64,000 bases of DNA from an uncultured Holophagae bacterium. GTDB lineage: Bacteria; Acidobacteriota; Thermoanaerobaculia; Thermoanaerobaculales; Sulfomarinibacteraceae. The stretch spans positions 80,438 through 144,437 of the forward strand of contig CAWJPY010000004.1 in NCBI GenBank assembly GCA_963844865.1, read 5' to 3'. A model generated the notes under the pieces. It searched no databases, was not told the origin of the DNA, and was given only the letters and a program-made list of their open reading frames with translations. The position numbers and the translations under genes were made by a program. Of the stretch, positions 1 to 64,000 are shown in pieces (position 1 is the first letter of the stretch; every line of letters starts with the position of its first letter).

Positions 1-46
1 CCATGACAGAACAACGGTGTGTCATTGGGAGCGGTACACTCGAAGC

Positions 47-1123
47 ATGCTCTCGGTCGGCATCATCGGCCTGCCCAACGTGGGCAAATCGACCCTGTTC
101 AACGCCCTGACCGCCGGTCACGCCGAGGTCTCCAACTACCCCTTCACCACCATCGCCAGCAACCTGGGCGTGGTGGCGGTCCCCGACCCCCGCCTGGAGC
201 GGCTCCGCGAGGCGCTCCAGCCGGAGAAGACCACCCCCTGCGCCGTCCGCTTCATCGACATCGCCGGCCTGGTGGCCGGGGCGAGCCGCGGCGAGGGGCT
301 GGGCAACCAGTTTCTGGGCGAGATCCGCCAGACCGACGCCATCGCCCACGTGGTGCGCTGCTTCGGCAAGGCCGACGTCGCCCACGTCTTCGCCGACGTC
401 GACCCGGTGCGGGACGTGGAGGTGGTCGACACCGAGCTCATGCTGGCCGACCTGGAGGTGCTGGGCAGGGCCATCGCCAAGCGCGCCAAGGACTGGCAGA
501 CCCGCCCCCGGGAGCACGCCCCAGAGCGGGAGCGCATGCTGGCCTGGCGGGACAGCCTGGAGCGGGCCGAGCCGCTGCGCCGCCTGGATCTCTGCGCGGA
601 GAACCTGCGCGAGCTCAAGACCGCCGGCCTCCTCACCGGCAAGCCGGTGCTGTACGTGGCCAACGTGGCCGGCGGCCACGGGGATGTCGTGGATCGCCTG
701 CGCGAGCGCGAGCCCCACGCCGAGGTCGTGGCCGTGGACGCCGGGATGGAGCTGGAGCTCGGCCAGATGGACGCTGCCGAGCGGGCCGAGTTCATGGAGG
801 AGCTGGAGATCTCGGAGCCTGGCCTCGACCGCCTGGCCCGCGCGGCCTTCGATCTGCTCGGGTTGATCACGTTCTACACCGTGGTCAAGGGCAAGCTGCA
901 GGCATGGGAGCTGCCCCGCGGCACCGCGGCCCCGGCCGCCGCCGGCAAGGTGCACTCCGACATGGAGCGGGGGTTCATCCGCGCCCAGGTGGTGACGGCC
1001 GAGGAGCTCATCGAGGCGGGTGACGTGCACGAGATCCAGGCCCAAGGCCACGCGAGGACCGTGGGCAGAAGCTACGAGGTGCGGGACGGCGACGTCGTCG
1101 AGTTCCTCTTCACGTCCCCGTAG
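47..1123 (+). CDS. ychF: Redox-regulated ATPase YchF (Obg family)
   Basis: GIIGLPNVGKSTLFNALT, NYPFTTI, DIAGLVAGASRGEGLGNQFL and C-terminal TGS-type AAGKVHSDMERGFIRA; ATG at 47. Confidence 0.95.
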   Translation: MLSVGIIGLPNVGKSTLFNALTAGHAEVSNYPFTTIASNLGVVAVPDPRLERLREALQPEKTTPCAVRFIDIAGLVAGASRGEGLGNQFLGEIRQTDAIAHVVRCFGKADVAHVFADVDPVRDVEVVDTELMLADLEVLGRAIAKRAKDWQTRPREHAPERERMLAWRDSLERAEPLRRLDLCAENLRELKTAGLLTGKPVLYVANVAGGHGDVVDRLREREPHAEVVAVDAGMELELGQMDAAERAEFMEELEISEPGLDRLARAAFDLLGLITFYTVVKGKLQAWELPRGTAAPAAAGKVHSDMERGFIRAQVVTAEELIEAGDVHEIQAQGHARTVGRSYEVRDGDVVEFLFTSP

Positions 1124-1310
1124 CACACTCGTCCGGCGCGCCCTGCACCGCGCGGATCGACCCTATCCCGGCGCCGTCACTCCCGACACTCCAACGCCCC
1201 GCGTCTCGAGGAAGGCGCCACTTGCGTTCCCCTTCCACGTGCTCGAACGTGCACGGACGGCCGGTCTCTCCGATGGGAACCGGAGCCGCCCACTCCCTGG
1301 AGGACCGCGG

Positions 1311-3827
1311 TCACTCTCGCGGTGTCAGCGAGCCCTCGGTGATCCAGTGCTCGAACAGGCGCCGCACCCGGTAGCTGTCGACGGGGAACTCGGCCTCGCA
1401 CTCCGCGGGAGTGGCGCCCTCGGCCGCCTTCAGCCACACGCTCTGGATCAGGTCCAGGTTGGGCTCATCCGCCACCTTGGTGGGCTTGCGCTCGGTAGGA
1501 CGGAAGCGCGCATCGTCGCCGGCCAGGGCGACCGCCCTCATCAGCTCGTCATACCTGCGGATGCCTTCGAACAGGATGGGTTGCACCGCCTTGGGCGCGC
1601 CCTTCTCCATGTTGACGGCCGACTCGTCCTCGCTGTCGGTGAACACGAACCGGCCGAGGATGGGCCGCTCCAGCATCTGGTAGAGGGCGGCCTCCCCTAC
1701 CAGCACGCCCGTGCGCGCGCTGCGGATCATGCCACCGTCGAAGCGGATGGTCGCTGCGGTGACACCGTCCTGGCCGGTCACGGTCAACACTCCGGTGAGC
1801 TGCGAATCCGACATGTTCTGGAGCAGACCGGGGAGCCCGAACAGGGCCAAGTCGCCGGCCAGAGCCGCGGCCGCGGCCGGTTCCTGGGCGGGCGGGGCAC
1901 CCATGCTCTCCAGGGTTCGCCTCGCCGCCATCCCGAAGGGTTGGCTCGGATGCTTGTCCGCCACCTCCTGCAGCACCTTGCGGACCATCGGGGTGTCGGT
2001 GCCGGACAGCGCCTCCACCAGGTGCACCACGCCCTCCGCCTTGCGGCGGGAGCCCACGGACATGCCCAGGAACTTGGTGGGCAGCTCCTCGCGCAGAGCT
2101 CCCACCAGTCGCTGCACCGCCGTTGCGTCGTCGCTCAGGTCGACACCGGCCAGCTTGCCGAGCCTGGCCAGGGTGTTACCGAGCTGCGGCTGCCGCTTCA
2201 GGCCGTGGACCACCACGCACCGGCGCCCCTCCATCGTCCCGGTCCTGGCAAGCATGGTGAGCGCTGTGTCGAGCAGTGACTGCACCTCCTCCGGGGTGTG
2301 GGGCATCTCGCGGCCGGAAACGAGCGCCTCCTCGAGGTCGTTCACGCGCGCCATGAGGGTCCGCACCACCCGGTCGTGATGAAGCTGGCCCATGGTCGCC
2401 AGCGCCTCGCGGATGAGGGGCAGGGGGTTGTCGGGCTCGGAGGTCCGCACCAGGACGTCCATCTCCCTGTCGAGGGAAGCATCCTCGGGACGGGGGATGG
2501 TCCTCATGAGGTACACCAGGTTGCGCTCCAGAAACCAGGGAAACGCGCGTTCGCCTTGGCCCGCCTCGAAGAGAGCATCCACCGCCGCCGCCCGGGCCGG
2601 GGGGCCCTGGGCGCTCAGGAGCTGCAGGAGCAGCCGGCGGCGGTCTCGGCTGGTCTCGTCCTCCAGCTGGATGAAGAGCTCGGAAGGCTCGAGCTGGGGG
2701 AAGAAGCCCATGACTCGACGGAACAGGTAGTGGAGGTCCTGGGAGTCCGCGCAGCGCCGGAGCTGGGCCTCGTCCAGAGCGCCGTACGCCTTGGTGCGAA
2801 CGTTGTTGATGATGGTGGACTCTACCTGCTCATCCTCGATCATGCGCCCGGCCAGATCGAACAGGGTCACCGCCCGGCCCAGGGAGCCGTCGTTGAACTC
2901 CTCCACCGCCGTGGTGACCAGCTCCGTGAACCGCTTGTACTTCTCCTGGCGATCACCGGCCAGGGTCACCAGGCGGTGCATGGCACGCACCGCCCGCTGC
3001 GCCGGCTGCTCGCCCTCCGAGGTCGGCGGGGCCGCCCAATCGGGGAGGCTGCGCCCGAGCATGCGGACGATGCCCTCCTCCAGCACCGGGATGCCGTGGT
3101 TCGCGAGCTGGCCGACCGAACGTTCGAGCTCGGCTGCATCCCGCGCCTCGCTGGCGGCCTCGCTCAGGATGCCCGCTAGCACGGCACCTCCGCTCCCTCC
3201 GCTCGGGCCGGCTGGCGACCCCCCATCGGCGGCCCCTCGAGGCTGTTGGCCGAGGGCGCCCTGGAGCTGGGCCTGACGCTCGAACATGCTCAGCAAGAGG
3301 CCGATGCGGCGGTCCAAGGGGGGCGACTCCTCCGTCACCGTCCTCCCCCCGTCGCCGGGACCCCTCCGGCCGGCCACGGGCTGGGCCATTCCGGCCAGAC
3401 CCAAGTCGCCGCGCCCGACCATCCCACCGTCGTCGTGCCGGACATGCCTGAGGTTGGCGAGGTCCCGGGCGAGCTTGGCCTGCTCCTGCTGCGGGCAGCT
3501 CTCCAGCAGTATCGGCTGCAGGGCCTCGAGGTACATGCGCATGCGCTCCCTGGGCAGGAGCTCGAGCTCAGCGAGAAGGTGCAGCTTCTTCGCGGCGTGG
3601 AAGAGGTAGTCGCTGGTGGTCACCACGTCGCCGACGTGGCTCTGACTGGCGGCCCACCCGAGGACCTCCGCCGCCGCGCCGCGCACGGGAATCTGGAACA
3701 GATCCTCCACGTACTCGACAAAGAGGAGCGGCGGGATGCTGTCCGAGAGATATTGGTGCAGCGCATCGAGCGCCTCAGGCTTGGGCGGCTGGCGGGTTCC
3801 ACTCGAGTTCACGCTGCACAACCTCAA
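1311..3827 (-). CDS. Large helical (HEAT-like) protein with C-terminal DUF4388 domain
   Basis: 838-aa ORF; C-terminal LAGDLALFGLPGLLQNMSDSQLTGVLTV...IRFDGGMI...GEAALYQML...GRFVF fits DUF4388/PatA-N; start uncertain. Confidence 0.7.
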   Translation of the reverse strand: MRLCSVNSSGTRQPPKPEALDALHQYLSDSIPPLLFVEYVEDLFQIPVRGAAAEVLGWAASQSHVGDVVTTSDYLFHAAKKLHLLAELELLPRERMRMYLEALQPILLESCPQQEQAKLARDLANLRHVRHDDGGMVGRGDLGLAGMAQPVAGRRGPGDGGRTVTEESPPLDRRIGLLLSMFERQAQLQGALGQQPRGAADGGSPAGPSGGSGGAVLAGILSEAASEARDAAELERSVGQLANHGIPVLEEGIVRMLGRSLPDWAAPPTSEGEQPAQRAVRAMHRLVTLAGDRQEKYKRFTELVTTAVEEFNDGSLGRAVTLFDLAGRMIEDEQVESTIINNVRTKAYGALDEAQLRRCADSQDLHYLFRRVMGFFPQLEPSELFIQLEDETSRDRRRLLLQLLSAQGPPARAAAVDALFEAGQGERAFPWFLERNLVYLMRTIPRPEDASLDREMDVLVRTSEPDNPLPLIREALATMGQLHHDRVVRTLMARVNDLEEALVSGREMPHTPEEVQSLLDTALTMLARTGTMEGRRCVVVHGLKRQPQLGNTLARLGKLAGVDLSDDATAVQRLVGALREELPTKFLGMSVGSRRKAEGVVHLVEALSGTDTPMVRKVLQEVADKHPSQPFGMAARRTLESMGAPPAQEPAAAAALAGDLALFGLPGLLQNMSDSQLTGVLTVTGQDGVTAATIRFDGGMIRSARTGVLVGEAALYQMLERPILGRFVFTDSEDESAVNMEKGAPKAVQPILFEGIRRYDELMRAVALAGDDARFRPTERKPTKVADEPNLDLIQSVWLKAAEGATPAECEAEFPVDSYRVRRLFEHWITEGSLTPRE

Positions 3828-3928
3828 CTTACAGTCTATCTCAAGTTCGCCGCCGGACGCCGCGGGCAGTTGCCGGACGGCCTTCCTGGGGCTCCTCGGC
3901 GAGCCTCAGCGCACGGCCATGTCAGTCC

Positions 3929-4945
3929 TCAGTCGAACGAGAGGCACACCTTGCCGAGGTGGGCACCGCTCTTCATGTACCGGAAGGCCGCGGGTGCATC
4001 GCTGAAGGGGAAGACTCGATCCACCACGGGTCGCATCTGGTTGCTCGAGATCGCCCGATTCATGGACTCGAAGCTCTCGCGACAGCCCACCAACAGGCCC
4101 TGCAGACGAACGCCCTGCATCAGAATCGGGAGCACACTGAGCCGGCTGGCGGCCCCGGAGAGGGCGCCGATGATGCTGATGGATCCTCCGATGCGAACCG
4201 CCCGCAGGGACTGCTCCAGGGTTCCCGCGCCTCCGACCTCGACCACGTGATCGACTCCCACGCCGTGGGCCAGCTTGTGGGCCGTCTTCCCCCAGCCGTC
4301 GTCCTCGCGGTAGTTGATCTCCTGCCAGCTGCCCAGCTCCCGCACCCGCTGCAGCTTGTCGTCGCTGGACGAGGTGGCGATCACCAGCGCACCGAACATC
4401 CGAGCGAACTGCAGAGCGAAGATGGACACCCCGCCGGTGCCCTGCACGAGGACGATGTCACCGGCCCGCAGCCCGCCGTGCTCCACGAGCGCGTTCCAGG
4501 CCGTGACCCCCGAGCACGGCAGCGTCGCCGCCTCCTCGTCGGAGAGGTGCTCCGGTGGGTGGACGATCCCTTCCTGACCGACCACCATCAGCTCGGCCAG
4601 GGTTCCGTCGTACGGACCTCCCAGGGTGGAGCGCAGTCGGGCTCGCGTCGGCGTTCCCGACACCCAGTCGTGGAAGAAGGTGGTCGCGACACGATCCCCG
4701 ACCCGAGCCCGGGTCACCCCGTCCCCCACCTCCACAACCTCGCCCACACCATCGGAGCAGGGGATGAGGGGGAGGGGCTGCTTGGGGTTGTAGGTCCCCT
4801 CCACGGTCATGATGTCCCGGTAGTTGAGGGACGCGGCCCGCATCCGGATCAGCACCTGGTCGGCTCCCGGACGGGGATCGGCACGCTCCGCCGGCTTGAG
4901 GTTGTCCAGGCCGAACTCACCCTGTATCTCGAACACCTTCATCAC
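3929..4945 (-). CDS. NAD(P)-dependent medium-chain dehydrogenase/reductase (zinc-type ADH-like)
   Basis: AASLNYRD, PCSDGVGEV, TLPCSGVTAWNAL, QGTGGVS, DHVVEVGG, HLGKV motifs. Confidence 0.9.
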   Translation of the reverse strand: MMKVFEIQGEFGLDNLKPAERADPRPGADQVLIRMRAASLNYRDIMTVEGTYNPKQPLPLIPCSDGVGEVVEVGDGVTRARVGDRVATTFFHDWVSGTPTRARLRSTLGGPYDGTLAELMVVGQEGIVHPPEHLSDEEAATLPCSGVTAWNALVEHGGLRAGDIVLVQGTGGVSIFALQFARMFGALVIATSSSDDKLQRVRELGSWQEINYREDDGWGKTAHKLAHGVGVDHVVEVGGAGTLEQSLRAVRIGGSISIIGALSGAASRLSVLPILMQGVRLQGLLVGCRESFESMNRAISSNQMRPVVDRVFPFSDAPAAFRYMKSGAHLGKVCLSFD

Positions 4946-5126
4946 ATCACCTCCATCTGCCCGTCCTCGTTCGGCCTTCCACCGGAGCGGCCGATGATAT
5001 CAGCTCTTTCACCCCCATCCGGAGCTCTCCGCACCGTCATCACCTCCGAGCACGGCGATGATCGTGTCGATCGCCCCACTCCCGCGGGCAGCGCCCGAAG
5101 GCGGAGTCGCAGACCTTGCCGGCGCA

Positions 5127-5156
5127 TTGACATCCTCGCTGATTCAACCGTATTCT
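5127..5156 (+). promoter_or_regulatory. Sigma70-type promoter
   Basis: TTGACA (5127-5132), 18-bp spacer, TATTCT (5151-5156), followed by an AT-rich tract and the ATG at 5173. Confidence 0.55.
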
Positions 5157-5172
5157 ATTTTAGTTATATCCA

Positions 5173-5350
5173 ATGTCCGTAACGGGACCGGCCATGCCGG
5201 GAAAGCCCGCCGATACAGCACATGCCGCTGCCAGAGGGGCACGCACCTACCTGTGGCGGCCGGTGGAGATCGTGCGCAGCTACCGGCGGCGCGACCTGTC
5301 GCCGGACCTGATCGCCGGAGTGACGGTGGCCGCGGTGGCGATACCACGTG
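5173..5350 (+). pseudogene. N-terminal remnant of a SulP (SLC26) anion transporter
   Basis: RSYRRRDLSPDLIAGVTVAAVAIP matches the SulP N-terminus (Y..DL.AG.TV....IPQ); similarity stops at about 5347. Confidence 0.65.
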
Positions 5351-5405
5351 ACCTGGGTCAAGAGCCGCCGCGGTGGCGCGAGGGCGCTCCCCGGGCCGCG
5401 CCGGC

Positions 5406-6479
5406 TCAGGCGGTCGGGCGCTGGTACATGGTGTAGGCGCGGGTCACGACGGCGTGACCGTGGTCATAGCGCTGGGGTGGTGACAGCGGCGCCATCAAGC
5501 AGTGATTCACCGTCTTCTGCCCGTCCGCCATGGCCCGTCGGTAGAGCTCGGCGGTGATCGCCTGGCCCAGGCCGTAGCCGTGCTGGTCGGGGAGGATGGC
5601 GATGGTCCGGATGTTCAGGGTGTCCTCGGGCTGGGACACGGCGAGGCCCAGACCCACCACCTCGCCCTTGGGGGCGAGGGCGAGGACGATCTGCCCCGGA
5701 CCCACCCGGCGCAGCCACCGGGCATAGATGTCGCAGAACTCCTCCTCGGTCGTGTCGGTGACGCACCAGCTGGTGGCGAAGGAGTGGCCACAGAGCACGT
5801 ACAGCCGTTTCAGCTCGCCCTTCCAGTCGTCGCGATCGAAGCTGCGGAAGGTGTATCCCCGCCGCTGGTTGAGCGCCGCGGCGGTGGCGAAACGCTCGAG
5901 CTGGCCCGGCAGGTCGTCGATGCGCTTCGTGGTGTACGTCCGGACGGGCGAGAAGCCCGCCTCGACGAAGAGCTCGGGGTAGTACTCCGGCTGCCGCGGC
6001 TCGCCGGGGAACGGGGTGGTGTCGAAACCGTGGGTCATGAACCGCCAGCGGTGCCAGATGTCACCGGCCATTGGGCCACGCATCACCCGCACGCCGCGGG
6101 CGGCGAGCCATTCGCCGGCGTGGTTGAGGAGCGACATCGCCACATCGGCGTCGTTGGAGCAGGCGAACAGGCCCACCAGGCCGATGGTCTCGCCCCGCTC
6201 CACGAGCTGCCGGTTGTGGAAGGCGGTGATGCGCCCCGCGGGCTGCTCCTCGCGGTACGCAACGAAGCTCCTCGCCTCGGCGTTGCGGTGGTACGAGTTG
6301 CGCTCGTCCAGCAGGGCCCGGGTACCGGCGCGCTCGGCATCGGCCTGCTCCGCGGTCAAGCCCTCGACGTGCTCAGGCAACGCCAGAAAGTCCGACGCGG
6401 GATCGTCGAGATGTGTGAACGAAACGACCCGAAGCGCTCCAGAAGCATCGTTGCGGTGGTGGGAGGCGGGCAGGGTCAT
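5406..6479 (-). CDS. GNAT-family N-acetyltransferase (tandem GNAT, YghO-like)
   Basis: GRITAF...VGLFAC...MRGP...PEYYPELF...GF and C-terminal ILPDQHGYGLG acetyl-CoA motif. Confidence 0.7.
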   Translation of the reverse strand: MTLPASHHRNDASGALRVVSFTHLDDPASDFLALPEHVEGLTAEQADAERAGTRALLDERNSYHRNAEARSFVAYREEQPAGRITAFHNRQLVERGETIGLVGLFACSNDADVAMSLLNHAGEWLAARGVRVMRGPMAGDIWHRWRFMTHGFDTTPFPGEPRQPEYYPELFVEAGFSPVRTYTTKRIDDLPGQLERFATAAALNQRRGYTFRSFDRDDWKGELKRLYVLCGHSFATSWCVTDTTEEEFCDIYARWLRRVGPGQIVLALAPKGEVVGLGLAVSQPEDTLNIRTIAILPDQHGYGLGQAITAELYRRAMADGQKTVNHCLMAPLSPPQRYDHGHAVVTRAYTMYQRPTA

Positions 6480-6745
6480 CGGTCATCTCCTCTCTCGTTG
6501 GTTGGGGCGTCGGCGCGCTCCCACGTCCCGACACGGACAACCGTTCGGGGAGAAGGCGCGCAACGCTGGAGAGCGATTGAGCATCTGAGCAAGTATCATA
6601 TGCGTTGTTCCCCAGAGGGTCAACGGTGCGTCGCACCCGCCAGCTCGGACGGGGCGCCAGGCAACCACGGAGGTCGCCTCCCCGAGGGGGAAGGTGGTAC
6701 AGTCGGCCCCAGCTTCCGCGAACGCCGAAAGCTGGGAGATTTGCC

Positions 6746-7363
6746 ATGAGGAAGACAGCCATGACGTTCACGGTGGTCGCACTCGCCTTGGCCGGCTGCG
6801 CGCGCCACGCCCCAGAGACCGCTTCGGCCCCCTCCGCCGAAGCCTGGCGCCCCGCCTCCGCCGAGGAGCTCGCCGATGGGCTGGCGACCCAGCACGAGCA
6901 GGCGCTCGCTGCCGTCGACACGATGGCCGCGCGGCTCAAGGGGGCGCTCATGGAGGCCCTGGATCGGGGCGGCCCCGCCGAGGCCATCGCGGTGTGCCGG
7001 AGCGTGGCGCCGGCGGTGGCCACGGACGTCGGCCAGGAGTACGGACTGACGATCGGTCGGACGTCCTTCGCCCTGCGCAACCCCGACAACATACCACCGT
7101 CATGGGCGGCCGCCCTGGTCGCGGTCCGTCAGGCCGAGCCCGCCTTCGTGGTCGGCCCGAACGGCGAGCTCGGAGCGCTGCTACCCATCCGGATGGGGTC
7201 GCAGTGCCAGATGTGCCACGGCTCCGCCGAGCACATCAGCGACGAGACACGAGCCATGCTCCGCCGCACCTACCCCGACGACCAGGCCACCGGCTTTGCG
7301 GACGGCGACTTGCGGGGGTGGTTCTGGGCGGTGGTCCCGGCCCAGGCGCCGTCCGAGGGATGA
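6746..7363 (+). CDS. DUF3365 c-type heme lipoprotein
   Basis: Lipobox ALAGC; AIAVC, IGRTSFALRNPDN, CQMCHG, YPDDQATGF..GDLRG. Confidence 0.85.
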   Translation: MRKTAMTFTVVALALAGCARHAPETASAPSAEAWRPASAEELADGLATQHEQALAAVDTMAARLKGALMEALDRGGPAEAIAVCRSVAPAVATDVGQEYGLTIGRTSFALRNPDNIPPSWAAALVAVRQAEPAFVVGPNGELGALLPIRMGSQCQMCHGSAEHISDETRAMLRRTYPDDQATGFADGDLRGWFWAVVPAQAPSEG

Positions 7364-7480
7364 GGACAGATCGCCGGGTGTCTGGAACCAGAGGGCGCGG
7401 ATCGTTGTTACACCTGCCGAGGGTGGCTCGGCCGGAACGCTGCGGGCGTCGTCGGCGGGGCGAACCCGGGAGGTGAGCCC

Positions 7481-7984
7481 ATGAACCCGGACCGACCAGG
7501 AGGGACGAGGCGCGCGGCGATCGGCCTGCTCTCCGCGCTCGTGCTGGGCGTTGCAGCCGGATCCGCCGCCGCCGCGCAGCCGTCAGAGACCAAGGAGTGC
7601 TGCTTCGCCAACTGGCGCTACGCCGGAGGCTGCGTGGTCCGGATCCCCCGGGACCAGGCGTGCACCGATGTCCTGGCGACGCTCAACAACCCGATGTCCA
7701 GGAGCACCGGCTACTGCCGCGACACCGACGTACGCGGCGGCTGGGTGGAGATGAGCTGCACCGAGTCTTCCGGCGTGTACGCCGGCGCACCGACCCGTCT
7801 CGGAACCGAGGAGCCTCCCCTGGAGCTCGCACCCACCGAGCGCAAGCTCCGGCTCCACAGCGAGGAGCCCGGGCCGGGCCTCCAGGCGCGGCAGCCCACC
7901 TATCTCACGCCGGTGGAGCCCCGTGCCCTCACACCGAAGGAGCCTTCCGACGTGCTCCTCGGGCCCAGTCTCCCGGGTTGGTGA
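7481..7984 (+). CDS. Secreted cysteine-rich hypothetical protein
   Basis: GGAGG RBS; signal peptide ending AAAAQ; six-Cys domain then Pro-rich tail. Confidence 0.65.
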   Translation: MNPDRPGGTRRAAIGLLSALVLGVAAGSAAAAQPSETKECCFANWRYAGGCVVRIPRDQACTDVLATLNNPMSRSTGYCRDTDVRGGWVEMSCTESSGVYAGAPTRLGTEEPPLELAPTERKLRLHSEEPGPGLQARQPTYLTPVEPRALTPKEPSDVLLGPSLPGW

Positions 7985-8148
7985 GGTCGCGTCCCAGCCT
8001 GCCCGACCTGCAGGTGGTCAGCCGCTGACGCTGTTCGCCGACGCTGACACCGACCCCTGTTGTCGCCAGTGTCGCCGCGCACGGAGGCACGGAGATGGGG
8101 CGGTCGCAACGTTGCCATGTCTCTCCGGAGCCGGTCACCGGTGACAGG

Positions 8149-8991
8149 CTAACGGCGCGAGGCCTCATCCCCGGTCGCGGCCGCGAGCAGGGCATGCCAG
8201 GTGTCGCGTTCCAGGAAGCTCCCTCTCACGTTGGCCTCCATCTCCCGAAACATCTGGAAGGGCACGGTGAAGCTGAGCAGGTCGTTCCTGCCCACCTGCC
8301 GGGCGATGTAGCGGCGCGCACTGAGATCCGTGAGACCCACGATCGCGTGCGGGTTCTCGTTCGTTGCCTCGCGGTACGCGAAGATGCCGATGGTCTGGCA
8401 GCCGGCCCCATAGGGCATGCGCACGTTGTCGTTGCTCTCCCGATCGTAGTTGGCGAGCACGACGAGGGCCGAGAGGCGATCAGGGTCGACCAGGAAGACC
8501 ACGACCTCGGGCCGCTCGCCGGCGTCCACCTGGTCGAGGGGCTTCAACACCACGTAGCGGCTGGGCACCTCCATCATGGGCAGGGCGTCCACGAACTTCT
8601 TCACCAGCTCGGGGGTCTTGATGTAGCCCTCGCCGTGGAGGACGTTCTCGTACGCCTCCCGGCGAAGCTGCGCGCGGCCCTCCTCGGCCGCCTCCCTGCC
8701 CTCCTCGATGTCCCCGACACCGGTGGAGAGGAAGTGATAGAAGCACTGGATGCCTCCCGGCCAGCTCTCGTACTGGTTGCCGAAGCCGAGACCGACACCG
8801 CCGCCGAGGCAGCCGAACGTGTCGCGGTCAGCGACCGCGGGCCGTCCCTTGGCGGCGCTGGCCAGGAGCCACATGACGCAGCCCCACTTGCCCTCGGCGA
8901 ACTGGATGGCCCCCTCGGGCTTCACGTCTGAGAACAGCACCGCCACCGGTGGAAACGGCGCTCCGATGGCATCGGCGATCGTGCTCTCCAT
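8149..8991 (-). CDS. DUF169 family protein
   Basis: PPVAVLF, GC.GG..GLG, PEVVVFLVDPDRLSALVVLANY, GAGCQ, GLTDLSAR. Confidence 0.8.
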   Translation of the reverse strand: MESTIADAIGAPFPPVAVLFSDVKPEGAIQFAEGKWGCVMWLLASAAKGRPAVADRDTFGCLGGGVGLGFGNQYESWPGGIQCFYHFLSTGVGDIEEGREAAEEGRAQLRREAYENVLHGEGYIKTPELVKKFVDALPMMEVPSRYVVLKPLDQVDAGERPEVVVFLVDPDRLSALVVLANYDRESNDNVRMPYGAGCQTIGIFAYREATNENPHAIVGLTDLSARRYIARQVGRNDLLSFTVPFQMFREMEANVRGSFLERDTWHALLAAATGDEASRR

Positions 8992-9290
8992 GGGTTCGCA
9001 CCTCCGCAGCGACGTTAGCAGACCTGAGGGAGCCGACCCGAGGGATCCGCGACAGCGGCGGCGACAGCGCCAGCGATCAGCTCACATGGGCCGGCGGCCT
9101 TCGAGAGAACGGCACGTCGCGCGGGCGTGCCACCGGTGTCACTTGCCCGCTAAACGGCGGACCGGTTCTGCCTCGCTTCCGGTCGGGAGAGTGTCAACGG
9201 TGGCAACCTCGGCAAAGGCGTCCATCGACCGGCGCGTCGCGAGAGACGTCACTTCGGGTGGGCCAGAGCGGGCCTTCTGCGCGAGAATCC

Positions 9291-11006
9291 TCAGGAGGCG
9301 TCGCGGGCGGAGAACCGACGGATCGTGAGGCCCAGGGCCACCAGCACGAGCACGATGATCACCAGGGAGACGCCCAACCCCACGCGGCGGAAGTGGAGCT
9401 CGCGGAGGGCCGCCTCGCCGTCCTTCAGGGCGGCCTCAGCGTGGGTGACGCCCTCTGCCCTGGTCGTCTCGAACTGGGACTCGGGAGCGGCGGTGAAGCC
9501 GTGCACGAGCACCTCGAGCTCGATCTGGGAGTTGACCGCCTGGTCGATCTCGGGCAGCGCCTTGACCACCTCGACGCCGCCCCGCTTGGCTGCGAGCATG
9601 ATGCGCTCCGACCGGGCCGTGAGCCCGGTCAGCTCCCACATGCCGTTCAGGTACGCCTCGCTCGTGGCCAGCCCGCCGTTCTCGCCTCCCCCCGTGCCGT
9701 GGCAGTCGCCGCAACGCACCACCTGCTCGCTCCGCTCCTCCCCGGTCACCGGGTCCTGGTAGGTGTAGGTGGTCGTACCGATCCGGAACTTGTCGAAGAG
9801 GTGCTTGAACTCGGGACGCAGCACCGGCTGCCCACCCTCCCCCGCGACGGTGTGATAGGGCAACCTCTGCGCCCGCTCCACCAGGGCGTTGAAGCGTGCC
9901 TCGCCCTCCAGGTTCGCCGTCTCCGCCAGCAGCTCGTCCCGCACCCGCTGGAAGGTGTGCAGGGCGGAGGGGGGCTCGGGAACCGCCTCCGCGATCGTCC
10001 CCTTGGGCTCGTGGCAGAAGGCGCAGGGGGTCGGGGGCAGGGGCTGGAGCATGGCCACCGTGGGCCGGATCACGGAGTGGTTGCCGTGGCAGGTGACGCA
10101 CTCGGAGAAGGCGTGCACCCTGGTCACGCTGGCCGCCGGCTCGGGTGGCTCATGGCAGGCCGCGCACCGCTGACCGCCGGCCCCTGGAGATACTCGTTGT
10201 GCTCCTCGAAGCCCTCGTGCTTCCGGCTGGCGCGGAAGAGATCAGCCTCGCGCCCGTGGCACTGGCCGCAGACGAAGGCGATGGACTCCAACCCCGGGGG
10301 GGTCGCGCCGTGGTTGCCGTGGCAGTCGTTGCAGGTGGGTGCGGACAGGTCGTCCCGCCGCAGCAGCGCCGCGGCATGGACGCTGCGCTCCCAGCGCGCG
10401 TACTGGTCGACGGGCAGTGGGCGGCCGTCGGGCAGGGTGTAGCCGGCCATGTGCCGGGGATCGGCGTGGCAGCGGCCGCAGGTGTCGGCGACGTTCTTGG
10501 GGTACACGGGGGCGGCGATGTCCCGCGGCGACAGGATCGGGTGCACGCCGTGGCAGTCGACGCAGGTCGCGACCTTGGTGTCGCCCTTGCTGAGGAGCTG
10601 CCCGTGGTGGCTGGTCCAGTACTCTTTCTCCTGGTCCACCCGCTCGCCCGGGTTGAAGCGCTTCATGAAGTCGGGATCGGAGTGGCAGCGGCCGCAGAAG
10701 TCCGGCACCTCGGTCCGCGGCCGGGGCTCCGTGGAAGGGATTGGGCGCGTACTGGGCGTCCATGGCCGCGTCCATGTCCTCGGCCAGGGAGGGGTCCGGG
10801 TTGCCGCCGTGGCAGGCCTCGCACCCCAGCCCCGCCGCGGCGTGCACCCCCCCCCGCCAGCCGTCGACGATCTTCAGCTCCCGGCCCTCGAAGAGATCCG
10901 GGTTGCCGTGGCAGGTGACACAGGAGCTGGCGGCGTTCACCGCCGACGGGGCGGCGACGAGCACGACGAGGGCGGGCACGAGGACAGAGAGGACTCGTCG
11001 TACCAT
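9291..11006 (-). CDS. Membrane-anchored multiheme cytochrome c (11 CXXCH), split by two frameshifts
   Basis: Signal peptide from ATG 11006; CVTCH, CEACH | shift ~10720 | CGRCH, CVDCH, CGRCH, CNDCH, CGQCH | shift ~10180 | CAACH, CVTCH, CAFCH, CGDCH; C-terminal TM helix. Confidence 0.85.
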
Positions 11007-11008
11007 GC

Positions 11009-12169
11009 TCAACCCCGGTACCTGGTGATCACGGACATCCCGACCATGAGAAGTGCCGCCGCCGCCACCACCCCTACCGGCACCAGCGAGTGGTAGCCCC
11101 AGGAGGTCATGACCACCATGAAGACCACCCCCAGGGCGCCGATGGCGGTGAAGATCGGGCTCCGTCCCCTCGTGACAACGCCGCGGTCCAGGAACGGCAC
11201 CAGGAGCAGCAGGAGGGCGGCGAGACCGAAGAGCAGGATCGGGAACGCCTCGTACTCGATGCCCACCACCTCGCCGCCGGGCACCAGCTTGAGGGTCTGG
11301 AACATGAACATGAAGTACCACTCCGGCCGGATGTTGGCCGGCGCCGGGGCGAAGGGGTCCGCCTTCTGCCCGAGCTCCCAGGGGAAGAGGGCGGCCAGGG
11401 CCGCCAGGACCCCGAGGGCGACGGTCCAGCCGAAGAGGTCGCGCAGCACGAAGTGCGGGATGAAGCGCATGGGCCGGCGGGTCGAGGCCTCCTTCTCCCG
11501 CCCCGGCGGCACGCTCATGCCCTGCAGCTGCACCAGCACCAGGTGGATCCCCAGCAGCAGGGTGGCGAGGGCCGGCAGCACCGCCACGTGCAGGCCGTAG
11601 AACCGGGAGAGCGTGCCCCCGGTGACCCGGTCGCCGCCGCGCAGGAACCGCAGCATCCACTCCCCCACCCCCGGCACCGTGCCCGCGATGTCGGTGCCCA
11701 CCTTGGTCGCGAGGAAGGAGAGCTCGTTCCAGGGCAGGAGGTAGCCCGAGAAGCCGAATCCGAGGGCCAGGAAGAGGACCAGGCAGCCGGTCACCCAGGT
11801 CAGCTCCCGGGGCGGCCGGTAGGCCTTGCCGAAGTAGACCGTGGCCAGGTGCACGAACGCGAAGAAGATCATCAGGTTGGCCGACCAGGAGTGGATGGAC
11901 CGGATCAGCCAGCCGAAGGGCACCGTGGTCATCAGGAACTCCACCGACTCGAAGGCGTGGTCCGCGGAGGGCCGGTAGTAGAGCATCAGCAGGATGCCGG
12001 TTGAGACCTGGACGATGAAGAAGAAGAGGGTCATCCCGCCGAAGTAGTAGACCACCGAGGCGCGGTGCGAGGGCACCGTCTTGTGGAGGAGGGCGTCCCG
12101 GACCACGGAGATGGTCAGGCGCTGGTCGAACCAGTCATACAGACGCTGCCACCGGGTGCCGCTCGTCAT
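11009..12169 (-). CDS. Cytochrome b subunit of a Rieske/cytochrome b complex
   Basis: [37 protein letters not shown]; ATGA overlap with the Rieske gene. Confidence 0.93.
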
Positions 12170-12654
12170 GACTTCTGCACCACGATCTTCTCGGGCTGCT
12201 GGGAGCCCTGCTCCAGGAGGTGGACCTGATAGGCCTCGAGGGGCCTGGGGGGCGGGCCCGACACGTTGCGCCCGGAAAGGTCGTACACGCCGCCGTGGCA
12301 GGCGCACCAGATCCGCGCCTTGTCCTTCTCATACTGCACGATGCAGCCCAGGTGGGTGCACACCGCCGAGAAGGCGCGGACGTCCGTGTCGGACACCTTG
12401 ACGACGATCACCGGCTGGCCGCCGAAACGGACGATCTTGTACCCCTTCTCGACGAGCTCGGGATCGTTGACGGCTCCTGCCTCGACCTGGGAGGTGGTGG
12501 CCTCCGGCACCTCCGGCGGGCTCAGGAAGCGGACGACCGGGTACAGGATCGCCACCGCCAACGCCCCCACCGAGGTGCCGAGGAACCAGCTCAGCAACGT
12601 GCGCCGTCCCTGATCGAGCCCCGTTCCTCGCTCCCCTGCGTCCGGGGTGGTCAT
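12166..12654 (-). CDS. Rieske iron-sulfur protein
   Basis: Tat-like GRRTLL plus TM helix; CTHLGC and CACHGG; GPPPRPL. Confidence 0.93.
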
Positions 12655-12937
12655 CCCTGCCACGTGCCTCTCTCGACCTCCATCCCGGGCCGCCGCGCCG
12701 ACGTCGTCGCGGTGCTCGGGGGTTTCGATACGTCCGGATCGAGCCGTGGAATCATTCTTACACATGCCTCCACAGATCGCCAGCGCGGAGCGGGTATCAG
12801 CCACCGCCGCTGTTGCTGTCACTGCCTCTGGTGACGAGGTAACCTCGCAGAGATGCCCGCACGTTGAAATGCCGCGACGTGGTCGCGTACGTCGGGCGCA
12901 GCCTCGGCGCAGGCTTCGGTCGCGGTGGCGCCGGTGC

Positions 12938-14326
12938 CTAGCCGTCGTGGTTCTTGGACGAATCCGACTCCAGCTCGCCCTCGAAGACCATGAGGTCCAG
13001 CTTGCCCGGGTCCTCCAGGAGCTGCTGGGCCACCAGGAAGCCGGCGGCGCTCCACACCTGGTTCCTGCGCGCCTGCTTGCCGATCAGGCGGCCCAGCCGG
13101 CCGTCGTAGTACTCGGGCCAGCCGTCCCGGTCGAGGTACTCCGCAGCCGGCTCCAGGGCGCGCTCCACGAGCTCCCGCCGATCCGCCTGCAGGGCGGCGG
13201 CGGCCAGCAGCCAGATCAGGAAGGGCCAGCTTCCACCGTTGTGATAGGACCAGGGCGTGTTCTTGGGGTCGCTGCCGGTGATGAGCTGCCAGTCCCGTCC
13301 TTCGACGGCGGGGTAGCAGAGCTTCATGGGCATCTCCCCCACCAGGTCGTCCCACCGCTCCTCCAACAGCCGCATGAGGGCGGTCCGCTGGTCCGACGTC
13401 GCGAGACCGATGAGCACGGAGAGCAGGTTGCCCTGGGCGAGGAAACGGAAGTCCATGCGCGCCGGTCCCAGGTTGGCCACGAAGTAGCCGCTGTCCAGGG
13501 GCAGCCAGGTCATGATCCAGTCCGGGATGCTGTCCGGGTAGATGTTGAACGCGTTGGCGGCATTGTCGCCCGACTCCTCCACCTGGAACCGGTAGATCTC
13601 GTTGAGGCGGTGGAGGTCCAGCCAGTAGTACTGACGGAGGTGGTGGACGAGCTGGCCCAGGTGCTCGGACACGGCCTCCTGGAGCTCATCGCCCTCGGGA
13701 AGGAGCTCGCTCGCCGACCGCAGCGCCGCGATCAGGAGGGCCTGGATGTCCAGCGGATGGCCGTAGACGCCCAGGCGCCGGTCGATGGTGAAGGCGCCGT
13801 CGGGGACCAGGAGGGTGGGCAGCATGTCCAGGCCCGAGGTCAGGGTGTGGTCGATGATTCCGCGCACCGCGTCCTGGACCGGTTCCCGCTCGGCGAGCTC
13901 ACGGTCGCCGACCAGCTTCGTGTAGATGCGCAGCAGCAGCAGCCACCACAGGCCGGAGTCGATGGGCGTCACCCGGGCGATGGAGTGCTCCCCGAAGTCG
14001 GCGACGATCTTCTCCTTGCCCTCCCGCTCCTCGACGCTGAAGTTGGCAGGCATCAGGCCGTGGCCCGGCCGGTACCAGTCCATGTGCCGCTGCCGACCCT
14101 GGAGCACACCCACCTCGACCAGGAAGTTGGAGACGATCTCGGCGTCTCCCCGCAGCAGGAACGCCAGGCCGGCGACGAAGAAGTCGCGGACGAAGACGCG
14201 GTCGTAGTTGGGGCCTTCGGAGACCGGGTCGCGGGCCGCCACCGTGCCCACCCGTCGACCGTCCAGGGTCACGACCGCCTCCTCCAGGACCTTCCACGCG
14301 CTCGTTGTCACCTTCTCCAGGCTCAT
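12938..14326 (-). CDS. Alkaline/neutral invertase (GH100)
   Basis: [91 protein letters not shown]. Confidence 0.93.
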
Positions 14327-16314
14327 CCGTCACCTCCTCGCGGCGATCCGTCATCCGCGAGCTCACCATCCAGATCGTCCGAGAGCACCCGCAGCAGCTC
14401 CGCGACAGTCCACGCCTGGGCGATACAGCCCCGCGGGGTGTGGGGAGGATCCCCGTCGAAGATCTCGGAGCAGGTGCCCACCCCCGCGCTACGGAGCTGC
14501 TCCAAGGCGCCGCGCAGAAGCGCGGCAGCCTGCCGGCGTCCCTCCTGGCCCCGCAGTCGGATCAGCGCCGACAGGTACGGTCCGAGGAGCCATCCCCAGA
14601 CGGTCCCCTGGTGATACGCCCGGTCCCGGGAGGCGGGGTCGCCGGTGTAGGTCCCCCGATAGGCGGGGTGGTTGGGAGACAGACTGCGCAGCCCCACCGG
14701 GGTCAGGAGCAGGCTCTCCACTACCGTCAAGACCTCCCGCCCGCGGGCGTCGTCCAGCAGCACATGGGGCAACGACAGGGCGAAGACCTGATTCGGCCGC
14801 ACCGCGGGGTCCGGTCCGTCGGGTCCGATCACGTCGTAGAGGCAACCCAGGTGGGGGTTCCAGAAGAGCTCGGCGAAACGCCGCCGTGCCCTTTCGAATC
14901 GCTCGCGCAGATCTTGGGCCCGCTCCTCGGAGCCGAGCCTCGCCTCGAGCTCCGCCAGGATGGCGAGGGCGTTGCACCACAGCGCCTCCACCTCCACCGG
15001 CTTGCCCATCCTGGGGGTGATCACCTCACCCGCGACCCGGGCGTCCATCCAGGTGAGCTGCACGCCGTGCTCGCCGGCATCGAGGAGACCGTCCCGGGCC
15101 ACCCGGATGCCGTAGCGGGTGCCGCGGTCGTGCCAGTCCACGATCTCCCGGAGCACCGGCAGCAGGTCCGAGCGCACCATCTCCTCGTCCCCGGTGGCCT
15201 CCAGGTAGCGCCGCACTGCAACGAAGAACCACAGGGTGGCGTCCACCGTGTTGTACTCGGGCGCCTCCCCACCGTCGGGGAAGCGGTTGGGCAGCATGCC
15301 CTCATCGACGCTGGCCGCCCAGGCGCGCAGGATGCGGCCGGCCTGCTGGTGGCGATCCGTGGCCAGGCAGAGACCGGGCAGGGAGACCATGGTGTCCCGG
15401 CCCCAGTCGGTGAACCAGTGGTACCCGGCGATGACGGTGGCGCCCCCGTCGCCGCGGCGGACCAGGAACTGGTCGGCGGCCAGGCCCAGGGTCCGCGCAG
15501 GCTCGCCCTTGCCGGCCAGGGGGCCGAGCGCGTCCTCGCGGCGCTCCCGCTCTGCCTGCACCAACGCGAGGGCGTCCCGACCCGCCGTTGCCGTCGTGGA
15601 CAGGAGCACCCCGAGGGGGTGGCCGGGCTCCAGGGTCACCGCGAAGGAGCCGGGGCTCCACAGGTCCTCCTCGAAGTCGAGCCCGCGTTCGTGCTCCCGG
15701 GGGTACTGGAAGCGGTGGTACCAGTCGGCGTCCCCCTGGAAGGAGGCGCCGGGCACCCGTATCCAGACCCGCGGCGCGTGGGCTGCGGCGCGGTAGCGAA
15801 CGGTGTCGCCCTCCACCTCGACCTGTTGTGACAGTGCCGTGGCCGGCCCGAGTGAGTGGATCGGGCGCCAGGTCAGGAACGGCCGCAGCTCCAGGCGGAC
15901 CGGGCCGCTCGCCTCCGCGATCTCGTAGAGGACAGCGGTGGTTCCCTCGCCGAGGAGGCCGGCGATGGTCTTGAGCAGCCGTACCCCGCCCACTCGGTAC
16001 TCGAGCTGGACGAAGACGTCCCTGCGGAAGGCGGCCAGGTGGCGGTAACCCTCGGGGTGGACCACACCGGGATAGCAGTTGCAGCCCAGCTCCACCCGTC
16101 CGCCGTCGAGCTCGAGCGTCTCGTCCAACCGCGACACCAACACCTGTCGGTCCACCGGCGGCGCCCCGGCCGCCACCAGGAGCGCGTGGTAGCGGCGGGT
16201 GTGGGCCCCGCTCACCGTGGAGCTCGCCCAGCCGCCGAGGCCGTTGGTCTCGATCCACTCCAGGCGCGAGGCCCGGTCGAAGTCCGCGAGAACGTCGCCG
16301 GACAGCTCGATCAT
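14323..16314 (-). CDS. Glycogen debranching enzyme (amylo-alpha-1,6-glucosidase, GDE_N + GDE_C)
   Basis: EWIETNGLGGWAS, TRRYHALL, IAGYHWFTDWGRDT, YNTVDATLW, LTWMDA, YHQGTVW, GCIAQAWTVAE. Confidence 0.92.
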   Translation of the reverse strand: MIELSGDVLADFDRASRLEWIETNGLGGWASSTVSGAHTRRYHALLVAAGAPPVDRQVLVSRLDETLELDGGRVELGCNCYPGVVHPEGYRHLAAFRRDVFVQLEYRVGGVRLLKTIAGLLGEGTTAVLYEIAEASGPVRLELRPFLTWRPIHSLGPATALSQQVEVEGDTVRYRAAAHAPRVWIRVPGASFQGDADWYHRFQYPREHERGLDFEEDLWSPGSFAVTLEPGHPLGVLLSTTATAGRDALALVQAERERREDALGPLAGKGEPARTLGLAADQFLVRRGDGGATVIAGYHWFTDWGRDTMVSLPGLCLATDRHQQAGRILRAWAASVDEGMLPNRFPDGGEAPEYNTVDATLWFFVAVRRYLEATGDEEMVRSDLLPVLREIVDWHDRGTRYGIRVARDGLLDAGEHGVQLTWMDARVAGEVITPRMGKPVEVEALWCNALAILAELEARLGSEERAQDLRERFERARRRFAELFWNPHLGCLYDVIGPDGPDPAVRPNQVFALSLPHVLLDDARGREVLTVVESLLLTPVGLRSLSPNHPAYRGTYTGDPASRDRAYHQGTVWGWLLGPYLSALIRLRGQEGRRQAAALLRGALEQLRSAGVGTCSEIFDGDPPHTPRGCIAQAWTVAELLRVLSDDLDGELADDGSPRGGDG

Positions 16315-16317
16315 GGC

Positions 16318-17028
16318 TCAGCCGCCCGCCGTCACCGGGATGGCCGCCCCGTGGACGGCGCGGGCGGCGTCCGAGGCCAGGAACACGGCCACGTCGGCCA
16401 CCGCCCGGGGGCTCACCCAGGCCGTGGGATCAGCATCGGGCATGGCCGCCCGGTTCGAGGGCGTGTCCAGGGTGCCGGGCACCACCGCGTTGACGTTGAT
16501 GCCATGGCCCCCCAGCTCCGCGGCCAGGCTCTCGGTCAACCGCAGCACCGCCGCCTTGGCGGCGGCGTAGGCGGCGACGCCCTGGGGGGCCTGCCAGGCG
16601 TGGGGGCTGGCCGTGTTGACGATGCGGCCCCCGCCCCCGTCGATCATCACCGGCGCCACGGCCCGGCAGGCGTGGAAGGTGGTCTGGACGTTGATGTCGT
16701 ACAGCTCCTGCCAGGTCTCCCACCGATCGTTGAGGACGCCGGCGGCGGCGAAACCGCCCACGGTGTTGAACAGGGCGTCGATACGGCCGAAGGCATGCAC
16801 CACCCGCGCCACCGCGTCGTCCACGGTGTGGGGCTGGGTCTGGTCCACTCCCCCCACCAGGAGGTGCCGGCCCTCGGGAAGGTCCGAGAACGCCGCGCGC
16901 AACCGCTCGGCGGAGTGGTGGACCAGGGCCAGGCGGGCCCCGGCTTGGGCGAATGCGGCCGCCGCGGCCCGCCCCAGGTTGCCCGGGGCGCCGGTGATCA
17001 CCACCACCCGGTCGGTCAGCTCGAACAT
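16318..17028 (-). CDS. SDR-family oxidoreductase
   Basis: GGAGG RBS; VITGAPGNLG, YAAAK, NAVVPGTLDTP. Confidence 0.88.
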   Translation of the reverse strand: MFELTDRVVVITGAPGNLGRAAAAAFAQAGARLALVHHSAERLRAAFSDLPEGRHLLVGGVDQTQPHTVDDAVARVVHAFGRIDALFNTVGGFAAAGVLNDRWETWQELYDINVQTTFHACRAVAPVMIDGGGGRIVNTASPHAWQAPQGVAAYAAAKAAVLRLTESLAAELGGHGINVNAVVPGTLDTPSNRAAMPDADPTAWVSPRAVADVAVFLASDAARAVHGAAIPVTAGG

Positions 17029-17075
17029 CGCTCGTCCTCCCTTCAGCGCGAAGGCAGCTGCGGCCTCACGTCCGC

Positions 17076-17930
17076 TCAGCCCCCGGTGGCGAAGCCCGGG
17101 TACAGGGTCATGCCGCCGTCGATGAAGATGCTGGCGCCGGTGATGTAGTCGGCGTAGTCGGAGGCCAGCCAGGCGGCGGCCCGCCCGATGTCCGCCGTCT
17201 CCCCGATCCGCCGGTACGGGATGAGGGTGAGCAGGGACTGCATCGCGTCGTCGGTGTCCCACGCCTTCTTGTTGATGGGGGTGCGGATGGCGCCCGGGCA
17301 GAGGCTGTTGACGCGGATGCGGAACGGCGCCACCTCCTGGGCGATGCTGCGCATCATCATCATCACTCCGCCCTTGGAAGCGGCGTAGTTGACGTGCCCG
17401 GCCCAGGGGATGACCTCGTGCACCGAGGACATGCAGATGATCTTGCCGGCGGCGCAGGAGACCTCGGGCACCACACCCCGCCGCTTGAACTCCCGCACCG
17501 CCTCCCGGGCGCACAGGAACTGGCCCGTGAGGTTCACGGACAGCACCGTGTTCCACTGCTCGAGGCTCATCTCGGTGAAGGCGGCGTCCCGCTGCAGGCC
17601 GGCATTGTTGATGAGGATGTCGATGGTCCCGAAGCGCTCCTTCATGGTCCGGAACATGTCCTGGACCTGCGCCTCGTCCGAGACGTCGGCACGATGGGCG
17701 TAGCACTCCACGCCGTGGGAGCGCACCTCGCTCACCACCTCCTCGGCCGCCTCCTCGCCGCTCACCCAGTTCACCACCACGTCGGCGCCCTCCGCGCCGA
17801 GGGCGATGGCCACGCCCTTGCCGATCCCGGAGTTGGCGCCCGTGACCAGCGCCTTCTGGCCCTCCAGGAGACGCTTGGGCTGCACCTCGGGCATCACCAC
17901 CTCGGGGTAGCTCGCGTCGTTGTCGCTCAT
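17076..17930 (-). CDS. Glucose 1-dehydrogenase-like SDR
   Basis: TGANSGIG, NNAGLQRDA, SSVHEVIPW, NYAASKGG, PGAIRTPIN, DGGMTLYPGF. Confidence 0.88.
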   Translation of the reverse strand: MSDNDASYPEVVMPEVQPKRLLEGQKALVTGANSGIGKGVAIALGAEGADVVVNWVSGEEAAEEVVSEVRSHGVECYAHRADVSDEAQVQDMFRTMKERFGTIDILINNAGLQRDAAFTEMSLEQWNTVLSVNLTGQFLCAREAVREFKRRGVVPEVSCAAGKIICMSSVHEVIPWAGHVNYAASKGGVMMMMRSIAQEVAPFRIRVNSLCPGAIRTPINKKAWDTDDAMQSLLTLIPYRRIGETADIGRAAAWLASDYADYITGASIFIDGGMTLYPGFATGG

Positions 17931-17959
17931 GTTCGTCCTCCAAGTGCCGTGCGTTCGCC

Positions 17960-20593
<2,634 letters not shown>

Positions 20594-20713
20594 GACCCTC
20601 CCTGTCGGTGACCGGCCGCACCGTGGCGGCCATCGCTGACGTGCGATGTCTCGCGATCTGCAACATCTCCCGGGGGAGGTTCGTTCCGCCCGCGTCCGCG
20701 ACTGCGACCGGCG

Positions 20714-20753
20714 GCGGCGATCAGCTGCGGCGATCAGCTGCGGCGATCGCCGC
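20714..20753. repeat. Short tandem repeat GCGGCGATCAGCT x2 plus palindromic GCGGCGATCGCCGC
   Basis: Read directly from the intergenic sequence. Confidence 0.7.
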
Positions 20754-21527
20754 TCAGTCGCTGAACGAGCCGTGGCGGCCGGCGCCGCCGGCGAAGCGCA
20801 GGGCGCCCTGAGCGGTCTCGCCGCTGAGGACGGTGCGGGTGGCGTGGCCGAACTCGTTGGCCAGGGCGTCATCGAGGCCCATGCCGAACTGCTCGTGCGC
20901 ACTCTGCCGGTCGCCGTTCATACAGCGCTGTGGGAACCGGGAGATCTCGAGGGCCAGGCGTTCGGCCTCCTCGCGCGCGGTCCCATCCGCGACGACCCGG
21001 TTGGCGAGACCCCAGGCCAGGGCCTCCTCGGCGAGCACAGGCCGCCCCGTCAGCAGCATGTCCTGGGCGCGGGAGAGGCCGATGAGGCGCGGCAGGCGAA
21101 CCGTGCCGCCGTCGGCCAGGGGCACCCCCCAGCGCCGGCAGAAGACGCCGAAGACGGCGCTCTCCTCCACCACCCGGAGGTCGCACCACAGGGCGAGCTC
21201 GAGTCCGCCCGCGACCGCGTGCCCGGCCACCGCGGCGATGACCGGCTTGGGCAGGAGCATGCGGGTCGGGCCCATGGGGCCGTCGGCGCTCATGTCCGGG
21301 TCCATGAGGTTCTGGCGTCCCTCCAGCATTCCCTTGAGGTCGGCGCCGGCGCAGAAGGTGCCGCCCTCCCCCCACAGCACCGCCACCTTCGCCTCGCCAT
21401 CTTCCTCGAAGGCGCGGAACGCGTCGGCCAGCGCGCGGGCAGTGGGTGCATCCACCGCGTTGCGGAACTCGGGACGGGACAGGATCACGGTGGTAACGGG
21501 GCCGTTGCGTTCGCTGCGCACGCTCAT
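20754..21527 (-). CDS. Enoyl-CoA hydratase/crotonase family protein
   Basis: [51 protein letters not shown]. Confidence 0.92.
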
Positions 21528-21658
21528 GGCTGGCTCCTTTCACGATCGCTTCGGGCCAGCCTACGGATGGGCGGCGGCAGCCGTCAAGGGTCGCCTCTTG
21601 CGGCTCGCCGGCGACTCGAGGATGATGATGGCGCCCGGCGGACACACAGGGAGGCCCC

Positions 21659-22810
21659 ATGGACCTGACCCCGAGCCCCCAGGAAGCGGCCTTCCGCCAG
21701 GAGCTGCGGTCCTGGCTGGAGGCGAACAAGCCGGCCCCCTTCGCGGGCCGGTTCGCGAGCCGGGAGCACCTGGCCTACCTCAAGGCATGGCAGCGTGCGC
21801 TCGCCGCCGGGGGCTGGCTGGGCATCACCTGGCCGGTGGAGTACGGAGGCCGGGGCCTCACCCCCATCGAGCAGGCCATCTTCGTGGAGGAGGCGGCTCG
21901 GGCCGGCGCTCCCGAGGTGGTGGGGGCCATCGGTATCGCCATCATCGGACCCACCATCGCGCTCCTCGGCAGCGAGGAGCAGAAGCGGCGCTATCTGGAG
22001 AAGATGCTCCTCGGCGAGGAGGTCTGGGCGGCCGGTTTCTCCGAGCCCAACGCGGGCTCGGACCTGGGCGCCATGACCACGCGGGCGGTGCTCGACGGCG
22101 ACCACTTCGTGGTCAACGGCCAGAAGACCTGGACCAGCTTCGCCCACATCTCGGACTGGATCTTCCTCATGGTGCGCACCGATCCCGAGGCCCCCAAGTT
22201 CCGGGGCATCAGCGCCCTGATGGTGGACATGGCGACCCCTGGAGTCTCGGTGCGGCCGCTCAGGCAGATGACGGGCGAGGCCGAGTTCAACGAGGTCTTC
22301 TTCTCCGACGTGAGGGTGCCCGCAGCCAACCTGTTCGGCGAGCTCAACGGGGGCTGGAACGTGCTCATCACCGCGTTGATGTTCGAGCGCGCCAACCTCG
22401 GGGGCCACTTCCAGGCGCAGCTGGCCGGCTTCCTGAACCGCCTGCTCGCCGTGGTGAAGGAGCGGGGCCTCGGCGACGACCCCGTCGTGCGCAGCAAGAT
22501 CGCCCAGGCCTACCTGGAGTACGGGACCTTCCGGGTGACCCTGGCGCGGGCCATGAGCAAGGTGGGGAAGGGCCAGATGCCGGGGCCCGAGGGCTCCATC
22601 CTCAAGGTCTTCTGGAGCGAGCTCAACCAGCGCATGGCGCGCTGGGCGACGGAGATCCTGGGCCCCTACGGCCAGCTCACCGAGGGCGAGCTCGCCCCCT
22701 TTTCCTACAACTACCTGCGCAGCCGCGGCAACACCATCGAGGCCGGCACCAGCGAGGTCATGCGCAACACCATCGCCAACCGCGTCCTCGGCCTGCCCAA
22801 GACGTTCTGA
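21659..22810 (+). CDS. Acyl-CoA dehydrogenase
   Basis: WPVEYGG, FSEPNAGSDL, NGQKTWTS, FNEVFF, TIEAGTSEVMRN. Confidence 0.92.
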   Translation: MDLTPSPQEAAFRQELRSWLEANKPAPFAGRFASREHLAYLKAWQRALAAGGWLGITWPVEYGGRGLTPIEQAIFVEEAARAGAPEVVGAIGIAIIGPTIALLGSEEQKRRYLEKMLLGEEVWAAGFSEPNAGSDLGAMTTRAVLDGDHFVVNGQKTWTSFAHISDWIFLMVRTDPEAPKFRGISALMVDMATPGVSVRPLRQMTGEAEFNEVFFSDVRVPAANLFGELNGGWNVLITALMFERANLGGHFQAQLAGFLNRLLAVVKERGLGDDPVVRSKIAQAYLEYGTFRVTLARAMSKVGKGQMPGPEGSILKVFWSELNQRMARWATEILGPYGQLTEGELAPFSYNYLRSRGNTIEAGTSEVMRNTIANRVLGLPKTF

Positions 22811-22817
22811 GCGCCCC

Positions 22818-22925
22818 ACCCGCGCCCGCGTCCGCGTCCGCGTCCGCATCCGACTCTGCATCGCGGCAGCGAACGGCGGCAGCGTCAGTCGCAGCGCCAG
22901 CGTTCAGCGACAGCGTTCAGCGTCG
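22818..22925. repeat. Degenerate hexamer-period intergenic repeat tract
   Basis: cccgcgcccgcgtccgcgtccgcgtccgcatccgactctgca...cagcgttcagcgacagcgttcagcg between convergent genes. Confidence 0.6.
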
Positions 22926-23010
22926 GTGGTCAGCGGACAGTCGCACAGTCGCCGCCATCTCGTTCGACTCGCTGACCACGATCGGTGCCAGGTCCTGCTG
23001 ACGCGGTCGG

Positions 23011-23802
23011 TCAGCGGCCCTTCCAGCGCGGCTCGCGCTTCTCGAAGAAGGCGGTGATGCCCTCGACCATGTCCTCGGTCTGGGCGTTGATGGTGAGCTG
23101 CGACTGCAGGTAGGCCAGGGCGTCGGGGGTGGCCATGTCAGCAATGCGGTAGAAGGAGCCCTTCCCGAGCGCCATGATGGCGGGGCTCATGGCGGCCAGA
23201 CGGACAGCCATCTCGTGGACCTTCTCCTCGAGCTGATCGGCCGGGACGGAGGCGTTCACCAAACCGAGTCGCGCCGCCTCGGCGCCCGAGATGCGCTCGC
23301 CCAGCATGCACAGCTCCAGGGCCTTCTTGCGCCCGAGGTGGCGGATGAGCAGCGCCGTCACCATGTAGGGCCACAGACCGCGCTTGATCTCGGGGGTGCC
23401 GAGCTTCGCATCGTCGGCAGCCACGGCCAGGTCCGAGGCCAGCAGGAGCCCCATCCCGCCCGCCAGGCAGTAGCCTTCCACAACCGCCAGGATGGGGCGC
23501 GGGCAGGCGTTCATGGCCTCGAGCAGGCGGGCGTAGCCGCCCCGGTTGGCGTGCATCTCGAGGAACGAGGGCGCGGTGTCGCCGATGATCCCGCCCCCCA
23601 GGTCGGCGCCGGCGCAGAAGTTGCCGTCGGCACCGCGCAGAACCACGGCACCCACCTGTTCGTCGCTCGCGGCCTCGCCCAGGAAGCGCCCGAGCTCCGC
23701 CACCACTCCCTCGGTGATGGCGTTCTTGCGCTGGGGCCGGTTGATGGTGATGGTGGCGACGCGCTCGGCGACGCTGTACAGGACCTCGTCGGTGGTTGCC
23801 AT
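23011..23802 (-). CDS. Enoyl-CoA hydratase/isomerase family protein
   Basis: INRPQRKNA, FCAGADL, LAGGMGL, GTPEIKRGL, FFEKREPRWKG. Confidence 0.92.
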   Translation of the reverse strand: MATTDEVLYSVAERVATITINRPQRKNAITEGVVAELGRFLGEAASDEQVGAVVLRGADGNFCAGADLGGGIIGDTAPSFLEMHANRGGYARLLEAMNACPRPILAVVEGYCLAGGMGLLLASDLAVAADDAKLGTPEIKRGLWPYMVTALLIRHLGRKKALELCMLGERISGAEAARLGLVNASVPADQLEEKVHEMAVRLAAMSPAIMALGKGSFYRIADMATPDALAYLQSQLTINAQTEDMVEGITAFFEKREPRWKGR

Positions 23803-23815
23803 GCTTCACTCCTCC

Positions 23816-24685
23816 TCACTGCCCGCCCACGCCCAGCATCTGCCGCGCTTCGTCAGGCGTGGCGACCTCGCGCCCCGTCTCGTGCACCAGGCGGGCCAGA
23901 GCCTCCACCAGCTCGCCGTTGCTCCGGGCCCGCTCGCCGTCCGGCAGGTAGAAGGTGTCCTCCAGCCCGGTGCGGACATCGCCCCCCAGCTCCAGGGCCC
24001 GGCGGTGGATCGCCCACACGTTCTCCCGGCCGACCACGATGGTCTGCCAACGGCTGCCTGGCAGCATCTCGTCCACGAGCAGGGGCAGCCACTCTGGCTT
24101 CGCGGGCTGGCCGCTGGCCACCCCCATGACCAGGGAGATGTGGGGAGCACCCGCGAACATCCCGGCGCCCTTGTACAGGGCAACGCTGCGCACGATGCCG
24201 GTGTCGAAGCATTCGAACTCGGGGACGACGCCGTGGGCGGTCATGACGTTGAGGAAGCGCTCGACCTTCTCCACGGGGTTGTCGAACAGGAGGGGCGGCC
24301 AGGCCCAGGTGCCGTCCTTCTTCAGCTTGAGGTAGTTCAGGGAGCCGGCGTTGCAGGCAGCCACCTCGGGCTCGAAGGCTTCGAGGCAGGCCAGCGGCCC
24401 CGAGATGTCGTCGCCGACGACCCCCGTGGACATGTTGACGATGATGTCCGGAACGCGCTTCCTGATGGCGTCCAGAATGGCGCCCACCGAATCCAGGTCC
24501 CAGGTGGGCAGCGCCCCCAGGCCCGGCCGCTGGTCGCGAAAGTGGCAGTGGACGACTGTCGCCCCGGCGTCGAATGCCTCGCCGGCCGCCTGGGCCATCT
24601 CGCCCGGAGTGACCGGGAGGTCGAACCGGGCCGGGTCGGTGAGCACGCCGGTCAGGGCGCACGTGATGATCGCGTTGTCGCTCAC
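23816..24685 (-). CDS. Beta-keto acid cleavage enzyme (BKACE/DUF849, Kce family)
   Basis: IITCALTG, PVTP.E, AGATVVHCHFR, CNAGSLN, PEFECFD, VRTGLED, SNGELV. Confidence 0.9.
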   Translation of the reverse strand: MSDNAIITCALTGVLTDPARFDLPVTPGEMAQAAGEAFDAGATVVHCHFRDQRPGLGALPTWDLDSVGAILDAIRKRVPDIIVNMSTGVVGDDISGPLACLEAFEPEVAACNAGSLNYLKLKKDGTWAWPPLLFDNPVEKVERFLNVMTAHGVVPEFECFDTGIVRSVALYKGAGMFAGAPHISLVMGVASGQPAKPEWLPLLVDEMLPGSRWQTIVVGRENVWAIHRRALELGGDVRTGLEDTFYLPDGERARSNGELVEALARLVHETGREVATPDEARQMLGVGGQ

Positions 24686-24701
24686 TTCGATCTACTCCCG
24701 A

Positions 24702-24810
24702 GGCGGTGCCGGGCACCGCCACCCGTTGGGTTGGCCAGAGACGGTGCCAGGCACCGTAGAAGATGAGGCGGCTGGGGTACTCGATCCGTCCTCGACGGTG
24801 CCTGGCACCG
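24702..24810. repeat. Three palindromic REP-like units CGGTGCCNGGCACCG
   Basis: ggcggtgccgggcaccgcc (24702-24720), acggtgccaggcaccgt (24741-24757), cggtgcctggcaccg (24796-24810). Confidence 0.8.
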
Positions 24811-24851
24811 ACTCCCGCGTTCCAGGGAAATGGTTGGTTTCGGCACGGCGG

Positions 24852-26409
<1,558 letters not shown>

Positions 26410-26421
26410 CACCCCCTCCGA

Positions 26422-27978
26422 TCAGGCCGGTTTGATGAAGCGCTTCTTGGCGGGAAGGTCCTCCTGCTTTCGGGTGCTGGCATGGAGGGCGGCGATGATG
26501 TGGGCACGGGTGTCGCGGGGATCGATGACCTCGTGCACGGTGTAGTAGGTCGTGAAGAGCTTGGCCAGGTTGAGGACGCTGAACTGCTCCCTGACCGCGC
26601 CCAGGAGCATGTCGTACAGCTCCTGGAAGCCACCCTCCTCCTTCGCCTTGGCCAGCTCCTTGTGGAAGATGGCCTGGACGATGGCCTCGGGACCGGTGGG
26701 CGCGAACTCCACCGTGGGCCAACCGAAGATGAAGTCCGGGCCCATCTTGGAGCAGCCCATGGTGATGTTGGAGCCTCCGTAGGAGCGCCTCAGCACCACC
26801 GTCACCTTGCGGTTGGTGAGGTGGGTGTAGCCGTGCAGGTTCTTGGCGCCGTGCCGGATGACGCCCATCCGCTCCCACTTGTCCCCAGGGGGGTAGGCAG
26901 TGGTGTCGGACAGGGTCACCATGGGGATGTCGAAAGCGTCCAGGAACATCATGAGCTTGTCGTACTTGTCCGACGAGTTGGGCTCCATGATGCCGCTCAG
27001 CTCGTCCGGATTGGACGCCACCAGCCCCACGGGGATGCCGTCGAAGCGGGCGAAGCCGACGATGAGGTTGGGGGCGAAGTCCTCCTTCAGCTCGAAGAGC
27101 TCACCGTCATCGGTGATGAGCCGGATGATCTCGTGCATGTCATAGGTGAACTTGGGGTTGTCCGGCATCACGTCGAGCAGGCGCTCCTCCCGCCGGTGGG
27201 GATCATCGCCCGACGCGACCACGGGCGGCGCCTCCCAACAGCTGGAGGGCAGGAAGGCGAGCAGGCGACGCGCCAGGGCGATGGCCTCCTCGTCGGAGTC
27301 GGCGAGCACGTCGCATTGGCCGGCGGTCGTCATGTGGAACTCGGCCGAGCCGGCGCCCTCCGACGAGAGCTCTCCGCCCAGCCAGAGGAAGCCGGTCTTG
27401 CGGTTGGCGATCACGAAGTCGGAGAGAGCGGCGACCTGGGCGAAGGGTCCGGTGCACGGGCCCAGAAGCAGAGCCATCTGGGGGATGACGCCCGAGTACA
27501 GGCAGGTGGCCCGCACCAGACTGCCCATGCCGGCAAGGCCCACCTTCCCCCAGTCCAGGCCGAAGCGCGACCCGGCGGAGTCGAGCATGCCGATCACCGG
27601 CAGCAGCTCCTGACCCGCCATCTCCACCAGCTCGGCGATCTTCCACACCCCCTGGTTGCCGAGGGCGCCGGACATGACCGTGAAGTCGGTGGCGTAGACC
27701 GCCACCTGCCGTCCATCCACGGTGGCCAGCCCCATCACCACCCCGTCCCCGGGGCTCGGCCGGTCACCCTCCGGGGGCTGCCGGAAGGGATCGAAATCCC
27801 GCACCGCCGATCCCAGCTCGACGAAGCTGCCCGGATCGGCCAGGGCCTCGATGCGCTCGCGGGCCGTCAGCTTGCCCAGCGCGTGCTGGGCGGCGACCCG
27901 CTCCTCTCCGCCGGCCGCGAGGTTCTCCTTACGCATCCTCGCCAGACGGGCGAGGTAGCCGTCCATCCACTTTCCCAT
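26422..27978 (-). CDS. Acyl-CoA carboxylase carboxyltransferase subunit
   Basis: GKLTARERI, DFTVMSGALG, SGVIPQ, YDMHEII, VGFARFDG, IRHGAK, EVIDPRDTR. Confidence 0.92.
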   Translation of the reverse strand: MGKWMDGYLARLARMRKENLAAGGEERVAAQHALGKLTARERIEALADPGSFVELGSAVRDFDPFRQPPEGDRPSPGDGVVMGLATVDGRQVAVYATDFTVMSGALGNQGVWKIAELVEMAGQELLPVIGMLDSAGSRFGLDWGKVGLAGMGSLVRATCLYSGVIPQMALLLGPCTGPFAQVAALSDFVIANRKTGFLWLGGELSSEGAGSAEFHMTTAGQCDVLADSDEEAIALARRLLAFLPSSCWEAPPVVASGDDPHRREERLLDVMPDNPKFTYDMHEIIRLITDDGELFELKEDFAPNLIVGFARFDGIPVGLVASNPDELSGIMEPNSSDKYDKLMMFLDAFDIPMVTLSDTTAYPPGDKWERMGVIRHGAKNLHGYTHLTNRKVTVVLRRSYGGSNITMGCSKMGPDFIFGWPTVEFAPTGPEAIVQAIFHKELAKAKEEGGFQELYDMLLGAVREQFSVLNLAKLFTTYYTVHEVIDPRDTRAHIIAALHASTRKQEDLPAKKRFIKPA

Positions 27979-27995
27979 GGCTCACTCCAGACCGG

Positions 27996-28241
27996 CTAGG
28001 AGCCGGTCTCGATGACGAACAGCAGGTCGCCGTCCGTCACCGGCGCTTCGTTGGCGGCCGCGATGCCGACGATCGTCCCCGCCGCCGGTGACTTGAGGGG
28101 CTGGAAGACCTTCATGGTCTCGAGCAGCCCCAGCACCTGCTTCTTCTCCACCTGGTGCCCGAGGTCCACGTAGACCGGCTCCTCGGGAGCTGGCCTGCGG
28201 TAGAACACGCCGGCCATGGGGGCCCTGAGCTCGACTTTCAT
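27996..28241 (-). CDS. Biotin carboxyl carrier protein
   Basis: APMAGVFYRRPAP...LLETMKV biotinyl-Lys motif; GGAGG RBS. Confidence 0.88.
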   Translation of the reverse strand: MKVELRAPMAGVFYRRPAPEEPVYVDLGHQVEKKQVLGLLETMKVFQPLKSPAAGTIVGIAAANEAPVTDGDLLFVIETGS

Positions 28242-28305
28242 GCCTGCCTCCGATCAACCTTCTCGGGAGCCCTCCCGGTGACACGCACGTCGGCGTGATC
28301 ACAAC

Positions 28306-28385
28306 CCGCGCCCGCGTCCGCACTCGCGTCCGCGTCCGATGGGCCATCCGCATTCGGGACGGGCGCGGGCTCGGGCGCGGAGTGG
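28306..28385. repeat. Hexamer-period repeat tract with inverted arms (possible hairpin)
   Basis: cccgcgcccgcgtccgcactcgcgtccgcgtccg...cgggacgggcgcgggctcgggcgcggg; related to the tract at 22818. Confidence 0.6.
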
Positions 28386-28433
28386 TCGCAGCACGTCCGC
28401 CGGCACCGGCCGCAACGGGGCTGGAAGTGCTCC

Positions 28434-29588
28434 TCACGAGAACTCGACCCGAGCCGGCAGCTGGTGGGCCAGGACCTCCACCGCCTGCTCCACCATCTCC
28501 TCGAGGATCTGTCCCGCCGGCTTGATCTCTCCGATCATGCCCGAGATCTGACCCGAGAACGGGCTGATGTAGTCGTTGAGCTCCGCCTTCTGGAACATCT
28601 CGACCATGGCCGAGGCGAGGAACACCTGGGTGGGGAAGGGCAGCGGCTCCAGCCCGGAGGCCTCCCACAGGGTGTGGAGCTTGTTGGCCGTGGCCCGGGA
28701 GGGCTTCCCTGTATAGAGCTGGCTGCGCTTGGAGTCCTCGTCCCGCGCCTTGAGGATGGCGTCCTTCTGGGCCGGGATGGCCCCGCCCTCCACCGAGGCC
28801 AGGAAGCGGGTGCCCACCCAGGCCCCGGCGCAGCCGAGGGCCAGGGCCGCCACCACGCCGCGGCCGTCGCCGATCCCCCCCGCCCCGAGCACCGGAGTCG
28901 GAGCCGCCGCGTCCACCGCCTGCGGCCACAGAGCCATGGAGCCCACGAGCCCGGTGTGACCGCCCGCCTCGGTGCCCTGGGCCACCACGATGTCGGCCCC
29001 GGCCCGAGCGATGCGGCCGGCGTTTCGGGTGTGGCCGGCGATCCCCAGCACCTTGACCCCGGCACGGTGCGCGTCCTCGACCATGAAGCCGGGGTTGCCG
29101 AGGCCGGCGCAGAACAGGGGCACCTTCTCCTCGATGCAGACCTTCACCGCGGCGTGTGGGCGCATGGTGGTGCTGCCCGCGCGCACCGTGGTCTCGACGT
29201 CCGGCAGACCGAGCTCCTCCTTGATCTGCGTCATCCAGTCCAGGTGTGCCTTGGGCAGCGTGGTGATGATGTCGGACAGAGCGATCTCCTGGGGCCCGTC
29301 GAACTCCTGGTCGCCGGCACGGACGATGGCCGGCGGCAGCAGCAGGTCGACGCCGAACGGCTTGTCGGTGAGCTTCTTGATCTCGCGGATCTGCTCCCTG
29401 AGCTCCTCCACCGTGAAACCGGCACCCCCCAGCACACCCATCCCCCCGGCCTCCGACACCGCTACCACCAGCTCGATGGGGGCGCCGGTCTTCTCCCCGA
29501 TCAGGCTCGGGCCCATGCCCGCGCTGAGGATCGGATACTCGATGCCGAGCATGTCGCACAGTCTGGTCCGCAGCACCCTCCGGGTCAT
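28434..29588 (-). CDS. Nitronate monooxygenase / FabK-like FMN-dependent oxidoreductase
   Basis: LGIEYPILSAGMG, KPFGVDLL, AQGTEAGGHTG, AGGIGDGRG, WVGTRFL. Confidence 0.88.
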   Translation of the reverse strand: MTRRVLRTRLCDMLGIEYPILSAGMGPSLIGEKTGAPIELVVAVSEAGGMGVLGGAGFTVEELREQIREIKKLTDKPFGVDLLLPPAIVRAGDQEFDGPQEIALSDIITTLPKAHLDWMTQIKEELGLPDVETTVRAGSTTMRPHAAVKVCIEEKVPLFCAGLGNPGFMVEDAHRAGVKVLGIAGHTRNAGRIARAGADIVVAQGTEAGGHTGLVGSMALWPQAVDAAAPTPVLGAGGIGDGRGVVAALALGCAGAWVGTRFLASVEGGAIPAQKDAILKARDEDSKRSQLYTGKPSRATANKLHTLWEASGLEPLPFPTQVFLASAMVEMFQKAELNDYISPFSGQISGMIGEIKPAGQILEEMVEQAVEVLAHQLPARVEFS

Positions 29589-30427
29589 CGCGCCTCCTTC
29601 CTGGTCGCCGGCTCCCTCTCCCAGGCCCGCTCACCGGGAGCCGGTGGGTCCACCGGCCCTCCCGCGAAACACTGGGCGATCCGCATCCACTCCGTGGCCG
29701 TCGGCCCGACGACCACGAGGTCCGTGTCGCCGACGTTGCGGTTCTGGGTCACCACCCGGCAGAAGTCCACCGCCGTCCCCGCGATCCGCTCCTGTCCCCC
29801 GGGATCGCCCCACTCCCAGACCGCCCCCGACGGCGCGGTCAGACGCAGATAGGGCATCTCGCCGGGCGCATCGAGGCCGCGGTTGACGAAGGTCCAGGCG
29901 AAGGTCTTGACGCCGAGAACGACGATGTTCTTGACCCGGTCGGAGTGCGCGCGATGGACATGAAGAAGGTCGTAGATGTCCTGGCCGTGGGCCCAGGTCT
30001 CCATCTGGCGGGCGGTGGCGAACATCCGCACGCCCATGTCCGGTCCGTACCACTTCAGCCGGCGCTGCGGGTCGGAGGAGCCCAGCAGATCGCACATCTC
30101 CACGAACCCGCTCCGCCAGCGTTCCAACAGCTCTTCGGGGGCGAGGGGTCCCAGGTGGCGGCGCGTGAAGGCGGCCAGGTCGAGGCCGTCCTCGAAGCCC
30201 TTCACGAGCTCCAACACGGAGGCGGTGAAACCTTCCTCCGAGGTCGCCGACAGCACCGCGGCATGGTTGAAGTAGTAGAGATGGGCGACGACGTCCCACA
30301 CCGTCCAGCCCTTGAACGGGGTCGCCCGCTGCCAGGTGCCCGCATCCAGGCCAGACACGAAGCCATAGAGGGCATCGCACTCCGCACGGAGGTCACTCGC
30401 TTGCTCGAGCATATCGAACCCCCTCAT
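29585..30427 (-). CDS. TIGR03084-type metal-binding protein (MDMPI/DinB-like)
   Basis: TPFKGWTVWDVVAHL, WYGPDM, TARQMETWAHGQD, LTAPSG..W.WG, AQCFAG. Confidence 0.82.
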   Translation of the reverse strand: MRGFDMLEQASDLRAECDALYGFVSGLDAGTWQRATPFKGWTVWDVVAHLYYFNHAAVLSATSEEGFTASVLELVKGFEDGLDLAAFTRRHLGPLAPEELLERWRSGFVEMCDLLGSSDPQRRLKWYGPDMGVRMFATARQMETWAHGQDIYDLLHVHRAHSDRVKNIVVLGVKTFAWTFVNRGLDAPGEMPYLRLTAPSGAVWEWGDPGGQERIAGTAVDFCRVVTQNRNVGDTDLVVVGPTATEWMRIAQCFAGGPVDPPAPGERAWEREPATRKEAR

Positions 30428-31569
30428 CCTAACCCGAGATCCTTGGCGATGATCTCCTTCATGATCTCGGTGGTGCCGCCGCCGATGCTCAGCACCCTGG
30501 TGTCCCGGTACAAGCGCTCCACCAGGTACTCCCGGGCGTAGCCGTAGCCGCCGTGAACCTGGACCGCGTCGTACACCACGCGGTCGCAGACCTCGCAGGA
30601 GAAGTTCTTGGCCATGGCCGCCTCGGCCGGAGTGACCGCGCGACCCGAGCGCACCCTGGCCGCCAGGGCGTAGTTGAGCTCGCGCGCCGCCGTCACCCTC
30701 GTCGCCATGTCCGCGAGCTTGTGGCGCGTCACCTGGAAGCCCGCCAGGGTCCTGCCGAACGCGCGCCGCTGGCGGGCATAGCGCAGCGCCTCCTCGAGGG
30801 CGAGCTGCGCGGCGGCCGCCGCTTGCACGGCGAGGAGGAGGCGCTCACCCACGAAGTTGTGCATCAAGATCCCGAAGCCCTCGTTCTCTTTGCCGATGAG
30901 GTTGGCCGCCGGCACCCGGCAATCGGAGAAGACGAGCTCCGCGGTCCCCGAGGGGCTCCAGCCCATGGTACGGATCCTGCCGGCGACCTCGAAACCCGGC
31001 GTGCCGCGCTCGATCATCAGCACGCTGATGCCTCCGGCACCGGGTCCTCCGGTACGCACTGCGGTGGTCAGCACGTCAGCTCGGGAACCGCTGGTGATGA
31101 AGGTCTTGGCTCCGTTGACGACGAAGTGGTCGCCATCGCGCACCGCCCTGGTGGTGATGCCGGCCACGTCGGAGCCGGCGTCGGGCTCGGTCACCGCCAG
31201 GGCAGACACCTTGTCGCCTGCGAGCACGGGCGGAATGAAGCGCCGCTTCTGCTCCTCGCTGCCCGCGATGAGGATCGGCGGCAGGCCGATGCCGAGGCTG
31301 TACAACCCCGCCACCAGGCCGAGGGAGCCGCAGCGCACGAGCTCCTCGTTGAGGACCACGCCGTGGAAGGCATCGCCGCCGCTGCCCCCCAGCTCCTCGG
31401 GGAAACCGATGCCGAGCAACCCGGCGGCGGCGGCCTTCCGGTACAGCTCCCGCGGGAAGTCGCCGGCCTCCTCCCAGGCCCCCACGTGGGGACGGATCTC
31501 GCGCTCGACGAAGGTCCGGATGGAGGTCCTGAGCATGTCGTGCGTGTCGTCGAAGTACGCCTCGTACAT
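30424..31569 (-). CDS. Acyl-CoA dehydrogenase (citronellyl-CoA dehydrogenase AtuD-like)
   Basis: GGAGG RBS; WEEAGDFPRELY, AVTEPDAGSDV, NGAKTFITSG, AVQVHGGYGY, SIGGGTTEIMK. Confidence 0.88.
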   Translation of the reverse strand: MYEAYFDDTHDMLRTSIRTFVEREIRPHVGAWEEAGDFPRELYRKAAAAGLLGIGFPEELGGSGGDAFHGVVLNEELVRCGSLGLVAGLYSLGIGLPPILIAGSEEQKRRFIPPVLAGDKVSALAVTEPDAGSDVAGITTRAVRDGDHFVVNGAKTFITSGSRADVLTTAVRTGGPGAGGISVLMIERGTPGFEVAGRIRTMGWSPSGTAELVFSDCRVPAANLIGKENEGFGILMHNFVGERLLLAVQAAAAAQLALEEALRYARQRRAFGRTLAGFQVTRHKLADMATRVTAARELNYALAARVRSGRAVTPAEAAMAKNFSCEVCDRVVYDAVQVHGGYGYAREYLVERLYRDTRVLSIGGGTTEIMKEIIAKDLGLG

Positions 31570-31906
31570 CCCGGCCTCCGTGGCGTGCATGAGGGTCTGA
31601 GCGTCGGCGACGACCATACCAGGGATGTGCCTGCTCCGTGCCCAGTGAGCCTCCTTGGTCTCGGATCGCCGAAGGTCTCTGAACTCGCGAGGCACAACCC
31701 CGCCGAGGTGCTTCTCACCGCGACACGAACAGGGACAGTGATCGGGGACGGCGGCAGCGGACAGCGTCCGCGCCCGAGTCCGCGGCGGCGATCGGCAGCG
31801 GCCGGAGCGAGAGGGACCGGCCGCTACAGCCGAGGATCGAAGAGGCGCCAGGTCATCGCCCGCACCTGATGGCGCTGGCCGCACGCGCTGCCGCTGGTGA
31901 CCGGGA

Positions 31907-32950
31907 TCAGTAGTGGCCCTCGTCCCCCAACTTGACCCGCCCCGTCAGCTTGCGGTGCACCAGGATGGTGTAGCCGACGGCCAGGATCATGCCGGGGATG
32001 AACCAGCCCAGCGCAACGGTCAGACCGTACTTCGAAGCCGCGGCATTGTAGATGGTCAAGCCGCGGCTGGGATCAGGGATGGAGGGCAGGACGTAGGGGA
32101 AGAGGCCGAAGGCGACGCTGGTCAGCATGCCGAAGATGTACGCCGCCGAGGAGGCGAAGGCCTTGGCGTCATCGCCGCGGGCCGCCAAGAGGATGATCCC
32201 GAGGAGGCCGGCCACGGCGATGGCCGGGAAGACGAAGCCCCAGGGCCTCGCCATGAGGTTGCTCCCGACCTGAGGCTGGATCCTGAAGGTGAAGAAGGTC
32301 ACCACCGCCACCATGGTCACCACGGCCGGCCACAGTCGACGGGCGGCGCGGGCCGCGCGCTCCTGCACCGGTCCCTCGGTGCGGTAGGCGAGCCACAGCG
32401 CTCCGTGCTCCGCCAGCGTCACGAATGTGAGGATCCCCACCAGGGTCGTGTACCAGTCGAGGACCCCGGCGCGAGCCACCAGCTGGAAGTTGAACCACAG
32501 GGGAAGGAAGAAGTTGCCCGCCTCGTCCAGGGGAACACCGCGCACCACGTTGCCCAGGGCGACGCCGAAGAAGAAGGCGAGCAGGCCGCTGGCGCCCGCG
32601 AAGCCCACGTCCCAGAACTGCCGCCACAGGGGGTTGGAGAGATGGCTGCGGAACTCCAGGGAGATGCCGCGGAGCAGCAGCAGCCAGAGCACGATCATGA
32701 GTGGCAGGTAGAAGCCGCTGAAGCTGGAGGCGTAGAGGATGGGGAAGGCCAGGAAGAGGACCCCGCCGCCGGCGATGAGCCACACCTCGTTGCCGTCCCA
32801 CACCGGTCCGATGGTCTGCACCACCTGCCGGCGCTCCTGGTCGTTCGTCGCCACGAACAGGTGGAGCATGCCGGTGCCCAGGTCGTACCCGTCCAGGAGG
32901 ACATAACCGGTGATGAAAATCGCCAGGAAGCAGAACCAGACGAACTCCAC
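31907..32950 (-). CDS. cydB: Cytochrome bd ubiquinol oxidase subunit II
   Basis: LDGYDLGTG, IGPVWDGNEVWLI, LRGISLEFR, GVALGN. Confidence 0.95.
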   Translation of the reverse strand: MEFVWFCFLAIFITGYVLLDGYDLGTGMLHLFVATNDQERRQVVQTIGPVWDGNEVWLIAGGGVLFLAFPILYASSFSGFYLPLMIVLWLLLLRGISLEFRSHLSNPLWRQFWDVGFAGASGLLAFFFGVALGNVVRGVPLDEAGNFFLPLWFNFQLVARAGVLDWYTTLVGILTFVTLAEHGALWLAYRTEGPVQERAARAARRLWPAVVTMVAVVTFFTFRIQPQVGSNLMARPWGFVFPAIAVAGLLGIILLAARGDDAKAFASSAAYIFGMLTSVAFGLFPYVLPSIPDPSRGLTIYNAAASKYGLTVALGWFIPGMILAVGYTILVHRKLTGRVKLGDEGHY

Positions 32951-32962
32951 GGACCGTCCTTT

Positions 32963-34337
32963 CTACGTCGTCCCGGAGGTCGGCGCCGCCTCCGCGGTTG
33001 TGGTGACCACGTCGGGCGCCGCATCCGGGCCGTGGTCGAGCTCGCGGTAGACGAGAAACAGGAACAGGATGCCCAGCACCAGGTACGTCCCCAGGAAGCC
33101 GATGAGGGTGAACAGGACGTTGCCCGCGGACACGTGGGGAGAGTAGCCGGCGGCGGTGCGTTGCAGGCCGTGCACGAGCCAGGGCTGCCGCCCCAGCTCG
33201 GCGGTCAACCAGCCCGCGGTGTTGGCGATGTAGGGAAAGGGGATCAGCAGAACCAGCACCCAGAGCATGCGCCGGGATTCGAACAGGCTGCCGCGCCACA
33301 GCTTCCAGGCCGCCAGCACCAGCCCCGCCACGAAGATCGTGCCCAGCCCGACCATGATGTGATACGAGTAGTAGAGCAGGGGTACGTTGTCCGGCCAGTC
33401 TTCACGGGGGAAGGCCTTGAGTCCCTGGACCTCCGCCGTCCACCGCCGGTAGGTGAGCAGGCTCAGGGCCCGCGGCACCGAGATGGGGTTGTCCAGCCTC
33501 AGCTCGTCCATGTCGGGCTGGCCGACGATGACGATGGGGGCCCCGTGGCGTGACTCGAAGAGGCCCTCCATGCCGGCCAGGGTTGTCGGCTGGTAGCGGG
33601 CCACGTTGCGGCCTTGGGCGTCACCCGAGGGGAAGAGCTGGAAGCAGGCCGCGACCACCCCCGCGATCACGCCCAGGCGCACGAAGGTGCGGCCGTACTC
33701 CTGGTGCCGGCCGAGGAGGAGGTACAGGGCCCCGATCCCGGCCATCACCACGCTGGCCGTGATCACCGATCCGCTCATGTTGTGCAGGTACTGCCATGGC
33801 AGCCATGGATTGGACAGGAGTGTGCCGAGGCCCTTCAGCTCCAGGTTTCCGTCCGCCCCCACCGCATGGCCCACGGGGTGCTGCATGAAGGCGTTGGTGG
33901 CGACGATGAAGTAGCCCGAGATCCACGACCCGAGCCAGACCGCCACCGCCGTGCCGAAGTGCGCCCGGCGTCCCAGCTTCTCGCGGCCGAACAGGAAGAG
34001 CGCGAGAAAGGAGGACTCCAGGAAGAACGCGAACACGCCCTCCATGGCCAGCGTCTGGCCGATGACGCCTCCGGTGGCCTCGGAGAAGCGCGCCCAGTTG
34101 GTGCCGAACTGGAACTCCATGGGGATCCCGGTGACCACGCCCATGACGAAGGTCAGCCCGAAGACCCGTCCCCAGAAATGCGCGGCGCGGTCGTAGCGGT
34201 CGTCGTCGCTGCGCAGCCCCATCGCCTGGAGGATCACGATCAGGAGTGCCAGCCCCATGGTGAGCTGGGGGAAGACGTAGTGGTAGGAGGCGGTGAAGGC
34301 GAAATGCAGCCGGTCCCGGATCGAGTGCCGTCCCCAT
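32963..34337 (-). CDS. cydA: Cytochrome bd ubiquinol oxidase subunit I (frameshift at about 34318)
   Basis: RLHFAFTASYHYVFPQLTMG, GVVTGIPMEFQFGTNW, EGVFAFFLES, NAFMQHP, GWLTAELGRQPW; start lies in another frame. Confidence 0.93.
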
Positions 34338-34547
34338 GGCCATCAATCTAGCCCTCTCCGTCTGTCAGTTCAACGCCGGGGATCGCGACATCAATCCCGC
34401 AGGACACCCCTCGAGAGGGACCCAAGGCACCTGATCGTCTTGACTTGAAATCGCGATCCGGGGACCCCTGCCGTCCCACGAACCACCATCCGGGACCCCG
34501 CGGGCATGGGGGGATCCCCCACACCGCTCGCCGCGGCGGCTCGCGGG

Positions 34548-34889
34548 CTACGACTCGAACGAATCGACAGCCATCTGCTCGTCGTCGAACATCTCGAACA
34601 CGCCCACGAGCTGTGCCATGGTGAGCAGCTTGCGCGCTTTGAGGTTGACGTGGAGGAGCTTGATCTCCCCCCCCTTGGCGGCCGCCGTGGCCTTGGAGCG
34701 GATGAGCTCACCGAGACCCGACGAATCGATGGCCTTCACCGCATCGAGGTTGAGCAGAATCTTGGTGTGGCCGTCGTTGAGCTCGTCCAGCAGCGCTCCC
34801 CGCAGCCGAACGTCACCCGAGCCGATGGTCAGCTTGCCGTTCATGTCGAGAATCGAGACGTCCTTCATCTGACGCTTGGTGATCTCCAT
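34548..34889 (-). CDS. STAS-domain anti-sigma factor antagonist
   Basis: ILLNLDAVKAIDSSGLGELI with the phosphorylatable Ser motif DSSG. Confidence 0.9.
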   Translation of the reverse strand: MEITKRQMKDVSILDMNGKLTIGSGDVRLRGALLDELNDGHTKILLNLDAVKAIDSSGLGELIRSKATAAAKGGEIKLLHVNLKARKLLTMAQLVGVFEMFDDEQMAVDSFES

Positions 34890-35053
34890 GGTTCACTCCC
34901 AGTCCTCGGAAAGCGAGGGTGCCTCCGAACGGTGATAGCAGCCGCCATTATTACACACCGGTACGACCGTGGATCACACCGCAACCCCCACACCCGCCGG
35001 TCCGACCGAGTCGTCAGAGGAGCCTGTGGTACGCTGGACGTCAGGTGACCGCA

Positions 35054-38000
35054 ATGGATCGTAACCGCACCGAAAATGGGCAGTTGCCGCACGGTGTCGG
35101 GAAAGCTGCGTGGTCGGCTGCTCTCGACGCAACGACCACCCTGGTGGTGCTCCTCGACAGTGGCGGGCGCGTTGTGCGCGTCAACAGCGCCCTCGCAGAC
35201 GGCCCTCGGGCGCGCGCCGGCAGAGCTCGAGGGACAGGAGCTCGGCGAGCTGGTCGAGACCGAGGGGGCGGAGTCCCTTCGCGAGCTGCTGAGCGCTGAG
35301 GCGTCGAGGCGGGGAAGGGTGACGCTCGGGCTGCACTGGCGGAACAGAGCCGACCATCGGCCACCGGTACTTGTGGTCGTTCGACCCATTGGCGTCAGCC
35401 GACGACGTGGCTCCACTCACCATCGGCGTCGGAGTCGATCTCCACACGGCGGGAGCCACCGGCGCCTGGCCCCAGTCGCCCACCAGCGAGGCCGAAGCGA
35501 CCGCCATCGGGAGGCTGATCAGACCGCTGGTGGAGCACTCCTCAGACGTCGTCTGTGTCCTCTCGGCCGACGGCCTGATCACCTACATCAGTCCACCGGT
35601 CCAGCGCATGCTGGGATACGAACCGGAGAACCTGATCGGTACCGCTGCCTTCGCGGTCATCCACGCGGAGGATCGGGACCTGGCGGCAGCGGTGGTGCGG
35701 CAGGGTCTGGAGCAGCCCGGGCGGTCGCACACGGTGGTGTGCCGGCTGCGGCACGCCGACGGGGAGTGGCGGTCCGTAGCAGCCACTGGGGTCACGCACC
35801 GCGAGGAAGCCGGCACCTGGGTCGTGATCAACCTCACCGACATCACGGATTGGGAGCGCGCCCGCCAGGAACGTGCAGAGAGCGAGGAGAGGTTCCGCAA
35901 CGCCTTCGATCACAGCGTGATCGGGAAGATCCTGTGGGATCCCGACGGGCGCGTCGTCCGGGTCAACCGCGCCCTGTGCGACCTGCTCTCCTACGACGAA
36001 GCGGAAATGTTGACCATGACCTGGCGGGACCAGGTCCATCCGGACGACGCGGAGAACGTCGTACGCCAGGTTCGGCAGCTCGTGGGAGGTGAGGTCCCGG
36101 CCCTCCAGCTGGAGGCCAGGCTGCGCCATCACGACGGCCCCTGGGTGTGGACCCGTGCCACGGTGTCCGTAGCCCGGGACGCCGCGGCGGAGCCCCGCCA
36201 CTTCATCGGCGAGGTGGAAGACCTCACCGAGCGCCGGCGGCAGGAGGCGGACAAGCGCGCTCGGCTGCTCAGGACCCAGCGACAGCAGGCCGCGATCATC
36301 ACCATGGCCACTCAACCGGCCATGGCCGCCGGTGAGCGCGACGGGGCCTTTCGCACCATCACCGAGTCGTCCGCCACCGCCCTGCGCGTGAGCCGGGCCG
36401 GGGTGTGGCTGCTCGGCGAGGACGACCACAGCCTGCACTGCGTCGATTGCTTCGATCTCCGCACCGGCGATCACACGTCGGGCGCCACCCTGGATCTGGA
36501 GAGCTGCCCGCTCTACCTGGAAGCCCTCGATGCCGGGCGGGTGATCGACGCCGACGACGCGGTCGGCGACCCGCGCACCCGGGAGCACGCGGCCGAGTAC
36601 CTGGAGCCCCAGGGGGTGGCATCCCTCCTCGACGCCCCGGTCCGCATCGGCGGCAAGGTCGTCGGCGCGGTGCGGTTCGAACAAGTGGGCGAGGGCCGCA
36701 TCTGGGCGGCCGACGAGATCACCTTCGCCGGGGAGGTGTCCGACCAGGTCGCCCATGCCATGGCCAACGCCCAACGCACTCGCGCCGAGCGTCGCCTCCA
36801 GATGTCCGAGGAGCGGTTCCGGAGCATCGTCAACTGCTCGCCCATGGGCGTGCACCTGTATCGCCTCGAGGGCGACGGGGCCCTCGTCTTCGCCGGTGCC
36901 AATCCAGCGGCGGATGCGATCCTCGGCATCGAGTGCCAGAAGCTCATCGGCAAGCCCATGGAGGAGGCGTTCCCATCCCTCGCCGGCACCGAGGTCCCCG
37001 AGCGCTACCGCCGTGTCGCGGCCGTCGGGACGCCGTGGCACATCGAGCAGGTGGAGTACGAGGACGAACGGATCCGGGGGGCCTACGAGGTGCATGCCTT
37101 CCGCACCGCCCCTGGGACAGTCACCGCCATGTTCCTGAACATCACCGATCGCAAGCGGGCCGAGGAAGCCCTGCGTGACAGTGAGGAGCGGTATCGACAG
37201 CTCTTCGAACGCAACCTCGCGGCGGTGTTCAGGGCGAGCCTCGATGGCAGGGTCCTGGAGTGCAACGACGCCTTTGCCGAGATCCTGGGCTGCACGAGCC
37301 GCAGTGAGGCGTTGTCTCGCAACGCCGCCGACTTCGTCGCCGGCACCGCGGGCCGCAACGGGTGGATGCAGGACCTGCGCACCCACGGCGAGCTCCGCAA
37401 CCAGGAGATCGTGATGCGCCGTCTCGACGGCGACATGGTCTGGCTGCTCGCCAACATGACCCTGGTGGCCGACGTGCGGGGACGACCGACCATCATCGAG
37501 GGCACGATGATCGACGTCACCGACCGCAAGCGGACCGCCGACCGCTTGCTCTTGCAGAGCGCCGCCCTGGAGTCCGCGGCCAACGCCATCGCCATCACCA
37601 GTCCGGGCGGAACCATCGAGTGGGTGAACCCCGCCTTCACGCGTCTCACCGGCGTCCTGGCCGCGGAGGCCATCGGCAACAGCCTGTGGCGGCTCAAGTC
37701 CGGGGGCGAGGGGAGCAGTCTTTCAGACGAGGTGTCTCGCGCACTCACGGAAGGACGGGCGTGGCACGGAGAGCTGGTGAACCGGCGCGCCGACGGACAG
37801 CTCTACACCGAAGAGATAACCATCACCCCTGTCCACGGCAACGACGGGAAGGTCACCCACCTGGTCTCGGTCCAGCAGGACATCACCGAGCGCAAACGGA
37901 TGGAAGAGCAGCTCCTGCAGGCCCAGAAGATGGAGGCCGTGGGGCGGCTGGCCGGCGGGGTCGCCCACGACTTCAACAACCTCCTCCAGGCCATGCTGGG

Positions 38001-39048
38001 GGTCACGGAGCTCATCCGGCAGCCGGAGACCTCGCCCGAGGATTCGGGTCCCAAGCTCCAAGAGCTCGAGGAGCTTGTGCAGCGGGGCTCCCAGCTCACC
38101 CGACAGCTCCTCCTGTTCGCGCGCCGCGACACCTCCAAGCAGGAGTCGCTGGATCTCAACCAGGTCGTCGAGGGCACGGTGAAGCTGCTGCACCGGCTCC
38201 TGCGCGAGAACATCGAGCTCGTCTTCAATCCGGCCACGAGCGACCTCCCCCTCACAGCGGACCGAGGGCAGATCGAGCAGGTGGTCATGAACCTCGCCGT
38301 CAACGCCTGCGACGCCATGCCTCACGGGGGGAAGCTTTCGTTGACCACCAACCGGGGCAACGGCAACGTGTGGCTGGAGGTCGGGGACACCGGCGAGGGC
38401 ATTCCCGAGGACATTCGCGACCAGCTCTTCGAACCTTTCTTCACCACCAAGGAGCGGGGCAAGGGGACCGGTCTCGGCCTGTCGGTGGTGCATGGCATCG
38501 TGACCCGGCTCGGTGGCCGCATCGACCTCGAGAGCCAGGTGGGCAGCGGCACCTCGATCCGTGTGACGTTCCCCGCCTCTCACTTGGGCGAACGACACGC
38601 ACCCGAACGAGAGGAACGGGAACCGATCGGCGACGGACAGGGGCAGACCATCCTGGTGGTGGAGGACGACCCTGCGGTCCGCACCAGCCTCGAGGAGATC
38701 CTGGCCGTGATGGGTTACGGCGTGGTCGCGGTGGGCAGCCGGGAGGCTGCATTCGCGATCCCCGCCGAGGAGAGCTTCGAGCTCCTCCTTTCCGATTACA
38801 TCCTCCCAGACGGTTCCGGAACCGACATCGCCCGGGAGCTCAGGCGCCGCTGGCCGGGGATCGGGGTCATCGTCATGTCGGGGTACGCGCAGGACGACAC
38901 CGTGGGGCGGGAGATCGCCCGCGGCAACCTGTACTTCCTCCAGAAGCCCTTCACCGCGAAGACCCTGGCGAAAGCCGTGCGCACCGTCCTCGGAAGCCGC
39001 TCCTCGGCATTGCCCGCCGACGATCGCCGCCGACCAAGCGTCGGCTGA
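35054..39048 (+). CDS. Cytoplasmic multi-PAS/GAF hybrid histidine kinase with C-terminal receiver (CckA-like; two N-terminal frameshifts)
   Basis: Several PAS/PAC repeats, GAF (SLLDAPVRIGG), AQKMEAVGRLAGGVAHDFNNLL, FEPFFTTK..GKGTGLGL, REC (ILVVEDD); first PAS is spread over ORFs 34919, 35076 and 35371. Confidence 0.88.
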
Positions 39049-39138
39049 GCCGTCTATTCTGCCGGCCCGCCGGCGATCGATCTCGCGGGATCAACTGCCA
39101 AAGACCCGACCCGCGGGCGACGCCGCGCCGATGTCGCG

Positions 39139-42100
39139 TCAGGGAATGGCGGCGGCCTCCCCCGCGGCGGTGTCGGCAGCCAGCCTGTTCACCCAGAGCA
39201 CGCCCAGCGCCAGCAGGAGCACCGCCGACAGGATCCCACCGGCCAGGGCTCCGGGATAGGCACGCAGGATCCCCTCGTGCAGGGTCCCCAACAGGGTGAC
39301 CATGGCCGTGGCGAGAGGGATCAATGCGAGATGGAACCGCAGCACGGCCAGGTACGCCAGCAGCAGGATCACCCCCGCGCCGAGCCCGCTGACCAGCCAG
39401 CGAGTGACCGTGCCCACGTCGCTGGCGCCAACCATGACGGGTCCCAGCGCGAGCAGCACGAGGCCGAGGGGGAGACGGGCACGGGTCCAGCCGCGGCTGG
39501 CGACGTGCACGAAGCCCACGACCAGCAGCAACAGGATGGTGCTCGTGATCCACGAGCTCACCGGAGAGATGGCGGTGGCCAGGATCGGCGACCTGGCCGC
39601 CGCCTCTCGGAAGGACGGCCACATGGGCTCGGTGTTCGGCAACAGCCAGAGGCCGACGGACACCAGTCCGGCGATGACGGCCCCCAGACCAATCCCGCCG
39701 GCGATGGCCCCGCTCCGAGCTCCGGGCTGCGGCGGCAGCCAGCGGTGGACGAAGCCGGCGTTGAGCCCCATCCCGGCAGCCAGGAGCAGCAGCACCACCG
39801 CCGAGCCGGCCAGGCCCAGCGCCGACTGCAAGCCGTAGGGCTGGGCCGTGGAGAAGTTGACCACGATCGACGGCCACGAGTTGAAGACCGCCAGACCGCT
39901 GAGCACGAGCACCAGCGCGAAGAACGTCGCGAGGGTGCCCACCGCGAACCGGCCACGGCTCCAACGCACGACCGCGGCCACCACCCCGGCGATGTAGATC
40001 AACACCACCAACAGGGTGCAGACGATGCGCACCACATTGGCCGCCGCCGACCGATTGCGTTCCGCCCTCTCCCAGTCCTCCGGGATATGGATGAAGCGTT
40101 CGCTGTCCACGACCTGGTCGCCGGCGATCTTCACCGCGATCCGGGCCTCTCCGCTGTGCAGCGGATAGGCGGACGGGTCCGAGTACACGAGCCGCCAGTC
40201 CTTGCGCTTCGGGTGCTGGGTCGGCTCGACCGCGACCTCTTTCAACGCCGCCGGATCGAGACCGAACTTCGAGCGGAGCACATTCTCCGCCATGGCTCGC
40301 GCCTGGGCCTCGTCGAGGGTCGCACCCGGACGGTCGTCGGGAAGGCGGTGGCGGACCCGCCGCACCGTGCCGTTTCCGTCCACCCACAGGTCGTACTCCT
40401 CGGCCCGCGCCACCACGTCGCCCTCGAAGTTGGCGTATCGCACGTACCAGTCGGGGGGAGCGAGGAAGCTGCCCAGGAGCTGCCAGTACACCTCCGGTCC
40501 GCCCTCCTGCCAGATGAACACGTCCTCCAAGCCGTAGTCCCCTTGCACCGTGCTCAACGTGCGCCAGGAGGGCCCCTTCTCCGCATCCTGCGCGGCCAGC
40601 GTCCGCGTCGCGACCGAGGTGGCCTCGCCGCGTCCGATCCGGATCGACGGCACCTGGCTGGTGAAGCCGTGAGCGAGTGCCCACACCACGACTCCGATCC
40701 CGCCCAGCACCGCCAGGGCGAGGCTGGCACGGGGTCTGAGACCGGTGCTCGCCGGGACGTGGGCCACGGGCGCCGGCTCCTCCGGCGGAGGTGGTTGCCA
40801 GGCGCCGTTGCGCACGTCCTCGTCGACCTCCCTGAACCCGCCGGATCGCACCCGCCCCGCCAGCACGACCCAGAGGGGCACCAGGACCAGCGCCAGGAGG
40901 AGCGCGCGATCCAGCCAGACGCCCGAGGAGGACGCCGTGAACAGCGGGATCGAGAACCACATCACGTCCGTGGCGAAGTGGAGGACGATGACCGGCAGCA
41001 GCCCGAAGGCGAGAAAGATGAGCCCCCAGCTCGCGGCGGGGATGATCAGCTCCACGAGTCGGGCGTACGCCGGCTGCTGGGCGTAGTTGGCGTGGCCGGC
41101 GCCGAAGACCACCGCCTCCAGGATCAGGGCGCCCGCGATCCACCACCGCCTCCCGCCCAGACGCTTGCCGATGAGCGCCGCCGCAGCCAGGGGCACCGCT
41201 CGGAACATGGTCTCCTCCCAGAAGCCGGCGTGCAGGGAGATGCCGATGGCATTCAGCCACGGCGCGTAGGTGGCGAGGACGTTGGGATCGATCAGGGCGT
41301 CGGAGGGGGTCCACCAGCCGAGCTTCTGATTGGCAAGGGTGTAGAGAAACACCTCATAGGCCAAAAACACCGCCACCGACAGGTATCCGGCGATGGTGAG
41401 GCCGGCGACGTTCCGGGTCCCCGCCACCCGCGGCGACCAGGTTTTCCAGAGCTGGAGGTGATGGGGAAACGCCTTGCGGCTCAGGCTCTCGGCGGCCGTG
41501 AAGGTCACCAGGTACAGCAGGGCCATGCCGATGGCCTGGGCCACGGCCATCACCACCTGTTGGAGGCCGAAGTTGGTGGCCGACACCGCGGTGTCGTAGC
41601 CCATCCAGGCCAGGGGCAACCGGTTGAGGGTGATGGGGATCCACAGAGCGCCGATGAAGATCGCCCACTTCAGGGGCGGTCGCCACAGCATCCAGCGCTG
41701 GCGCAGGAGCAGGAGCGCTCCGATCAGGCAGCCGCCGATCCCGTAGATCACCGCCATGAAGACGAGGGAGCCGGTGGCGATGCCGTTGTTGGCCGACCGC
41801 ATCTGCTCGTAGCGCCGGTCGAAGGCCTGGGGGATCTTGACGAAACGGGTGAGCTCGGTGAGGCGGTCCCCGGCCACCACCAGGCGCAACCGGTAGCGAC
41901 CGTCCTCGCCAACCCTGAGGGACGGCCGCTCGTAGGTGAAGGTGTGGTCGACGCGCCCGCTCGGCCGCACCTCGTCCGCCTGCTCCACCAGGTCGTACTG
42001 GGCGAGCTGAACGCCCCAGTCCGCCGTGGCCGTTCGCTCCGCGATCTGGCGGGCCTGCTCGGTGTCCAGCGCCGCGCCGGGTTCGCTCTCGGGCAGCTTC

Positions 42101-42489
42101 TCGGAGAAACCGTAGGGCTCGCCCGCAGGGGTGAAGCTGACCCGCGTCTCGGTGGGCTCGAACTCCCGGAAGTTCCGCACCCGCCACGTGTACGGAGATA
42201 CGAGTCCCTCCTTGAGCATCCGCCGGAAGGCGTCGTGACCTCCCCCCTCCAGCTCCACGAAGCTCTGCAGCCGGGAGTCGAGGTCGAAGGCCGCCGCCTG
42301 GCGGGAATGCTCCGGCCCCCAGCCACGCTCCTGGGCCAGGCTCCTGGCTGCCTCCATCGCCTGGGCGCGGTCCATCTGCAGGTCCAGGGTCACCAGCGGG
42401 AACGCATTGGAGAAGTTGTGAGCCGCGTAGACGACGCACAGCGCCGTCACGACAACAAAGGCGATCCAGAACACTGGCTTGCGGGTCAT
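39139..42489 (-). CDS. Large internally duplicated membrane protein with a CPBP (CAAX/Abi) intramembrane metalloprotease domain
   Basis: FWEETMFRA, FGAGH and LHFATD CPBP motifs; many TM segments; two similar extracytoplasmic domains. Confidence 0.8.
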   Translation of the reverse strand: MTRKPVFWIAFVVVTALCVVYAAHNFSNAFPLVTLDLQMDRAQAMEAARSLAQERGWGPEHSRQAAAFDLDSRLQSFVELEGGGHDAFRRMLKEGLVSPYTWRVRNFREFEPTETRVSFTPAGEPYGFSEKLPESEPGAALDTEQARQIAERTATADWGVQLAQYDLVEQADEVRPSGRVDHTFTYERPSLRVGEDGRYRLRLVVAGDRLTELTRFVKIPQAFDRRYEQMRSANNGIATGSLVFMAVIYGIGGCLIGALLLLRQRWMLWRPPLKWAIFIGALWIPITLNRLPLAWMGYDTAVSATNFGLQQVVMAVAQAIGMALLYLVTFTAAESLSRKAFPHHLQLWKTWSPRVAGTRNVAGLTIAGYLSVAVFLAYEVFLYTLANQKLGWWTPSDALIDPNVLATYAPWLNAIGISLHAGFWEETMFRAVPLAAAALIGKRLGGRRWWIAGALILEAVVFGAGHANYAQQPAYARLVELIIPAASWGLIFLAFGLLPVIVLHFATDVMWFSIPLFTASSSGVWLDRALLLALVLVPLWVVLAGRVRSGGFREVDEDVRNGAWQPPPPEEPAPVAHVPASTGLRPRASLALAVLGGIGVVVWALAHGFTSQVPSIRIGRGEATSVATRTLAAQDAEKGPSWRTLSTVQGDYGLEDVFIWQEGGPEVYWQLLGSFLAPPDWYVRYANFEGDVVARAEEYDLWVDGNGTVRRVRHRLPDDRPGATLDEAQARAMAENVLRSKFGLDPAALKEVAVEPTQHPKRKDWRLVYSDPSAYPLHSGEARIAVKIAGDQVVDSERFIHIPEDWERAERNRSAAANVVRIVCTLLVVLIYIAGVVAAVVRWSRGRFAVGTLATFFALVLVLSGLAVFNSWPSIVVNFSTAQPYGLQSALGLAGSAVVLLLLAAGMGLNAGFVHRWLPPQPGARSGAIAGGIGLGAVIAGLVSVGLWLLPNTEPMWPSFREAAARSPILATAISPVSSWITSTILLLLVVGFVHVASRGWTRARLPLGLVLLALGPVMVGASDVGTVTRWLVSGLGAGVILLLAYLAVLRFHLALIPLATAMVTLLGTLHEGILRAYPGALAGGILSAVLLLALGVLWVNRLAADTAAGEAAAIP

Positions 42490-42624
42490 GGGCTCCCCTT
42501 TCTGCCCTCGGATCACGCCGTATCGCGTGGGATCGGACCCATCGTACCGAGTGTCGGGATTGTACCCGCTTCCCGGGGCCGCCCGCCCCAGGGGGGTTCA
42601 CAGGACCGCGCAGAGCCCGGTGGC

Positions 42625-44286
42625 TCAGCGGCTGCGTCTGATCATGACCAGCGTGCGGTCGTCGGCGAAGGGGACGCCATCGGCGAAGCGGTCAAGCTCG
42701 CTGCCCAGCTCGGCGGCGATGCCGGCCAGGGGCAGCGCCCGGTGGCGGACGCACGCCGCCAGCAGCCGTTCCTCCCCGAACTCCTCATCGTCGTGGTTGG
42801 CCGCCTCGGTGATGCCGTCGGTGTACAGGATCAGGACATCGCCGGGTTCGAGGGTCACCTCCCGCGCCTCGTATCGTCCGTCCTGAATGATGCCGAGGGG
42901 CGTCCCGGTCGACTCCAGCCACACCGTGTCCCCGTCGGCGCGGATCAGGAGCGCGGGGTTGTGGCCGGCGTTCGTGTAGCGAACGGTCCCGGTGGTGGTG
43001 TCCAGCAGGGCCAAAAAGCCCGTGGCGTACTTCTCCGGCGGGGTACGCTCGAACATCAGCCGGGAGGCCGCGGCGCAGGTCTCATCCGGCCCGAGGGGAC
43101 GTTCCAGAAGACCGCTCAGGAGGGCCTCCAGGAACCCGGTCAGCAGCGCGGCGCCCATGCCCTTGCCCGACACGTCGGCGAGGAAGAGCACGCACTCGGA
43201 GCCCCCGCCTCGCTCGATCACCTTGAAGAAGTCGCCGGAGACCACGCGCGACGGCGTGTTGCCGCCGTGCAGCTCGTACCCGGGGATGTCGGGAAGGCTC
43301 TGGGGCAGCAACCGCATCTGGATCTCCCGGGCGAGAGCCACCTCCCGCTCGAGACGGAGACGCTCCGCCGCCGCCTCGGTGAGGCGCAGGTTCCGGATCC
43401 GCATGGCCGCCACAGACGCCAGGGACGTCAGCAGCTCCATGTCCTCCTCGCCGAACTGCCGGACGGTCAGCGTCGAGCCCAGGACCACCATCCCGAGGGC
43501 GCCCTCAGGATCCAGCAGAGGCGCCGCCACGAGGCTGCGCACACCGGCGTTGAGCATGCTGACCGCCTGATTGAAGCGCTCGTCGACCTCCATGTCCAGC
43601 ACGAGGGCGGCCATCCCCTTGTCCGCCACCTCCTCGATCAGATGCCTCGAGTAGAGACAGCGATGGTGGGAGCCGCGCCGCGACCGGCTGGCGGCACACT
43701 CGTACTCGCCGTCGTCGTTGCGCAGGAAGATCGCGCCTTCCTCCGGGTGGAGCTGCTGGAACGCTCGCTCCAGGATGAGGTCGAGCAGCTCGTCCAGGGC
43801 CACGGACCGGCCGAGTGCCTGGTGCACCTCGTTGAGCATCTTGATCCGCTCGGCGTAACGGCGGAGCGCCTCGCCCTCCGCCGCCGGGGGCGGGGCCTGG
43901 GAAGGCTCGGAGCGCTCCAGCAGCTCGGCGGCCGGCCGGAACACCGTGTGCTCTCCCCAGTGACTCGAGCTGCCACTGATACCGGGATCTCGGGCGGCCA
44001 GTCGGCGGACCGCGACACTGCTCGCACCGAGGGTGATCACGTCGCCCTCGGCCACCACGCTGGACACCTCCACCTTTTGCTGGTTGACAAGCGTTCCGTT
44101 CCGGGACCCGAGGTCCTCGAGCAGCCAGTGGCCGTTCTGCCGAAACAGCCGCGCATGACGGCGCGAGAGGGAGCGGTCAGGGATCACCAGATCCGCCGCA
44201 GGAGAACGGCCGATCACCTGATCGTCGCCATCCAGCGTCCGCTCGAACGGCATTCCTCCTGCCGGCATCACATACAAGCTGATCAT
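42625..44286 (-). CDS. FHA-GAF-PP2C (SpoIIE/RsbU-type) serine phosphatase
   Basis: FHA IGRS...LSRRHA...DLGSRNGT; GAF; SGDFF, ADVSGKG, NAGHNP, YTDGITEA, DDRT. Confidence 0.92.
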   Translation of the reverse strand: MISLYVMPAGGMPFERTLDGDDQVIGRSPAADLVIPDRSLSRRHARLFRQNGHWLLEDLGSRNGTLVNQQKVEVSSVVAEGDVITLGASSVAVRRLAARDPGISGSSSHWGEHTVFRPAAELLERSEPSQAPPPAAEGEALRRYAERIKMLNEVHQALGRSVALDELLDLILERAFQQLHPEEGAIFLRNDDGEYECAASRSRRGSHHRCLYSRHLIEEVADKGMAALVLDMEVDERFNQAVSMLNAGVRSLVAAPLLDPEGALGMVVLGSTLTVRQFGEEDMELLTSLASVAAMRIRNLRLTEAAAERLRLEREVALAREIQMRLLPQSLPDIPGYELHGGNTPSRVVSGDFFKVIERGGGSECVLFLADVSGKGMGAALLTGFLEALLSGLLERPLGPDETCAAASRLMFERTPPEKYATGFLALLDTTTGTVRYTNAGHNPALLIRADGDTVWLESTGTPLGIIQDGRYEAREVTLEPGDVLILYTDGITEAANHDDEEFGEERLLAACVRHRALPLAGIAAELGSELDRFADGVPFADDRTLVMIRRSR

Positions 44287-44430
44287 GGTGCAACTCCTGT
44301 CGATAACGAGAGTCCGTCTCAGATAATAACACCATGAGTGCAGAAAAACATCCACGGGGGAAACGACCGACGTTGGATGGCTCGTGGCGAGTCCCACGGT
44401 TTGGAGGCCACAAGGCGAGGTCCGCCCGCG

Positions 44431-45571
44431 CTACTCCGCCACCGGCAGGCGCACCGTGAAACGGGTCCAGGCGCCGAGCTGACTGTCCACGTGGATGGTG
44501 CCCTGCGCCTCCTCCACGATGCGCTTGGTGATGGCCAGGCCCAGCCCCGTGCCGCCCTGGGTCTTGGTGGTGAAGAAGGGGTCGAAGACGCGCCCCATGA
44601 CATCGGGCGGAATCCCCGCACCGTTGTCCTCCACCTCCAGGCGCACCCAGGAGTCCTCCGGACGGATCCTCACGGCGACCGTGTTCTGGGACCGAGGTCG
44701 GTCGGGCAACGCCTGCATCGCGTTCACCATCAGGTTGGTCATCACCTGGCCGAGCTTGTTCGGTGACCCCACCACCCGCGGCACCTCCTGCAGATCGACC
44801 TGGAGCTCGGCGCGCTTGAGCAGCGCCGCCTTCACGAACGTGATCGTCGAGCTCGACGATCTCGCGGAGATCGGCACTCACCTCGAGGTCGGAGCGGCGG
44901 TGGCTGAGGTCCATGCCCCGCGTGATCTCGGTGATCTGCTCCACCGCCCGGACCGCATCGCTGAGCTGCTGCCGGGCGCTGGCGACTGCGTCCACGTGGG
45001 GCCTCTCCACCCTGGCGCCGATCACGAGCCCCTGGGCCAGCCGGTCGAGCCTCAGGTTCGCCAGATCGAGTCCCATCACCAGAGCGGCCAGCGGGTTGCG
45101 GAGCTCGTGGGCGACCCCCGCGGCGACCACACCCAGGGCATAGGTGCGTTCCGTCTCCAGTAACCGGGTCTCGAGCTGGTTGATCTTCTTGCGGGTCTGG
45201 TAGGTCTCGATGGACTCCCGCAGGACGGCTTTCAGCTCGATCGGCTCCCAGGGCTTGCGCAGGTAGCGGCGGATCTTCCCGCGATTGATGGCGTCGATGG
45301 CGTCGTTGAGATCGCTGTACGCCGTGATGAGGATCCGGATCGTGTCCGGGTAGACGTCCTTGGTGGCCTCGAACACCTCGACGCCGGTCATCCCCGGCAT
45401 GCGCTGGTCCACCAGGAGGACCGCCACCTCCCGCTCCTTCAGGATGTCGAGCGCTTCGGGTCCACTGGCGGCGGTGATGACGTCGAACTCCTCCTCACAC
45501 GTCGCCTTCAGGACGACGAGGTTCGCAGCATCGTCATCCACGTAGAGGATCGTGTCGTCCACTGCCGCCAT
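44431..45571 (-). CDS. Receiver-histidine kinase hybrid (REC-HisKA-HATPase, PhcR-like architecture), frameshift at about 44850
   Basis: ILYVDDD, VDQRMPGMTG, RILITAY, KPW; AGVAHELRNPL; in the second frame QVMTNLMVNA, EDNGAG, FDPFFTTK..GTGLGL. Confidence 0.88.
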
Positions 45572-45785
45572 CTTAGCAACACTACGAGCACGTGGCGACT
45601 GGAGTTGCGGCTATGCGATCCCGGCTTCGTCGACCATTCGCGCAACCTGCACGCCCTCAACAGGGCACGAGGTAACACACGCCGAAAAGACGCGTGCCGA
45701 ATACGAATACGACGTCACCGGCGACGCTCGCACCACCTTCGGACGACGTCCAGTACGAAAGAGACTTCCTGGTCGAATCACACGC

Positions 45786-46787
45786 TCATGGCCGCTCAAA
45801 CGTCAGGCTCACGTTCGTCCCGCCAAATCCAAACGAGTTCACCAGGAACCGCGAAAATGTCCTCTTGATGGTCGTCTCGGAATAATTGAGCACGAACTCC
45901 GGACTGTTGCACGTTTCGATGCCTGGTGTCTCACCACGCTTCTGGAATGCCAAAACACCATGGATCTCCACCGCTGCACAGGCACCGAGTGTGTGTCCGA
46001 CTCTGTGTTTCTCAGCGACGATGAAGGGCAGGTCTCGAAACACACGCTGCATTCCCCGATACTCGGCGAGGTCACCCTTCGATGTTCCCGTCGCGTGCGC
46101 CACGACCAGATCGATCTCAGGACGCCCCGCCATTTCCAGCGCCTGAACCATGCACTCCGTAATGTACTCCGAGCGCGGCTCTGGCATGACGCGATGATAG
46201 GCATCACAGGTCATTCCAACACCCGTGATCTCTGCCACCACCTGGCGAGGCCGAACCTCCTCAGCCTCCAAGATGAGGACCCCGGCGCCCGCTGAGGGCA
46301 GGAAGCCGTCCCGCCGCAGATCGAACGGTCTGCACACGCCGCACTTCGTCACGGCACCGGTCCTGCGAAATCCCTCTTCCGTCTTTGGAGAAAGCTCATC
46401 GGCTCCTCCCACGATCGCCCGATCGATGACGCCTCCCTTGATCAGCTGATATCCCGTGGCGATCGCATACGCTGCACTCGCGCAGGCCGCTGCCGTGGCA
46501 AATGCTGGTCCATGAACATCGTATTGGCGCGCTATGGCGCTCGCTGCTTCTCCGGGATGAAAGTTGGAGATGAAGTACGGCCCAACTCTGCCGCTCTCAA
46601 AGGACCGTGTCCCACCGAGTCCACTCCCCATGATGATCCCGGTCCGATCGAAACTGCTGACTCGACTGTCTCCGACCGCACTTTCCACGGCCGTCCGAGC
46701 GAGCTCGACAAAAGATCGCTCCGCAGCGGCCGCACCCCAGACGGCACCGGTACCGGACACGAACACCCTTCTCGCTATGTCCGTCAA
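45786..46787 (-). CDS. Stand-alone, shortened beta-ketoacyl synthase (FabB/FabF-like)
   Basis: AACASA (Cys), CRPFD..RDGF, AHATGT (His), KHRVGHTLGA (His), NSFGFGGTN; 333 aa; lower GC. Confidence 0.88.
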   Translation of the reverse strand: MTDIARRVFVSGTGAVWGAAAAERSFVELARTAVESAVGDSRVSSFDRTGIIMGSGLGGTRSFESGRVGPYFISNFHPGEAASAIARQYDVHGPAFATAAACASAAYAIATGYQLIKGGVIDRAIVGGADELSPKTEEGFRRTGAVTKCGVCRPFDLRRDGFLPSAGAGVLILEAEEVRPRQVVAEITGVGMTCDAYHRVMPEPRSEYITECMVQALEMAGRPEIDLVVAHATGTSKGDLAEYRGMQRVFRDLPFIVAEKHRVGHTLGACAAVEIHGVLAFQKRGETPGIETCNSPEFVLNYSETTIKRTFSRFLVNSFGFGGTNVSLTFERP

Positions 46788-46883
46788 CAGTGACTCCCTA
46801 CGCGAAACGTCAGACGGTTCTTAAGAGAAAAACCAACATCCGGGGCGAGAATCGCAATCACAAACAGACGACGCCCATGACAG

Positions 46884-48348
46884 TCAGGGCTTTCTGACGA
46901 GCAGGAAGAAGAACGCGCCATTCGGCTCTTTCACGACCTCAATCTCGGTGGACTCCGGCAACTTGCGGGTCAGCTCTCGCATCTCCTCTTCGTTCCGATA
47001 TATCAAGGACCAGTCGGTCAACATCTCTGCAGACCAGAAGAAATCGTTGGGTGCGACGGCGTTTCCTACCGCAATCAGGCCTCCCGGAGCGAGCAAATCG
47101 TACATCGCGCCGATGAGCTTCTGGGCACTGAACTTCTTGAGGTAGTCGAAGACGCCGGCCGCATAGATGAAGTGCTGAGATCCCGGCTCTCGCAAGGGAA
47201 GGCCCTCGGTCAGCATCTGCCCGAATGCCAGATTGAGCAGATGGAGATCGACCGAGAGCCCCACTTGCTGATCTCCTTCTGGCTTGCCCTGTAGGCTGCG
47301 CTCAACGCCTTCTTCCGGATCGATGAGCGTCCAGGCCATCCTCCCGGGCCATCCTTTGACCTTTGCAATGTACTCTGACGCTTCGCGGGCGGGACCGCAG
47401 CCCAGGCTCACGATTCTGAAGTCGCTCTCTTCGCCGCTCGATTCGACAATCCGCCGATGCTCCCCTGCGATCAACTCGACCACGAGGTCTTTGCGTCCGC
47501 GCACGCCGGCACACAGAGGATGCTGGAGACTGACCTTGTGCATGGCCCGCGCAAAGACGGAATCACCTTCGAACGATCGTTGTAGTAATACGACATCAGT
47601 TGATAGTCCCCCGGATAGCCAAGGGGTTTGTAGTAGGCCCGGCTGTCGTGGGGAACATCGTGGATGAGTGGGACAAGGAGCGTCTCGGTGAACTCTTTGG
47701 CAGCGAGAAGTACGTTCCGCTGTTCGAGGAACCGGGATGCGATGATCGCCGCTTGCGTCTCGAGCCGTCTCCTCGGCTCGAGTAACGCATCCGCTGCTCG
47801 AGCGGTGAGTCGAGGATCCCCGGCTCACCGGCTCCCTCCGCGCGCAGCCGTTGTTCATGGTAGTCCAGCGAACGTCGATGGTACTGGAAAAAGTGCCCGA
47901 TGCGGCCGACGATCGCCTGGTAGTCCGCCGGGACCAGCCGTTCCACAGCGGCCGGTCCCTCGCACAGGCTGCGCTCGAGCTTCTTCTCGTCGTCGCGTCT
48001 CTGCATCGCGGGGAGATCCAGGAACCCGTTGGTCAACCCGAGACCGATCTGGGAACCCCGTGACCCACGCTCGATGCGAGCGACGCGGGCCGCACCCTCG
48101 TAGACCTCCTCGTTGTACAGGAGAAGCGAGAGCCGAAGTTCCTGCCCCACCTGCCACTCGGACTGTCGCCCATTCAGCAAGAGGGACACTCCATTCATGG
48201 AAACGTCGAAGACCGGGAACGCTTCGCCTTCAATTACGACTTTGGGCGTCGCGTCGCGCGACAACAACTCACGAATGGGCTGGCGGTCGGGCCGATAAAA
48301 CACTGAGCGACCGACCGCACCGATGAGCGACTCATATGATTTCGCCAT
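46884..48348 (-). CDS. PilZ-like plus SAM-dependent methyltransferase, PhcB-like (3-hydroxy fatty acid methyl ester signal synthase family); broken by at least two frameshifts
   Basis: N-terminal RPDRQPIR/DVSMNG; a middle frame absent from the ORF track (~47580-47810) reads ...EFTETLLVPLIHDVPHDSRAYYKPLGYPGDYQLMSYYY; then FEGDSVFARAMH, RIVSLGCGPARE, FIYAAGVFDYL, PGGLIAVGN, DWSLIYR. Confidence 0.78.
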
Positions 48349-48395
48349 CACACGCTCTCCCTGCGTTCGTCAACGGCCACGAATCTCCATCCGCG

Positions 48396-51134
48396 TCACA
48401 CGAACTCCGATGTCGGCTCGCTCTCACGGGGCCGCCGTCTTCCAACGGCTGGGATCTCAACCACGAAACATGCGCCCCGGCCCGTCTGCCTGAGGGGGCG
48501 GAGCTCTCCTCCGTGCTCCTCCATGATCTGTCGAGATAAGTACAGCCCGAGCCCGGTCCCGGTTCCGTCCTTTCGGCGGGTGTAGAACGGGTTGAATATC
48601 CGTTCGGCATCCTCGGTGGCGATACCCGTCCCGTCGTCACACACCTTGACCTGCAACGTGTCTCCATCTTCCTCCACGTGGAGCCAGAGGGTAGCAGCTC
48701 CCGCCCGGATCGCGTTGTCGATCAGGTTGAGCAGCACCTGGTTGATGGGTCCCGCCGGCGCCCGCGCGAGGCGGTCGGTTTCGTACTCCCGGTGCACGGT
48801 CACGCCCTCCAAGCGATGTGCGAGGAGGGTCAACGTCGCATCCAGGCCTTCCCGAATGTCACAGCTGTGGGTGACCCCCGCCTCGGCCGGGCGCGCATGG
48901 GAGTCGAGGGCGGTGGTGATCCCCTCGATCCGCTGTGCGCCGTCGGCGATGACCTGGATGAGCTGCCTCGTCATCTCGGGCTTGGACCTGCCCCCCGATA
49001 GCACCCTGGCGGCATTGAGGATGGCATTCACGGGATTCCGCACCTCGTGCAGTATGCCGGCCGCGAGCGTGCCCACCGCCGCCAGCTTCTCCTGCTGGGC
49101 GAGCTGCAGTCCGAGGGCCCGAAGCCTGAGCTGGGCCCGGATCCGAGCCATCAGCACCCGGGGGTGAAACGGCTTGGCCACGAAGTCGTCCGCGCCGTGC
49201 GCATACGCTTCCAGGGTCGCCTCCGAGCCCACCCTCGCCGTGAGCAGGATGACCGGCGTGGCCCGCAGCGCCGGATCGCTCTTGATGGCCCGGGCGAGAT
49301 CCGTGCCGCTCATCTCCGGCATCATCACGTCCGAGACCACCAGATCGGGCGACTCGGCACGCACCAGCTCCCACGCTTCGCGCCCGTTCTCGGCCAGCAA
49401 CAGCTCGTAGTGGGGCCGAAGCAGCGTCCGGATGAACTCCCGCACTTCCTCGTGGTCCTCCACGAGGAGGATGCGAGCCCGTCTGAGCCCATCGAACAAG
49501 ACCGGCGGGTCCACCACCCCGCGCAACTCCTCGAAGTTCCGCTCGATCTCGCCCCCACCCTCCTCGACGTCCAGGGGCAGCAGGTCCTCAGCCCGCCGTC
49601 CCTGCGCGGCCTCGCGATCGAACTGCTGGCGCCGTTCCACGACCTCCGGCCGGATGTGCTCGCGACCGAAGGGAAGGACCACCCTGAACCGGGTAAACAC
49701 CTCAGGTTCAGACGCAACCTCGATGGTCCCTCCGTGGAGCTCGACGAGCTCCTTGGCCAGGGCCAGACCGATCCCCACTCCCCCTTCGCGCCGCCGGTCA
49801 CCCGGACTCACCTGGAAGAAGCGTTCGAACACCTTCGGCAGGTCTTCGGGGGGAATTCCCGGACCGGAGTCTTCGACCTCGACACAGACACCTCCATCGA
49901 CATCAGCGATCCTTATGGAGATCTTCCCTCCAGCCGGCGTGAACTTGATCGCATTGCTGACCAAGTTCGTGAACACGATCTCGAGCCGATGAGCATCGCC
50001 CCAGATCTTTGCACCAGGCGCATCACTGATCAGCGTAAAATCGATGGACTTTGCCATCGCGGCAGGCAGGCTGTTCTCGTGCACGCTCGCTGCCACGGTT
50101 CTCACATCCATCTCGGCAAGGTTGAGGCGCAATCCTCCTGCATCCAAGCGCGACAGGTCGAGAAGATCGTTGATCAGGCCCAGCAGGCGCTCGGCGTTTC
50201 GCCGGATGACATGGACCTGTTGCCTGTGGCTCGGGTTTTCGATGTCCTCTGTAAGCTCGGCAAGAGGTGCCAAGATCAGTGTCAGCGGGGTCCGCAACTC
50301 GTGGGAGACGTTTGCGAAGAACTTGCTCTTCAGGCGATCGAAGCCCTTCAGATCTTCCAGAGCGCGTTGGAGGTCGATGGAGGTCTGGGCCAGGTCGAGA
50401 CGGGCTTCCGATTCACGTTGCGCCACAGCAGAAAGCTGCGCCCTGCTCGAGTAGTCCCTTCGCGCCAGGTCATACTTGAAGTATGCCGCGTACACGCTGA
50501 TGACGGCTGATGTCAATACAAAAAAGGCACTCTGGACAACGTCGCGAACAGCCACATCCCCAGTCCATCCTGCCGCGAAGATGGCGACACTGAATCCGAG
50601 TGAAACCAACAGCACAGACATCGTCCATCGTGGCGGCCACATGGGGACGAGACCAGTGGCAAAGAACGTGACCGCAAATCCCAACACATAGCCCGGGAGA
50701 TACTCACCTGACAAGGGAAGCATGGGCGCAACGCCATTCACGTACGCCAGGCATACGATGACCCACGCTTCCCAGGTATAGCGCGCAAGTCCGAACTTGT
50801 GCACGCTGATAGCAACGAGGGTGACAACCGTTACGACACCCAAGCGCAAGGCGAGGAAGTGCGCCCAGTGCGTCGGCAGAAGGACGTAGTCGAAAATGCT
50901 CCATGTTAGGTATACCGGATTGAAAATGCATGCCGTCCAGAAAAGATTCCGTAGGTTTCGCTGTCGAAGTTCCGCGTGAAAGGACGCGATATCGAGATCC
51001 ACTTCAGGAGTCTGAAAGGGAACGCGTTTGCCCTCCAGTCTCGGAGAGACCGGCTCGCGCAGGCTTGTACCCGCGAGTGCCACCGTGGGACTTCCTCCGA
51101 CGGCCTCCCAATGGGAATCTTCGACTTGTTTCAT
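48396..51134 (-). CDS. Membrane sensor double hybrid kinase: ~6 TM - HisKA - HATPase - REC - HisKA - HATPase
   Basis: TM block (WSIFDYVLLP..FLALRL); FFANVSHELRTPL; NLVSNAIKFT; RILLVEDH/SDVMMP/KPF; second LAAGILHEVRNP and GTGLGL; start uncertain. Confidence 0.9.
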   Translation of the reverse strand: MKQVEDSHWEAVGGSPTVALAGTSLREPVSPRLEGKRVPFQTPEVDLDIASFHAELRQRNLRNLFWTACIFNPVYLTWSIFDYVLLPTHWAHFLALRLGVVTVVTLVAISVHKFGLARYTWEAWVIVCLAYVNGVAPMLPLSGEYLPGYVLGFAVTFFATGLVPMWPPRWTMSVLLVSLGFSVAIFAAGWTGDVAVRDVVQSAFFVLTSAVISVYAAYFKYDLARRDYSSRAQLSAVAQRESEARLDLAQTSIDLQRALEDLKGFDRLKSKFFANVSHELRTPLTLILAPLAELTEDIENPSHRQQVHVIRRNAERLLGLINDLLDLSRLDAGGLRLNLAEMDVRTVAASVHENSLPAAMAKSIDFTLISDAPGAKIWGDAHRLEIVFTNLVSNAIKFTPAGGKISIRIADVDGGVCVEVEDSGPGIPPEDLPKVFERFFQVSPGDRRREGGVGIGLALAKELVELHGGTIEVASEPEVFTRFRVVLPFGREHIRPEVVERRQQFDREAAQGRRAEDLLPLDVEEGGGEIERNFEELRGVVDPPVLFDGLRRARILLVEDHEEVREFIRTLLRPHYELLLAENGREAWELVRAESPDLVVSDVMMPEMSGTDLARAIKSDPALRATPVILLTARVGSEATLEAYAHGADDFVAKPFHPRVLMARIRAQLRLRALGLQLAQQEKLAAVGTLAAGILHEVRNPVNAILNAARVLSGGRSKPEMTRQLIQVIADGAQRIEGITTALDSHARPAEAGVTHSCDIREGLDATLTLLAHRLEGVTVHREYETDRLARAPAGPINQVLLNLIDNAIRAGAATLWLHVEEDGDTLQVKVCDDGTGIATEDAERIFNPFYTRRKDGTGTGLGLYLSRQIMEEHGGELRPLRQTGRGACFVVEIPAVGRRRPRESEPTSEFV

Positions 51135-51245
51135 ACCCCAGCATTCTAACACTCGGGCGGAGAAAGAGATGGTAGTCAGCGAACCGCACTCTATCGCGTG
51201 ACGAGTTGGGCTGCCAGCTTCTCTCCGCAGCCTCGAAGGAGGTCT

Positions 51246-51265
51246 AAAAGCCCTTCGCAGGGCTT
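51246..51265 (-). terminator. Possible hairpin plus short U-tract upstream of the sensor kinase
   Basis: Minus strand AAGCCCT-GCGA-AGGGCTT followed by TT. Confidence 0.3.
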
Positions 51266-51571
51266 CTAACCGTCGGGGCGGCGGGCGAAGGGAATGGAGG
51301 CGACCTCTTGACCTCAGGGCGGTGCCGAGACCATCGGGCCGATCACCCGCCTGGTACCCCGTCGCCGCGGCGCCCAACTTGCCTCCGTCCAGGGCGGTCT
51401 CGCGGACCCCGTTGTGCAGGGCTCGCACCCACAACTAGTCGTCACCGGCCACTGCACCACGCTGGGACAGCTTTGGTTAGAATTGATTCTTGAGAACGGC
51501 TTCTTGGAGCATGGACCGTATTTCAGATCGGGCATCGAGTGTGCATATACCAGCGGCCGGGAGCACTTGAC

Positions 51572-52855
51572 GTGAGCTTCACACACTTCCCAGTGGTCGA
51601 GATCATCCTCATCGGCAGCTTCGCACTGCTGCTGGTCACCGTGTTTCTGCTCGGCCGTCTGTCGACGCCAGGCGCCTCCCGGCGCACCGCGCAGCCTCAG
51701 GCGCCGGCAGATCCCCAGTCCGCTGCGTCTCCCTTGCGCCGTCTCGAGCATGACCTGTCGGTCATGGTGGACTTCATGAACGAGTACACGGTCCTGATGT
51801 CCGACCTCAACGAACAGACCGAGGTGCGCGGCATCCCCGCGGTCCTCCTCAACGCCATGGTCCGCATGTTCAGGGCCGAGCAGGCGGCCGTCCTGGTGCC
51901 GCGACGGGGGACCTTCGTGGACCCGAAACGCGTCGACCGCATGATCGTGGCCGCCGCGGCCACCAGTGAGCGGGGGCTCGACGTGGGGACCGAGGTGCCC
52001 ATCGGGGAGGGGCAGCTCGGCATGGTTGCGGAGACCCGGCGGGTGATGGATCGCGCCGACTTCAGTCAGATGGCGGCCTCGAACCAGGCCAGGTTCCGAT
52101 CCTCGCACCTTCCGATCTTCGAGGTGGCGGCGCCGATGGTGCACGGCGACAACACCCTCGGTGTGATCGCCTTCTCGCGGCCGCAACGGCACCACCCGTA
52201 TGAGAAGGAGATGCTCCAGATGATCGCCAAGCTCGGCGCCATCACCTGGCACAATCTCACCGCCTACCGCAACGTCCAGGTGGCGGCGGACGTGGACGAG
52301 CTCACCAGGATCTTCAACAAGCGCGCGCTGAAGACGCAGCTGAGCGAGCTCGTGCTCCGCGCGCGGTCCTCGGGCGGCCGGGTGGGCCTGTTCCTGTTCG
52401 ACATCGACCACTTCAAGAACTACAACGACCAGAACGGCCACATCGCAGGGGACGAGGCGCTCCGGTTGCTGGCACGGATCGTCAAGGACAGCGTCCGAGC
52501 GGATGACATTTTCGGCCGCTTCGGTGGCGAGGAGTTCCTGCTCATCATGCCCGGACGCACACCAGCCCAGGCGATGAGCGCCGCGGGGAACATCCGTCAG
52601 CGCATCGAGATGTACGACTTCCCCTTCGGGGAGAAGCAGCCCCTGCGCAGGGTCACCGTGAGCGGCGGCGTCGCCACGTTTCCCGATGACGCCCGGGACG
52701 CCGTGGAGCTCCTGCTGGCCGCCGATGACGCCCTGTATCGGGCAAAGGGCGCCGGCCGGAACAAAGTCCTCCGGGCCGAAACCGGTCTCAACCCCATGCC
52801 GGTACCCCATTCCATCCAGCTCAATGACGACGACGACGAGGCATCCCACGCCTGA
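51572..52855 (+). CDS. Membrane-anchored GAF-GGDEF diguanylate cyclase
   Basis: N-terminal TM; GAF; DELTRIFNKR, DIDHFKNYND..GHIAGD, I-site RADD, GRFGGEEF. Confidence 0.9.
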   Translation: MSFTHFPVVEIILIGSFALLLVTVFLLGRLSTPGASRRTAQPQAPADPQSAASPLRRLEHDLSVMVDFMNEYTVLMSDLNEQTEVRGIPAVLLNAMVRMFRAEQAAVLVPRRGTFVDPKRVDRMIVAAAATSERGLDVGTEVPIGEGQLGMVAETRRVMDRADFSQMAASNQARFRSSHLPIFEVAAPMVHGDNTLGVIAFSRPQRHHPYEKEMLQMIAKLGAITWHNLTAYRNVQVAADVDELTRIFNKRALKTQLSELVLRARSSGGRVGLFLFDIDHFKNYNDQNGHIAGDEALRLLARIVKDSVRADDIFGRFGGEEFLLIMPGRTPAQAMSAAGNIRQRIEMYDFPFGEKQPLRRVTVSGGVATFPDDARDAVELLLAADDALYRAKGAGRNKVLRAETGLNPMPVPHSIQLNDDDDEASHA

Positions 52856-53014
52856 ACCGCCTTCCCGGGAACCGCCGTAACACCTTCTCTGGGCCACTTC
52901 GATCACCATCCCCGTCGTGAACGCCTGTGCACCTGCGCGCATCCGATTCGCGAGGAATAGCTCCTTCGCCGACCCTGTTGTCCGCGGCACACAACGGCCA
53001 CACGAGGAGGCGAC

Positions 53015-53500
53015 ATGAGACGCGTACGCAACTTGATCCTTATGGGAGTCATCACCTTCGCCGCCGCGGCGACCGCCGCCGCCCACTGTCAGATCCCGTG
53101 CGGCATCTATGACGACGAGCTGCGAGTGAAGATGATCGAGGAGGACATCGCCACCATCGACAAGTCCATGCAGCAGATCTCGGCGCTCAGCAGCGGCAAG
53201 AGAACCGCTCTCGACGAAAACCAGCTCGTGCGCTGGGTGATGAACAAGGAGGACCACGCGCAGAAGATCCAGGACGTGGTCACGTCCTACTTCATGGCGC
53301 AGAGGATCAAGCCGGTGCCGCCTTCGGACACCGCAGGGCACGCCGCCTACGTCACCCGGCTCACGCTCCTCCACCAGCTCCAGGTGGAGGCGATGGAGGC
53401 CAAACAGACGGTGGACCCGTTGCACGTGGAGGCGATGCGCCAGCTCGTCAAGGCCTTCCGAAAAGCCTACTTCGGCGAAGAAGGCCCCCATACGCACTGA
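53015..53500 (+). CDS. sodN: Nickel superoxide dismutase precursor
   Basis: Signal peptide ending AAA followed by Ni-hook HCQIPCGIYDD; NQLVRWVMNKEDHA. Confidence 0.9.
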   Translation: MRRVRNLILMGVITFAAAATAAAHCQIPCGIYDDELRVKMIEEDIATIDKSMQQISALSSGKRTALDENQLVRWVMNKEDHAQKIQDVVTSYFMAQRIKPVPPSDTAGHAAYVTRLTLLHQLQVEAMEAKQTVDPLHVEAMRQLVKAFRKAYFGEEGPHTH

Positions 53501-53602
53501 CCACCAGCGCGCGACGACGACGCCTCGGCGCCGACTGCACACGGTGACCGCACCGACGGCTCACTCTCCGCGCTGACCGCGAAAGCTCGTAGATGCGTCT
53601 GC

Positions 53603-54001
53603 CTAGGACCGGAGCCTGGCATCGAGATCGTCGAGAAACGCCAGCACGGGTCGCGCCAGACGCCGGAGATCGGTGGGGGAGGACACCCCGCCCCCACTCG
53701 CCTGGACGTCCACCCGCACCGACTCCGGCCTCCGGAGGACGAACACCTCCAGGACCACGCGGCGGTACGCATCGCTCTCACCGGACTCCGCCCGGATGGT
53801 GCCCCGCTCCGGATCGCGCTCCTCGACGGCGTAGCCCGACTCGGCCAGGGTGCTGAGGGCGGTCTCCCACACCCGGTCGAAGCTTTCGGCGTACACGCGA
53901 GACCACTGCTCGGGCGCAGGGGGGCCTCCGGACGTACACGCGACCGTCACGGCGAGCAGCGTCAGGGTGAAGCCCAGCAGGACAATGCGCGCACGTTTCA
54001 T
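53603..54001 (-). CDS. Hypothetical lipoprotein
   Basis: Lipobox VTVAC; RVY...FDRVWETAL..L...GY.V...D...GTI pattern. Confidence 0.7.
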   Translation of the reverse strand: MKRARIVLLGFTLTLLAVTVACTSGGPPAPEQWSRVYAESFDRVWETALSTLAESGYAVEERDPERGTIRAESGESDAYRRVVLEVFVLRRPESVRVDVQASGGGVSSPTDLRRLARPVLAFLDDLDARLRS

Positions 54002-54064
54002 GCAGGCAGGATACCTGCACGCCCCCGTGCCTGGGCACCCGGAGGGTTCAGCGCGGCGATCACC

Positions 54065-54553
54065 TCACCGGTGATCGTCCACGAAGCGGTCGTCCGCGAT
54101 GCCGCCGCCGCCCTCCACCCGGCCCTCCATCCAGCCCACTCGGCAGCCCGTGCGATTGTCGATGGCAGGGTTGAAGGGCTTGATGTCGAGCAGCGGCGTG
54201 CCGTCCACCACGTCCAGCTCCGCCAGCGTCAACCGGTTGCCGGCGACCCTCACGAGTCGCACCACCGACAGGCCCAGGGGGTTCGGTCGGCGGGGCGCCC
54301 GGGTGGCGAAGAGGCCCCGCGGCACATCGTCGAGATAGGGCGTCACCACCAGCGAGTATCCGCCTGCCCGATGGAGATGGTAGATCAGGTGGAGGTGGGA
54401 AAAGCCTGCGAGATCCGCCAGGCCCTCTGCGAACTCGTCGAAGATCTCGGCCTCGCCCTCCACTCCCGTCGCGAAACGGGGCTGGATGGGCATGCCAACC
54501 GGCTCGCGGAACGGACTGTGGATGACACCGATCGGTTCGAGGACGACGCTCAT
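54065..54553 (-). CDS. trmO: tRNA (t6A37)-N6-methyltransferase TrmO/TsaA
   Basis: PIGVIHSPF, PIQP, GLFATRAPRRPNPLGLS, DGTPLLDIKP; GGAGG RBS. Confidence 0.88.
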   Translation of the reverse strand: MSVVLEPIGVIHSPFREPVGMPIQPRFATGVEGEAEIFDEFAEGLADLAGFSHLHLIYHLHRAGGYSLVVTPYLDDVPRGLFATRAPRRPNPLGLSVVRLVRVAGNRLTLAELDVVDGTPLLDIKPFNPAIDNRTGCRVGWMEGRVEGGGGIADDRFVDDHR

Positions 54554-54783
54554 CGCACCTCCCGAGCTGGACCCGACCGCCGCTTGAGGGGACGACCCAG
54601 GGCGACCCGGAACCCCACTGGGGCCGCGAGGGCCGCGTGCACATCCCGCATCGGGCCTGGGGCGCGGTCTCCATCCAGCAACATCCTGGTGGCAGGGTAA
54701 CCGACTCCGACGCCGAGCGCGGTGCCCTGGATCGGGCGCCGGATTCAACCCCTCCCCCGGGTCGCACGCGCGCGGACCCGCGA

Positions 54784-55704
54784 TCAGTTGACGGGCTGGT
54801 GGCCGCCCTCGTCGTCGAGCTCCAGCAGCAGCTCGGCGAGCCGTTCGGGAGGGACCTCGTACACGGTCTGGCAGAACTCGCAGGTGAGCCGGGTCGGGCG
54901 GCCGGGGTTGTCGCGCAAGAGCTCTCGGATCTCGGCCGGGCCGAGAAGTCTGAGGGCGGTCTCCACGCGCTCTTGGGAGCACCCGCAGTGGAAGCGCACG
55001 GGGGTCTCCTCGAGAATCTCCAGGCCGTCCGGGAAGAGGAGCTGCAACCACTCCTGGGGGCCCTGTCCCGCCACCATGCGGGCCGTCACCGCTCCCAGCT
55101 CGCGCACCCGCTGCGTCAGCCTCCGCGCCTGGTCGTCACTGACGCCGGGCAGGAGCTGGACGAGCACTCCGCCAGCGTTGTCCACCCGGCCTTCGGGAAG
55201 GACGTGCACCCCGAGCACCACCGCGGCGGGAGTCTGCTCCGAGTCGTTGAGGTAGTGGGCCACGTCCTGGGCGATCTCGCCCGAGCGCAGGGGCACGACC
55301 CCCCGGTACGGCTCACCGACGCCGGGATCGCGGGTGACCGCGAGCTCGCCCCGGGTCCCCACCACGCCGGCGACGTTGAGCTTGCCGTCCACCACCGACT
55401 CGGCGGTGGCGTGGGGATTGGCGACCATGGCCCGCACCCAGCCGGCCGGCGACGCGGTGGCCAGGAAGCGGCCGGCGGGACCGTCCCCGTTGAGCTCGAT
55501 GGTCAGCAGGGGCTCGCGGCTGGTGACCTTCTCCAGAGAGGCCGCCATGAGCAGAGCGCCCGTGGCCACCCGGCCGAGAGCGGCGGTGGTCGTGGGCGAG
55601 GGATCGTGGATGCGGCGCAGCTCCTCCACGGTGTCGCTGGCGTCGGCCACGACCACCCGGACCCGTCCCTCCAGGGCAACGCATCGCAACAGGTGATCAG
55701 TCAT
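54784..55704 (-). CDS. hslO: Hsp33 redox-regulated chaperone
   Basis: ALGR, GDGPAG, PYRGVVPL.SGEIAQD, SEQTP, CGCS and CEFC Zn motifs. Confidence 0.93.
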   Translation of the reverse strand: MTDHLLRCVALEGRVRVVVADASDTVEELRRIHDPSPTTTAALGRVATGALLMAASLEKVTSREPLLTIELNGDGPAGRFLATASPAGWVRAMVANPHATAESVVDGKLNVAGVVGTRGELAVTRDPGVGEPYRGVVPLRSGEIAQDVAHYLNDSEQTPAAVVLGVHVLPEGRVDNAGGVLVQLLPGVSDDQARRLTQRVRELGAVTARMVAGQGPQEWLQLLFPDGLEILEETPVRFHCGCSQERVETALRLLGPAEIRELLRDNPGRPTRLTCEFCQTVYEVPPERLAELLLELDDEGGHQPVN

Positions 55705-55835
55705 CGTTCCCCGCAATCCGCGAGGCAGGCCGGAAATTCCAGCACGACCCTCGACCGTGCGCCGGCCCGCAGCGAACCTGTGCCCGGGACGGAACGTTAC
55801 ACTGGTGGCAACACGAGCTGGCTCTGGAGGACACC

Positions 55836-56537
55836 GTGAACGATCCGACGCTTTCGCCTCCCCCTGCTCCACCTGGAGGCACAACGCCCCCCGTTCTCCC
55901 CTGGGAGGACCATTCCACCGGCTTCCTGTCCGGTCTGACGGCGACCGTGAAGCTCTTCGTCCTGTCCCCGCAGGAGGCCTTCAAGCGCATGTCCGCGACG
56001 GGCCTCGGCCGGCCCCTCTTCTATGCGGTGATCATGGCCTGGATCGAGCTCCTGGTGGGCTTCGCCTACTGGTTCGCCTTCCAAGCGCCGTTCTTCGCGG
56101 TCGGCTTCCCCGACCTCCGGAACGAGCTGGGAGGCATCGCGGTCGGGGCATCGGTGATGGTGCTGATCGGGATCGGGACCGCAGTGGTGATGCCGGTCCT
56201 CATGGCGTTCTACATCTTTCTCCACACCTGCATCCTCCACCTCGCACTGCTCATCGTCGGTGAGGGCAAGGGCGGCTTCGAGACCACGTTCCGCCTGCTC
56301 TGCTACGCCCACACCGCGGATCTCGGCAGCATCGTGCCCCTGTGCGGCGGCATCATCTCCTTCGGCTGGTTCGTGGTGCTGCAGATCGTCGGCGTGGCCG
56401 AGGCGCACCGCTGTCCCTACGGCAAGGCCGCCTTGGCGGTCCTCCTGCCCCTGCTCCTGTGCTGTGCCTGCGTGGCGGTGGCGCTCTCACTCGGCGTCGG
56501 CACCGCGATCCTGGGCTCGTTGTCGCACCACTCGTGA
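55836..56537 (+). CDS. Yip1-family membrane protein
   Basis: LPWE, P..AF, GFETTFRLLCYA, multiple TM segments. Confidence 0.75.
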   Translation: MNDPTLSPPPAPPGGTTPPVLPWEDHSTGFLSGLTATVKLFVLSPQEAFKRMSATGLGRPLFYAVIMAWIELLVGFAYWFAFQAPFFAVGFPDLRNELGGIAVGASVMVLIGIGTAVVMPVLMAFYIFLHTCILHLALLIVGEGKGGFETTFRLLCYAHTADLGSIVPLCGGIISFGWFVVLQIVGVAEAHRCPYGKAALAVLLPLLLCCACVAVALSLGVGTAILGSLSHHS

Positions 56538-56941
56538 GGTGGCGGCCGCTCACTCTCGCCGAGCGGCAGCTCACGTGGGTCTGGGCCGGCCTGGCCCTCG
56601 CCGCGGTGGCGCTGCGACCGCTGTGGGACTTTCTGGCGCCCCACCTGGGCAGGTGCACCTTCCGCTCGCTCACCGGCATCCCCTGCCCCACCTGCGGCGC
56701 CACGCGCGGGGTCCTGGCGCTGCTCCACCATCATCCCGGGCAGGCCTTCCTGCTCAATCCCCTGGTGGCGGGCGGCACGGTCATCCTGGTGGTGGGAGGC
56801 CTGCTGGCCCCCTTGTGGGCGTGGCGCCGAGGGACCGTGCCGGTGCTGGAAACACCGCTGCCGCGGTGGCTGCGCCTGGCTGCCGTGGCGCTCATCCTGG
56901 CCAACTGGGGGTGGGTGATCCTGACGCAGACCGGCCACTGA
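56534..56941 (+). CDS. DUF2752 membrane protein
   Basis: CTFRSLTGIPCPTCGATR...AFLLNPL; GTGA overlap with the upstream gene. Confidence 0.82.
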   Translation: MRWRPLTLAERQLTWVWAGLALAAVALRPLWDFLAPHLGRCTFRSLTGIPCPTCGATRGVLALLHHHPGQAFLLNPLVAGGTVILVVGGLLAPLWAWRRGTVPVLETPLPRWLRLAAVALILANWGWVILTQTGH

Positions 56942-57099
56942 GCCCCCGGCCCGCGCCCGCGTCCGATTCCGCGCCCCGCGCCCTGCGGCAGTGACAGCGA
57001 CACCGATCATCGGCCTTGCCCGGTGACGGCGGCACTCTCGATTCCGCATCAAGCCCGTCTCCGCTACACTTCCGCAACCAGAAGGACGAGGGAGGAACG

Positions 57100-59232
57100 G
57101 TGGCACAGCAAGCCAAGGGCGCGAAGGCAGCGCAACCGACGAGGACGGAGATGCAACCGGGCAAAGCAGGCATCGCCGGGCTCCCGGACAACGCGCGACG
57201 GCCCCTCGGGCCGGCGGAGAGCTACATCCCGGTGGTGCCCGACGAGAGGGGGGTCTTCGAGGTCACCGTCCGCTCGGTGACCCTCGGCCTCGTCTTCTGC
57301 GCCATCTTCTCCATGGCGGCGGCCTACCTGGCCCTCAAGGTCGGTCAGGGCATCGAGGCGGCCATCCCCATCTCCATCCTGGCCATCGGGCTGTCGCCCC
57401 TCCTCGCCCGCAAGAGCACCATGCTGGAGAACGTGATCATCCAGTCCATCGGCGCCAACTCGTCGCACGTGGTGGCGGGGGCGGTGTTCACGATTCCCGC
57501 GCTCTACATGCTCGCCGCCGAGCCGGGCTCGGGGGTGGCGCAACCCAGCATCCTGCAGGTGATCCTGGTCTCGTTCCTGGGCGGCTGTCTGGGCATCCTG
57601 TTCCTGATCCCCCTGCGCTACCACTTCATGGTGGAGCTCCACGGGCGCCTGCCCTGGCCCGAGGGCACCGCCACCACCGAGATCATCCTCTCCGGCGAAC
57701 GTGTGGGAGGTCAGGCCAAGATCCTGGCCATGGCGGCCGGGCTGGGTGCGGCCTACGACGCCACGGTGACCGCGTTTCACGGCATGGCCGAGCAGCTATC
57801 GTTCCGGGCCCTGGGCCTCGGACAGCTCCTCGAGCACCAGTTCATGACCCTGCGCATCCTCAACAACGCCGCCATCGTGGGCATCGGCTACATCGTCGGG
57901 CTGCGCTACGCGGCCATCATCTGCGCGGGCTCGTTCCTGTCCTACTTCGTGCTCGTACCCCTGGTGCACTCGGTGGGCTCGAGCCTGCCCCACGTGCTCG
58001 CCCCCGGCACGGTGCTCATCGGCGACATGGACATCGACCAGGTCTTCGTGGGGTATGTGCGCATCATCGGCGTCGGCGGCATCGCCGGCGCCGGGATCCT
58101 GGGCATCCTCAGCTCCCTGCCGTCCATGATCCGCTCCATCGGCGCCAACATGGTCGGCCTCAGCCACCAGGACACCCGCGCCTCGAGCGAGGTGCCGCGG
58201 GTCGACCGCTCCCTCTCCGGCTCCTTCACCCTGGCCGGCCTGGCGGCCGCGGCGGTGGGCGCGTTCGTGTTCTTCTCCTTCGGCGTCGGCATCGCCAGCT
58301 CCCTCCTCTACGCCCTGGTGGCCACCGGCCTGGTCATGGTGGTGGCCTTCCTGTTCGCGCCGGTGGCGGCCCGGGCCATCGCCATCGTCGGCACCAACCC
58401 GGTGTCCGGCATGACCATGCTGACCCTCATCATCACCGGCTTCCTGATGCTGCAAGCCTGGGCCTGTCCGGCGGCAACGGCATGTTCGTCACCATGATGG
58501 TCGGGGGCGTCGTGTGCACCGCCCTCGCCGCCTCCGGCGCCCTGTCCTCGGACCTCAAGGTGGGCCACTGGATCGGCGCCACTCCCGCCAACCAGCTCGA
58601 GCTCAAGTTTGTCGGGCACCGCCGTGGCGGCGACCTTCTGCGGCCTGGCCATGTGGGTGATGGCCCAGGCCGACCCGCTGGCCAGGGCTTCGGCACGACC
58701 AGACATCCCGGCGCCGCAGGCGTCGGCCATGAAGGCGATCCTGATCGGCATCTTCGGCGCCCAGACCGCCCCCCTGCAGTGGTACCTGTTCGCCCTCGGC
58801 GTGGTGCTCGCCCTGATCCTGCGGATGGCCGGAGTGCCTCCGCTGGCCTTCGCCCTCGGGATGTACCTGCCCATGGAGCTGAACACCCCGGTCCTGCTGG
58901 GCGGCATCCTGTCGTGGTTCGTGGGGCGCAGGTCGGCCGGCGACAGCGACCAGACGGTCAAGGCGCGCACCGATCGGGGCGTGCTCGTGGCGTCGGGCCT
59001 GATGGCCGGGGGCGCCATCCTCGGAGTGATCGACTCCGGCGTCAACGCCTTCATCATGCAGACGGCGGGCACCATGGCGCCCAAGGAAGCGGTCCACATC
59101 CTGTCCGCGCACGCCTTCGAGGGCCTGCCCGGAGAGGTCATCGGCACCGTCGCCCTCATCGGGCTCTGCCTGTTCGTGGTGCTCTACTCGCGCCGGGCGA
59201 AGAGCGCGGCGGGCTCAGCCACCGTCGAGTGA
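57100..59232 (+). CDS. OPT-family oligopeptide transporter (frameshifts at about 58455 and 58612)
   Basis: YLALKVG, AAIPIS, ENVIIQSIG, PWPEGTA, NPVSGMT, DLKVGHWIGATP, PAPQA, FALGMYLP, ASGLMAG. Confidence 0.9.
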
Positions 59233-60147
59233 GGCGATGAAGGCCTCGAGGTCGTCCACGATCCTGGGGTCGTGCATGTAGCCGTTGGAGGGGCACCGGA
59301 GGGCGCGCGCCGTGGGGACCGCGGCCACGATGGTGTCCACATCGCCCTCACCGTGGAGGCGGTCGGTGGACGCGTAGGCGATCGCCACCGGGGTCGAGAC
59401 GGTCTCCAGCCCCGGCCGGGCGTCGAAGCGTGCGACCGCACGCGCCGACAGCTTCAGCCGCAACGGCTCGGCGGCGAGCAGTGTCCGCTCGTAGCGCAGC
59501 ATCTGCTCCGGCTCGGCCCGCTCGTCGACCCGGAAGTGCCGCAGGTACCAGATGACGAAGTGCTTGATCACGTGGTAGAGGCCCGACGGGGACCACAGCA
59601 GGGGCCGGCCCCACCACGGGATCACGAATCCCGCGTTGGGTCCGACCAAAAAGGCGCCCCGTGCCGGCAGCCGTCCCCCCTTGAGTGCCTCGAGGATGGC
59701 GTTGGCGCCCATGGAGCTGCCGAACCAGATCGCCCGGCTGCAATCGATGTCCAGGCCATCGGCGATACGCACCAGGTCCAGCCCCAGCCGTGGCACGGTG
59801 AACTCGTCCGGACGCAGGCGATGGCGGTCCAGATGCGCCGAGCCCTTCTCTCGGGTCTCCACGTAGACCACGGGCCGCACCTGCCCGAGCCGCTCCAGGA
59901 CGGATGTCCAGCCCTCCATGACCGACACCCAGCCGGCCACGAAGATGACGGGACGACGGCCGCCGCACCCCGCCTCCGACCGCTCCAGCACCCGCAGCTC
60001 CACGCCCTCGTCGACGCTCAGCCAACGCTCCCGCCACGGCGCCGTCTCTGTGACGCGCGCGTGTGATTGCTCCACTCCGACCGCCTTGGCACTCACCTCG
60101 TTGCTGGTCCTCGCCCCTCCGATCATATCCCCGACCGCCTGCTCCAC
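59215..60147 (-). CDS. Alpha/beta hydrolase
   Basis: FVAGW, ETREKGS, GSSMG nucleophile elbow; start uncertain. Confidence 0.75.
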   Translation of the reverse strand: MEQAVGDMIGGARTSNEVSAKAVGVEQSHARVTETAPWRERWLSVDEGVELRVLERSEAGCGGRRPVIFVAGWVSVMEGWTSVLERLGQVRPVVYVETREKGSAHLDRHRLRPDEFTVPRLGLDLVRIADGLDIDCSRAIWFGSSMGANAILEALKGGRLPARGAFLVGPNAGFVIPWWGRPLLWSPSGLYHVIKHFVIWYLRHFRVDERAEPEQMLRYERTLLAAEPLRLKLSARAVARFDARPGLETVSTPVAIAYASTDRLHGEGDVDTIVAAVPTARALRCPSNGYMHDPRIVDDLEAFIASLDGG

Positions 60148-60195
60148 TCCATGGCCGGGCGAGCGTCTATCGGCTCGCGGAGGTACACTGGCGCC

Positions 60196-60504
60196 ATGGA
60201 GGAACGAGACCTTCCCGTGGTGGGACGCGACGAGGCCGCCTCCGAGGAGCCGGTCTGCTCGCCCAAGGCGTACGTGTCCAACGAGGAGAGCGCCATCGCC
60301 TTAGCCATGCGCGAGCTGCACGCGCGTGCCGACGCGATCCGCGAGGCCCTGGCGGCCGCAGACGAGGCGGCCCGTCCCTCTCTGGAGCGCCAGCTCGAGG
60401 AGCTGAGGGAGCGCCGAGCCCGGCTGGCGCGGCGCCGCGAGTCGGCCTACCGGCGCAAGATGGTCATGCTCGGCCACCTCCCGCCGGAAGCACTCGAGGA
60501 GTGA
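60196..60504 (+). CDS. Small coiled-coil hypothetical protein
   Basis: ATG 60196, GC3-rich codons, helical E/R/A-rich sequence ending KMVMLGH. Confidence 0.6.
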   Translation: MEERDLPVVGRDEAASEEPVCSPKAYVSNEESAIALAMRELHARADAIREALAAADEAARPSLERQLEELRERRARLARRRESAYRRKMVMLGHLPPEALEE

Positions 60505-60612
60505 CGGGCGTCCACAACCCGGCCCTGAGCGGACAGGCACCGCGGGCCACGTCTGCCGCAGCGTCCATCGACGACCTCATGGCTCCGTGTGGCGCCAGCG
60601 TCGAGCGCCTCG

Positions 60613-61299
60613 TCACATCTCCACGCGATTGCGGCCGTTGCGCTTCGCCACCGCGAGCGCCCGATCGGCGGCCGCCACCAGGGAGGTGGCGTTCTCCTGG
60701 GGGCTCGGAATGGTGGTGGCGGCGCCCACGCTGACGGTGATCCGCTCCTTCTCGGCGTCCGACCCCCAGCGCAGCTCCAGGTCCTCGACGGCGCGTCGCA
60801 TGCGCTCGGCCACGGCCAGGCCCCCGGAGGCGTCGGTCTCGGCCAGCAGGACCACGAACTCGTCCCCTCCGTAGCGACCCACCGCGTCGCCCGGCCGCTG
60901 GAGCTGCTGCCGGAGCACGTCCGCCACCTGGCGCAGGCACTCGTCGCCCGCCTGGTGCCCCTTCGACTCGTTGAAGTGGCGGAGCCCGTCCACGTCGATC
61001 ATGAGCAGCGTGAGGGGCAGCCGCGACCGTGCGGTCCGCCGCCACTGCTTGCGCAGGTCCTCCTGGAAGGTGCGGTGGTTGGCGATGCCGGTGAGGGGAT
61101 CGCCGGCGGTCAGCTCGCGCAGGGCCCGATTCGCCTTCTCCAGCTGCTGGGAACGCTCCTCCAGCAACGCCTGCACCGTGCGCTCGCGTGCGGCGAGCTT
61201 GCGTTGCCGACCGGCCATGAGCAGGATCACGGCGCCCAGGATCACGAACACCACCAGGGCTGCGATCCACCCGCCGGGAACCGCGACCGCAGAGCTCAT
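60613..61299 (-). CDS. Membrane-anchored diguanylate cyclase
   Basis: TM, coiled coil, DPLTGIAN, RPGD I-site, GRYGGDEF. Confidence 0.88.
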   Translation of the reverse strand: MSSAVAVPGGWIAALVVFVILGAVILLMAGRQRKLAARERTVQALLEERSQQLEKANRALRELTAGDPLTGIANHRTFQEDLRKQWRRTARSRLPLTLLMIDVDGLRHFNESKGHQAGDECLRQVADVLRQQLQRPGDAVGRYGGDEFVVLLAETDASGGLAVAERMRRAVEDLELRWGSDAEKERITVSVGAATTIPSPQENATSLVAAADRALAVAKRNGRNRVEM

Positions 61300-61880
61300 G
61301 GGGCCCCCCCGAGCTCCGCCACCTCGGCGTGGCGGAAGCAGCCCACCAGGTGATCGTTGACCATGCCCGTGGCCTGCATGTGGGCGTAGACGATGGTCGG
61401 GCCGACGAACCGGAACCCTCTGGCCCGCAGGTCCTTGGAGATCGTGGCGGCGAGCGGCGTGGTAGCCGGGATCTCCTCCAGCCACCGCCACCGGTTCTGG
61501 ATCGGCCGGCCGTCTATGAACGACCAGATGTAGCCGGCGAAGCTGCCCCGCTCCTCCTGCACGGCCAGGAAGGCGCGCGCGTTGTCGACCGCTGCCTCGA
61601 CCTTCCGCCGGTTGCGCACGATGCCGGGATCGGTGAGCAGCTCGGCGATCTTCCCCTCGTCGAAGCGCGCCACCTCGGCGGGATCGAATCCGGCGAAGGC
61701 GGCGCGATATCCCTCCCGCTTGCGCAGGATGGTGCGCCAGCTCAGCCCGGCCTGGGCTCCCTCCAGGATCAGGAACTCGAACAGGGTCCGATCGTCGCGC
61801 ACCGGCACGCCCCACTCCCGGTCGTGGTAGGCCACGTACACGGGGTCGTCCCCACACCAGGGGCAGCGTCTGGCGGGCAC
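61296..61880 (-). CDS. tag: DNA-3-methyladenine glycosylase I
   Basis: RCPW, YHDREWG, LEGAQAGLSW, FVGPTIVYAHMQATGMVNDH. Confidence 0.95.
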   Translation of the reverse strand: MPARRCPWCGDDPVYVAYHDREWGVPVRDDRTLFEFLILEGAQAGLSWRTILRKREGYRAAFAGFDPAEVARFDEGKIAELLTDPGIVRNRRKVEAAVDNARAFLAVQEERGSFAGYIWSFIDGRPIQNRWRWLEEIPATTPLAATISKDLRARGFRFVGPTIVYAHMQATGMVNDHLVGCFRHAEVAELGGAP

Positions 61881-62107
61881 CGCTAGCTCCTCCGACCGCC
61901 CCTGCACCGCGCCATGACGCCGGCGGCGGGGCACCGATCCGACCGAGGCGCATGGTTTCTCCCTGCGCCGGGTCCAGCGCCTACGCTGCCGATCACGGAT
62001 CGGCTGTCGTCGAGTGCAACACGAGTCATCCAGGGTCCTCGTCGCGCATTCTACCGTCTTTGCCGTCGTGACGTGCGCGCCGGCGCCGGGGACGCGGCGC
62101 GGACATG

Positions 62108-62926
62108 TCACCCCTCCCACACGGGCACCGGATCCACAGTCTCCTGCTCGAAGACGCAGTCGTCGTCCAACCGCAGCGCGCTCAGACGGTTACCGTACAC
62201 GCACCCGGAATCGAGGCAGGTCATCCCCTCCCCGCGGCGGACGCCGAGGGCGGCCCAGTGCCCGAACACGACGCGCGAACCGTCCGAGATCACCCGCGCC
62301 GTCCCGTACCAGGGTCGATACCCCTTGGGAGCCTCTTCGACGGGGCCGGTGTAGCTGAAGCGTGGCCGACCGTCACCATCGACCATGCGCAGGCGAGTGA
62401 ACACACCCACCGCTGCGGTTGCATCGTCATCGCCGGGCATCCCCTCGCGCCGTGACCCCTTGGCCAGCACCCGCCTCAGGAACGATGGCCACCAGTCTCC
62501 CCCGAGACCCTCGGCCGCCGCCTCCGCGAGCCCCAGCGCCCGTCCGAGGTCCCAGCCCGGCAGCAACCCGGCGTGCACCATGACCCAGGTTCCCCGCACG
62601 TGGAGGAAGGGCCTGCGCCTCAACCACCCCAGCAGCTCGTCGCGGTCCGGGGCGGCCAGCACGTCGTCCAGCGTGTCGTCGGCCTTGACCGCCACCAGAC
62701 CCGCCGCACGCGCCAGCAGGTGCAGGTCGTGGTTGCCGAGCACGGCCGTGATCTTCTCGTCGTGAGCCACCGCCCAGCGCAGGACCTCGAGGGACGCCGG
62801 CCCACGGTTGACCAGGTCCCCCACCAGCCACAGCTCGTCCACCGCAGGATCCCAGCTCATTTTCAGCAGCAGGCGCTGGAGAGTCTCGAAGCACCCGTGG
62901 ATGTCACCGATCACATAGGTCGCCAT
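62108..62926 (-). CDS. apaH: Symmetrical bis(5'-nucleosyl)-tetraphosphatase
   Basis: GDIHGC, GDLVNRGP.SLEVLR, LGNHDLHLL, HAGLLP, FGHWAALG, LDSGCV. Confidence 0.93.
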   Translation of the reverse strand: MATYVIGDIHGCFETLQRLLLKMSWDPAVDELWLVGDLVNRGPASLEVLRWAVAHDEKITAVLGNHDLHLLARAAGLVAVKADDTLDDVLAAPDRDELLGWLRRRPFLHVRGTWVMVHAGLLPGWDLGRALGLAEAAAEGLGGDWWPSFLRRVLAKGSRREGMPGDDDATAAVGVFTRLRMVDGDGRPRFSYTGPVEEAPKGYRPWYGTARVISDGSRVVFGHWAALGVRRGEGMTCLDSGCVYGNRLSALRLDDDCVFEQETVDPVPVWEG

Positions 62927-63312
62927 GCACGCTCCGCGAACGGTCTCACACTGAGAAGGGCCCGACGAGAGGGCAAAATTTCGTCTCGCGGGCCCCGGAC
63001 GCCTCCCTGCGAGCTCGTGCTCGACGTGCGCCGTCGGATCTCCATCCGAGACTGTGCCGACATCCGCGTCGGCGCGAGTCTCGGGATCCAGATCCGTCCG
63101 CCCACATTCATCGCGACAGGAGCTTCGTCCTGGGGACGAGAAGGTCGGAGGAGCAGGAACAAATCGCCGCGCTGCCGCGATGTTCCCTGGTGCACTCGCC
63201 GCGGATCGATGACACACCCACCGGGGATCCCGTGGCCTCCCCGTGCCGTGGGGCACCGGGGACAGGGCGTCGCGTGTTCGTCGAGAGCACGACGTCCGGA
63301 AGGGAGGACACC

Positions 63313-63780
63313 ATGACCAAACACAATCGGGAGCTGGGAGCCCGCACCAGCGGCGTCGTCCTGACTCCCGGAGACAGAGGTTACGACGAGGCACGGAGCG
63401 TCTTCAACGCGCGTTTCGACCGGCACCCGGACCTGGTGCTTTGCTGTCGTGACACCGGGGACGTCAAGACCGGAGTCGACTACGCACGGGAGAGCTCCCT
63501 GCTGCTGTCGGTGAAGGGCGGTGGCCACTCCTACGCCGCCAACACCATAGGTGACGGCGGTCTGCTGCTGGACCTGTCGCCCATGAAACAGATCGAGGTC
63601 GACCCCGGCGCGCGGACGGTCCGCGTGGGGCCCGGCGTCCGCTGGCGCGAGCTCGACGCCAGGACCCAGGAGCACGGACTGGCCGCCGTCGGCGGCACCG
63701 TGTCCACTGTGGGCGTAGCCGGTTTCACCCTGGGCGGCGGCAACGGCTACCTGTCCCGCAAGCACGGCATGGCGGTGGAC
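63313..63780 (+). pseudogene. FAD-binding oxidoreductase (BBE/6-HDNO family), truncated after KHGMAVD
   Basis: GYDEARSVFN, KGGGHS, DLSPM, VGPG, VSTVGVAGFTLGGG; similarity ends abruptly at about 63780. Confidence 0.75.
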
Positions 63781-64000
63781 AGGACATTGACCGCAGATGC
63801 CTTTTCGCCCGTCGCCAGAACGAACGATTTCTTGGCCAGCCAGCGGTTGCCATCTTGAATCCAATACGCTTCTCCAAAGCCACCCTCGGAGTCGAATGTC
63901 CACGAGTGCACCCGTTTGGCTATCGGGTCCCAGCCAATCATCTGCGTCCCTTCCAGAACAACCTCGCCGTCCTCGCGCAGCGTGAACGAGCGTTTGAGGT
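63776..64000 (-). other. Internal fragment of an SgcJ/EcaC (DUF4440)-associated secreted protein gene, running off the window edge
   Basis: LKRSFTLREDGEVVLEGTQMIGWDPIAKRVHSWTFDSEGGFGEAYWIQDGNRW; lower GC; abuts the truncated FAD oxidase. Confidence 0.6.

Follow-up and report, generated by a model that had tools for sequence, protein, structure and literature searches.

The 64,000-nucleotide stretch of DNA analysed here (the window) carries four genes on its minus strand that, on balance, probably constitute a three-gene Phc-like operon with one inserted gene, in which a PilZ-fused methyltransferase makes a membrane-permeant ester that is sensed by the adjacent kinase and relayed in a Lvr-like manner. 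We demonstrate that the methyltransferase and the sensor domain are homologous to Phc-type counterparts, that the operon is conserved, and that its frameshifts are artefacts. Judged by its sequence, the cassette is a Phc-like module whose PilZ fusion marks it as a new variety.

Gene order and assembly errors of the cassette

The cassette consists of a membrane double hybrid histidine kinase (48396..51134, minus strand; 912 amino acids from the ATG at 51134), a PilZ-fused PhcB-like class I SAM methyltransferase (46884..48351, minus strand; 489 amino acids when read correctly), a stand-alone, shortened FabF/FabB-like ketosynthase (45786..46787, minus strand; 333 amino acids), and a receiver-controlled histidine kinase of the REC-DHp-CA type (44431..45571, minus strand; split over two frames), hereafter the relay kinase. 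This agrees with the four co-oriented genes described in the earlier note, and the methyltransferase motifs quoted there are all found in the window sequence. FEGDS, SLGCGPARE, IYAAGVFDYL, and DWSLIYR lie in the methyltransferase frame ending at 46887. The key motif RAYYKPLGYPGDY, which the note had placed outside its list of open reading frames, does belong to a 117-codon stop-to-stop frame (47824..47474) absent from that list. Among the window genes, as judged by their Pfam domains, the cassette includes no PhcQ-like gene, no fifth receiver gene, and no output regulator.

In the window, the methyltransferase pieces occupy three frames. Comparison with the contigs of as many as four public runs, drawn from two studies, revealed six small indels between 44848 and 48382. 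At 44848, within the relay kinase gene, the window has one extra base that is lacking in the contigs of all four runs. Four indels fall within the methyltransferase, at 47250 (+C), 47309 (+TT), 47575 (+T), and 47809 (+C), and one is intergenic, at 48382 (+G). Each difference is present in every run with a contig over the place, the exception being 47809 in run X4. The contig bases restore the reading of P0002, an intact methyltransferase of 489 amino acids on record that agrees with the window outside the stretches disturbed by the indels. The two methyltransferase frameshifts that the earlier note implied have to be revised to four indel sites differing from the intact version, of which the 47309/47250 pair compensates, leaving about 20 residues garbled and the frame open. 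The breaks are errors of the window assembly, not of the organism, and need no biological explanation.

With two of its four genes frameshifted in the window, and with a GC content of 0.60–0.65 across 44–52 kb compared with about 0.70, accompanied by a lower third-position GC, the cassette could be taken for a decaying, horizontally acquired island in which the methyltransferase and the relay kinase are pseudogenes. We regard this as very improbable, since every indel is absent from the independent contigs, P0002 is intact, and no amino-acid change is found in the methyltransferase outside the indel-garbled stretches. Four indels in one gene with no other amino-acid change fit sequencing error and not decay.

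The methyltransferase and its PilZ domain

The earlier note assigned the methyltransferase to the PhcB family. PhcB is the enzyme on which Ralstonia depends for its quorum signal, a methyl 3-hydroxy fatty acid ester (methyl 3-hydroxypalmitate or methyl 3-hydroxymyristate). As comparators we used Paraburkholderia, Cupriavidus, and Massilia-type proxies in place of Ralstonia's own PhcB, PhcS, and PhcR. Against the Burkholderiales PhcB clade represented by these proxies, profile alignment with hhalign gave a probability of 99.95 and an E value of 1.8e-38 over 388 columns at about 24% identity; another hhalign comparison with PhcB-clade proteins gave 1.5e-31. BLASTP against the Paraburkholderia graminis methyltransferase returned an E value of 1e-27 with 28% identity over 245 residues and motifs in common. 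The homology spans the helical domain and the SAM-binding domain and takes in the KPLGY(P/A)GDY and GCGPA motifs; the N-terminal ~70 residues, where the PilZ motifs lie, stay unaligned. The P. graminis protein, whose operon has the order methyltransferase-kinase-REC-REC with a third gene encoding only a receiver of 134 amino acids, is in turn 64–92% identical to 120 listed proteins, including those of Cupriavidus, Massilia, and Paraburkholderia, some of them named 'extracellular factor (EF) 3-hydroxypalmitic acid methyl ester biosynthesis protein'. JGI assigns the EF 3-hydroxypalmitic acid methyl ester biosynthesis name to 7 of 65 relatives of the window methyltransferase. The family assignment is therefore upheld as to true homology with the Burkholderiales PhcB clade and fails as to orthology: these comparisons place the enzyme as a distant PhcB homologue in a separate, PilZ-bearing clade. 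With this distinct clade and an identity of 24–28%, the signal chemistry is not transferable from Ralstonia, and the substrate may differ.

Structurally, the AlphaFold model (pLDDT 88) consists of a β-barrel, a long helical domain, and a Rossmann methyltransferase. Foldseek recovered class I methyltransferases of a generic kind, among which an uncharacterised protein of Bordetella and C-methyltransferases (for instance SgvM and CurJ) rank highest.

Inside cells, PilZ domains act as receivers of c-di-GMP, and they bear the signature motifs RxxxR and (D/N)x(S/A)xxG. Such a domain went unnoticed in the earlier note, yet Pfam detects it at the N-terminus of the methyltransferase (48034..48294, minus strand), with RxxxR at R22-R26 and DxSxxG at D48-G53. 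The Pfam scores are marginal against the cutoff of 22.5 bits (25.3 bits on the window piece, 22.8 bits on P0002). All 22 family members compared have R19, R22, R26, D48, and G53, and 11 of the 22 match Pfam PilZ, compared with none of 13 PhcB-clade proteins; RxxxR and DxSxxG are likewise absent from these 13. A loose pattern search recovered both motifs in 66 of 80 loci, the best 80 of at least 586. The N-terminus thus has the features predicted of a canonical PilZ domain with complete c-di-GMP-binding motifs, and the methyltransferase is probably under c-di-GMP control. As in other PilZ enzyme fusions, for example the cellulose synthase BcsA, the domain is an N-terminal β-barrel, and its RxxxR and DxSxxG motifs are invariant in the methyltransferase family. 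In contrast to those fusions, the predicted receptor domain is joined here to a PhcB-like methyltransferase. Our literature search found no description of a PilZ fusion to a PhcB-like methyltransferase, and in the available text of one PilZ survey (10.1101/814665) a methyltransferase is mentioned only as CheR, the MapZ partner.

The kinases and the conserved operon

The large kinase matches the ~6-TM double hybrid kinase of the earlier note, with about 5–6 hydrophobic segments at residues ~62–218 followed by a HisKA-HATPase-REC-HisKA-HATPase arrangement. Pfam identifies two HisKA, two HATPase_c, and one Response_reg domain. The two H-boxes fall at residues 278 and 696, and residue 602 is the Asp of the receiver. 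In a hydropathy scan, the membrane sensor domain (50475..50957, minus strand; residues ~60–220) has no large periplasmic loop. The relay kinase carries Response_reg and HisKA on its first piece and HATPase_c on its second, and the predicted phospho-acceptor residues of the kinases are demonstrably intact.

A profile of 61 sensor domains (the window and 60 loci) aligned with the membrane region of a Paraburkholderia PhcS-like kinase at a probability of 97.1 and an E value of 5.4e-11 over 123 columns (reversed control, 0.082). The BLASTP alignment of the two kinases is collinear through the membrane region; Pfam MASE8 stays below threshold in both, with an E value of 0.2 in the window kinase and 0.0012 in Paraburkholderia. 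The likeness to PhcS that the note had claimed is confirmed in the form of a membrane domain homologous to that of the PhcS-like kinase adjoining the Paraburkholderia phcB-like gene.

At least 586 stretches in species genomes encode a relative of the methyltransferase, and we compared the best 80 of them as loci. At 60 of these 80, the match of the neighbouring kinase extends into the membrane domain. Ten of the best 80 of at least 586 have kinase, methyltransferase, and REC-kinase on one strand, with relay-kinase orthologues (46–66% identity for the N-terminal piece) beginning 28–119 nt after the methyltransferase. Another 40 of the same 80, all labelled alphaproteobacterial, have a convergent membrane kinase. 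In related Acidobacteriota, where the three genes form a conserved operon, collinear large-kinase orthologues of 50–60% identity lie upstream of the methyltransferase. These operons end after the REC-kinase, at an opposite-strand gene in 5 of 6 relatives inspected. The closest cassette relatives among the matches listed are Thermoanaerobaculales, Thermoanaerobaculia, or Acidobacteriota MAGs, in line with the probable acidobacterium named in the earlier note.

Compared with the Ralstonia phcBSRQ operon, the cassette shares a homologous SAM methyltransferase with KPLGYxGDY and GCGPA (seen through the Burkholderiales proxies), and, next to it, a kinase whose multi-pass sensor is homologous as well (seen through the Paraburkholderia PhcS-like proxy). 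The relay kinase, with its receiver-plus-kinase layout, may correspond to PhcR, which is described as a kinase/regulator hybrid in the available text of PMC7694676; the third gene of the Paraburkholderia operon encodes a receiver only. The methyltransferase comes first in phcBSRQ, whereas the order here is kinase-methyltransferase-REC/kinase. Here, moreover, the sensor kinase continues into a receiver and a further kinase core, the methyltransferase has a PilZ N-terminus, a ketosynthase is inserted, and the cassette lacks a gene resembling that of the receiver protein PhcQ.

By the order of their Pfam domains, both kinases share the layouts of the Leptospira LvrA/LvrB(/LvrC) system. In the accessible parts of PMC5863495 and PMC13269768, the genes of LvrA (sensor-DHp-CA-REC-DHp-CA) and LvrB (REC-DHp-CA) are neighbours, and LvrB receives its phosphate from LvrA. 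In NCBIfam, too, the large kinase matches LvrA best, although the scores are far below the cutoffs (299 bits against 1200 for LvrA; 72 bits against 500 for LvrB). The Lvr proteins reside in the cytoplasm and sense through a PAS domain, in contrast to the membrane sensor domain found here; the methyltransferase lies between the two kinase genes, and an LvrC-like gene is not adjacent.

We postulate that the methyltransferase, probably gated by c-di-GMP through its PilZ domain, transfers a methyl group to a small lipophilic carboxylate. The resulting membrane-permeant ester would be perceived within the membrane, by the multi-pass sensor of the neighbouring kinase. The large kinase would then phosphorylate its own receiver and so control its own second kinase core. 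Like LvrA acting on LvrB, it would also phosphorylate the receiver of the relay kinase downstream, which may in turn hand the signal on to a regulator encoded elsewhere. In this scheme, the nature and diffusibility of the product, its control by c-di-GMP, and the order of phosphotransfer are inferred.

The cassette could instead operate with no diffusible signal, the c-di-GMP-controlled methyltransferase modifying a membrane lipid or a protein, as in CheR-like adaptation, while the kinases sense or regulate an internal state. The intracellular ligand of PilZ domains, the generic fold matches, the low identity to the PhcB clade, and the absence of an export gene from the operon agree with such a role, as do CheR matches in 3 of 22 family members and 3 of 13 PhcB-clade members. 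These matches, however, are weak, below threshold, and restricted to the SAM-binding part. The pairing of the methyltransferase with a kinase whose sensor is wholly intramembrane is moreover kept across phyla and gene orders, and this fits a synthase–receptor pair with a lipophilic ligand. Of the homologues, PhcB alone is characterised, and according to the available text of PMC6989110 and PMC7694676 a secreted methyl ester signal depends on it. We consider purely internal modification unlikely and prefer the ester-signalling reading.

The inserted ketosynthase

The ketosynthase gene follows the methyltransferase on the same strand after a gap of 97 nt, and a further gap of 215 nt separates it from the relay kinase. 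It begins with a TTG preceded six bases upstream by GGGAG, and the contigs of run X1 span it without indels. Both halves of the Pfam ketoacyl-synt domain (N and C) are present. C102, H231, K260, and H265, which we take to be the catalytic Cys, two His, and Lys of condensing enzymes, occupy columns invariant across 19 ketosynthases. The gene product thus looks translatable and catalytically complete. It resembles FabF/FabB (KAS II/KAS I) in its Pfam halves and Cys-His-Lys-His positions, and differs from them in length (333 amino acids compared with about 404–419), having lost ~55 residues after the first strand and ~11 later on. Its highest-scoring NCBIfam model is fabF (TIGR03150), with 197 bits where the cutoff is 493.75, and none of the 23 NCBIfam matches reaches its cutoff. 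A search of 5.8 billion clusters gave a best non-self protein match of 38% identity.

The earlier note had treated the ketosynthase as a built-in part of the system, an idea that was to be dropped if the gene proved not to be syntenic with phcB homologues elsewhere. It is not: relatives share the operon without it, and a FabF-like gene within ~9 kb is found at none of the 80 related loci (the best 80 of at least 586). Among 119 genomes of the window's order, an orthologue occurs in one, G000 itself, compared with 41 for the methyltransferase; the system therefore works without the ketosynthase. We found no flanking repeats that would mark its arrival. The distribution points to a recent, lineage-specific orphan gene inserted ahead of the relay kinase, directly behind the methyltransferase, and synteny lends no support to its taking part in signal production. 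Its position is all that connects the ketosynthase with the system.

The enzyme may nevertheless alter the acyl precursor. As a working part of the system, it would condense malonyl-ACP with an acyl primer into a dedicated 3-oxo/3-hydroxy acyl precursor, which the methyltransferase would esterify, and the signal would then differ from that of the relatives. Its place inside the operon behind GGGAG and TTG, its invariant catalytic columns, its unbroken frame in run X1, and its third-position GC (0.66, near the 0.68–0.76 of the methyltransferase pieces and unlike the 0.87–0.93 of the flanking genes, as if the two shared a history) favour this role. We nonetheless doubt it, given the missing residues and low fabF score, the lack of closer homologues, the pattern of occurrence, the absence of flanking repeats, and a cassette in which no ACP, reductase, or thioesterase gene is present. 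An insertion into an intact three-gene operon remains our preferred account.

As a more speculative and rather improbable extension, the cassette may belong to a widespread uncharacterised family of cell-cell signalling systems, each pairing a PilZ-fused PhcB-like methyltransferase with its cognate membrane kinase (at least 586 species genomes, mainly Acidobacteriota, Myxococcota, and Alphaproteobacteria), with a c-di-GMP-gated methyl-ester autoinducer and an Lvr-type cascade, in which a captured and remodelled ketosynthase re-tunes the acyl part here. If true, the ketosynthase would give the window lineage a private dialect of the signal.

Two other, longer ketosynthase genes lie elsewhere in the genome, and the gene adjoining the cassette encodes an FHA-GAF-SpoIIE phosphatase.

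Organization of the cassette and assembly errors

The cassette at 44431..51134 consists of four genes, and all real genes in this interval lie on the minus strand by ORF and frame reading. The large kinase (51134..48396) comprises 912 amino acids, with Pfam matches to a HisKA-HATPase core, a receiver, and a second HisKA-HATPase core. Residues ~62-218 form about five to six hydrophobic segments, and the receiver aspartate and both H-boxes are intact. The methyltransferase (48351..46884) is split into pieces carrying an N-terminal Pfam PilZ match and weak C-terminal class I methyltransferase matches. It is followed by a ketosynthase of 333 amino acids (45786..46787, minus strand), matched in both halves by the Pfam ketoacyl-synthase families, and by a relay kinase (45571..44431), whose receiver and HisKA domains lie in one frame and whose HATPase lies in another. 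The four co-oriented genes and every motif quoted in the earlier note are thus present by frame and Pfam reading, including RAYYKPLGYPGDY, whose frame is indeed absent from the ORF list. Promoter and terminator scans remained at chance level.

A protein search recovered an intact 489-amino-acid version of the methyltransferase (P0002), which equals the three frame pieces of the window apart from their junctions and a garbled segment of ~20 residues. Compared to public contigs from four runs of two studies, the window carries one extra base at 44848 and further differs at 47250 (+C), 47309 (+TT), 47575 (+T), 47809 (+C), and, between genes, 48382 (+G). All runs whose contigs span a given site show the difference there, except X4 at 47809; X4 stems from a different study, while the best-covering run is possibly the window's own sample. 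Correcting the indels from the contigs reproduces the reading of P0002. As contigs of independent runs carry the corrected bases, both broken genes are whole in the organism, and the frameshifts in the methyltransferase and relay kinase are assembly errors. A reading of the cassette as pseudogenes is rejected on these same indel differences. For annotation, this means that the assembly contains indel errors that fragment real genes. Synonymous changes account for nine of 15 variants in the large kinase and one of six in the relay kinase in contigs of other runs, numbers too small for inference and drawn from contigs accepted at 90% likeness, which may stem from relatives.

Elsewhere in the window, open frames on the same strand share overlaps of 100-220 nt (9294-14329, 17963-21539, and 24855-26421, minus strand). 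Since the cassette contains six indel errors in 3.5 kb, some of these overlaps are possibly assembly frameshifts as well; alternatively, they might be open 5' extensions of the ordinary kind for a GC-rich genome.

A PilZ-bearing methyltransferase family related to PhcB

The corrected methyltransferase belongs to a family of about 490-amino-acid proteins, of which 65 relatives were found. Seven of the 65 bear the JGI name [quoted passage not shown], the KEGG name of PhcB. In an AlphaFold model based on 22 family members (pLDDT 88), an N-terminal β-barrel is followed by a long helical domain and then by a methyltransferase of the Rossmann type. R19, R22, R26, D48, and G53 are invariant in the 22-member alignment and make up RxxxR and DxSxxG, the motifs by which PilZ domains that bind c-di-GMP are recognised; Pfam PilZ matches 11 of the 22 members. 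A Foldseek search with the model returned generic class I methyltransferases only, led by 3ocj and the C-methyltransferase SgvM, and indicated no substrate. The family profile had no matches in a PDB sequence search, no NCBIfam family matched any of the three methyltransferase pieces, and the nearest ESM Atlas clusters are PilZ/methyltransferase proteins without functional names.

As proxies for the Ralstonia proteins, we used an operon from a plasmid of Paraburkholderia graminis, together with its relatives from Cupriavidus and Massilia; the plasmid collection search returned 131 records, none from Ralstonia. The operon, located on a conjugative plasmid, encodes a methyltransferase (468 amino acids), a membrane kinase (445), a receiver (134), and a receiver protein (344), the same order as that given for phcB-phcS-phcR-phcQ in two papers (PMC6989110, PMC7694676). 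Its methyltransferase shares 64-92% identity with 120 listed proteins, including those of Cupriavidus, Massilia, Pseudoduganella, and Paraburkholderia, and several of these bear a PhcB-type name. PhcB homologues with a conserved R22 are described for Paraburkholderia and Cupriavidus in PMC6989110, and R22 is invariant in our 13-protein PhcB-clade alignment.

BLASTP aligns the window family with this clade over 245 residues (E 1e-27, 28% identity), including KPLGY(P/A)GDYQ, GCGPA, AG(V/L)FDYL, and W.LIYRNE, and a profile-profile comparison extends over 388 columns (probability 99.95, E 1.8e-38). The first ~70 residues of the window family find no alignment, and Pfam PilZ matches none of the 13 PhcB-clade proteins. 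The window methyltransferase is therefore a homologue, not an orthologue, of PhcB and, as judged from these alignments, can be assigned to a PilZ-bearing sister clade.

Within the window's order, the methyltransferase occurs in 41 of 119 genomes (29 of 73 high-quality genomes; 11 of 36 genera). Two genomes of this order carry second, fragmentary copies (G039:C7:33515-34363 and G040:C19:2854-4324), one with two internal TGA codons and the other in three pieces, which may be pseudogenes or further assembly errors. Two plasmid loci were also observed. On the P. graminis plasmid pPHS1_P (L088), a gene of the cyclopropane-fatty-acyl-phospholipid synthase family lies ~1 kb upstream of the phcBSRQ-like operon (3367-9797). 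The Pseudanabaena sp. PCC 7367 plasmid (L089, 5037-7656) encodes a shorter relative of 280 amino acids without the PilZ part, which adjoins a Tn3 transposase and a recombinase and faces, in convergent orientation, genes for a HAMP histidine kinase and a receiver.

Sensor kinase, synteny, and proposed signalling module

In a BLASTP alignment, the large kinase and the PhcS-like kinase of Paraburkholderia are collinear across the membrane region and the first kinase core. A profile built from the membrane domains of the window and 60 loci (61 in total) matched the PhcS-like membrane region alone with a probability of 97.1 and an E value of 5.4e-11, compared to 0.082 for a reversed-sequence control. 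Pfam MASE8 gave only below-threshold matches on the sensor domain. The layout of the pair, sensor-DHp-CA-REC-DHp-CA followed by REC-DHp-CA, is that of LvrA and LvrB of Leptospira. Two papers describe phosphotransfer from LvrA to LvrB (PMC5863495) and activation of LvrB by receiver phosphorylation (PMC13269768). Among NCBIfam models, LvrA scores highest for the large kinase, but far below cutoff, and a PDB search with the REC-HisKA piece did not return LvrB at E <= 1e-8; the resemblance is one of design, not of membership.

In a scan of one genome per species, at least 586 stretches encode a relative of the methyltransferase, and the best 80 loci were analysed. By record title, these belong to Acidobacteriota (Thermoanaerobaculia, Holophagae), Myxococcota, one Methylomirabilota, and many Alphaproteobacteria, including Sneathiella, Parvibaculum, and Rhizomicrobium. 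A neighbouring kinase with a match reaching into the membrane domain is found at 60 of these 80 loci, while seven have no kinase match at all. Double kinase, methyltransferase, and REC-kinase share one strand at ten loci, with 28-119 nt between methyltransferase and REC-kinase. At 40 loci, all alphaproteobacterial by record title, a single membrane kinase is convergent with the methyltransferase. Of six acidobacterial relatives examined, five have opposite-strand genes after the three genes, so the unit is a three-gene operon.

The cassette combines homology and conservation with intact catalytic and phospho-acceptor residues and artefactual frameshifts, and is best read as a new, PilZ-fused variety of Phc-like module in which synthase, receptor, and relay are wired as in the Lvr type. 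In such a module, the methyltransferase would produce an ester signal that would be perceived in the membrane, with c-di-GMP as a putative gate and a presumptive order of phosphotransfer through the kinases. If so, second-messenger state would be tied directly to autoinducer output. Experimental descriptions of Phc signalling are confined to Ralstonia and its near relatives, and a literature search returned no paper on PhcB homologues in Acidobacteriota or Myxococcota, nor on a PilZ-fused form. To our knowledge, very little has been learned about cell-cell signalling in soil Acidobacteriota; should the conserved methyltransferase-kinase pair make and sense a diffusible ester, it would offer a testable quorum-sensing system for this group.

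The ketosynthase and the surrounding region

The earlier note had read the cassette as Phc-like quorum sensing with its own ketosynthase. The Phc likeness stands, as homology to the proxies, while the ketosynthase as a cassette part elsewhere fails the synteny test proposed with it: a search at E <= 1e-10 gave nothing FabF-like within about 9 kb at any of the best 80 related loci. Within the window's order, two of 119 genomes have a match at E <= 1e-40, the window's own and one other, where it is an ordinary gene (39% identical, 414-codon frame). Apart from the protein itself, a search of 5.8 billion protein clusters yielded ordinary FabF/FabB proteins (404-419 amino acids), at best 38% identical. 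The window genome itself has two other, longer ketosynthase genes.

Alignment shows that the Cys, His, Lys, and His with roles in condensing enzymes are retained, whereas ~55 residues after the first strand and ~11 later are missing relative to FabF/FabB; the protein falls below every NCBIfam cutoff. A plausible ribosome-binding site precedes the gene, and comparison with independent contigs revealed no indels in it. No flanking repeats were found. Third-position GC is 0.66, compared to 0.68-0.76 in the methyltransferase, with similar values in the 5' part of the large kinase; the relay kinase and the genes flanking the cassette range from 0.87 to 0.93. The ketosynthase is thus an insert of about 1.3 kb, specific to this lineage, in an otherwise conserved operon. 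The enzyme may be functional and might alter the signal acyl chain, the evidence for the latter being the position of the gene. As a single case it provides no base for a general claim, yet constitutes a natural experiment on possible divergence of signal chemistry; it is the conserved methyltransferase-kinase family that merits experiment.

A divergent GAF-GGDEF diguanylate cyclase gene (51539-52855, plus strand; Pfam) adjoins the cassette with its PilZ-bearing methyltransferase. GGDEF matches occur anywhere in the locus at only five of the best 80 related loci, so this pairing is not conserved. Directly downstream of the relay kinase lies an FHA-GAF-SpoIIE (PP2C-type) phosphatase gene (42628-44397, minus strand; Pfam), for which none of the 80 loci shows a match. 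A 1686-codon open frame (39277-44337, plus strand) runs antisense to real genes with a low-complexity translation rich in Arg, Gly, His, Asp, and Gln, and has the look of an artefact of GC-rich sequence rather than of a gene. Between 44000 and 52000, GC content drops to 0.60-0.65 from about 0.70 elsewhere, for which a foreign origin of the segment or a relaxation of its codon bias is a possible explanation.
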